A stretch of DNA of 35,979 nt from Bacteroidia bacterium (lineage in GTDB: Bacteria > Bacteroidota > Bacteroidia > 2-12-FULL-35-15): contig DASRRA010000002.1 in assembly GCA_035696085.1 (NCBI GenBank), positions 1-35,979 on the forward strand. Direction: 5' to 3'. Within the stretch, counting starts at the first letter, position 1. Each line of letters opens with the position of its first letter. The position numbers were made by a program, and so were the translations under genes. This document shows positions 1 to 35,979 of the stretch, one piece after another. A model generated the notes under the pieces. That model did no database searches. It had not been told where the DNA came from and worked only from the letters and a program-made list of their open reading frames with translations.

Positions 1-47
1 ATAAGGCAGAATTTGAAAAATTTAAAAAGAAACACTTTCTCTCTTAA
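1..47 (+). CDS. C-terminal fragment of an upstream gene cut by the window edge
   Basis: Frame 3 is open from the edge to TAA at 45-47 (...KAEFEKFKKKHFLS*). No function assignable. Confidence 0.25.
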   Translation, partial: KAEFEKFKKKHFLS

Positions 48-63
48 TAGGGGGAATAAAAAT

Positions 64-140
64 AGCGGTATGTGGAAGGTAAGCTCTCATGAGGCTTTAG
101 GATTAGCGTCCACCTGTAAGTTCGATTCTTACAACCGCTA
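64..140 (+). tRNA. tRNA-like element with a CAU anticodon-type loop and an atypical D region (possible non-canonical tRNA-Met/Ile2-like)
   Basis: Acceptor 64-70 AGCGGTA pairs with 133-139 AACCGCT (6 bp plus an A.A mismatch). T arm at 116-132 is GTAAG-TTCGATT-CTTAC. Stem-loop at 81-97 is AAGCT-CTCATGA-GGCTT (T33, CAT, purine 37). Only 10 nt lie where a D arm should be, and 18 nt lie between the anticodon and T arms. No CCA is encoded. Confidence 0.4.
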
Positions 141-244
141 CAAGATAGTAAATGAAACCACTATCTAAATAAAGGTGAAGGTATAGACATTTGAAGATGG
201 ATTATGCCTCACTTTTTTAAATCGAAACTAAATTTTTAAAATAT

Positions 245-619
245 ATGCTAAACGAATTATCAAAAGAAATACACGAAAACGCTAAGTCTAAAGGCTTTTA
301 TGAAGACAAGAAAAATACAGGTGAAATGCTTGCACTTATTCATTCGGAGGTTTCAGAGGCTTTAGAAGCAGATAGATTAAAAAGGTATTGCCAATTATCT
401 AAACCAGATCAAAATGTTTTAATGGGTTGGACTCATGATAATGCTTTTAAGATAGATTACAAAGACAAAGTAAAAGGTTCTTTTGATGAAGAGATGGCAG
501 ATATAATTATTAGAGTTTTAGATATGTGCGCCTTCAAAGATATTGACATTGATCTACACATTAAAGCTAAAATGAGATACAATTCAGCACGTGAACATAA
601 ACACGGTAAAGCTTACTAA
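245..619 (+). CDS. mazG: MazG-like nucleoside triphosphate pyrophosphohydrolase
   Basis: Small all-alpha protein with the paired acidic motifs HSEVSEALEA and EEMADIIIRVLD and a C-terminal KMRYN..R..HGK, typical of phage MazG-like NTP-PPases. Confidence 0.85.
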   Translation: MLNELSKEIHENAKSKGFYEDKKNTGEMLALIHSEVSEALEADRLKRYCQLSKPDQNVLMGWTHDNAFKIDYKDKVKGSFDEEMADIIIRVLDMCAFKDIDIDLHIKAKMRYNSAREHKHGKAY

Positions 620-621
620 CC

Positions 622-759
622 ATGACTCCTATTCTAGCCATACTAACAATACTTATTATATGGATTTTACTAGCTATAGTATTTAAGAAACTAGGATTTT
701 TGGAGGGAGTAGATGAAGAGATAAAAGAGTACAATAAAAAGAGAAATAATTTTAAATGA
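622..759 (+). CDS. small membrane protein (45 aa, not in ORF track)
   Basis: ATG lies 2 nt after the mazG stop. One hydrophobic helix (PILAILTILIIWILLAIVF) followed by a charged tail. Fills an otherwise empty gap. Confidence 0.4.
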   Translation: MTPILAILTILIIWILLAIVFKKLGFLEGVDEEIKEYNKKRNNFK

Positions 760-789
760 TAAACTAAAAGCCGTCAAACGGAAAACACA

Positions 790-1449
790 ATGGAAAAAAC
801 AGCAAAGATTACAAGAACAGTATTTAAGAATGAGTGGGCTAATCCAAAAGGAGGCTCTATTTACTACCACGATTTAGAGCTTGATAATGGAGACAAAGGG
901 AGCATAGGCTCTAAAGAAAAAGAACCAGCTAAATTAAATCCAGGTCAAGAAATTACCTACACTATTGAAACTACCGATAAGGGTATAAAAATTAAACTTG
1001 TCAATCCACAACAGCAAAACAACTTTCAAGGAGGCGGTAAGAAATCCTATTCACCTTCTGATCCTAGAATAAGCAATACAGGATATGCCATGAGATATGT
1101 AGTAGATCTTATTATAGCTGGTAAAGTAGAGTACAAAGATATAGAACCTTCATTTGAAAAAGTCTTTGGGTTATTGGATAAAAAATACTTAGAACTTAAA
1201 GGTGATAAATCAGAACCAGTTAAGGAAGAAACCAACCTACCGTCTGAGCCTGTAACCGAGGGGCAAATATCTCATGTTAAAAAAATAGTTGAAGAAGGAA
1301 ATCTATTTTCTAAAGAAGAGAGGGCTTCTGCAATAGCAAAAGTTAAAACCCTTACAAGAGGCAAGGCAGGGAGCTTTATTACAAAGCTGATAACTGCAAG
1401 TGAAGATAGGAAACATTCATTAGTAGAAGAAAACGATTTGCCATTCTAA
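790..1449 (+). CDS. putative ssDNA-binding protein (SSB-like acidic C-terminal tip)
   Basis: C-terminus ...EENDLPF resembles the SSB D-D-D-I-P-F protein-interaction tip. Q/G-rich linker (NPQQQNNFQGGG). Sits in the replication module. The N-terminal fold was not verified. Confidence 0.45.
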   Translation: MEKTAKITRTVFKNEWANPKGGSIYYHDLELDNGDKGSIGSKEKEPAKLNPGQEITYTIETTDKGIKIKLVNPQQQNNFQGGGKKSYSPSDPRISNTGYAMRYVVDLIIAGKVEYKDIEPSFEKVFGLLDKKYLELKGDKSEPVKEETNLPSEPVTEGQISHVKKIVEEGNLFSKEERASAIAKVKTLTRGKAGSFITKLITASEDRKHSLVEENDLPF

Positions 1450-1676
1450 TGGTACAGGGAGAAGAAATTATAGTCCTTAAAATAAGAAGGGATGCATTTG
1501 AGAAGCTTTACAACGAGGGATTAATAAGCTTAGATGGTGAAGACTTCGAACTTGATAAAGTTTGCCCTTACAAAGAAGAATACCCTGAAAATGAAAATTG
1601 GGTAAAGTTAAAAGAAGAAGCTGGTAAGGCTTATAAAAGATTAAGAGAGTACGAATATAAATTAAGAGCCAAATGA
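1449..1676 (+). CDS. hypothetical protein
   Basis: ATG overlaps the upstream stop (TAATG). Charged, plausible composition. Confidence 0.6.
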   Translation: MVQGEEIIVLKIRRDAFEKLYNEGLISLDGEDFELDKVCPYKEEYPENENWVKLKEEAGKAYKRLREYEYKLRAK

Positions 1677-2029
1677 GTAAAATTTTAATGCCTGCAATTC
1701 TTTCAAGATATGCTCCACGTGCTGACAAAAGTTGGACTATATCACTAAATGTAATAGAGCCTAATGCAGAGCAAAAGATAGCCATAGATAGAATGTTTCA
1801 ACAGTCCTGTTATGTGCTTATTAAAGAAGGTGAAATATCAAAAGAAGAACAAAGCTTAATTGATACCCTAGAGGCAAAGGAGTTTAAAATTAAAACCAAG
1901 AGCCAAAGATTGAAAGGTGTCCTTTATAGAGTTTGGGAAAACCACCACAGCGCAAACATGACCGAGAAAGAATACTATGACTTTGAAATGGAAAGAATTA
2001 TTGACTTGTATAAAACTAAAATAGATTGA
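1673..2029 (+). CDS. hypothetical protein
   Basis: 4-nt ATGA overlap with the upstream gene. No motif recognised. Confidence 0.6.
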   Translation: MSKILMPAILSRYAPRADKSWTISLNVIEPNAEQKIAIDRMFQQSCYVLIKEGEISKEEQSLIDTLEAKEFKIKTKSQRLKGVLYRVWENHHSANMTEKEYYDFEMERIIDLYKTKID

Positions 2030-2030
2030 A

Positions 2031-2318
2031 ATGCAATCACCTGTCAGCCTAAAAAACTATACTGAATTAATCTTACCTAAACTTAGTGAGAGCCAAAGGA
2101 AGATTTACAATATAATAGCACAGCACGCTTGTGGAATAAATTCTCTTGACCTGGAAATCGCAATAGGTAAAGAACGCCACAAGTTTTCTGGTAGGTTAAC
2201 CGAGTTAGTAAAGATGAATTTAATAATAGTAGACAGGATGCAGAAGGTAGGAGAAAGCACCTTTGGAGTTTGGAAAGCAGTAAAATTTAGTAATGACGGA
2301 CAAGTAGAATTATTCTGA
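2031..2318 (+). CDS. hypothetical protein, possible winged-helix DNA-binding protein
   Basis: 95 aa. The pattern SQRKIYNII....LDLEIAIGK...FSGRLTELVKMNLI resembles MarR/wHTH recognition-helix regions. Weak evidence. Confidence 0.45.
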   Translation: MQSPVSLKNYTELILPKLSESQRKIYNIIAQHACGINSLDLEIAIGKERHKFSGRLTELVKMNLIIVDRMQKVGESTFGVWKAVKFSNDGQVELF

Positions 2319-2322
2319 ATAG

Positions 2323-2343
2323 AACTTTTAACTTTTAACTTTT
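2323..2343. repeat. 3 tandem copies of AACTTTT
   Basis: aactttt aactttt aactttt read directly, immediately after the stop of 2031-2318. Confidence 0.8.
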
Positions 2344-2368
2344 TAAAATACAAGAAATGTGCATAGAA

Positions 2369-2402
2369 TGTTGATAACAAATTTTACAAGTAGTGTTGAT
2401 AA
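2369..2402 (+). repeat. two direct copies of TGTTGATAA (DnaA-box-like 9-mers), 25 bp apart
   Basis: Copies at 2369-2377 and 2394-2402 are identical. Each is 8/9 to TGTGGATAA, the reverse complement of the DnaA box TTATCCACA. An inverted partial box CTTTCCACA lies at 2431-2439. Confidence 0.75.
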
Positions 2403-2465
2403 GTGGTTAATAAAGCTGGCATAATTAAAGCTTTCCACATTTCACATTATGAGACAGTTAAGTGG

Positions 2466-2473
2466 TAAATTTG
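2466..2473 (+). promoter_or_regulatory. candidate Bacteroidota-type -7 box (TAaaTTTG)
   Basis: Matches TAnnTTTG, 21 nt upstream of the ATG at 2494. No clear -33 TTTG. Confidence 0.3.
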
Positions 2474-2493
2474 AGTAAATAAATATTGTTTAC

Positions 2494-2970
2494 ATGAGCG
2501 AGAAGAAAGAGGGTTTTGAACAAGTTATCTACCAGATTACACCAAAGCCAACATACTATAATCACATTCTTTATAGATCAAGATTAGAAGCGAAATGGGC
2601 AGCGTTCTTTGATTTTCATGGGTGGGAATATGAATACGAGCCGGAGCCTTTTAAAACCTGGTCTCCTGATTTTGTGATTCACACTTTAGATGCCTTTGTG
2701 GAAGTAAAGCCAATGAATATGTGGGGCCAGGCAATAGAAAAGATAAGGCCATATTCTAAAGAGTTAAGATGCGGTTTACTGTCTGATGTTCTTACGATAA
2801 ATGAAAATGCCTATTACATAGGAAAATATTTAAATAAAAACCATAAGGAAGGAGAATTGATTTTGAATGATTTTACTATACAATACCGGGGAAATTTTAC
2901 GCCTCAAGTAATAAGAATGTTTTGGGCTGAAGCACAAAATAAAGTGATGTACCTAAAGCCTAATGTATGA
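2494..2970 (+). CDS. PD-(D/E)xK-superfamily nuclease-like protein
   Basis: YRSRLEAKWAAFFD..GWEYEYEP....PDFVI.....VEVKP: a D...(E)VK core with the upstream LEA.WA helix seen in phage restriction-endonuclease-like nucleases. Confidence 0.55.
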   Translation: MSEKKEGFEQVIYQITPKPTYYNHILYRSRLEAKWAAFFDFHGWEYEYEPEPFKTWSPDFVIHTLDAFVEVKPMNMWGQAIEKIRPYSKELRCGLLSDVLTINENAYYIGKYLNKNHKEGELILNDFTIQYRGNFTPQVIRMFWAEAQNKVMYLKPNV

Positions 2971-3587
2971 ACGAAGGATTCATTTTATTACACCGGAAGA
3001 TGCTTGAGAATGCTATTTTCTACAAGGCAGATTATTATCAGATATGGAGCTATATTCTCCTAAAAGTTAATCATAAGGACAATGTATTTATCTGGAATAA
3101 TGAAAAAAAGGTGGTAAAAAAGGGTGGTGGAATATTCTCTCAAAAGAAGATTTCAGAGGAATTACGTATTCCAATAGGCACTGTTCACAACGCTTTAAAG
3201 TACCTAAAATCTGAAAGCCAAATTGAAATCAAATCAACGCCAAAATACACAGAGATACAGGTAGTTAACTGGGAACAATATCAAAGCTTTGAAAGCATAG
3301 TTGAAAACAGAATGAAAACAAACCGAAAACAGAATGAAACAAACAAACATGATATACATGATAAACAATTATTAGAGCAGTGCCAGGAATTTATTTCAGT
3401 GTATGGGCAAGATATGATAAATAATTTTTTGAGGTACTGGGAAGAAAAAAATAGTAAGGGAGTTGAAAAGTGGAAACTTCAAAAGACCTGGGAAACTAAA
3501 AGAAGATTAGAGACCTGGAAGAAAAATGACTTTGGCAGTAAAAAAGCTTTACAAAAAACTAACGGACCTGGAGGATTGATTTTATGA
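2967..3587 (+). CDS. putative replication organiser / wHTH DNA-binding protein
   Basis: ATGA overlap on both sides and a position immediately upstream of the primase-helicase. The N-terminal half is wHTH-like (GTVHNALKYLKSESQIEI). Function inferred mainly from position. Confidence 0.4.
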   Translation: MNEGFILLHRKMLENAIFYKADYYQIWSYILLKVNHKDNVFIWNNEKKVVKKGGGIFSQKKISEELRIPIGTVHNALKYLKSESQIEIKSTPKYTEIQVVNWEQYQSFESIVENRMKTNRKQNETNKHDIHDKQLLEQCQEFISVYGQDMINNFLRYWEEKNSKGVEKWKLQKTWETKRRLETWKKNDFGSKKALQKTNGPGGLIL

Positions 3588-5269
3588 TTGGAAAATTACA
3601 AGACCAAGGTATTGAACTTAAAGGCAGAACAAGTGGAAACTATAAAACCACTTGCCCTAAATGTTCACCGGAAAGAAAGAATAAAAAAGATTTATGCCTT
3701 TCTGTAAATATTGATGAAGGGGTATGGAATTGCCATCACTGTGCATGGAAAGGAACAGTTAGAGAAAAAATGGATAAGGTAATTTACAATGTTCCACAAA
3801 TAAACAATACCCAATTATCAGATAAAACCCTTTCATGGTTTCAAGGCCGGGGAATTTCTAAGGCTACGATTATAAGATTTGGAATAACAGAATCAAGTGA
3901 ATGGATGCCACAGGAAGAGAAGGAAATGAACTGTATCAACTTTAATTACTTCAAAGACGAAAAGCCGGTAAATATAAAATTTAGGGATGCTAAGAAGAAT
4001 TTCAAACTGGTTAAAGGGGCAGAATTGATTTTATACAACGTGGATGCCCTAAAAGATAGCGAAGAAGCGATTATCTGCGAAGGGGAGATAGATTGCCTTA
4101 GTTTCCATGAGGCTGGCTTATATCACACCGTAAGCGTTCCAAACGGGGCCTCAAAAGGAAACCAGAAATTAGACTACATAGATAACTGCTGGAAATACTT
4201 TGAAGGTAAGAAAAAGATTATCCTGGCTACAGACAAAGACGAGGCTGGAGTAGCATTAAGGGAAGAGTTGGCCCGAAGGCTAGGAAAAGAAAGATGTTAT
4301 ATTTTCCAATACCCTGAAGAATGTAAGGACGCAAACGAGATTCTAATACAAGTTGGACCTAATGGTTTAAAAAAATGCCTTGATTATGTTATTGAATATC
4401 CGGTAGAGGGCATTACAAGTGTTACGGATATTGAGGAAAGAATCAATAACATTTATAAAAACGGCTATCCAAAGGGAATAAGGATAGGGTTTAACAACCT
4501 GGATGAACTCATAACCTGGAGGACCGGAGAACTTACAGCCTTTACCGGAATACCCGGGAGTGGGAAGAGTGAGTTTGTAGATCAGGTAATAGTTAAGCTT
4601 GCTCAATTGCAGGATTGGAAGTGGGGGGTGTTTAGTGCAGAGAACCAGCCAGAGGAACTACACTTTGCAAAATTATCTGAAAAGTATGTGGGTAAATCAT
4701 TTTACTCTTCCAATGAAGATTTCCGGATGAACCATGAAGAACTTTATAAGGCAAAGGTATTTTTAAATGATCATATCTCTTTTGTCAACATAGATGAAAC
4801 CAACATTACACTTGATGGTTTGCTGTCAAAGGCCCGGGAGCTTGTTTTAAGAAAAGGGATTAACGCTTTTTTAATTGATCCTTGGAATTACATAGAACAT
4901 AAAATACCTGGTGGATATACAGAAACACAGTACATATCTGAGGCACTAACAAAGCTTTCAAGGTTCTCTAAACTCAACAACATTCACATTATCGTAGTGG
5001 CCCACCCTACCAAAATAAGTAAAGGTGAAGATGGAAAGTATAGGGTAGCTACAATGTATGACATAGCCGGATCTGCCCACTGGTTTAATAAGATTGATAA
5101 CGGAGTAAGTGTTTACAGAGATTTTGAAAGTGGATTAGTAGATGTGTACATACAAAAGATAAGATTCAAGTTTATAGGGAAAATTGGGAAAGCCTCTTTT
5201 GAATGGGATAAACATACCGGAAGATATAGAGAACATAGTGATATAAGGATGACTGAATATTTAAACTGA
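3584..5269 (+). CDS. bifunctional DNA primase-helicase (T7 gp4 / Twinkle-like)
   Basis: Zn ribbon CPKC...x22...CHHC. TOPRIM motifs ICEGEIDCLS and ATDKDEAG. Walker A GIPGSGKSEF, Walker B AFLIDPW, and a RecA-type C-terminal half. Confidence 0.9.
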   Translation: MIGKLQDQGIELKGRTSGNYKTTCPKCSPERKNKKDLCLSVNIDEGVWNCHHCAWKGTVREKMDKVIYNVPQINNTQLSDKTLSWFQGRGISKATIIRFGITESSEWMPQEEKEMNCINFNYFKDEKPVNIKFRDAKKNFKLVKGAELILYNVDALKDSEEAIICEGEIDCLSFHEAGLYHTVSVPNGASKGNQKLDYIDNCWKYFEGKKKIILATDKDEAGVALREELARRLGKERCYIFQYPEECKDANEILIQVGPNGLKKCLDYVIEYPVEGITSVTDIEERINNIYKNGYPKGIRIGFNNLDELITWRTGELTAFTGIPGSGKSEFVDQVIVKLAQLQDWKWGVFSAENQPEELHFAKLSEKYVGKSFYSSNEDFRMNHEELYKAKVFLNDHISFVNIDETNITLDGLLSKARELVLRKGINAFLIDPWNYIEHKIPGGYTETQYISEALTKLSRFSKLNNIHIIVVAHPTKISKGEDGKYRVATMYDIAGSAHWFNKIDNGVSVYRDFESGLVDVYIQKIRFKFIGKIGKASFEWDKHTGRYREHSDIRMTEYLN

Positions 5270-5271
5270 TT

Positions 5272-5673
5272 ATGAAAAATAAAAAATGTATTAATGATAA
5301 GGATGAATTGGATAGAATCGCAAGGGTGGTTTCTGAATATACAGAAATAAGCCTGGAAAGACTTCAACATAAAACAAGGAAAGAAGAAGTAAAGGATGCA
5401 AGACAAATAGCAATGCATTTTATGGAAAAGAAAACCAAAGCTAGCTTATTGTATATAGCCCAACACTTTGGTAGGAAAGATCATTCAGTTACAATAAATG
5501 CTAGGGACCGGGTGCAGGATTTAATGGATGTGGATAGAAAGTTTAAAAAGATGTGCCTGGAGATAGAGACACTAATTGACGAAGCTATAGAGAGGGAAAG
5601 GACAAAGTACAAATATCATTTTGAGTTTAATAATAATTTAGAAATATACCAGGAGCAAAAGAATCAACTATGA
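5272..5673 (+). CDS. DnaA domain IV-like (DnaA_C HTH) DNA-binding protein
   Basis: VKDARQIAMHFMEKKTKASLLYIAQHFGRKDHSVTINARDRV closely follows the DnaA C-terminal signature (R.iAMYL...SL..IG..FG.RDHTTV). It has no AAA+ domain. Confidence 0.8.
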   Translation: MKNKKCINDKDELDRIARVVSEYTEISLERLQHKTRKEEVKDARQIAMHFMEKKTKASLLYIAQHFGRKDHSVTINARDRVQDLMDVDRKFKKMCLEIETLIDEAIERERTKYKYHFEFNNNLEIYQEQKNQL

Positions 5674-5876
5674 TCATAGGCGAATACATAACAACCCATT
5701 TAAACTTTCAGACTTTCGGAGCGAACAAGGATTATTTTAACAACCACATAAGAGACAAGGAATTGAAAGTAATATTTACCAATACAAGGATAGTTACAGT
5801 AGAAGATGAAAACGGTCAGCATTGGAATATATCAGTTCAGGATTTAATAAGAGTTATTAAACAAGATACACTATGA
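5670..5876 (+). CDS. hypothetical protein
   Basis: ATGA coupling to neighbours on both sides. Confidence 0.55.
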   Translation: MIIGEYITTHLNFQTFGANKDYFNNHIRDKELKVIFTNTRIVTVEDENGQHWNISVQDLIRVIKQDTL

Positions 5877-6055
5877 AACTATACACACCTCTTCAACTTA
5901 ATATTTTAGTAACCAGGATAGAAGACACAGACGGACTTGAGATACTAGTAGAATATGTAATGGAAAATAACGAGAACTATTCAGATCAAGATTTCTTTAG
6001 AATAACCGATAGAATAAATAATAAGCATAAGGCTTTAAGGAGGATAAAGGAATGA
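5873..6055 (+). CDS. hypothetical protein
   Basis: ATGA coupling on both sides. 60 aa, acidic. Confidence 0.5.
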   Translation: MKLYTPLQLNILVTRIEDTDGLEILVEYVMENNENYSDQDFFRITDRINNKHKALRRIKE

Positions 6056-6423
6056 CTGAATTTAAGCTTTGTCCTAAATGTCAAGTATCTAAGCCAGTTG
6101 AAGAGTTTGGTAAATACTTCTCAAAGGAAAGGCAAAGAGAATATGTTCAAAGTCTCTGCAAGTTGTGTAAACATATAGATGTAACAGAAAGAAGAAAAAA
6201 GTACTACTATAAAACAGAAGCACACAGAAAAACTGGTAGAAACAAACAGAAAAGAAATAGGGAAGAATTAAATGATACATATATAATAAGCATTCTAGTT
6301 AGAAAGCGAAAGTTAAAAGCAAGCGACATTCGGGCGATTCCAGGATTAATAGAAGTAAATAGAGCAAATATATTATTGAAACGAACCATAAAAAAAATAC
6401 AAAATGAAAAACAACAAAATTGA
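6052..6423 (+). CDS. zinc-ribbon protein with a very basic C-terminal half
   Basis: CPKC-x3-K-x3-EF ... CKLC four-Cys ribbon, followed by a K/R-rich tail. Paralogous N-terminus to 10107-10304. Confidence 0.6.
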   Translation: MTEFKLCPKCQVSKPVEEFGKYFSKERQREYVQSLCKLCKHIDVTERRKKYYYKTEAHRKTGRNKQKRNREELNDTYIISILVRKRKLKASDIRAIPGLIEVNRANILLKRTIKKIQNEKQQN

Positions 6424-6631
6424 AAACCTAAGAGATCACCTTTTCTCAACTATTGATAAACTTATGGATGATCAAAAGCCAATGGATATAGAAAGAGCAA
6501 GAGCGATTTCAGACGTGGCGCAGGTAATTATTAACTCCGCAAAAGTTGAAGTAGATTATATGAAAAATGTAGGAGGTCTTGGTTCGGGCTTTATTCCAAT
6601 GCAACCTCTAAAACTTGAAGATAAGAAATAA
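6404..6631 (+). CDS. hypothetical protein
   Basis: 20-nt overlap with the upstream gene. Plausible helical composition. Confidence 0.5.
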   Translation: MKNNKIENLRDHLFSTIDKLMDDQKPMDIERARAISDVAQVIINSAKVEVDYMKNVGGLGSGFIPMQPLKLEDKK

Positions 6632-6676
6632 CTACTTTCTTACATCCTGTTACACTTACAAACTAAAAATAAATAT

Positions 6677-7054
6677 ATGAAACTAACAACACAAGAATTA
6701 GGAATGTTTATCGGATGTCAATGTGTGTGGCATGAAAACGAGAACATAGTTGGAGGTATTTTACAAGGACAATGGATTGATAATTATGATCCTGAATATA
6801 TAACTGTAAAACCTGTCCTTCGCTATCTCTCAGATATGACGGATGAAGAAATTATAGAGTTAACAAAATCTATTCCAATGTTAAGTATGGATGATATACC
6901 AATGATTCAAGATGCTATATATAATTCACTACATCCAGACAATAGACTGTCATTTGATGCAAATGTTAGGGTTATAAAATATCTAATCGAAAAACACTTT
7001 GATGTATTCGGCTGGATAGAAAAAGGACTTGCAATAGATAAAACAAAAGTATAA
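6677..7054 (+). CDS. hypothetical protein
   Basis: 125-aa ORF with good composition. No motif recognised. Confidence 0.6.
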   Translation: MKLTTQELGMFIGCQCVWHENENIVGGILQGQWIDNYDPEYITVKPVLRYLSDMTDEEIIELTKSIPMLSMDDIPMIQDAIYNSLHPDNRLSFDANVRVIKYLIEKHFDVFGWIEKGLAIDKTKV

Positions 7055-7056
7055 CC

Positions 7057-7254
7057 ATGAACCCTCTATATAGCTTTCTTACTTCTTGCTTAACCTACAA
7101 ATATGAAATAGGAATAGGTCTTTTAGTTTTTGTGGTAGGATTGGAAGTGTTGTTTTTTATATCAGGATTATTGGTGGTGTTGCGAAAGTTTGTAGTGTAT
7201 GTTTTGGAGTTCGAACTAGAGAAAATCAGGCTAAAGTATTTTAATAAAAAGTGA
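7057..7254 (+). CDS. small membrane protein
   Basis: Long hydrophobic stretch IGIGLLVFVVGLEVLFFISGLLVVL with a basic C-terminus. Confidence 0.5.
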   Translation: MNPLYSFLTSCLTYKYEIGIGLLVFVVGLEVLFFISGLLVVLRKFVVYVLEFELEKIRLKYFNKK

Positions 7255-7298
7255 GTTAATGTTTTGATAATCAGGGAAATAAGTGTAAATTTATATCA

Positions 7299-7667
7299 AT
7301 GAAGTGTTCGAATAATCATTTGGTTTCTGGGGACGTTTGCCCTATATGCGAGGAGAGATTAAAACCTGAAAAGGTAAAGGTATCAACCATTAACAGGGTA
7401 TCTAAAAAGAAGTCTAAAGAGGTTGCTGAGTATGCTGTGAAGAGAAAGAAATATTTATCTGTACACACTCGATGCGCTGTGTACCCTAGATTAATGGCAA
7501 CACAAATACATCACCAAAAAGGAAGGATAGGTAGTTTGTTTCTTGATGAAAACTTTTGGCTTCCTGTTTCTGCTTTAGGTCATAAGTGGATAGAAGAACA
7601 TCCTGAGCGAGCATATAAGGAAGGGTTTAGTTTATTACGGTTAGAAAAATTGGAGGATACAATATGA
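7299..7667 (+). CDS. putative YbcO/NinG-like (HNH-type) nuclease with an N-terminal zinc ribbon
   Basis: C-x-NH...CPIC ribbon. RCAVYP...ATQIHHQKGR...D..N.WLPVS..GHKWIEEH resembles the small lambdoid nin-region nucleases. Family not verified. Confidence 0.4.
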   Translation: MKCSNNHLVSGDVCPICEERLKPEKVKVSTINRVSKKKSKEVAEYAVKRKKYLSVHTRCAVYPRLMATQIHHQKGRIGSLFLDENFWLPVSALGHKWIEEHPERAYKEGFSLLRLEKLEDTI

Positions 7668-8149
7668 AAGCATCAGAATTAAGGATAGGTAATAAAATAT
7701 TATTTAATGGAATAGTTGATGTTGTTGCAGAGGTTTCTAATGCAGGGCATATACTTGCTGAAATAAATGGGTTTGGGAATCTTGATAAAGGGTATATAGA
7801 TCCTATTCCACTCACAGAAGAATGGCTAATTAAAATAGGTTTTGAAGGTTATGATAACCCAAATATGACAAAAAGCAAAGTATTTTATATTAATGGGGTA
7901 AGATTACTGGTATCTCACAATGAAATAACTCTGAGAGATTTCTATGATAAAAACCCAATCGTTTATGTTCATCAGTTACAGAACATATACTTCGCTTTAA
8001 AAAGGAGAAGAACTAAATGGCATTTGAAACAGAAACAGAAAAACTCTTCCAAATGTACGTCCGACAAGTACAGATGCCTTATGTTGAATACGGTCAAGAT
8101 TTCGTACGGTTCAGGAATGATGGAGGAAAGCTATTTGAAATATCAGTAA
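7664..8149 (+). CDS. hypothetical protein (3' end uncertain, see findings)
   Basis: ATGA coupling at the start. The last ~44 codons overlap 8017-8217 and look like off-frame sequence. Confidence 0.5.
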   Translation: MKASELRIGNKILFNGIVDVVAEVSNAGHILAEINGFGNLDKGYIDPIPLTEEWLIKIGFEGYDNPNMTKSKVFYINGVRLLVSHNEITLRDFYDKNPIVYVHQLQNIYFALKRRRTKWHLKQKQKNSSKCTSDKYRCLMLNTVKISYGSGMMEESYLKYQ

Positions 8150-8217
8150 AGGAAATAAAGCCTAGAAAAACTTTTCAGGAAAGATTAAAAGAAGAGTTAG
8201 AAAAAAAGAAGAAATGA
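8017..8217 (+). CDS. hypothetical protein
   Basis: AAAGGAG at 8001-8007 precedes the ATG. An in-frame TAA lies immediately upstream. Charged helical composition. Confidence 0.55.
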   Translation: MAFETETEKLFQMYVRQVQMPYVEYGQDFVRFRNDGGKLFEISVKEIKPRKTFQERLKEELEKKKK

Positions 8218-8474
8218 GAACCATTAAAGTATTTATTAAATCGCTAAACAAGGAGGGTTATATATCTTGGTTTTGGGAGGAAGAGATTGATAACAAGAAG
8301 GAATACATAGTGAGGTACAAACCAAGCCCAACAAGCGGTTATTGTGGCAATAAAATAAAAGGAAGTGATCTAGTAAAGATACATGGTAACTGGGAACTGG
8401 AGATTCAAGAGAGAATAAGAAAAGGACTTGAAAGATTTATGAAGAGTAAACAAGGTCAACTAAAAATATTTTAA
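8214..8474 (+). CDS. hypothetical protein
   Basis: ATGA coupling with the upstream gene. Confidence 0.55.
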   Translation: MRTIKVFIKSLNKEGYISWFWEEEIDNKKEYIVRYKPSPTSGYCGNKIKGSDLVKIHGNWELEIQERIRKGLERFMKSKQGQLKIF

Positions 8475-8573
8475 AGAAATAAAAACCAGGGACAAAGCAA
8501 AATAACTATAGAGATATGACAATAGAAGAATTCAATAATATGAAAGTTGGATATGGTATGAAAGCCCTTTTTA

Positions 8574-8834
8574 ATGTTAAAAACTATGTCATTAGAGATA
8601 AACAGCGAAGAGATAAGAAAACCTAAACTCCGAGGAGATATTTTCAAAGAACATAGTGATAAGCTAGGGTTACTATGGACTAATGATCAATGGCAAACAG
8701 CTATTAACTCAATGGAAGAATACGCCAATTTGCGAGTAAAGGAAGCCCTTGAAGAGGTATCTAATGAAATATGGAAATTAGGAATAGGCAAAGATGAAGA
8801 CAAAGTTTTGGAGATTCTAAAAGGAAAGATGTAA
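8574..8834 (+). CDS. hypothetical protein (start uncertain)
   Basis: 86-aa ORF. A 36-aa ORF in another frame (8516-8626) overlaps its 5' end. Confidence 0.5.
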   Translation: MLKTMSLEINSEEIRKPKLRGDIFKEHSDKLGLLWTNDQWQTAINSMEEYANLRVKEALEEVSNEIWKLGIGKDEDKVLEILKGKM

Positions 8835-8968
8835 TGGAGAAGATAATACCAATTGAAGAGTGTATGTATAACTGCAAAGAGTGTGGTAAAAAGTGGTTAA
8901 TAGGTCAGTTTTGTAACTGCTGGGTAAAAAAGTCAGGAATAATTTTAATCGACCGCAAACATGAATAA
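8834..8968 (+). CDS. small zinc-ribbon protein (44 aa, not in ORF track)
   Basis: TAATG coupling to the upstream gene. CMYNCKEC...CNC cysteine cluster. Confidence 0.4.
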   Translation: MEKIIPIEECMYNCKECGKKWLIGQFCNCWVKKSGIILIDRKHE

Positions 8969-9131
8969 GAAGTTCCGTCTACCAAGGAAAGAGAAAAAAA
9001 GAAGGGTTAAATGGTATAGGGCTAATAATACAATATTTGATTGGTGGGGGTTAATGCATTTTAAGTATTACAGTAGTGTATTAAATCCACGACCTCATTT
9101 TGAAGAATGGAAAATAGATGCTTTAAAGTAA
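8961..9131 (+). CDS. small basic protein (56 aa, not in ORF track)
   Basis: 8-nt overlap with the previous small ORF. N-terminus KKFRLPRKEKKRRVKWYR. Confidence 0.35.
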   Translation: MNKKFRLPRKEKKRRVKWYRANNTIFDWWGLMHFKYYSSVLNPRPHFEEWKIDALK

Positions 9132-9156
9132 ACAATAGATTATAACACTATAAAAG

Positions 9157-9312
9157 ATGATAAAAGCGATAGGAATAATTATAGCATGTCAGTCAATAAT
9201 TATGATTTTTATAGGTGTAACAATTGGTGCTTTGGGGCATGAAGAATGGTTTATAAGATTTTCAACAGGATTAATTCTCTTGGGAATAAGTGCTTTAATA
9301 TTTAAAAAGTAA
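9157..9312 (+). CDS. small membrane protein (51 aa, not in ORF track)
   Basis: Two hydrophobic segments (IGIIIACQSIIMIFIGVTIGAL and GLILLGISALIF). Confidence 0.4.
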   Translation: MIKAIGIIIACQSIIMIFIGVTIGALGHEEWFIRFSTGLILLGISALIFKK

Positions 9313-9356
9313 ATCCAAGGGGCTATAATAGATCACGAAATTAACGGGTAATAATT

Positions 9357-9680
9357 ATGAAAGACAAACCAGCATCACAGGTAGATACTACAGAAGAAGC
9401 AAAGATTATTGTAGATGACATTTTAGCTAATAATATTAAGTCTAAGACCGAAATCACATTGTATGAACTATTGGTAGATACTGTATTAATTTACGAACAA
9501 AGACTAAAAGACTTAACAGCTGAAAATGAAAAGTTAAAGTCAGAGGTGAAAGAGTTTGCGGAATGGTGTAATGATAATACAAGTAGCAGAACAGATAGTG
9601 GATGGGTGTATTATGATGGTGAATATAGAAATTTCTATAAAACCACAGAAGAACTCTACCAACTATTTAAACAGAGATAA
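9357..9680 (+). CDS. hypothetical coiled-coil protein
   Basis: 107 aa with a central heptad-like stretch (RLKDLTAENEKLKSEVKEF). Confidence 0.6.
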   Translation: MKDKPASQVDTTEEAKIIVDDILANNIKSKTEITLYELLVDTVLIYEQRLKDLTAENEKLKSEVKEFAEWCNDNTSSRTDSGWVYYDGEYRNFYKTTEELYQLFKQR

Positions 9681-9694
9681 TAACTATATAAGAT

Positions 9695-9880
9695 ATGAAT
9701 ACAGAAGGAAATAAAAAAGGACATACAGATACTATAAGATGTCCCGAATGTAGCCAAAAACAAGAAGCTTATGTTGCTTATGGGTGGCCTTTTGCTACAT
9801 ATATACATATCTGCAATAGATGTAATTATACAATAACAGAAAGTGAATGGGATGTAATAAGTAACCTAAAAGATGAATAA
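9695..9880 (+). CDS. small zinc-finger protein
   Basis: CPEC...x24...CNRC, two CxxC pairs. Confidence 0.55.
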   Translation: MNTEGNKKGHTDTIRCPECSQKQEAYVAYGWPFATYIHICNRCNYTITESEWDVISNLKDE

Positions 9881-9882
9881 TC

Positions 9883-10089
9883 ATGGAAAAAGACAAAGAA
9901 GAAAGGGGTGAGGCAATCGCCTTGTATATGGGAATAGAAAAATGTACAGATGAAATAATGAAGCTAATTGAAGATAATTATGTGATTAAGGATCAAATTA
10001 ATTTAATGGCAGGCATTTTCGAAATGAAATCAATCCCAAGTTACACAGGTAATAATGAAGGAAAATTAAAAGCGGATAGTAAAATTTGA
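9883..10089 (+). CDS. hypothetical protein
   Basis: 68-aa ORF in tight spacing with its neighbours. Confidence 0.5.
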   Translation: MEKDKEERGEAIALYMGIEKCTDEIMKLIEDNYVIKDQINLMAGIFEMKSIPSYTGNNEGKLKADSKI

Positions 10090-10106
10090 CTTTGGTAAAG
10101 GAAAGT

Positions 10107-10304
10107 ATGAAACACTGTATTAAATGTAACCAGAATAAAGAGTTAGATGAATTCTACCCAAATAAAAGATACTCATTAGGAAGAATAAGCTGGTGTATGG
10201 AGTGTTGTAAAAAGTCAAGTAAGATTAATAGAGATAAATATAAATTGGAATTAGTAAAGGAAAGTAGTACATTTGTAAAGAAATGTTATACTAAAATAGA
10301 ATAA
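10107..10304 (+). CDS. zinc-ribbon protein, paralogue of the N-terminus of 6052-6423
   Basis: First ATG is at 10107 (the ORF track starts at TTG 10086). CIKC-x3-K-x3-EF ... CMEC. Confidence 0.55.
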   Translation: MKHCIKCNQNKELDEFYPNKRYSLGRISWCMECCKKSSKINRDKYKLELVKESSTFVKKCYTKIE

Positions 10305-10310
10305 TATAGA

Positions 10311-10622
10311 ATGCCATTCGAGAAAGGACACGAGAAGACGGGAGGAAAAGAAAAGGGTTCTAAGAACAAAAAAACAGAGCTTTGGGAAGAGTTCTCTTCT
10401 TATTGTTTAGAAGGAGGATTAGAAAAGTTTAAGGTTGAACTGGGTAAACTAGATAAGGCTGCATATGTTAAAGCTTTCCTTACCCTGTTAGAGTTCCATA
10501 AGCCTAAACTTGCGAGGATAGTAGACAAAGAAGGTGAAGATGTTATACCCTCAACAATTACAATAGAAATAGTACACTCAGGCCCAAAGATAGCCACAAG
10601 CGAAAAGGAGGCCGATGTTTAA
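10311..10622 (+). CDS. putative terminase small subunit
   Basis: Lies immediately upstream of and overlaps the large terminase. Basic N-terminus PFEKGHEKTGGKEKGSKNK as seen in small DNA-recognition subunits. Call is largely positional. Confidence 0.4.
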   Translation: MPFEKGHEKTGGKEKGSKNKKTELWEEFSSYCLEGGLEKFKVELGKLDKAAYVKAFLTLLEFHKPKLARIVDKEGEDVIPSTITIEIVHSGPKIATSEKEADV

Positions 10623-11793
10623 AGTCTCCCCACTTTTTGATGCCAATTACAATGCAACTGAGCATATAGTAGTTAATCAGGGAGGGACCTACTCAGGTAA
10701 GACTTACGCAATAGATCAAACACTTTTCACTAAGCTTTCAGAACAACCAAAGAAGATAGCCACGGTAGTTGGTCAGGATATACCCAATTTGAAGTCAGGA
10801 GCCTTAAGGGACGCTTTAAACATATACGAGGACTCAAAGGAGCTTCAGAGTATGATCAAGTCTTATAACCGCTCTGAACGCATATTTGAGTTTAAGAACA
10901 AATCTATCATGGAGTTTAAAAGCTATGATAGTCCACAGGATGCAAAGAACGGGAAAAGGGATTTTCTTTTTATTAACGAGGCCAACGGTGTTCCTAAACT
11001 TATCTACGATGAATTAGCCTTAAGAACCAACCAGCAAATATTTATTGATTATAACCCTAATGCAGAGTTTTGGGTACATGATGATCTATTAGGAAAACCA
11101 GGAGTACAATTGTTTATATCAGATCACAGGCATAACCCGTTCATTCAACAGGCCCAACGAGATAAGATAGAGGCTTTAAAGGACAAAGATTATGAACTAT
11201 GGAAGGTTTATGCTAGGGGACTTACCGGAAAGATAGAAGGCCTTATCTTTAGAAACTGGAACGTTGTTGATGCTATTCCGGCAGGTGCTAAATTCATATG
11301 TAACGGCCTTGACTTTGGGTTTACCAATGATGTATCAGCAAGTATTAATGTATTCCTACAAGATGGTGAACTGTGGTTAGATGAATTGTTTTATCAGAAC
11401 GGCCTTACTAATCCTGATATATGTAACAAGTTTGCAGAATGTGGGTTACAAAAGAATCAATCAATAGTGGGAGACTCTTCAGAGCCTAAGTCTATCAAAG
11501 AGATTAGTGTTATGGGTTATCAGATAGAGGGAGCCGAGAAAGGACCTGATAGCGTTAACGCCTCAATAGATATTTTAAAGAGGTATAAGATGAATGTTAC
11601 AAGGCAAAGTGTTAACTTGCGTAAGGAGCTTAATAATTATAAATGGAAGGTAGATAGGTTGAGTGGCAAGGCTTTAAATGAGCCTGTAGATGCTTTTAAC
11701 CATGCTATAGATGCGGTCCGATATGTGGCCCTGAATAAGCTAAAGAATGATGTTAAAACAGGGACCAAGTTCACAGTACACTTAAGAAGATGA
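10615..11793 (+). CDS. terL: terminase large subunit
   Basis: Walker A NQGGTYSGKTYA, Walker B-like FLFINEA, and a C-terminal RNaseH-like nuclease motif VDAFNHAIDAVRYV. Confidence 0.9.
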   Translation: MFKVSPLFDANYNATEHIVVNQGGTYSGKTYAIDQTLFTKLSEQPKKIATVVGQDIPNLKSGALRDALNIYEDSKELQSMIKSYNRSERIFEFKNKSIMEFKSYDSPQDAKNGKRDFLFINEANGVPKLIYDELALRTNQQIFIDYNPNAEFWVHDDLLGKPGVQLFISDHRHNPFIQQAQRDKIEALKDKDYELWKVYARGLTGKIEGLIFRNWNVVDAIPAGAKFICNGLDFGFTNDVSASINVFLQDGELWLDELFYQNGLTNPDICNKFAECGLQKNQSIVGDSSEPKSIKEISVMGYQIEGAEKGPDSVNASIDILKRYKMNVTRQSVNLRKELNNYKWKVDRLSGKALNEPVDAFNHAIDAVRYVALNKLKNDVKTGTKFTVHLRR

Positions 11794-12059
11794 ATAGATA
11801 CGTAGCCTTGCTTATTTGTTTCTTTACCGGATCAGTAGGGCTTCACTTTGTTTATATGGGTAGATTTAGCGAGGCCTGTATAAGGGCGATATGGTTGTTT
11901 GGGTTTTGGCCTGTAGCCTGTGTTGGGTGGTGTTTAGATTTAAGCATGCTACTCAGAATGAATAAGTATCAGTTTGATTCCTATTGCAGGAAGAGAGTAA
12001 AGGGGACAGGTAGTAAGGAGGAACTAAAAAAATATTATGAAAAGATTCAAACTAAATGA
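11790..12059 (+). CDS. TM2-domain membrane protein
   Basis: YVALLICFFTGSVGLHFVYMGRF fits the TM2 signature (G..G.H.FY.G), followed by a second hydrophobic helix. Confidence 0.7.
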   Translation: MNRYVALLICFFTGSVGLHFVYMGRFSEACIRAIWLFGFWPVACVGWCLDLSMLLRMNKYQFDSYCRKRVKGTGSKEELKKYYEKIQTK

Positions 12060-12732
12060 AAAGGAGTTTAACTGCCCTCAAAGCTGGGCAGAGATAACCA
12101 TTGAACAACTATTAAAGATAACAGCAGAGGTCCTGAAGCCTATGGATGCTATAGTTATCTGTACGGGAATAACTGAAAGTGAATGGAATTTGTCTGATGA
12201 CTTCAAACTTATTGAGGAAATAGAGCAAACATTATCCTTTCTTAACTCTAATGAAGGGTGTCAACTAGAAAAAGAACCTAAAGAAATTGTATTTAACCAA
12301 TTTACTATGCCTCCGATTTCGGATATAGGAACCAAAAGTATAGCACAATACCAAGATATAAAGCTTTTGATTAACGAGTTTCATTTAGCGGAGGGTGAGC
12401 AAATAGATACATTAAGGAGGCTTTCATTATACCCAAAGATAGTAGCTACTTACTTACAGCCTATTATTGATAAGGGAGAATATGACTATAAAAGAGCTGA
12501 TGAAATAGCCAAAGAACTATACAACCACTCGGCAATGGAGGTGTCTAGTTGGGGGTATTTTTTTATTCAGAGATTTCTCGAATTGAGGAATGGCATAGTG
12601 AAAGATGTGCAGACGTTGGGTATGAAGCAGAAGAAGCAGAAGCAGGGTTCTCTCAGCTCTTTAAGACGTTGGGTTGGCGAGGTGTTCTCTATTCGCTTGG
12701 GGGATCGGACTTTAAGAAGCACGATGAAATAG
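12037..12732 (+). CDS. hypothetical structural/assembly protein, zero-frame product (possible tail-assembly-chaperone G analogue)
   Basis: 231-aa ORF. The last ~55 aa, downstream of the T7 run, are R/S/L-rich and of poor quality. Confidence 0.5.
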   Translation: MKRFKLNEKEFNCPQSWAEITIEQLLKITAEVLKPMDAIVICTGITESEWNLSDDFKLIEEIEQTLSFLNSNEGCQLEKEPKEIVFNQFTMPPISDIGTKSIAQYQDIKLLINEFHLAEGEQIDTLRRLSLYPKIVATYLQPIIDKGEYDYKRADEIAKELYNHSAMEVSSWGYFFIQRFLELRNGIVKDVQTLGMKQKKQKQGSLSSLRRWVGEVFSIRLGDRTLRSTMK

Positions 12733-12839
12733 GTGAAAGATCAGTTTACGAGGTTTACAACTATCTACAGTTCTTATCCCATAAATCAGCCTGCGAAAAA
12801 GAATATAGAGAAATATTAAAACGTAAGAATAAATTGTAG
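12037..12839 (+). CDS. predicted 267-aa -1 frameshift (or indel-corrected) fusion product of ORFs 12037 and 12549
   Basis: 176 codons of frame 0 plus 91 codons of frame -1. The -1 segment (..EEWHSERCADVGYEAEEAEAGFSQLFKTLGW...VYEVYNYLQFLSHKS...) looks more protein-like than the zero-frame tail. Confidence 0.4.
12558..12564 (+). promoter_or_regulatory. candidate -1 ribosomal frameshift heptamer T TTT TTT (or a homopolymer indel site)
   Basis: The run of 7 T is in the X XXY YYZ register for the 12037 frame (codons TTT 12559-61 and TTT 12562-64). The -1 frame is open from 12549 to 12839. Confidence 0.45.
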
Positions 12840-12863
12840 TATATTTACAGTGAGGGCGTTGGT

Positions 12864-13328
12864 ATGGTGTATGAGAGTTTATACAATCTATTAAATAGTA
12901 TTGCAGAAGGTTTAGACTTTGACGTGGAATTTAATCATGGTCGGGCTTCTGATATTAATATCTTTTCAGATCAGAATAAGAGTACTCTTATATGGTCATC
13001 ACTTTTCCGTTCTACAGGAACATTCCCTAATCAAACAAACAGACTATTTAGAACCTACAGAGTAGAGCTTGGATTTTATCAGGCTGATGCAATAGCTTCT
13101 ACTAATGATCAGACAAGGGAAATCCTAGAGACGTGTGATCTTATAATGACTAATTACCTATTAGCTCTTAACACAACCGTTGCAGATATAGAAGGCATTA
13201 GTGATGATATAGAATTAACAGGGCTTTCCTTTGATCCATTCGTTAAGATCACCTCACATATCCTTACGGGCCACGTGGCCACTTTTAATATTACTCTTCC
13301 TGATGATTTTAAATACTGTAGCGAATGA
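12864..13328 (+). CDS. hypothetical virion protein
   Basis: 154 aa with ATGA coupling to the next gene. Lies in the structural block. No motif recognised. Confidence 0.55.
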   Translation: MVYESLYNLLNSIAEGLDFDVEFNHGRASDINIFSDQNKSTLIWSSLFRSTGTFPNQTNRLFRTYRVELGFYQADAIASTNDQTREILETCDLIMTNYLLALNTTVADIEGISDDIELTGLSFDPFVKITSHILTGHVATFNITLPDDFKYCSE

Positions 13329-13777
13329 GCCTAAAAGACTTCTTTACTCAACAAGGTTTAGATATAACTAAAGGGTTAAAAGATAGCTTACGTAGTGCTA
13401 ATAGAAATGCAAGCGGTAAAACTTCTGATTCTATAAACTTTGAGATATTTGAAGACGGTAGTACAACAACCTTTCAAGTAGTAGCCAATAAAAATATAAT
13501 GGCTCTTGAATTTGGTAGAGGCCCAACAAAGAAATCAGGAACAGGAGTTTTAAAGGATTCAATCAGGCAATGGATAAAAGACAAAGGTATTAAAGGCAGT
13601 AACGGGATAAGTGAAGATTCTTTGGTCTTTCTTATTACTCGCAAGATACACAGAGAAGGTTACGCTGGAACACCTGGATTAATTAGCGATGTGATCAGTG
13701 ATGAATTAAGGGAGAATATAGAATTAGGTATATCGGATATTATAGGGAATGAATTTGTGAAGGAGATAATAGTATGA
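13325..13777 (+). CDS. hypothetical virion protein (possibly HK97 gp10-like tail-completion family)
   Basis: ALEFGRGP...IRQWIKDKGI is reminiscent of gp10-type proteins. Weak evidence. Confidence 0.5.
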   Translation: MSLKDFFTQQGLDITKGLKDSLRSANRNASGKTSDSINFEIFEDGSTTTFQVVANKNIMALEFGRGPTKKSGTGVLKDSIRQWIKDKGIKGSNGISEDSLVFLITRKIHREGYAGTPGLISDVISDELRENIELGISDIIGNEFVKEIIV

Positions 13778-13881
13778 TGAAAGGGCATTATAAAGGATCT
13801 CTTTACGGGGATTATTATATGGTTAAATCTAAACGTAATTTCTGGCAATGGTTGAAATATATAATTAAGAAAGCATTATGA
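13774..13881 (+). CDS. tiny ORF (35 aa, not in ORF track) bridging two structural genes
   Basis: ATGA overlaps at both ends (13774-77 and 13878-81). Confidence 0.3.
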   Translation: MMKGHYKGSLYGDYYMVKSKRNFWQWLKYIIKKAL

Positions 13882-16337
13882 GTTTAAGTATAACGTTTAG
13901 GCCGCAGAAAGATTTATACGCTGTTAATCCACCAGATGTATACGATGAAGCTTATTATAATTCACGTTGGGTATCAGGTCACCTTCCTATCCAATATAAA
14001 ATACTTAATACTAAATGGCCCACTAACTCAGACGATACAGTAGATAATATTTGCGCTGTTTCAGATGTTAACGGGTTTGCAGAAATAAATCTGTGTGGGA
14101 CCTATAATACATATCTAGAGAAAGAATATATAAAGATAGATGATAGTACGGTAGATTCTTATAATGGAGTCTGGCAGGTCCTTAGTGTTGTTAATGCAAC
14201 TACAATTATTATTAGTGCTTTTTATGACGGGTCCGCAACAGCAACCTTCCAAAGATATTACAACAACTATCACAATCTTGTAAAGGTCTACGCTGGTATT
14301 CCTGAGTATCATCAATTCGAGAGCGAAGATGAAATGAGTCTGATAGCTACTCTTAAGATACAACCTAATGAATCTAATTTATCAATAGCAGATATTTCAG
14401 GTCTTATTAAGGCTAAGTTAAATTGTGATAATGACCTAGATCAATTAAGTACACCTAATGATTTAAACGCATGGACAGGCTTTTACATTGATTATGCAGA
14501 GAGTTATGATGTTTCTGATGGTGACGAGGTAACCCAATATACAAGTGATTATACAACTGATGCGATTAGTGGATGCGTGGCAGGGGAACTTGTAACCAAT
14601 GGAAGCTTTACAACTAATTTAAATGATTGGTCTAGTCTTGGAAGCGGAAGCACTTGGGTTTATGATGCAGGTAAAGCGAGTGCCACACGAGGGATCAATA
14701 GTAATTCTAAAGGGTTTGCTCAAGAGTTAGAGTTTATTTTAGGGTTAGAATATAGAATACAGGCCACGATTACAAACAATGAAGCCAACGTAGGATATTT
14801 ATATGTGAGCTTATCTCCTACTACTTCTTTAGCTGAATCAATTACTATTTTATTTCAAGAAATAGGATCAGGAGCAAATACAATAGACTTTAATATGATA
14901 CCACAGGCAGACCATGGAGTTATATACTTCTCGGTTACTTATGGTGGATCATCTACACAGAAACTAAGCATAGATAATGTGAGTGTTACAGCTCCTTCAT
15001 GTACTTATTACGGGTTTGCTATTAACGGCACAAGACAATTTCAGAATACTATAGGTGGAAACTTTGGAGACTATGTACAGAACTTTAATACTGAAGGAGT
15101 ACTAAATAACTTCCTTACTAAGTTTGTTTCTCCGATATGGTTCAACTCATTATATTTCGATCTATCAACTATAATTCCAAAGAGTACATTTAGTGCTACA
15201 TCAGACAACCAGCTATATTATTATATTAAAGAATACACAGAGGGCGGTGGGTTTATTCAAAGACAGGATATAACCATTGAAAGCAAAGATGATGGAGTTT
15301 ACAGATTGCCTATAAGTGATTTAACTTTAGATTCTAGTACAGATTATTTTGATTTACAGATTTACCAACTACCTACAAATAGGCTGACTGATGCAAACAA
15401 TGGCACGTTTGAATATACTACAGATGGAGCTGGTAGCCCTCCGAGTGATTGGGGTATGAGCATAGGGGTAGTAGGGGATTTATTACAATCAAACCTATTT
15501 GCTCATTCAGGTACCTATTCATTGGAGATCACTACAAATACAAGTTATTCCGTTGGACAACATAGTATGTTTTCAACAATATCTTACATAACTGTAGAGG
15601 AAAATTCAGATTATATAATAGAGGGATATGTTCTTAAGAATAGCCTCAATACTCAATATAATGGATCTACAGTTTATTTAACACCCATTGGCATAACTCC
15701 TACTTTAATTAATAGTTTCCAGATCACAAGTGAAAATGGAGCATGGAACTATATTAAGACCGTGTTTAATACAGGAGCGAACACGACAGTAGCTATTAGA
15801 TTAATACTAAGCAACACTTCTCTTGTAACGAGTGAGGACATGGTTTTATATTTGGATGATGTAACAGTTAAGGGTCCTGTAGAAAACCTATCAGAGGTTA
15901 AAACTATTCAGGTAGATAATACTTGTACTAAACAAAACATATATTTATCGTGGCTTAATAATCTTGGACAATGGGAGTACTACAACTTTAAAGCTCAAAA
16001 GGATTATGGGATTGATATAGGTAAGCCCAAAAGTATTACAAGGGACGTGCTTGTTAATTGGGACACTGATTTTATTAGCGGTGAAACGCAGGATGATTAT
16101 ATAAGTGTAGAGGCTAATGAGACTATTGCAGTACGCTCTCAGTTCATGTCATTAGAAGAATTACAGGCAGTAGTTCAGATTATGTACGCTATAAGAGTTC
16201 AGGAGATAAGAAGCGATAACACTAAAATTACTGTTTTAGTGGATAAGAAATCCATTAAAAAATATTCTGATGGAGATAGGATGTATGCTATAGAGTTTGA
16301 TATTACTTATCCTAAAATAGAAATACAAACCCAATGA
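13878..16337 (+). CDS. large tail/baseplate protein with two CBM-like (galactose-binding-like jelly-roll) modules
   Basis: 819 aa. Modules at ~14586-14990 (ELVTNGSFTTNLNDWS ... LSIDNVSVT) and ~15381-15875 (NNGTFEY...DWG...HSGTYSLEI...LYLDDVTVKG) carry the start and end signatures of CBM4/9-type domains. Confidence 0.6.
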   Translation: MSLSITFRPQKDLYAVNPPDVYDEAYYNSRWVSGHLPIQYKILNTKWPTNSDDTVDNICAVSDVNGFAEINLCGTYNTYLEKEYIKIDDSTVDSYNGVWQVLSVVNATTIIISAFYDGSATATFQRYYNNYHNLVKVYAGIPEYHQFESEDEMSLIATLKIQPNESNLSIADISGLIKAKLNCDNDLDQLSTPNDLNAWTGFYIDYAESYDVSDGDEVTQYTSDYTTDAISGCVAGELVTNGSFTTNLNDWSSLGSGSTWVYDAGKASATRGINSNSKGFAQELEFILGLEYRIQATITNNEANVGYLYVSLSPTTSLAESITILFQEIGSGANTIDFNMIPQADHGVIYFSVTYGGSSTQKLSIDNVSVTAPSCTYYGFAINGTRQFQNTIGGNFGDYVQNFNTEGVLNNFLTKFVSPIWFNSLYFDLSTIIPKSTFSATSDNQLYYYIKEYTEGGGFIQRQDITIESKDDGVYRLPISDLTLDSSTDYFDLQIYQLPTNRLTDANNGTFEYTTDGAGSPPSDWGMSIGVVGDLLQSNLFAHSGTYSLEITTNTSYSVGQHSMFSTISYITVEENSDYIIEGYVLKNSLNTQYNGSTVYLTPIGITPTLINSFQITSENGAWNYIKTVFNTGANTTVAIRLILSNTSLVTSEDMVLYLDDVTVKGPVENLSEVKTIQVDNTCTKQNIYLSWLNNLGQWEYYNFKAQKDYGIDIGKPKSITRDVLVNWDTDFISGETQDDYISVEANETIAVRSQFMSLEELQAVVQIMYAIRVQEIRSDNTKITVLVDKKSIKKYSDGDRMYAIEFDITYPKIEIQTQ

Positions 16338-16543
16338 TAGAGATAATAAAAGCTTATTGGAACTGGATATTCTTTAAGCAGACTGAAGAAGCTAAGAGAA
16401 GGTATGGCATTTGTAAGAAGTGTCATAAGAAAAAGTGGGGTATATGCACCGATTGTGGTTGCGTGTGCGTGGTAAAGACTAGGTGTAAGATATGTGAGTG
16501 TGGTATATGGTTGCAATCCAAATCGAAAACGGACAATATTTAG
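16334..16543 (+). CDS. cysteine-rich small protein (9 Cys within 33 aa)
   Basis: ATGA coupling to the 819-aa gene. Cysteine cluster CKKCHKKKWGICTDCGCVCVVKTRCKICEC. Confidence 0.5.
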   Translation: MIEIIKAYWNWIFFKQTEEAKRRYGICKKCHKKKWGICTDCGCVCVVKTRCKICECGIWLQSKSKTDNI

Positions 16544-18471
16544 ACTTACAAAAAGAATTTGTAGGTCTTAACTATCAAATAGCAGACATAGGAGCTATTG
16601 ATACTAGGACAGGTACGTTTACAAACGACTTTAATTTACCTAATACAGCCCATAACAGATCAGCTTTGGGCTTTGCTTCAGTTGATAATGTCATAGGAGA
16701 CTATAACCCACAGCATAAAATCCCTGCCAAGTGCTTTCAGAATAATATAATGATAGCTAATGGCTTTCTACAGGTCAATGGAGGGGATAGCAAAGAGATT
16801 GATATTACCTTTTATGGTGACAATGTAGATGTATTTGAGCTTATCAGAGGAAAGAAGCTGAGAGAATGCAACCTATCCCATTTAAGACACGCTTACAACG
16901 CTACCAATGTTATTAACTCATTCAATAATACTTCAGGTTATATCTATCCGGTAATAGATTACGGACTATTCACTGATAGTGTAAGTATGAGTATTGCATC
17001 CGGTGAAATCTACACAGCCGTATTTGTTCCTGATGTACTCACTGCAATCTTTAAAGATATAGGATTTAAGATAGATGGTACAATGTTAAACAGGGCATTG
17101 TATAAAAAGTCTGTTGTGCCTTTTGTAAATAACTTCTTTGGGTACTCTAAAGACTTTGTACAGGAGAAAATGTTCTATGTTGACAACGGAGCCGGAACAT
17201 TTACTATTGCAGCAGGTTTAACAGTCACACACAACTTTACAAGGGAGTTAGATTTCTTTCAAGGGGTAACCTTTGGAACGGATTTATTTAACCTGGGCGC
17301 AGATAAGTACGTGGCTGATGATGATTATCAAATAAGGATTTGGTATCAATTTGATCGCAGGTTATTTACTAATCTTAATGGTAGCGCAACTATTCCAACT
17401 CTTTATATTAAAAAGAACGGGGTAGTAATAGCCACATCAACTTTAGGAGTGTCATCTGTACAGGTCACTACAACGGTTACAAATTTAGATTACATAGAGT
17501 TTGCAGTTAAGAACAACCATTCAGGAACTATAACCTTTGGAGCTACAGGCAGAGGTGATGTAAGCCAGCAGTTTGTAGCTGGATCAGTTATTTATCCTGA
17601 AACAGTCCTGCCAGATATGGATCAGGTGGACTTTGTTAAATGGGTCCTGTTTAGATTCCTTGGAGTTATCTCAGTAGATCAATTCTCTAAAACAGTTTAC
17701 TTTAATCAGTTCAATGACATAAAGAATAACCCTGTAGATGATTGGAGCAGTAATGTTGACGTTTCAAAAAAGGTAGACACTAACTACAGTAAGATATTAA
17801 GTAAGTACGCAAAAAGGAATATAGCCTCTTACACAGAAGATGAAAATGATAACTACCAAACTATTTATAATGCAGACAATGATCTACAGTTTGGTGCAGG
17901 GGTGTTTACTTTAGATAATGATTTTTTAGAAGATGAAAAAACAATCTTTGAAACTCCATTTTCAGGGACCTTCCTTATAGAGTCGTTCAATACAGATCGT
18001 TTACTTATTCCTTATATCCCTAGACATTTACCAGGATCAGACGAAGTGAACGTGGCAGAGCCTAGGGTTCTTACGGTTTATGGAAGATTAGATATATCTC
18101 AATTCAGCAACAATACAAGTATTTCAATCATGGGTACACCATGCACAAGTATTCCTTTTAGTTATTTCTATAAAGGAACTTATGGTTTTGAGGTGGATGA
18201 TTTTAAAGAGAGCCTTGCGTTTGGGGTACAGAATGTATTCGCACCTAATGACCTTGGAGCATTTGAAAGTGACTATCTTTCTTTAATTGATATACTTCAG
18301 AATCCAAATATTAAAACAGCTTACTTAAGACTTAATCAAATAGACTTATCAAATCTTGATTTCTTAAAGAAGAAATACATAGAACGATTCGGTGGATACT
18401 TCTATTTAAATATTATAGAAGATTACGATGGTTCAGGAGATAGTGTGAAGTGCGTACTGGTTAAGGTTTAG
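16507..18471 (+). CDS. large tail/baseplate protein
   Basis: 654 aa counted from the first ATG (the ORF track starts at GTG 16498). Beta-rich and N/T/S/G-rich like distal tail proteins. No catalytic motif recognised. Confidence 0.6.
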   Translation: MVAIQIENGQYLDLQKEFVGLNYQIADIGAIDTRTGTFTNDFNLPNTAHNRSALGFASVDNVIGDYNPQHKIPAKCFQNNIMIANGFLQVNGGDSKEIDITFYGDNVDVFELIRGKKLRECNLSHLRHAYNATNVINSFNNTSGYIYPVIDYGLFTDSVSMSIASGEIYTAVFVPDVLTAIFKDIGFKIDGTMLNRALYKKSVVPFVNNFFGYSKDFVQEKMFYVDNGAGTFTIAAGLTVTHNFTRELDFFQGVTFGTDLFNLGADKYVADDDYQIRIWYQFDRRLFTNLNGSATIPTLYIKKNGVVIATSTLGVSSVQVTTTVTNLDYIEFAVKNNHSGTITFGATGRGDVSQQFVAGSVIYPETVLPDMDQVDFVKWVLFRFLGVISVDQFSKTVYFNQFNDIKNNPVDDWSSNVDVSKKVDTNYSKILSKYAKRNIASYTEDENDNYQTIYNADNDLQFGAGVFTLDNDFLEDEKTIFETPFSGTFLIESFNTDRLLIPYIPRHLPGSDEVNVAEPRVLTVYGRLDISQFSNNTSISIMGTPCTSIPFSYFYKGTYGFEVDDFKESLAFGVQNVFAPNDLGAFESDYLSLIDILQNPNIKTAYLRLNQIDLSNLDFLKKKYIERFGGYFYLNIIEDYDGSGDSVKCVLVKV

Positions 18472-18802
18472 CGGTAAATTCTCCGGGATAGTCACGTGTT
18501 CCGATGGCTTGGTAATACCATCCACCGTTAACAAAACCAAGGCCGACAACCTGAGAAAGATTACATAGTGGCTTAACCTTTAAATAAATTTTAGAATGTT
18601 TCTTATGTTCAAATGTATGAGTCCAACCAGTATCAACAACCTGAGTGTAGGTGTTCCCATTCTCCAAGTATGTTACTTCTATTTGGTTGCAGTGAAGATA
18701 TTCTCTAAGGTTAGGCTCATTAACTTTATAGGTTATCATAACCTGATAATCTTTTTTACAGGAAACAAATAGAATGGAGATAATTAGTATTAGTGCTTTC
18801 AT
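18461..18802 (-). CDS. lipoprotein (moron), the only convincing minus-strand gene
   Basis: Signal peptide MKALILIISILFVS followed by C (lipobox-like FVSC) and then KKDYQ. 113 aa, beta-rich. 11-nt tail-to-tail overlap with the 657-aa tail gene. Confidence 0.7.
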   Translation of the reverse strand: MKALILIISILFVSCKKDYQVMITYKVNEPNLREYLHCNQIEVTYLENGNTYTQVVDTGWTHTFEHKKHSKIYLKVKPLCNLSQVVGLGFVNGGWYYQAIGTRDYPGEFTAKP

Positions 18803-18858
18803 GGCGTAAATATAAGAATGTTAAGTAAATAGTAAACGAATAAAGTAAAAAAATGTTT

Positions 18859-18866
18859 TAGTTTTG
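18859..18866 (+). promoter_or_regulatory. candidate -7 box TAgtTTTG upstream of the tape-measure gene
   Basis: Matches TAnnTTTG in the 106-bp divergent intergenic region, 43 nt before the ATG at 18909. Confidence 0.3.
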
Positions 18867-18908
18867 TAAAGAATTTTTGTACATTTAGAAGGGTTTTGAG
18901 GTGTTGGT

Positions 18909-21128
18909 ATGGAAGAAAAGGAGATTTTATTAAAGGTAAAGGTAGATAGGAGTGATTCCGAAAAGGCACTACAGGATGTTACAAAGCAATTAATTGAGAA
19001 TAAGTCCGCATTAGATAGCCTTACTAAGTCTTTTAAAGCAGGTGAGGCTTCTACAGAACAATATGTTAAAGAATCTATTGGCCTTAAAAGAACCCAAAAG
19101 GAATTAGCCGACCAACAAAAGGTACTCACCAAAGAAATACAGGCCGAAGCAAATTCATTAGATGCCTTACGGTTAAAACTTGCATCACTCACAAAAGAGC
19201 GTAACGCTACCAACCAAGGAACCAAGGAAGGGGTAAAGCGTGCAAAAGAACTAACGGAGGCAATAAAGAGTACAAGCGAAGCAATATCAAAACAAGAACA
19301 AGCAGGTGGAGACTTTAGAAGAAACGTAGGGAACTATGGAGATTCATTTAAAGAAGCTGTTGGAGGTGTTAATGTTTTTGGTACTTCATTAGGTGGCTTA
19401 TTTAAAACTCTTGCAGCTAATCCTTTTGCAATAGCCATAGCTGGTATATCGGCATTATTTAATATCCTGAAAGGCTTTGAGCCTGTATTTGATTTTTTCG
19501 AGAGAGGACTTGCAGCGATTATGGCAGGTTTCGATGCATTGGTTTCAGGTAATAATATAGCGAAAGCGGCAAGCGATGCCTATGATCTTGCGCAAGCTGT
19601 TCAGGACTTAGAAGATAACCAAAGGGCTTTAAATGTAGAATCAGCAAAGGCAGAAGCTTCAGTAAAGAATCTAATTATCCAATCAAAAGATAGAACAAAG
19701 ACAGAACAAGACAGATTAGCGATACTTGAGAAAGCCTCACAGATAGAGATTGATAACTTTAATAAGTCATTAAAACTAGCAGAGGAAAATCTAAGAATAG
19801 AAAAAGCAAAGTTAACGGAAGCAGAGAAAAACGGAAGGGCAAATGATGAAATAAGAGATAAGGCAGCAGAAGCAGAGATAAGACTTATTAATCTAAAATC
19901 AAGTTCTGCGGATGTTATTGAGAAAATAGAAAATAGAAAGGCAGCATTGCAAGCAGAGATCCAAAAGGATAAAGATGCAGCAACGCAAAAAGAAATTGAT
20001 GACCTTAAAAAGATTGACGAGGCCAACAAGAAAGCAGCAGAAGAAAGGCAAAAGTTAAGAGAGAAAGAAAAACAAGCAGCACAAGATCTTAGAATATTTA
20101 GATTAGAACAGGATATAAAGGAAACTAAATCTATAGAAGATAAGATACAAAAAGAGATTGAGCTTGAAAAAATTAAAACAGAGTTCTTATTAAAGAACGC
20201 AAAGCTAACAACATCAGAAAGGGCATTACTACAAGAGAAGTTATCCGCTAAAATCATTGAGTTAAATAGTGGAGTTGTTGAAAATGAAAAAGAGTCAAGT
20301 AATGATTTAGAACAATTTAGATTAGATCAGGCCGCAAAAAATGCTGAGGCTATAGATGAACGACTTAAGGCAGAATTAGCAGCGGAAGACTTCAGAGTGG
20401 AGGTTCTTTTGGATAAAGAAAACCTTTTGGCATCAGAGAGAACTTTAATATTAGAACAATCAGAGGCCAAGAAAATAGAGATTGTAAAAAAAGCTGAAGA
20501 GACAAAAAGAAGTGAATCTACTAAAACAGCAAAGATACAAGAAGATAATTTAAAAGTCGGACTACAATCAACATCTACTACACTTGGAACCATAGCAGGG
20601 TTATTCCAAGAAAACACAAAAGCTTATAAAATATTCGCAACAAGTCAGGCATTAGTAGACACTTATAAAAGTGCTAATGCTGCATTTTCTTCTGTGGCTG
20701 GTATTCCTATAGTAGGTCCAGCGCTTGGTATTGCCGCCGCCGGTGCTGCTGTTGCTGCTGGTCTTGCAAATGTGGCTCAGATAAATGCTGCTGCTGGAGG
20801 TGGTGACTTTGTTACAACTAAACCAACTCTATTACTTGTAGGAGATAACCCAGGAGGAAGAGAAAGAATAACTGTAGAGCCTTTAAGTGGTAGAGGTAAA
20901 ACTAAGGTCCATAAAGGAAGCGGAATGATAGCAATGGCAGGAGGTGGAACACTGACCACAGGAGCAACACTCACAAGGGGGTTAAGTACTCCTATTAGTA
21001 ATGATGTATCAAATATGAAATCATTTCAGGATGCACTAATAAACCAGCCAGCACCTGAAGTGAGTGTGAAAGAAATTACAAATAAATCAAACAGAGTGAA
21101 GGTAAAAGAGGGGATAAAGAATTTATGA
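18909..21128 (+). CDS. tail tape measure protein
   Basis: 739 aa. Long K/E/A-rich coiled coil with an internal 73-aa tandem duplication, then a hydrophobic Gly/Ala segment (VAGIPIVGPALGIAAAGAAVAAGLANVAQINAAAGGG). Confidence 0.75.
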   Translation: MEEKEILLKVKVDRSDSEKALQDVTKQLIENKSALDSLTKSFKAGEASTEQYVKESIGLKRTQKELADQQKVLTKEIQAEANSLDALRLKLASLTKERNATNQGTKEGVKRAKELTEAIKSTSEAISKQEQAGGDFRRNVGNYGDSFKEAVGGVNVFGTSLGGLFKTLAANPFAIAIAGISALFNILKGFEPVFDFFERGLAAIMAGFDALVSGNNIAKAASDAYDLAQAVQDLEDNQRALNVESAKAEASVKNLIIQSKDRTKTEQDRLAILEKASQIEIDNFNKSLKLAEENLRIEKAKLTEAEKNGRANDEIRDKAAEAEIRLINLKSSSADVIEKIENRKAALQAEIQKDKDAATQKEIDDLKKIDEANKKAAEERQKLREKEKQAAQDLRIFRLEQDIKETKSIEDKIQKEIELEKIKTEFLLKNAKLTTSERALLQEKLSAKIIELNSGVVENEKESSNDLEQFRLDQAAKNAEAIDERLKAELAAEDFRVEVLLDKENLLASERTLILEQSEAKKIEIVKKAEETKRSESTKTAKIQEDNLKVGLQSTSTTLGTIAGLFQENTKAYKIFATSQALVDTYKSANAAFSSVAGIPIVGPALGIAAAGAAVAAGLANVAQINAAAGGGDFVTTKPTLLLVGDNPGGRERITVEPLSGRGKTKVHKGSGMIAMAGGGTLTTGATLTRGLSTPISNDVSNMKSFQDALINQPAPEVSVKEITNKSNRVKVKEGIKNL
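20085..20522 (+). repeat. in-frame tandem duplication (2 x 219 nt) inside the tape measure gene
   Basis: DLRIFRLEQD...EFLLKNAKLTTSERALLQEKLSAKIIEL aligns with DLEQFRLDQA...EVLLDKENLLASERTLILEQSEAKKIEI. Confidence 0.7.
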
Positions 21129-21394
21129 CGTATCTAGTAGAATTAATAAAAGAGAAACAGCCGGAGATTGATAAGAATGCAGTTGAATATGTTTTAACTT
21201 ATCTTATTAAGGAGGGACACTTGAGTTACACCATTCAATATCATTATGACATTTATAGTTTTTATAAAAAATGTTTAGAGCATTATGAGTCTATGGGGCT
21301 TCAAAGGAAAAGAGTTGTAGCTGATACATGCGAACATTTTAAAATAAAAAAAACTCACTTATATAATATCATTAATAATTTTTCCACAAAGTAG
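21125..21394 (+). CDS. hypothetical protein, possible small HTH DNA-binding protein
   Basis: ATGA coupling to the tape measure gene. The C-terminal RVVADTCEHFKIKKTHLYNIIN looks like a helix-turn-helix. Confidence 0.5.
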   Translation: MTYLVELIKEKQPEIDKNAVEYVLTYLIKEGHLSYTIQYHYDIYSFYKKCLEHYESMGLQRKRVVADTCEHFKIKKTHLYNIINNFSTK

Positions 21395-21468
21395 TGGACT
21401 TGATACAAGCTTAATTCTTTTCTATTCACTTCTTACTATCGTATTTTTATATCAGGTAGTGGGAAGAT

Positions 21469-22554
21469 ATGAGCGAGACACACATTTATGTATACGGGCA
21501 AATTGGACAAGGTGGAATAACTGCCGAGTCTATTAGGAAGAAACTTGCAAACACAAGCGAATCCATTGTTGCGCATATTAATTCCCCAGGCGGAGAGGTC
21601 TACGAAGGTTATACAATCTACAACTTATTAAGGAATTGCGGCAAACCAGTCAATGTAGTCATTGAGGGTTTGTGTGCTTCTATTGCTACGCTCATAGCGT
21701 GTGCAGGTGACAAGATCACAATGAATCCTACAGCCGAGTTTATGATTCACAATCCTATGGTAGGTATTGAGGGCAATGCAGAAGACCTACGCAAAGTAGC
21801 CGACCAATTAGACAACATCAAAAAAACAATCATTGCAGCCTATAAGAGAAAGACTAACAAGTCTGAGGATGAGCTATGGCAAATGATGGACAAAGCAACT
21901 TTTCTTTCTGCTGAACAGGCTAAAGATTTTGGATTTGTGGATGAAGTTTCTCAAGGACTCAAGATGGTTGCCTATGTAGATGTAACAAAATTTAAAACTG
22001 AAAATACAATGGATCAAAAAATTCTTGAATCAATAAATAACCTGGGTAAAAAGATTGAGGGACTATTTAAGTCGGCTCCTAAAAATCTAGATGCCACATT
22101 AGAAGACGGATCTAAAGTCTTCATTGAAACAGAAGATGAAATATTAGAAGGTAAAGCGATTTTCAAAGTAACTGAGCAAGGTAATGCTCCATTAGAAGAC
22201 GGCAGCTATGCGCTTGCTGATGCAAGAATTATAGTAGTGAAAGATGGGAAAGTGGAATCAGTAGCAGAGCCAGCAGCGCAAGACGATTCTGCAAAACAGA
22301 TTGAAGACTTGAAAGCTCAGATAGAACAATTAACAAATCAACTAACTGAAAAAGATGTGTTGATAGAAAACTCTAAAAAAGAATCTGAAGCACTTGCGGT
22401 AACAGTAACAGAGATTAAAAATGAATTTGATAAAGTAAGGAATACTGTAATAGGATCAGACAAAAATCCTAAGAATGTACATATCACACCAAAGGATGAA
22501 AAAGGAAATGATTATGTAAATGGACTTGCAAACTTAATTAACAATAAAAAATAA
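21469..22554 (+). CDS. ClpP-family (S14) prohead protease fused to a coiled-coil scaffold domain
   Basis: INSPGGEVYEG...GLCASIATL...FMIHNP (Ser and His of the ClpP fold). The C-terminal 150 aa are acidic coiled coil (QIEDLKAQIEQLTNQLTEKD). Confidence 0.85.
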   Translation: MSETHIYVYGQIGQGGITAESIRKKLANTSESIVAHINSPGGEVYEGYTIYNLLRNCGKPVNVVIEGLCASIATLIACAGDKITMNPTAEFMIHNPMVGIEGNAEDLRKVADQLDNIKKTIIAAYKRKTNKSEDELWQMMDKATFLSAEQAKDFGFVDEVSQGLKMVAYVDVTKFKTENTMDQKILESINNLGKKIEGLFKSAPKNLDATLEDGSKVFIETEDEILEGKAIFKVTEQGNAPLEDGSYALADARIIVVKDGKVESVAEPAAQDDSAKQIEDLKAQIEQLTNQLTEKDVLIENSKKESEALAVTVTEIKNEFDKVRNTVIGSDKNPKNVHITPKDEKGNDYVNGLANLINNKK

Positions 22555-22560
22555 ACGACG

Positions 22561-23547
22561 ATGGCAAACATACTTGGAACGAGCGGACTGACATACGGAG
22601 GGAAGGAAACAATGGATGTGCTTATTAAGCCATCATTCCAAGACCCAAAGTTGAGTACAATTTTTAGAGTCATGACTGATATTCAGTCAACACAAAAGTT
22701 ATATCTTTTGAATCCTACTTCATATCTAACACAGACGTATAGTTCTTGCGGACTTCCTACAGCTTCAACAGGTGTGAATATTACTCAAAAGGTTTTAACA
22801 ACATCACCACTACAGGTTTACACTAATGAGTGTGCTGATGTTTTCACAAGCACAATATTTGAAACCTGGAAAAAATCAGGTGCAGATATGAATGATCTTT
22901 CCGGAACTGAGGCAGCTAAGATAATCGAAAAGATTACAATGGATGCAGTGGTAAGGGATGCTTATAGGATCGCTTGCTTTGGTAATACTTCTCTATCAGA
23001 TACAAGATACACAATGCTTAACGGTATGTGGAAATTGATATTCGATAACGTAGAGTCTTACTGTATAGATAGAGTAGAGTATCTACCAGATGGTACTTTG
23101 GCAGCAGGTAATGCATTGACTTACTTAACCAACTTATACAATAACTGCGATAATGAATTAGCTGCGGTTCCTGAAGGTGATAAACACTTCCTTGTAACAA
23201 CTCAGCTTTACAATAACCTTATAGCTTCTTACGAATCAGCAGCAGGATATACTGAGTTACAATTTAGAAACCTTACTAATGGACAAAAACTTGTTCAATT
23301 CAGAGGAATCGATGTAGTACCACAAAGAGCTTGGACAACTTATATCAACTCTGACTTCTCTAATTCTAACCCACACAGAATTGTATACACTACAAAAGAT
23401 AACTGGGTACTTGGAGTAGAGAAAGAAAGTGACATGACCACGTTTAGAAACTGGTACTCTATGGATGATGATTTGTATAAAACATTATTGAGATATAGAA
23501 TGGGTGTTCAATTTGTACACTGTGGTTTAACAGCAGTTTCTTACTAA
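22561..23547 (+). CDS. major capsid protein
   Basis: 328 aa, directly after the protease/scaffold gene. Size and position are typical. The fold was not verified. Confidence 0.65.
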   Translation: MANILGTSGLTYGGKETMDVLIKPSFQDPKLSTIFRVMTDIQSTQKLYLLNPTSYLTQTYSSCGLPTASTGVNITQKVLTTSPLQVYTNECADVFTSTIFETWKKSGADMNDLSGTEAAKIIEKITMDAVVRDAYRIACFGNTSLSDTRYTMLNGMWKLIFDNVESYCIDRVEYLPDGTLAAGNALTYLTNLYNNCDNELAAVPEGDKHFLVTTQLYNNLIASYESAAGYTELQFRNLTNGQKLVQFRGIDVVPQRAWTTYINSDFSNSNPHRIVYTTKDNWVLGVEKESDMTTFRNWYSMDDDLYKTLLRYRMGVQFVHCGLTAVSY

Positions 23548-23560
23548 ACGAAATAGATAT

Positions 23561-24106
23561 ATGGCAAATTGTAGGGTAACGAATGAGATAAGCGCAGATT
23601 GCGATGATCTCAGGAGGGTAGGCGGTGTCAATAAAGAATTCTTTTTAGGAAACACAGCAGACTTATCATATACAACAGATGGATCGGGATATGTAAATTC
23701 ATTATCTTTTTCCAGTGTCTACGGAGGTCTTTATAAGTTCGCAGGTAAAAAGAAATCTCACTCAGGCGGTTATACTTTGGTAAAACAAGTCGGTGGTAAT
23801 ACTTTCTTTCAACATGACAACATAGTGAAACTTATAACAACCACACCGGAAGATGATGATGTGATTGAAGAATTAGCGGTGGCAGATGTGTTCACTATCC
23901 TTGAAACCAATAACAGAGAGTTTATAATCTATGGTATTGATAACGGAATGGATATGACAGCAGCCACACAGAACACAGGACAAGAATCAGCAAGCGACAT
24001 TTCTGATACTTTGACTTTCCAAGGTGAAGAAAGAAGTAAGCCACGAAGATTCTTAAGAACTGATTATGATACAACATTGGCATATTTAAATGCTAGAGTA
24101 ATTTAA
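23561..24106 (+). CDS. putative major tail (tube) protein or capsid accessory protein
   Basis: 181 aa, beta-rich, with a tube-like pattern (KEFFLGN...LYKFAGKKKSHSGG...TLTFQGEE). Followed by a strong terminator, which suggests high expression. Confidence 0.45.
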   Translation: MANCRVTNEISADCDDLRRVGGVNKEFFLGNTADLSYTTDGSGYVNSLSFSSVYGGLYKFAGKKKSHSGGYTLVKQVGGNTFFQHDNIVKLITTTPEDDDVIEELAVADVFTILETNNREFIIYGIDNGMDMTAATQNTGQESASDISDTLTFQGEERSKPRRFLRTDYDTTLAYLNARVI

Positions 24107-24137
24107 ACTTTCTCTTTATTTGTTCTTTCATGGGAAA

Positions 24138-24167
24138 GGGTCTCACTAAAAATGAGGCTCTTTTTTT
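24138..24167 (+). terminator. rho-independent terminator
   Basis: 8-bp stem GGGTCTCA/TGAGGCTC (two G.U pairs), 7-nt loop, then T7 at 24161-24167, flanked 5' by AAA. Confidence 0.7.
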
Positions 24168-24193
24168 GTGGATAAATGTGTATAAAATTGTTT

Positions 24194-24222
24194 TACTTTT
24201 GTAAATATATTTATTACATTTG
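24194..24222 (+). promoter_or_regulatory. two TAnnTTTG boxes (TActTTTG 24194-24201, TAcaTTTG 24215-24222) upstream of the glyco-operon
   Basis: Both match the Bacteroidota -7 consensus. They lie between the terminator and the ATG at 24229. Confidence 0.35.
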
Positions 24223-24228
24223 TAAAGG

Positions 24229-24429
24229 ATGATTGAACAAGCAGTCGAGTTAGTTAAGCTGGGAAACCCTACAGGGTGGCCAAAGACTAAGGAAAATAAG
24301 TCAAGGGTTGATGAGATGGGAAGAATACTTTCAAATCTTGCAGGGGTGTATGTAGAGTGTAGTTGGTGTGTAAGGATTGAGATATACAAGCACTTAAGGA
24401 AATGGTTAGAGGGGAATGGTCACCTGTAG
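24229..24429 (+). CDS. hypothetical protein, first gene of the glyco-operon
   Basis: 66 aa. No motif recognised. Confidence 0.5.
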   Translation: MIEQAVELVKLGNPTGWPKTKENKSRVDEMGRILSNLAGVYVECSWCVRIEIYKHLRKWLEGNGHL

Positions 24430-25096
24430 GGTTTTTCAAATTTATTACGATCAGGCAAGTATGGAAGCTTGTTATCCTGAATTTGAAGCTATAGAGAATA
24501 AGGTGTGTTCTCCATTCTTTGAGAACTCAGTTATAATTGATTTGATAAACAAGAAAGAACATATTAACCATGATTACTTTGGAGTCTTTTCAGGACACTT
24601 TAAAAATAAAATGACTCACTCTAGGGATATGAAAAAGTTAACACCTGATTATATCTTAGAAAGATTAGATACTGATGTTGTTTCATTCTTCAGGAACCAT
24701 AAGAATAGTAATGTAATTAATAAGGCAGAGGTGTTCCACCCTGGATTTAAGAGGGCGATATATAATATACTAGAGGCGGTAGGGTTTCAAGTGGACATAG
24801 AGAAAGATACAAGGTTTACAGTCTATCAGAATCATTTTATAACTACCTCACAGATTTACGATAGGTATGTTAAAGAACTTTTAGAGCCAGCTGTTAAGGA
24901 AATGTGTAACAAGGATAACAAGGAGTTACAAAATATCATATGGCAGGATTCAGGGTATCATAAAAAAAAGACCATGCCTGAAAAGTTAAAGCAGGAATTA
25001 GGGGTTAATTATTATCCATACCATACTTTTCTTTGTGAGAGATTGTTTTCAATATTTTTAAATAGATATACAGAAATAACATGCAAACACTTATGA
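24416..25096 (+). CDS. hypothetical protein (possible uncharacterised sugar-transfer/processing enzyme)
   Basis: 226 aa, soluble. The N-terminus FQIYYD...FEN...DYFGVFSGHF is reminiscent of polysaccharide-locus proteins of unknown function. Not verified. Confidence 0.55.
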   Translation: MVTCRVFQIYYDQASMEACYPEFEAIENKVCSPFFENSVIIDLINKKEHINHDYFGVFSGHFKNKMTHSRDMKKLTPDYILERLDTDVVSFFRNHKNSNVINKAEVFHPGFKRAIYNILEAVGFQVDIEKDTRFTVYQNHFITTSQIYDRYVKELLEPAVKEMCNKDNKELQNIIWQDSGYHKKKTMPEKLKQELGVNYYPYHTFLCERLFSIFLNRYTEITCKHL

Positions 25097-25224
25097 AAGA
25101 GGCATTGCTAGTAATTATTAAATGTATACTTATAGCATTTGTATTTGTCGGTTGGTTTGTTCTTGCTGTTATGGCAGGTAAACTTTTATATTATGGTATT
25201 AAATTTTGTTGGAATCTTATATGA
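25093..25224 (+). CDS. small membrane peptide (43 aa, not in ORF track)
   Basis: ATGA overlaps at both ends. Hydrophobic core LLVIIKCILIAFVFVGWFVLAVMAG. Confidence 0.4.
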   Translation: MKEALLVIIKCILIAFVFVGWFVLAVMAGKLLYYGIKFCWNLI

Positions 25225-25868
25225 TAACATTATTACACCCTTCGAGGGGACGGGCAATTAAGGCAAAGGCAACAAGGAATCAATGGCTTGAAAAGGCAAG
25301 CGGAGACCATGAGATAGAGCATATTGTTAGTATAGATTTTGATGATCAGGATAAATTAAATTATGTATTCGCTGAGTCTACAATACTTTGCTTTCATAAT
25401 GAAAGTGTGGTGGATGCTACCAATAGGGCAGCAAAAGAATCTACAGGGGATATTCTAGTTTACTTGTCCGATGATTTTAAGTGCCCGGATAATTGGGATA
25501 AGCTAATAGAGCAGAGGTTAGTAAGAGCCAATAAAACTATAGATGATTTATGGTTAATGAAAGTTGATGACTGTTTACAAAAATATGAAGTACCGGTTCT
25601 TACGATTCCGATTATGTCAAGGGCTTTATATAATAAGCTAGGGTACTTTTGGAATCCTTTATACAAGTCAATGTTTGTAGATGAAGATTTATATTGGGTA
25701 TGTAAAAATAATAATTGGATTATAGATGCTCCTGAATTGAAGTTTCCACATGAGCATCCATGTAATGGCAAGGCAGAGAATGACGAAACATATAAAAGGA
25801 GTTCAGCTAATTGGGAGCAAGGCAAAGAAGTATTTAGAAAACGTAAAATAGCAAACTTCCCTTTATGA
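25221..25868 (+). CDS. GT-A-fold glycosyltransferase
   Basis: First ATG is at 25221 (the ORF track starts at TTG 25206). MITLLHPSRGR, SIDFDDQ and GDILVYLSDDFKCPDNWD (DxD-type). Confidence 0.55.
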   Translation: MITLLHPSRGRAIKAKATRNQWLEKASGDHEIEHIVSIDFDDQDKLNYVFAESTILCFHNESVVDATNRAAKESTGDILVYLSDDFKCPDNWDKLIEQRLVRANKTIDDLWLMKVDDCLQKYEVPVLTIPIMSRALYNKLGYFWNPLYKSMFVDEDLYWVCKNNNWIIDAPELKFPHEHPCNGKAENDETYKRSSANWEQGKEVFRKRKIANFPL

Positions 25869-26434
25869 TTTTATCTATACTTATACCTACTCTTCCAGAT
25901 AGAAAAGATTTCTTAAATGAAATGCTAACTAATATTAATAAGCAGGTAAGCTCATTAAATGCAGGAGATAAAGTAGAGGTGCTAATAGATGACAGAGGGA
26001 GAGAGTTTACAACCGGAACAAAAAGAAATTCTTTACTGGAACAGTCAAAAGGGAAGTATACATGGTTTGTAGATGATGATGATTTCATTTGGGAGTACTC
26101 AATAGCCGAAATATTGAAAGCCTCTGAAACTGATTCTGATGTTATAGGGATTAACGGCTTAATGACTACAGATAATAAGAACCCTGTTCAATGGTACATA
26201 GCTTTAGGATATGAGTATAAAGCCGAAATGCAAAACGGCAAGGAAGTTTATTTAAGATTTCCTAATCACATTACCCCGATGAAAAGGGAGCATGCGATTA
26301 GAGTTAAGTTCCCTAATAAGACAGTCTTTGAAGATTACGAATGGGCAAGTGCTTTAAGGGATGCAGGATATTTAAAAACACAGGTTAAAATAGATAGACC
26401 AATCTATCATTACAGATGCAGGACAAAAAAATAA
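25865..26434 (+). CDS. family 2 glycosyltransferase
   Basis: LSILIPTLPDRKDFL...L.NI..Q, then TKRNSLLEQSKGKYTWFVDDDDF (the classic GT2 N-terminal signature and DxD). Confidence 0.8.
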   Translation: MILSILIPTLPDRKDFLNEMLTNINKQVSSLNAGDKVEVLIDDRGREFTTGTKRNSLLEQSKGKYTWFVDDDDFIWEYSIAEILKASETDSDVIGINGLMTTDNKNPVQWYIALGYEYKAEMQNGKEVYLRFPNHITPMKREHAIRVKFPNKTVFEDYEWASALRDAGYLKTQVKIDRPIYHYRCRTKK

Positions 26435-26682
26435 ATATAGGCAAACTTATTTTAGAAGAGCTAAAAAAGCAAGGGATGTCAAAGTCTGAACTTGCAAGGA
26501 GGTCTTTTATAAGTAAACAAAACCTTAATAATATATTCAAAAGAGAGACTATTAATACAATGCTATTACTTCAAATAGGTACAGCGTTAAACCATAATTT
26601 CTTTAGATACTATAATTCACAATATTTAGAATTAACAAACGAACCATGTACAGCCAAAACCAAGAAGAAGAACACATACTGA
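26416..26682 (+). CDS. XRE-type helix-turn-helix protein
   Basis: IGKLILEELKKQGMSKSELARRSFISKQNLNNIFK. Overlaps both flanking enzyme genes (19 nt and 37 nt). Confidence 0.65.
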   Translation: MQDKKINIGKLILEELKKQGMSKSELARRSFISKQNLNNIFKRETINTMLLLQIGTALNHNFFRYYNSQYLELTNEPCTAKTKKKNTY

Positions 26683-27248
26683 ATTACTTTAAGGATTACA
26701 AAGGAACCCTTTTAGATATTGGAGCCAATGACGGTAAGACTTTTTCTAATTCCCTAAGATTAATAGAATTAGGTTGGAAGGCTTATTTAGTTGAACCATC
26801 TCCTAAAGCGTTTGAGAAACTTTCAAAACTTCATGCTAATAATAAAAGCGTTGAATGTGTTCCGGTGGCTATTGGTGAAGGAAACTCTAAAGCAATCTTA
26901 GCGGAAAGCGGATGGCATTTAAACCACAAATCAGATGTGGCCTTACTTAGTACTCTTATTCCTGAAGAGAAAAAAAGATGGGATAAAGTAGCCTTTGAAG
27001 ATAAAGAGGTTGAAGTAGTGGATTATAAAACCTTTACCGAGCTTGTTGATTGTAAATGCTTTGACTTTATTTCCATTGATGCGGAAGGAATGGATTGGCA
27101 GATACTTTCCCAAATAGATTTATCGGATACTAAGATGTTGTGTATAGAAACAAACTCCGTAGAAACAGAAAAATATATTAACTACTGTATAGGGTTTGGA
27201 ATGAGATTGATTTATAAGAATGCGGAAAATATAATAATGGCTAAATGA
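26646..27248 (+). CDS. FkbM-family methyltransferase
   Basis: GTLLDIGANDGKTFSNS...YLVEPSPKAFEKL...ISIDAEGMD. Confidence 0.75.
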   Translation: MYSQNQEEEHILNYFKDYKGTLLDIGANDGKTFSNSLRLIELGWKAYLVEPSPKAFEKLSKLHANNKSVECVPVAIGEGNSKAILAESGWHLNHKSDVALLSTLIPEEKKRWDKVAFEDKEVEVVDYKTFTELVDCKCFDFISIDAEGMDWQILSQIDLSDTKMLCIETNSVETEKYINYCIGFGMRLIYKNAENIIMAK

Positions 27249-27952
27249 AAAGGACAGTAGTAAGTTTTGCTGATGGTGTAGGTAGTTATGCGAAAGCTCT
27301 AATGAGATTAGAGCAAAGCCTAAAACAAGTAGAGTTTGATGGTAATTTCAAAGGCATAAACGATTATGGACACATAGGAAGTCCATTGCATAAAGGGCAC
27401 CCCAACTGTGTGCCATATGCTTTTAAAGCTTTATCTATAAAGAAAGCGATAGATGAGGGAGCAGAACTTTTGTTATGGTGCGATTCAGTTGTTTATGCAA
27501 CAAAATCATTAAATCACCTATTTACAGAAATTCGCCAGAAAGGGTATATCTTTTTTGATAATGTTGGTTTTTCTATTGGTGATTATACAAGTGATAATTG
27601 TTTGCGTCACTTTGGAATGAGTAGAGAGGAATCATTTAATTCTAAAATGATTATGGCTTGTGTTATGGGATTTGATGTTACTAATCCTCAAACTAAAAAA
27701 TTTTTAGATAAATATATAAGCGCAGCATTAGATGGTATTTCTTACCATGGAGACTGGCATAATAATAACCTACAAGTTTCTCAGGACATGAGGGTGAAGG
27801 GCCACAGACATGATCAATCAGTGGCAAGTGTTTTGATTAAGCAAATGGGTTTAGATATTACACACGCTCAGAGCACTTATTTTGCTTATAGTTCACATAA
27901 AGGCTTAGTGCCTATTTCAGATAAGGTTTGTTTATGGTCGGAGGGAATATGA
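27245..27952 (+). CDS. hypothetical protein, GT-A-like nucleotide-sugar transferase candidate
   Basis: VPYAFKALSIKKAI...ELLLWCDSVVYATKSLNHLF (GT8-like layout with CDS in place of DxD) and KGHRHDQSVASVL. Confidence 0.5.
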   Translation: MKRTVVSFADGVGSYAKALMRLEQSLKQVEFDGNFKGINDYGHIGSPLHKGHPNCVPYAFKALSIKKAIDEGAELLLWCDSVVYATKSLNHLFTEIRQKGYIFFDNVGFSIGDYTSDNCLRHFGMSREESFNSKMIMACVMGFDVTNPQTKKFLDKYISAALDGISYHGDWHNNNLQVSQDMRVKGHRHDQSVASVLIKQMGLDITHAQSTYFAYSSHKGLVPISDKVCLWSEGI

Positions 27953-28221
27953 TTAAACTAGAAGATATTTTCAGGAAGGCTTTAAAAAATAAAAATGCAA
28001 CTGTTTCACCAATGTTTGATGGATTGACATTTTATATTGATGGCGTCTTTTGCGAAATAAAAATACAAAACTCTAGTATTAATTTAAAATATAATCTTAC
28101 ATATTCAATTACAGAAGAAATCTCAACAGAGATAAGAGAAGCATTAATTATTGCATTTGTTAAAAAGAGAGACGAGGAATACGATAAGATTCTAGAGAAA
28201 ATTTTAAATGGTCTACAATGA
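27949..28221 (+). CDS. hypothetical protein
   Basis: GGAGGG precedes the ATG at 27949, which overlaps the upstream TGA. 90 aa. Confidence 0.45.
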   Translation: MIKLEDIFRKALKNKNATVSPMFDGLTFYIDGVFCEIKIQNSSINLKYNLTYSITEEISTEIREALIIAFVKKRDEEYDKILEKILNGLQ

Positions 28222-28807
28222 ATTTAAAAATAAATATATGGGTGTAACTGGGTTTAGTATTAATTTACTTGAAAAGTATAAAGGAGATTCAAAAAGTGTA
28301 TGTGAACTAGGGGCACAAAATCTTTATGATAAAGATTACGGAACTGAGAAGGGACCGTATGCTAATGTGTACTATAATTCAAATGGAATAGAATACACAT
28401 TTATAGATGTTTCTAAAGAAAATAATTCACTAGATATTGATCTTTCAAAACCTCAGACATTCACAGAGGTTTATGACCTTGTTACTGACTTCGGAACTTC
28501 AGAGCATGTTAGTGATAGTTATAATTGTGCCAAGGCAATTCATGATCTAGTTAAGGTTGGTGGAACGGTCATTCAGGAAAACCCAAAGACTGGGAATTGG
28601 CCAGGGCATGGGTTCCATTATAAGACAAAAGCATTCTATGAGAAATTAGCATCATCAAATGGATATGAGATTTTAGAACTTGGAGAACATCCTGCAATGG
28701 GAAATAATACAAACGGTTGGAATGTTTATTGTGTTTGGAAGAAAATAAAAGATAATAATTTTATATCTAAGGCTAGGTTTAAAGAACTTGATTTAAGGAG
28801 TGCATAA
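28208..28807 (+). CDS. class I SAM-dependent methyltransferase-like protein
   Basis: SVCELGAQN (motif I-like) and YDLVTDFGTSEHV...GGTVI. Confidence 0.5.
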   Translation: MVYNEFKNKYMGVTGFSINLLEKYKGDSKSVCELGAQNLYDKDYGTEKGPYANVYYNSNGIEYTFIDVSKENNSLDIDLSKPQTFTEVYDLVTDFGTSEHVSDSYNCAKAIHDLVKVGGTVIQENPKTGNWPGHGFHYKTKAFYEKLASSNGYEILELGEHPAMGNNTNGWNVYCVWKKIKDNNFISKARFKELDLRSA

Positions 28808-28829
28808 GATTACAACATTATAAGTGGAT

Positions 28830-29033
28830 ATGAGAATAAGGATAACAGAAAATATATTTATTACATACGAGGTGTTATCTAAATACATGATTATAAACAA
28901 TGATCCTAGAGTATGGAAGAATGTTTCAGTTTTAAAGGGAACAGAGTTTGATGTAGTTGATAATTGCATAGAGATTGAAGGCAAACATTTTCCACTTAGA
29001 ATGTTTAAATATGAAGTTATCAGCCATATATAA
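28830..29033 (+). CDS. hypothetical small protein
   Basis: 67 aa from the first ATG. Overlaps the next gene by 23 nt. Coding status uncertain. Confidence 0.35.
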   Translation: MRIRITENIFITYEVLSKYMIINNDPRVWKNVSVLKGTEFDVVDNCIEIEGKHFPLRMFKYEVISHI

Positions 29034-29772
29034 TTGTTGGGATAGTGAAGAGTTATTAAAGGGTTCAATAGAGCAAATATATAATTCAGTCGATCTTATT
29101 ATTATTGTTTGGCAGGACGTTTCCAACTTTGGAGAATCTTATAGCCCAATGCCACGAATAATAAAAGATGGTATTGATAAACTTGGTAAGGTAATATTTA
29201 GTAAGTACGTCCCAGCCTTAAATAATGGGTTCAAAAACGAGATCAATAAAAGGCATTTAGGACTCGAGATAGCAAAGAAGAATAGCTGTACACATTTTTT
29301 ACATTTAGATTGTGATGAGTATTATGATACTAACGAATTTGAAAAAGCAAAGAGTTATTTTTTAAACAGTGGGCATAGTGGGTCCGCCTGTAAGATGTGG
29401 ACCTATTTTAAAAATCCTACTTTCAGGCTAGACACTCCTGAAGGTTATCACGTCCCGTTTATTCACAAATTAAAAAGCCACACGAGAGCCGGATATAAAA
29501 CCTATCCTTATTACTGTGATCCTACACGTAGAATAAATGAAACCGATGTTATAGAACTGGATATAATGATGCATCACTTTAGCTGGGTTCGGGAAAACAT
29601 AGATAGGAAGGTTAATAATTCAAGTGCTAAATCTAGTTTATTGAATGGTACTCTTTTAAAAGATTATCATTCCACTATTTTGTGGAACACTCCTGAAGGT
29701 TATTACATAAAAGACTTTGACAAAAGAATTAAATTAGTAGAAAATAAATTCAATGTCAAAATCCCGCTTTAA
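29011..29772 (+). CDS. GT-A-fold (family 2-like) glycosyltransferase
   Basis: First ATG is at 29011. LSAIYNCWDSEELLKGSIEQIYNSVDLIIIVWQDVSNFG and FLHLDCDEYYD (DxD). Confidence 0.5.
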   Translation: MKLSAIYNCWDSEELLKGSIEQIYNSVDLIIIVWQDVSNFGESYSPMPRIIKDGIDKLGKVIFSKYVPALNNGFKNEINKRHLGLEIAKKNSCTHFLHLDCDEYYDTNEFEKAKSYFLNSGHSGSACKMWTYFKNPTFRLDTPEGYHVPFIHKLKSHTRAGYKTYPYYCDPTRRINETDVIELDIMMHHFSWVRENIDRKVNNSSAKSSLLNGTLLKDYHSTILWNTPEGYYIKDFDKRIKLVENKFNVKIPL

Positions 29773-31018
29773 GGTCTTCAATTTATTTAAAGAAAAAGCT
29801 CCTAAAGCTATCCAGGAGAAGGCGGTAGGAATATTGAAGTGGGGTGCAAGAAATAATTTTCCACAGGAAACAATACAAACTATTTACAACAGCCCTACAG
29901 CTTCAGCCTGTATGGACACGTACATTGATTTTCTAGAGGGCGATGGAATTACACAGGAAGAAATAGCCACATTCAAAGTAAATAAATCTCAAACACTTGA
30001 CGAGCTTCATTCTCAAATTTCACCGGATGAGGGATATTTAGAAGGATTTGCCATAGTTGTTAAGTATAATGAGTTTGGCGAGAAGATAGAACTTAAACAC
30101 CTTCCATTAGAATCAGTAAGGCTTGGTATTCCTGATGACTTTGGTTTTATTTCTAAGATTTATTATAATCCTTTTTACGGAACGAATGAATGGAAAGAAA
30201 TTGAAACTATTGTTTATGATACCTACAACCCAAAGAAAGAAGTAGTACTTCAACAGTGGGCAGAGCAAGGATCAAAGTATAACGGGCAAGTTTATTATTG
30301 TGCTACAGAAAAACCTTTAAATAGATTTTATCCACTCCCTTATTATCAAGGGGGCCTTAAGTGGTTTATTATAGATCATAAAATAGGGATGTTTCATGAA
30401 AGAAATATAGATAATAACTTTCTTTTATCAGTTCTTTTTAAAATGGTTGGCGATCCTGATGAAGCGCTTGAGCACGATAAAGAAGGGAATGTTACCAAAA
30501 CAGTTGGACAAGCATTTGACGAGTTCATGCAAAACGGTTTTTCAGGTGCAGAAAATGGTGGAATGTCTATGGCTCTATGGTCTAAGTTAAAAGAGCAAAT
30601 GCCAGAAATACAAGCGTTTCCAAGCTCTACAAATCACGAACTATTTATTGCTCTTCAGCAATTAACAATAGACAATATTTCAATAACTACTAAAGTTCCT
30701 CCAATTCTTGCAAATATTCAGGTAGCAGGTAAACTTGGAAACTCTCAGGAGATTGTCAACTCTGTTAAGTTAATGTATCAGAGAGTAAATAAAAAACAAA
30801 GAAAACTAGAGAGGGCCTATAAAGAACTTTTAACAGGGTTCCTAAATGCTCCTATAGTTAATGAATTAACAATAAGAAATATTAATCCGGTTGATGTTAT
30901 CCCTCCTGAAGTATGGGCTTCATTAACTTTATCAGAACAAAGAAAATTCATTGAGAACAATTACGACATAGAGCTAGAGGAAACGGTAGTGAAGGAGGAA
31001 ACAACTAATGCCTTGTAG
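29753..31018 (+). CDS. putative portal protein
   Basis: 421 aa, a size appropriate for a portal, with an acidic C-terminus. It is the only remaining candidate for a portal in the window. Family not verified. Confidence 0.45.
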   Translation: MSKSRFKVFNLFKEKAPKAIQEKAVGILKWGARNNFPQETIQTIYNSPTASACMDTYIDFLEGDGITQEEIATFKVNKSQTLDELHSQISPDEGYLEGFAIVVKYNEFGEKIELKHLPLESVRLGIPDDFGFISKIYYNPFYGTNEWKEIETIVYDTYNPKKEVVLQQWAEQGSKYNGQVYYCATEKPLNRFYPLPYYQGGLKWFIIDHKIGMFHERNIDNNFLLSVLFKMVGDPDEALEHDKEGNVTKTVGQAFDEFMQNGFSGAENGGMSMALWSKLKEQMPEIQAFPSSTNHELFIALQQLTIDNISITTKVPPILANIQVAGKLGNSQEIVNSVKLMYQRVNKKQRKLERAYKELLTGFLNAPIVNELTIRNINPVDVIPPEVWASLTLSEQRKFIENNYDIELEETVVKEETTNAL

Positions 31019-31592
31019 AACATTATTTATATCACAAGAAGATTTTAAAGAGAGGGTTGATCTTTCAGATAACGTCCTATCAAAATATATTATTCCTAAC
31101 ATAGCAAGTGTTCAGGATAGATATATTAAAAAAATCCTTTGCAAAGATTTCTATGATGAATTAATCTATCAAATAGATAATGATTCTTTAACTACAGAGA
31201 ATGAAACTTTAGTAGATGACTATATTAAACCAGCTATGGTTTTTAGGTCCTACGCTAGATATTTAGCTACTGCAAATGTTTATTCTACTCCTTCAGGGTT
31301 CAGGAAATTCAAAGAAGATAACAGCGATTCAGCAGATGCGGCAGACATGGCAGCCTTTTTAAATCAGGCTAATTCAGATGCAACATTTTATGAGAGAGAA
31401 TTATTTGAGTTCCTAGAAAACAACTTAGATGATTATGCAACTTATAGAGACGAATGCAAATGTTCTAATATTAAATCAATAACAAATTTCAAAATAAGTG
31501 CTATAGGTGCAGGGTATAAAAAAGACCCTTATAAAAATCCTAACAATCCATTTTATAACGACTATTTAGATGATAACGGTAACCCAAGATAG
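31008..31592 (+). CDS. hypothetical virion protein (possible head-tail adaptor)
   Basis: Follows the portal-like gene with an 11-nt overlap. 194 aa. Confidence 0.5.
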   Translation: MPCRTLFISQEDFKERVDLSDNVLSKYIIPNIASVQDRYIKKILCKDFYDELIYQIDNDSLTTENETLVDDYIKPAMVFRSYARYLATANVYSTPSGFRKFKEDNSDSADAADMAAFLNQANSDATFYERELFEFLENNLDDYATYRDECKCSNIKSITNFKISAIGAGYKKDPYKNPNNPFYNDYLDDNGNPR

Positions 31593-32028
31593 CACTAATA
31601 AAATAATGCTTAAGGTTACTACAGCAATTAGTAGCCCATATTTTCTTATAAATTTTACTAACTGTTATACAAACAGGAGTACGGTAGCTTTATTTCAAAA
31701 CAGAAATTCTAATGGTTCATACTATTTAATTTGGATTGTAGAAGTAGGGGAAAATGGGACTGAAGACAAAGTAAATGGACAGTTAAAGTTGGGTCCGTCG
31801 GGAGATTGGCAAGCTGATGTTTATGTTCAGTCAAGCTCAATGAATTTAAATACTAATCAGGCTACATTTATAGAAACTATAGATGTAATAGTTAAATCTT
31901 CAGGATGTGTTTATACTTCAGATGATGATGCTTGTCCTGATATTACAGAAATAGATGGAGGCTCTTTGGCTTTAGGTGATTCACAATTTTCAGTGGTCAA
32001 TGGACTTTTAGACGGATGTAGTTTATAA
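31570..32028 (+). CDS. hypothetical virion protein
   Basis: 152 aa, beta-rich. TAATG coupling to the tail fibre gene. Confidence 0.5.
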   Translation: MITVTQDSTNKIMLKVTTAISSPYFLINFTNCYTNRSTVALFQNRNSNGSYYLIWIVEVGENGTEDKVNGQLKLGPSGDWQADVYVQSSSMNLNTNQATFIETIDVIVKSSGCVYTSDDDACPDITEIDGGSLALGDSQFSVVNGLLDGCSL

Positions 32029-34286
32029 TGGCAAATAGAATAAAATTACGCAGAGGAACAAATGCAGAGGCAACAGCCAACAATCCTATATTAGCATTAG
32101 GAGAAATTGGTATTATAACTGATGCTTCTTCTGATGCTGTTAAATTAAAGATAGGCGATGGAGTTACAGCATGGAACTCATTACCGTATTTTGTTCCAGG
32201 TTCTTCAGGTGGTGGAACCTGGGGAAGTATTACGGGGACCTTATCAAATCAAGTAGACTTACAAAGTGCTTTAGATGCCAAACAAGATGATTTAACTTTT
32301 GATGTAACACCTATATATGGAAGCAGTAACCCAGTAACATCAGATGGAATTTATGATTCTTTAGCGACTAAGCAAGCAACCTTAGTTTCAGGAACTAATA
32401 TAAAAACAGTCGGAGGAACTACATTGTTAGGGTCAGGCGACGTAAATGTACAATCTGAACTTGGGAATATTGTTTATAATGAATTTTTAACAGCAGGCGA
32501 ATTAAGCTCATATACCAATGTAGGTGCTGCTACATTCTCATTTAATGTAGGTGGCGGATTAGATGTATCTAGTGGGAGTTCAACCTTTACAAGCTATTAT
32601 AAACATTCATGGTATACCTTACTTGTTGATTGGGAAATAACAGCAGAATTTATAAATGTTTCCAATGGCAATGGGATTTCTTTTGGTACTCCTGGATTGT
32701 TTGGGTTGATTGATTTAAACACAGCAGGGAACAGAGGACTATTTTATATTTACGGTGGAACAACTCCAACACTATTAGCTACAGCCTCAACAGCTATGAC
32801 GTTTACTAATGGTGATACATTAAGGATGTCACTAAAAAGGGCAGGTACTTATGTGACACTTCAAATTACAAATGTAACAACAAACACTAAATCAAGCCCT
32901 TTAGTATATAATCAAACGTTAGGATTAGTTGCTTCCAATGCACTTCAATCAACTGGTAACCCTGGGATATATGCTTATGGGGGATCTCAAAAGGTAACTA
33001 AATTTGTCTACTCTTCAATAGCTAAAAAACGTCCAGACCTTTTACTAATAGGAGATTCAAATACAGAAGGATGGTGTCAAGCCTATAATACTGTTACGTC
33101 ACTAACAGATGGATCGTTAAATACTACATATGCATATAGATTAATGGCTATGACTAATATGTCTATGGCTAGAATATGCAGACAGGGAGCCGCAACAGCA
33201 GATATTAACACAGCTATTAATGAGGCTTTATTAATCAATCCTAAATATGCAATTATTCATATAGGGACAAATGATGCAATATCATCAAGAACACAAGCAC
33301 AATATTTAGCAGATATGGCTACGCTTATAGCCTCGTTAACTACTGCTGGAATTATACCAATAATATGCAAGGTTATTCCTCATGTTACCGGTGCTGTAAA
33401 TACATTAATTACAAGTTACAATACAGGATTAGCAACAGCGTACGCATCTATATATACAGTAGTAGAAACAAACAGTAATATAAATGTTACTGATGATACT
33501 ACAGGAGTTCATTTAAATATGAAGGGTGCAGCTAAAATGGCATGGCTAGTAGCAGATGCACTTAGTAATATGGGTGCTGCTCCTGAAACAGATGTAAGTT
33601 TTGAAAGATACCTTTTAAACTTTCAAACTCCTTCCGCAGCGAAAAGAGTGCAAATGCATTTATATCCTTTAAATTCAGTTGGTGCATCTAAGGGGCCAAT
33701 GGTGGCAGGAAGATTAAATAATACTACTTCAGGTAGTGAGATTTCTGTACTTGAATTTTGGGGACATATTTCAAGCACTACTCAAGCAATGATGGCTAAT
33801 CTTTGGGGTGCAAGATTTGGTATAGGTACATCAGTAGGAGTACAACCGGTTGCATATCTTCATGCGAGAGCTGTAACATTAGGAGAAGAAGTATATAGAT
33901 ATGAAACCACCGCGACCAATGATGATCCTTATGTTGAAATGGTTCAAGGTAGAATCGCTACTACTGATGCAACTGTTACAACAGCAAGACAAGTAATATT
34001 AACAGCTTCAAAAACTCTTTATGCGACCGCTTTAGTAATTGCAAGAAGAACAGCAGGTTCAGCAGGTGCTACAGATGACACGGCTGTATATGAATTAAAG
34101 GCAGTTTGTAAGGGGACGGCTACTTTATCTGTAAATACTACCACAGTAGTGTATGAAGATCAAGCAGGCTGGGATTGTGTTTTTGATATTTCAGGAGGAG
34201 CTTTAAGGATTAGAGTAACAGGGGCAGTAAATAATACTATTACATGGCACGTATCAGAATTTAAATATTCATCAATAGGAACATAA
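32028..34286 (+). CDS. tail fibre/spike with an SGNH (GDSL) esterase domain
   Basis: N-terminus KLRRGT...NPILALGEIGIITD...KIGDGVTAWNSLPYF (conserved phage fibre anchor, Mtd_N-like). SGNH blocks: LLLIGDSNTEG (33051-59 = GDS), HIGTNDA, DDTTGVH. Confidence 0.8.
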   Translation: MANRIKLRRGTNAEATANNPILALGEIGIITDASSDAVKLKIGDGVTAWNSLPYFVPGSSGGGTWGSITGTLSNQVDLQSALDAKQDDLTFDVTPIYGSSNPVTSDGIYDSLATKQATLVSGTNIKTVGGTTLLGSGDVNVQSELGNIVYNEFLTAGELSSYTNVGAATFSFNVGGGLDVSSGSSTFTSYYKHSWYTLLVDWEITAEFINVSNGNGISFGTPGLFGLIDLNTAGNRGLFYIYGGTTPTLLATASTAMTFTNGDTLRMSLKRAGTYVTLQITNVTTNTKSSPLVYNQTLGLVASNALQSTGNPGIYAYGGSQKVTKFVYSSIAKKRPDLLLIGDSNTEGWCQAYNTVTSLTDGSLNTTYAYRLMAMTNMSMARICRQGAATADINTAINEALLINPKYAIIHIGTNDAISSRTQAQYLADMATLIASLTTAGIIPIICKVIPHVTGAVNTLITSYNTGLATAYASIYTVVETNSNINVTDDTTGVHLNMKGAAKMAWLVADALSNMGAAPETDVSFERYLLNFQTPSAAKRVQMHLYPLNSVGASKGPMVAGRLNNTTSGSEISVLEFWGHISSTTQAMMANLWGARFGIGTSVGVQPVAYLHARAVTLGEEVYRYETTATNDDPYVEMVQGRIATTDATVTTARQVILTASKTLYATALVIARRTAGSAGATDDTAVYELKAVCKGTATLSVNTTTVVYEDQAGWDCVFDISGGALRIRVTGAVNNTITWHVSEFKYSSIGT

Positions 34287-34411
34287 TGAGTAGAGAAGAA
34301 AAAATAATTAGAATTGAAGAGATTGAGAATCTTATTCAGTCATCACCTGAAGGAGAAATGGTTAATCAGTATAAAATAGAATTAGAAAGGCTTAAATCTC
34401 AGATAGAATAA
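34286..34411 (+). CDS. small coiled-coil ORF (41 aa, not in ORF track)
   Basis: TAATG couplings at both ends. EEKIIRIEEIENLI...ELERLKSQIE. Confidence 0.35.
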   Translation: MSREEKIIRIEEIENLIQSSPEGEMVNQYKIELERLKSQIE

Positions 34412-34602
34412 TGTCACAGATAAACCACTCTGATTTAGAAAATGCAAGCGAAAGCGGAATAATAGGAATAATGGTTTCTTTCCTTATAAGAGAAGTTATG
34501 CCTTGGGCTATTCATACAGTAGGAGCTTTATTTACAGCTGGGATAGTTGCGGTTGCTTTATTTTTTTTCAATAGGTGGTTAGGTAAAACTTTTAAGAAAT
34601 GA
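34411..34602 (+). CDS. putative holin
   Basis: 63 aa with two hydrophobic helices and a basic C-terminus (GKTFKK). Lies immediately upstream of the endolysin and overlaps it. Confidence 0.55.
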   Translation: MSQINHSDLENASESGIIGIMVSFLIREVMPWAIHTVGALFTAGIVAVALFFFNRWLGKTFKK

Positions 34603-35033
34603 AACATATCGAAGTAGCAATATCGCAATTAGACAAACAGGAAGTTCCAAGGGGTAGTAATTGGGGGCCGGATGTTAAAGGTTACCTTGGTTCAGTAGGT
34701 ATTAACTTCCCTGCTTCATGGTGCATGGCGTTTGTTTATTGGTGTGTAAAGACTTCGGGAATAGTAAACCCTCTTATTAAAACAGGAGGGTGTATAGCTC
34801 AATGGAATAAGATTGATAAAAAGTATAAAAAGAGTGAACCGTTAGCAGGAGATATTTTTATTCAAGATCATGGACATGGTTTAGGCCATACGGGAATAGT
34901 AGAGAAGGTCCAAGGAGATAAGATCTTTACTATCGAAGGTAATACCAATGACACGGGAAGCCGAGAGGGTTACGAAGTTTGCCGGAGAGTAAGAGACATT
35001 AAAAGTTGTATAGGATTTATAAGAATAATATAA
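34599..35033 (+). CDS. CHAP-domain peptidoglycan hydrolase (endolysin)
   Basis: ASWCMAFVYWC (catalytic Cys), GLGHTGIV (His) and TIEGNTND. Confidence 0.85.
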   Translation: MKHIEVAISQLDKQEVPRGSNWGPDVKGYLGSVGINFPASWCMAFVYWCVKTSGIVNPLIKTGGCIAQWNKIDKKYKKSEPLAGDIFIQDHGHGLGHTGIVEKVQGDKIFTIEGNTNDTGSREGYEVCRRVRDIKSCIGFIRII

Positions 35034-35034
35034 T

Positions 35035-35283
35035 ATGGAAAATAAAAGACTAATAACAATTTTAGGAATAGTATTCCTTGTAGCAACAATCTTGTTTGCA
35101 GGGGTTCCGGCATTACTTGACTTCATCCTGATTCTAAAGGACAAGAAACAGGATTATACCTTTAAACACAATTACTACATTTTAGGAGGCGGACTTATAA
35201 CAGGTCTTTTAATGGTTCTTTCTCCTAATACTATAGTAAGTTTAATAAACAGGTTTGCTTCAAGTAAACTGCCAAAGGAGTAA
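35035..35283 (+). CDS. membrane protein of the lysis cassette
   Basis: 82 aa with hydrophobic helices ILGIVFLVATILFAGVPALLDFILIL and ILGGGLITGLLMVL. Confidence 0.5.
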   Translation: MENKRLITILGIVFLVATILFAGVPALLDFILILKDKKQDYTFKHNYYILGGGLITGLLMVLSPNTIVSLINRFASSKLPKE

Positions 35284-35696
35284 TGCATCCAGTACCAAAA
35301 CATATCTATATAATATTTTCACTGGCTTTGCTAGCTCTTATTCTTTGGAGGTGGACAGAACCTAAAGAGGTCGTACATACACATACTATTCAGGATAAAA
35401 TAGTAACCGAGGAAAAGGAAGTTGTTAAGTGGAAAGCTCAAAAGGAGAAGATAATCTATACAACCAAATTTGACACTATTGTAACTAAGGAAATTATTTA
35501 CAGAGAGCTTTTAAAATGCGATAGTATAGTTAAAATAGACAGTTCAATAATTGCAGGACAAGATACTATCATAGCAGATCAAAAAGAACTTATAGCCTTA
35601 TCGGAAAAAGAGGTTAAAAAGCAAAAGAGGAAATTAGTATTTACTAAAGTAGTGGCAGGGGCTGTTATTGTAGCAACTATTCTACTGGTCAAATGA
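35283..35696 (+). CDS. membrane-anchored coiled-coil protein (spanin-like candidate)
   Basis: N-terminal TM (IYIIFSLALLALILW), a charged helical middle section and a C-terminal TM (VVAGAVIVATILLV). TAATG coupling upstream. Confidence 0.45.
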   Translation: MHPVPKHIYIIFSLALLALILWRWTEPKEVVHTHTIQDKIVTEEKEVVKWKAQKEKIIYTTKFDTIVTKEIIYRELLKCDSIVKIDSSIIAGQDTIIADQKELIALSEKEVKKQKRKLVFTKVVAGAVIVATILLVK

Positions 35697-35755
35697 TAGC
35701 TTTCTTAATTATAATAATGGTTGTTGTAGGGATTATATTTAGGATTAAGAAATAA
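35693..35755 (+). CDS. 20-aa hydrophobic peptide ORF
   Basis: ATGA overlap with the upstream gene. MIAFLIIIMVVVGIIFRIKK. Confidence 0.25.
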   Translation: MIAFLIIIMVVVGIIFRIKK

Positions 35756-35782
35756 CGCCTATGCCGTTACGTACATAACATA

Positions 35783-35979
35783 ATGAAAGCACGCAGAGTT
35801 AAGCTCAGTGATTCAGAATTTTTTCACCTTAAAAAGCTAAGAGAACAGCGAGATAACACCTACAACTTACTTGTAATTTCTGATCCACACGGGGTACTTC
35901 TTTGTAAACGTTCTTATTCCTGTTTTCTAGAGATCATAAAACACAATCACTTTAACGAGATATTAATTAATGGCGATTT
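35783..35979 (+). CDS. calcineurin-like metallophosphoesterase, N-terminal fragment (runs off the window)
   Basis: LLVISDPHG (motif I, DxH) and ILINGD (motif II, GD) at the correct spacing. Open to the window edge. Confidence 0.6.
   Translation, partial: MKARRVKLSDSEFFHLKKLREQRDNTYNLLVISDPHGVLLCKRSYSCFLEIIKHNHFNEILINGD

Follow-up and report, generated by a model that had tools for sequence, protein, structure and literature searches.

What does a phage with Bacteroidota-type hosts do with a set of glycosyltransferases and methyltransferases encoded between its capsid and portal genes? The question is raised by an island of 12 closely packed plus-strand ORFs (24229-29772) that reads into the portal gene in the window, i.e., the whole 35,979-nucleotide stretch of DNA analyzed here. 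The island and its flanks comprise the following features, in window coordinates.

22561..23547, +, major-capsid-like protein, 328 aa (phrog_38780, 5e-13; phrog_1623, "virion structural protein")
23561..24106, +, p181, conserved 181-aa virion-module protein, putatively "tube-like" (PHROG matches all of unknown function)
24125..24175, +, intrinsic-terminator-like hairpin, then a T-run (dG -17.3 kcal/mol, z -4.7)
24194..24222, +, two TAnnTTTG boxes (Bacteroidota -7-type promoter motif), at 24194 and 24215
24229..24429, +, o66, 66 aa, lineage-specific (47-64% identity in L001, L002, and L005)
24416..25096, +, A, 226 aa, divergent GT-A-like enzyme (AlphaFold pLDDT 90.8)
25081..25224, +, o47, conserved 47-aa single-pass membrane micro-protein (maximum 19-residue hydropathy 2.83)
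25221..25868, +, B, probable GT2-like glycosyltransferase, SDD motif (phrog_14945, "glycosyltransferase," 6e-15)
25865..26434, +, C, GT2 glycosyltransferase, DDDD motif (Pfam GT2, 25.3 bits, over the cut-off; phrog_14775, 2e-29)
26416..26682, +, XRE/Cro-type HTH ORF, 88 aa (Pfam HTH_26, 24.3 bits; cut-off, 22)
26646..27248, +, D, FkbM-family SAM methyltransferase (Pfam Methyltransf_21, 4e-13; TIGR01444, 5e-13)
27245..27952, +, E, GT-A fold, retaining-type glycosyltransferase (model pLDDT 93.1; PDB structure matches)
27949..28221, +, o97, small window-specific ORF (ATG at 27949, alternative TTG at 27928)
28208..28807, +, F, class I SAM methyltransferase-like (Pfam Methyltransf_23, 6e-6, 26.5 bits; cut-off, 27)
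28824..29033, +, o69, 69 aa, GTG start, window-specific, coding status doubtful
29011..29772, +, G, conserved 253-aa island protein, GT-A-like motif pattern (DCDE), putative glycosyltransferase
29753..31018, +, portal protein, downstream neighbor (phrog_11226, 1.7e-54)

The capsid-like gene comes after a head maturation protease gene and is syntenic in 36 related loci. p181 lacks a Pfam match; its gene is the final one 5' of the terminator and is better conserved across the lineage than that of the capsid protein. The strong terminator that the initial annotation had placed 3' of these genes is borne out by its fold, which was matched in stability by none of 200 shuffled sequences, and by positional counterparts in five relatives (L001, L002, L005, L028, and L031), where a hairpin and T-run with a different stem sequence occupy the same site after the 181-aa gene. 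It was not picked up by a simple terminator scan. TAnnTTTG occurs just 10 times on the plus strand of the whole window, 4 of them in the untranslated gaps preceding 2494, 18909, and 24229, and the two boxes said to open the unit are present, as are all of its 12 ORFs. The tight junctions described earlier consist of 4-nt ATGA overlaps (o47/B, B/C, D/E, and E/o97) and of overlaps of 14 to 37 nt, with the sole exception of a 16-nt gap preceding the ORF at 28824; the last 20 nt of G are shared with the start of portal. Thus, the anatomy first proposed, a separate transcription unit in the virion module whose products are for the most part soluble enzymes, GT-A glycosyltransferases and SAM methyltransferases, was confirmed. 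So was its lack of export and lipid-carrier machinery: Pfam and NCBIfam scans of ten ORFs, plus o47 and o69, found no exporter, initiating phosphoglycosyltransferase, or sugar-nucleotide gene, and hydropathy, Pfam, and NCBIfam scans of the island ORFs found no polytopic membrane enzyme.

Classification of the encoded proteins supports most of the enzymes that had been recognized by motif. Both B and C had been called GT-A glycosyltransferases; C exceeds the Pfam cut-off, whereas B (20.9 bits against Pfam GT2; cut-off, 23.3) is probably a GT2-like enzyme, as its phrog_14945 match suggests. The C profile matches GalT1 (5hea, 1.5e-7) and 5tze/5tz8 ("Glycosyl transferase") in the PDB. The FkbM assignment of D holds with a Pfam score over the cut-off, while F, just under the cut-off, is only probably the class I SAM methyltransferase that had been claimed. 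We propose that D is a sugar O-methyltransferase and F a second one; a TylF-like methyltransferase replaces F in many other islands. B and D are core genes in 46 and 50 loci, respectively.

The 226-aa protein A, previously listed as motif-less, turned out to be a conserved, GT-A-like anchor enzyme. Its PDB matches are weak (best E value, 4e-3; TM, 0.45-0.52) and are nearly all to glycosyltransferases, mostly GT6, and uncharacterized phage and giant-virus proteins in BFVD match it at TM 0.76-0.82. The A family has 1610 representatives, in some of which A is fused to GT2 plus a methyltransferase or to GT4. The GT-A-like fold of the model and these fusions indicate that A is a glycan enzyme rather than a structural protein, and it is our proposed initiating transferase.

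E had been described as a GT-A-like unknown, and structure comparison confirmed the GT-A fold, with 229 PDB matches at E<=1e-3. These include LARGE1, XXYLT1, LgtC, WbbM, GT6 enzymes, and, among the retaining GT-A enzymes that the E fold resembles, PBCV-1 A64R, a capsid-glycosylating enzyme. E is the best-conserved gene of the island, with a family of >508 clusters. It has no match among 50,697 isolate phages and occurs in bacterial genomes on only 3 MAG contigs among 185,579 species genomes; being nearly missing from bacteria, it is therefore not prophage-borne. From such comparisons, the island enzymes appear to be almost entirely virus-specific. The identity of A to its counterparts in relatives parallels that of the capsid and portal proteins. 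E breaks from this backbone pattern, being 68-78% identical to proteins of myovirus-type phages versus 52-55% to those of the nearest relatives, and thus, as far as sequence identity can tell, the E gene of the window was acquired from elsewhere by exchange with an unrelated myovirus-type backbone.

The assignment of G as a GT-A glycosyltransferase could not be upheld by profile or structure, since PDB structure search, Pfam, and hhalign gave no link. The G family comprises at least 603 clusters, and 0 of 120 relatives among the matches listed have a Pfam domain. G co-occurs with E and, in L094, is the sole recognized island gene at the junction. Among the small ORFs, o47 belongs to the unit, which corrects the first description; its positional homologs in L001, L002, and L005 have the C-terminal motif YY..(F/Y)CWNLI. 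The annotated XRE HTH protein was verified (HTH_26 over the cut-off). Its ORF is one of three small window-specific ORFs, the others being those of 97 and 69 aa, and is an insertion, C adjoining D in L002 and L005. No homolog of o97 or o69 was found in the compared relatives. Neither of them has a family match, nor does o66 (Pfam, NCBIfam, and PHROG for o66 and o97). The E-F junction holds other small inserts in other loci, e.g., an HNH-like ORF.

The island was looked for at the same junction in related uncultured phages, represented by 36 contigs with both p181 and portal genes. A lies immediately 3' of p181 in 32 of the 36, and at least one recognized island gene lies between p181 and portal in 33. 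The p181-portal gap varies from 0.8 to 8.6 kb. In the smallest islands (L070-72), A stands alone; other alleles at the same site are A plus GT2_4, A-B-C-(TylF/F)-D-E-G, and A-GT11-GT2-NAD epimerase/dehydratase-MT24-GT25-MT24/TylF-FkbM-GT2_4. Sugar-nucleotide genes, including one for a GDP-mannose-dehydratase-like enzyme, are carried by sister islands. Two other phage backbones carry the B-C-D-E core as well, at fixed sites next to terminase or primase/helicase genes; adjacency to the capsid gene is therefore not universal. The cassette, first considered unusual in its context, is thus a common one: judged from sequence, the head-gene region of this phage lineage has a hypervariable, virus-specific "glycan island," of which the unit is one allele.

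Our best, if tentative, reading is that the island glycosylates the virion with an O-methylated oligosaccharide. We infer the acceptor, the order of steps, the sugars used, and late expression as follows. The island would be driven by its own Bacteroidota-type promoter 3' of the terminator closing the capsid/p181 unit and would read through into portal, so that it would be coexpressed with the virion genes. A, inherited with the structural module, would transfer the initial sugar to one or more of the abundant virion proteins, the capsid-like protein, p181, or both being candidate acceptors. B, C, E, and probably G would build a short oligosaccharide onto that sugar from host nucleotide sugars, and D and F would O-methylate it. 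Alignments of the capsid-like protein and p181 revealed neither a Ser/Thr-rich tail nor a segment correlating with the island. Virion glycosylation had been the original working hypothesis, and the evidence for it is circumstantial: virus-specific enzymes, the homology of C to mycobacteriophage glycosyltransferases, and the anchoring of the island beside the capsid and 181-aa genes throughout a deep phage lineage, although capsid adjacency might mean no more than that cargo is tolerated at module boundaries.

There are precedents in actinophages. The nearest annotated relatives of C are in glycosyltransferase clusters of mycobacteriophages (clusters F and J) and Gordonia phages; over its full length C is 31-36% identical to Gordonia and Mycobacterium phage glycosyltransferases, among them LittleE gp15 and the N-terminal half of Avani gp105. 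In LittleE, the glycosyltransferase genes are flanked by the capsid gene on one side and by head-tail connector genes on the other. Corndog has an O-methyltransferase and three glycosyltransferases between portal and protease (PMC4351075), and the capsid and tail tube are the reported targets of the cluster O enzymes (Freeman 2023, as cited in PMC11600133 and PMC12619734). The actinophage homology is limited to C; no significant similarity was seen for the methyltransferase or the other glycosyltransferases of Corndog.

The main rival, already named as an alternative in the initial annotation, is editing of host-envelope glycans, in which soluble or peripheral enzymes would modify lipid-linked or nascent glycans (LPS core, O-antigen, capsule, or other) at the cytoplasmic membrane face. 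If it were true, the altered cell surface would block superinfection or keep progeny from being trapped on debris. We consider it somewhat unlikely. GT2, FkbM, TylF, and the sister-island GT25, GT11, and GDP-mannose-dehydratase-like enzymes belong to LPS/O-antigen/teichoic-acid families, with GT25, GT11, FkbM, and TylF being equally typical of LPS/O-antigen pathways; the C profile also matches a PglI-like undecaprenol-PP glucosyltransferase in the PDB, the conserved o47 is suggestive of a membrane site of action, and the allelic diversity is also compatible with diverse host glycans. However, neither an integrase nor a lysogeny module was recognized among the scanned ORFs of the window, and no Gtr-type flippase, polytopic transferase, Wzx/Wzy, or phosphoglycosyltransferase was found in the island by Pfam, NCBIfam, or hydropathy. 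Moreover, the near-absence of E from bacterial genomes argues against carriage by prophages, its 68-78% identity across unrelated backbones, some binned with different phyla, is a poor fit to host-specific acceptors, and the inheritance of A follows the structural module even where A is the lone island gene.

Two further acceptors have to be weighed. Sugar hypermodification of phage DNA, also raised initially, would have the glycosyltransferases decorate a hydroxymethylated base with a contribution from the methyltransferases, as in MT/5mYOX/GT or ThyS/GT clusters. Phage GT-A enzymes that glycosylate 5hmC do exist, some in clusters near structural or terminase genes (10.1101/2023.12.21.572611), the cassette adjoins primase/helicase or terminase genes in some backbones, and the window may be incomplete. 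Yet none of the scanned ORFs in the window proved to be a thymidylate-synthase-like hydroxymethylase, TET/JBP dioxygenase, or C5-cytosine methyltransferase, and precomputed Pfam calls show none within 10 kb in L002-L013. No DNA polymerase was recognized among the scanned window ORFs either, which makes a pre-replicative modified-nucleotide route unlikely. D and F are of FkbM and Methyltransf_23 type, outside the DNA methyltransferase families, and with four to six transferases and two O-methyltransferases the island goes beyond the mono- to trisaccharide DNA pathways on record; DNA modification is thus very improbable. It is also quite unlikely that the product is a free or lipid-bound methylated oligosaccharide, or a glycosylated host or non-virion phage protein, serving takeover or counter-defense. 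The differing position of the cassette between backbones is in its favor, as is one GT4 partner of the A domain with an additional Pfam match to "GT4-conflict," but none of the enzymes has a PADLOC match, a carrier or export gene is absent, and multistep, allelically diverse methylated glycans are more usual on exposed surfaces.

Glycosylation of the virion therefore remains our preferred, tentative reading. A fixed site combined with turnover of gene content is the pattern expected for a surface glycan under diversifying selection.

The island of 12 open reading frames (ORFs) at 24229-29772 lies on the + strand of the window between the gene for p181, a conserved 181-aa virion-module protein (23561-24106), and the portal gene, and it contains seven core proteins, here called A to G. 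The window has a GC content of about 34%, every long ORF is on the + strand, and the following genes were recognized.

3584-5269, + strand, primase/helicase (PHROG match)
10615-11793, + strand, large terminase (PHROG match)
18909-21128, + strand, tape measure (PHROG match)
21469-22554, + strand, head maturation protease (PHROG match)
22561-23547, + strand, capsid-like protein (PHROG match)
29753-31018, + strand, portal (PHROG match, 1.7e-54)
32028-34286, + strand, tail-fibre-like protein (PHROG match)
34599-35033, + strand, CHAP lysin

The order of the morphogenesis genes (10615-31018) is unusual: terminase, large tail genes, tape measure, protease, capsid, p181, island, and portal, with the portal start about 18 kb downstream of the end of the terminase gene, after the island. 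Distant relatives of the portal are found in Bacteroides, Parabacteroides, Phocaeicola, and Cellulophaga phages. Isolate phages yielded neither near-identical DNA (megablast of 21000-33000) nor a match to the capsid protein (tblastn). Because no terminal direct repeat was found at the window ends (1-80 versus 35900-35979) and the assemblies of close relatives measure 43.2-43.8 kb, about 7 kb of the genome may be missing from the window, so that genes unseen in it are not proven absent from the phage. Within the scanned window ORFs, no integrase, DNA polymerase, thymidylate-synthase-like, TET-like, or C5-methyltransferase gene was recognized.

The terminator that the initial annotation had placed after the capsid and p181 genes is real. 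The segment 24125-24175 folds at -17.3 kcal/mol (z -4.7), and in five relatives a hairpin with a T-run, built from other stem sequences, occupies the same place 3' of the p181 gene. The 12 ORFs and their coupled junctions were likewise as described, with four ATGA overlaps, other overlaps of 14 to 37 nt, and one 16-nt gap; the last 20 nt of G overlap the start of the portal gene. The promoter-like TAnnTTTG boxes are of the type used by Bacteroidota. Such boxes occur 10 times on the + strand and 28 times on the - strand (38 in total, where chance alone would give about 49 on the two strands), and the + strand boxes at 2466, 18859, 24194, and 24215 lie in untranslated gaps ahead of positions 2494, 18909, and 24229. 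This placement points to three promoters of host type and to a host among the Bacteroidota.

Our analysis shows that the island is a lineage-wide feature and not the rarity that it had been taken for. A portal-profile scan identified 55 loci of the window's own lineage, 36 of which hold both p181 and portal; 33 of these 36 carry at least one recognized island gene. The order protease-capsid-p181-[island]-portal is found in the window and in 33 of the 36, and A immediately follows p181 in 32. Island content varies from A alone (946-974 bp from p181 to portal) or G alone, through A with GT2_4, to several arrangements of B to G and an alternative set, A-GT11-GT2-NAD epimerase/dehydratase-MT24-GT25-MT24/TylF-FkbM-GT2_4. 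At the same junction in the related locus L092 (4159-9745), genes for GT11, GT2, a GDP-mannose-dehydratase-like NAD epimerase, two MT24/TylF-type methyltransferases, GT25, FkbM, and GT2_4 are present, and this island, unlike that of the window, includes a sugar-nucleotide enzyme. GT11 is a fucosyltransferase family, and the L092 gene set suggests a methylated 6-deoxyhexose glycan. A is missing from the junction in a few lineage members: L121 has a TIG/Ig-domain protein instead (8675-9493), and L075, L085, and L087 have a gap of 2.8-3.3 kb, which in L075 holds an unannotated 489-aa gene on the minus strand (7713-9182).

The seven-gene core A-B-C-D-E-F-G is colinear not only in the close relatives L002 and L005 (52-79% identity) but also in an unrelated myovirus-like backbone (L008-L011), with the tail sheath gene on one side of it and a GpA-type terminase gene on the other. 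An IMG/VR scan with the E profile returned 50 loci. In those with flanking DNA, C and D are almost always alongside E, and B usually is. The genes recur in two orders, (A or X229)-B-C-D-E-F-G and GT-GT-B-D-(TylF/F)-C-E, and three backbones likewise recur.

Protein A had been counted among the ORFs with no recognizable motif. It nevertheless gave a confident model (pLDDT 90.8), the weak PDB matches of which are nearly all glycosyltransferases, mostly GT6 (best E value, 4e-3; TM, 0.45-0.52), while a PDB sequence search yielded no match. In BFVD, the model strongly matches uncharacterised proteins of uncultured phages and a giant virus (TM, 0.76-0.82); the annotated BFVD matches are weak and mostly GT-A-type viral proteins. 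A profile search expanded the family to 1610 representatives. Residues E36/N37, H203, E208, and R209 of A are invariant. The A domain is C-terminal in two multidomain relatives, P0381 (GT2, Methyltransf_11/23, and A) and P0416 (GT4, with Pfam “GT4-conflict” also matched, and A). These fusions to GT2 plus methyltransferase and to GT4 place A in a glycan pathway, and A is predicted to be a GT-A-like enzyme.

Among the other core proteins, C is a GT2 enzyme (Pfam score above the cut-off; phrog_14775 at 2e-29) and D is an FkbM methyltransferase (4e-13). B is probably a glycosyltransferase (phrog_14945 at 6e-15; Pfam score below the cut-off), and F is probably a class I methyltransferase (26.5 bits versus a cut-off of 27), the place of which is taken by a TylF-like methyltransferase in many other islands. 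PDB searches with D and F returned nothing useful. The assignment of G as a glycosyltransferase was not borne out by Pfam (six members), PDB profiles, or hhalign, which linked G to none of the C, B, GT2_4, X229, E, A, and D families; a PDB sequence search with G also found no match. G is glycosyltransferase-like by motif pattern only (an N-terminal strand, VDLIIIVWQD, and LDCDEYY).

As for the small ORFs, the helix-turn-helix (HTH) ORF is real and window specific, and no relatives of the 97-aa and 69-aa ORFs were found. A 47-aa ORF right after A (25081-25224) encodes a single-pass membrane protein, with the sole hydrophobic segment detected in the island by a hydropathy scan. It is kept in L002, L005, and L001 with a C-terminal motif, YY..(F/Y)CWNLI, regardless of which cargo follows, and a membrane tether is one possible role for it. 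A search of PADLOC defence systems gave no enzyme match; the HTH ORF matched a candidate HTH model, and protein E gave a weak match (E value, 0.002).

Protein E matched no family, and a PDB sequence search with it was also empty. Its model (pLDDT 93.1), however, has 229 PDB matches at an E value of 1e-3 or below, of which the top 50 are all GT-A enzymes; the matches include LARGE1, XXYLT1, LgtC, WbbM, glycogenin, GT6 enzymes, and the PBCV-1 capsid glycosyltransferase A64R. As modelled, E is a glycosyltransferase of the GT-A fold, with a Rossmann-like nucleotide-sugar-binding fold. Its DXD position reads CDS (W78-C79-D80-S81) and is nearly invariant, which makes metal dependence uncertain. The family comprises more than 508 clusters, many of them about 70% identical. 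None of 50,697 isolate phages has it (tblastn), and it was found in 3 of 185,579 bacterial species genomes, in all three cases on phage-sized MAG contigs.

The E protein of the window shares 68-78% identity with its counterparts in unrelated myovirus-like phages versus 52-55% with those in the window's nearest relatives, whereas all other island and structural genes of the window are closest to the nearest relatives; the identity of A to the window protein tracks capsid and portal identity. This pattern suggests that E was replaced as a single gene within the island. The window-only small ORFs lie near E (HTH, 26416-26682; 97 aa, 27928-28221; 69 aa, 28824-29033). An HNH-like small ORF is located between E and F of a myovirus-type island (L008, 13743-14021), and unrelated small inserts recur at the E-F junction in different loci. 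In addition, a 161-aa early-region protein without a Pfam match (window 7664-8149) has homologues inserted in glycan islands of other phages (cluster c42), between D and E in L017 (9604-10008) and beside the terminase in L019; it may be a small mobile gene.

Judged from its genes, the island has the content and the virion-module position of a virion-glycosylation cassette of the actinobacteriophage type, since C, D, and E are classified, B and F are probable, and export or lipid-carrier genes are lacking. In LittleE (cluster J), gp15-21 form a glycosyltransferase set, with gp15 first, between the capsid and head-tail connector genes. The isolate-phage matches of C are exclusively Mycobacterium, Gordonia, and Actinoplanes glycosyltransferases (31-36% identity among the matches listed), and the full length of C aligns with LittleE gp15 (1.8e-23) and with the N-terminal half of Avani gp105 (4e-22). 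Avani (cluster F) gp105 is part of a three-glycosyltransferase set, which we take to correspond to the Che8 set. All other pairs of island and actinophage proteins had E values of at least 0.006 in a 12-protein database. A BLAST hint between protein E and the C-terminal half of Avani gp105 (E value, 0.006) was negative in hhalign, and the similarity of B to LittleE gp18 was not significant. In Corndog (cluster O), gp35-38 lie between portal and protease and encode three glycosyltransferases along with an O-methyltransferase (PMC4351075). According to Freeman et al. (2023; cited in PMC11600133 and PMC12619734), the enzymes of cluster O add sugars to subunits of the capsid and the tail tube.

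The actinophage sets and the island share soluble glycosyltransferases in or beside the head genes (plus an O-methyltransferase in Corndog) without exporter or lipid-carrier enzymes. The hosts differ (Actinobacteria versus Bacteroidota-type), as do the capsid proteins and the methyltransferase families; homology extends to one of the seven core proteins (C), with no counterpart of A, E, or G; and the window-type island is hypervariable across its lineage, with a core moving between backbones. Glycosylation was shown by experiment for the actinophage sets; for the window island it is predicted. A second precedent is the chlorovirus PBCV-1, which uses its own cytoplasmic GT-A enzymes and sugar O-methyltransferases to build a methylated oligosaccharide on its major capsid protein without the host ER/Golgi or lipid carriers. 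The E model aligns with A64R domain 1 (2p72; TM, 0.57/0.65; E value, 2e-5), and the multidomain design of A064R (GT-GT-methyltransferase) is mirrored by P0381. However, PBCV-1 is a eukaryotic giant virus, and the likeness is at the fold level only; E scores about as well against every retaining GT-A family.

O-antigen loci and flagellin glycosylation islands also combine a fixed chromosomal site with hypervariable gene content, and they draw on the same families (GT2, GT11, GT25, FkbM, TylF, and NAD-dependent sugar-nucleotide epimerase/dehydratase); FkbM genes are reported in flagellin glycosylation islands (PMC4875605). The window island differs in being viral, in lying amid virion genes, and in having an anchor enzyme, A, of a virus-only family. 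Pfam and NCBIfam searches of the 12 island ORFs found no initiating phosphoglycosyltransferase, Wzx/Wzy, or ABC transporter, and a capsule or O-antigen locus was rejected.

We infer, with confidence falling a little short of even, that the unit represents a single allele of a virus-specific, hypervariable glycan island, the product of which would be an O-methylated oligosaccharide carried by abundant virion proteins. In this scheme, A would be the initiating enzyme of the glycan, B, C, E, and perhaps G would extend the chain, and D and F would act as sugar O-methyltransferases. Several observations argue for glycosylation of the virion: the fixed place beside the capsid genes across deep divergence, a turnover of island content typical of exposed glycans, the virus-only enzyme families, the relatedness of C to glycosyltransferases of actinophages, and the predicted transcription of the island together with the portal. 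Other observations argue against it. Alignments of capsid and p181 proteins from island-bearing and A-less relatives revealed no island-correlated segment or Ser/Thr-rich tail that could mark an acceptor, and in other backbones the core adjoins terminase or primase/helicase genes. Moreover, the enzyme families are equally at home in lipopolysaccharide pathways, and the island contains a conserved membrane micro-protein.

Editing of host-envelope glycans is a less likely but viable alternative, with precedents in the seroconversion systems (gtrABC, Oac, and prophage TarP), which likewise consist of glycan-modifying enzymes encoded by phages. One of them, the soluble GT2 enzyme TarP, is presumably the entry 6h1j that the C profile weakly matches (E value, 0.004). 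However, these systems reside on prophages beside integration modules and employ membrane flippases, polytopic transferases, or a single enzyme, whereas the window has no recognized lysogeny genes and its island encodes four or five transferases and two methyltransferases but no polytopic proteins. The near absence of E from bacterial genomes and its high conservation across backbones also speak against host-envelope editing. A gtrABC or other O-antigen-modifying prophage module was rejected, given no polytopic protein, no recognized integrase among the scanned window ORFs, and E in only 3 of 185,579 genomes. Glycosylation of phage DNA is highly improbable. Phage GT-A enzymes do occur in DNA hypermodification clusters (T4 alpha/beta-glucosyltransferases and the MT/5mYOX/GT clusters), and the latter sometimes include several GT-A enzymes and sometimes lie near structural/terminase genes (Pyle et al., 10.1101/2023.12.21.572611). 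Yet such clusters are defined by a linked enzyme making 5hmC or 5hmU, and none was found in the window or in the related loci examined: the scanned ORFs of the window, which may lack about 7 kb, contain no ThyS-like hydroxymethylase, C5-methyltransferase, or 5mYOX/TET, and precomputed Pfam calls within 10 kb in L002-L013 include none of these enzymes. Transfer of the glycan to another acceptor seems improbable.

A literature search found no published description of this FkbM/TylF/glycosyltransferase cassette in phages. In the literature found, virion glycosylation has been demonstrated for a few mycobacteriophages only, in which it alters antibody recognition. Virion-glycosylation genes inside the structural module are already known from actinophages; the present island differs in its host group, the three virus-only protein families A, E, and G, the lineage-wide hypervariability at a fixed junction, and the exchange of a core module between unrelated phages. 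It is conceivable, albeit doubtful, that a “virion serotype” locus, hypervariable in the manner of O-antigen loci, is present in many uncultured tailed phages. In such a locus, A would be a virus-only initiating transferase with a constant place next to the capsid genes, unrelated backbones would exchange the interchangeable modules (B-C-D-E, with F/TylF and G optional), and together these enzymes would cover capsids and/or tails with a variety of O-methylated oligosaccharides. In that case, glycosylation of the virion would be common and diversifying among phages and not a peculiarity of actinophages.

The arrangement p181 - A - variable genes - portal offers a simple genomic marker, and A, as a candidate protein-priming transferase, is a concrete target for testing. 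If the island does the same job as the actinophage sets, virion glycosylation would extend to Bacteroidota-type and other uncultured phages and would involve the A, E, and G families, which are found almost only in viruses and each comprise hundreds to more than 1000 sequence clusters. The island would then resemble a serotype locus in its behaviour, as its site is constant and its gene sets can be exchanged. The “auxiliary metabolic” glycosyltransferase and methyltransferase genes of viromes would need another interpretation, and the surface, stability, adsorption, and recognition of the phage particle would need to be rethought.
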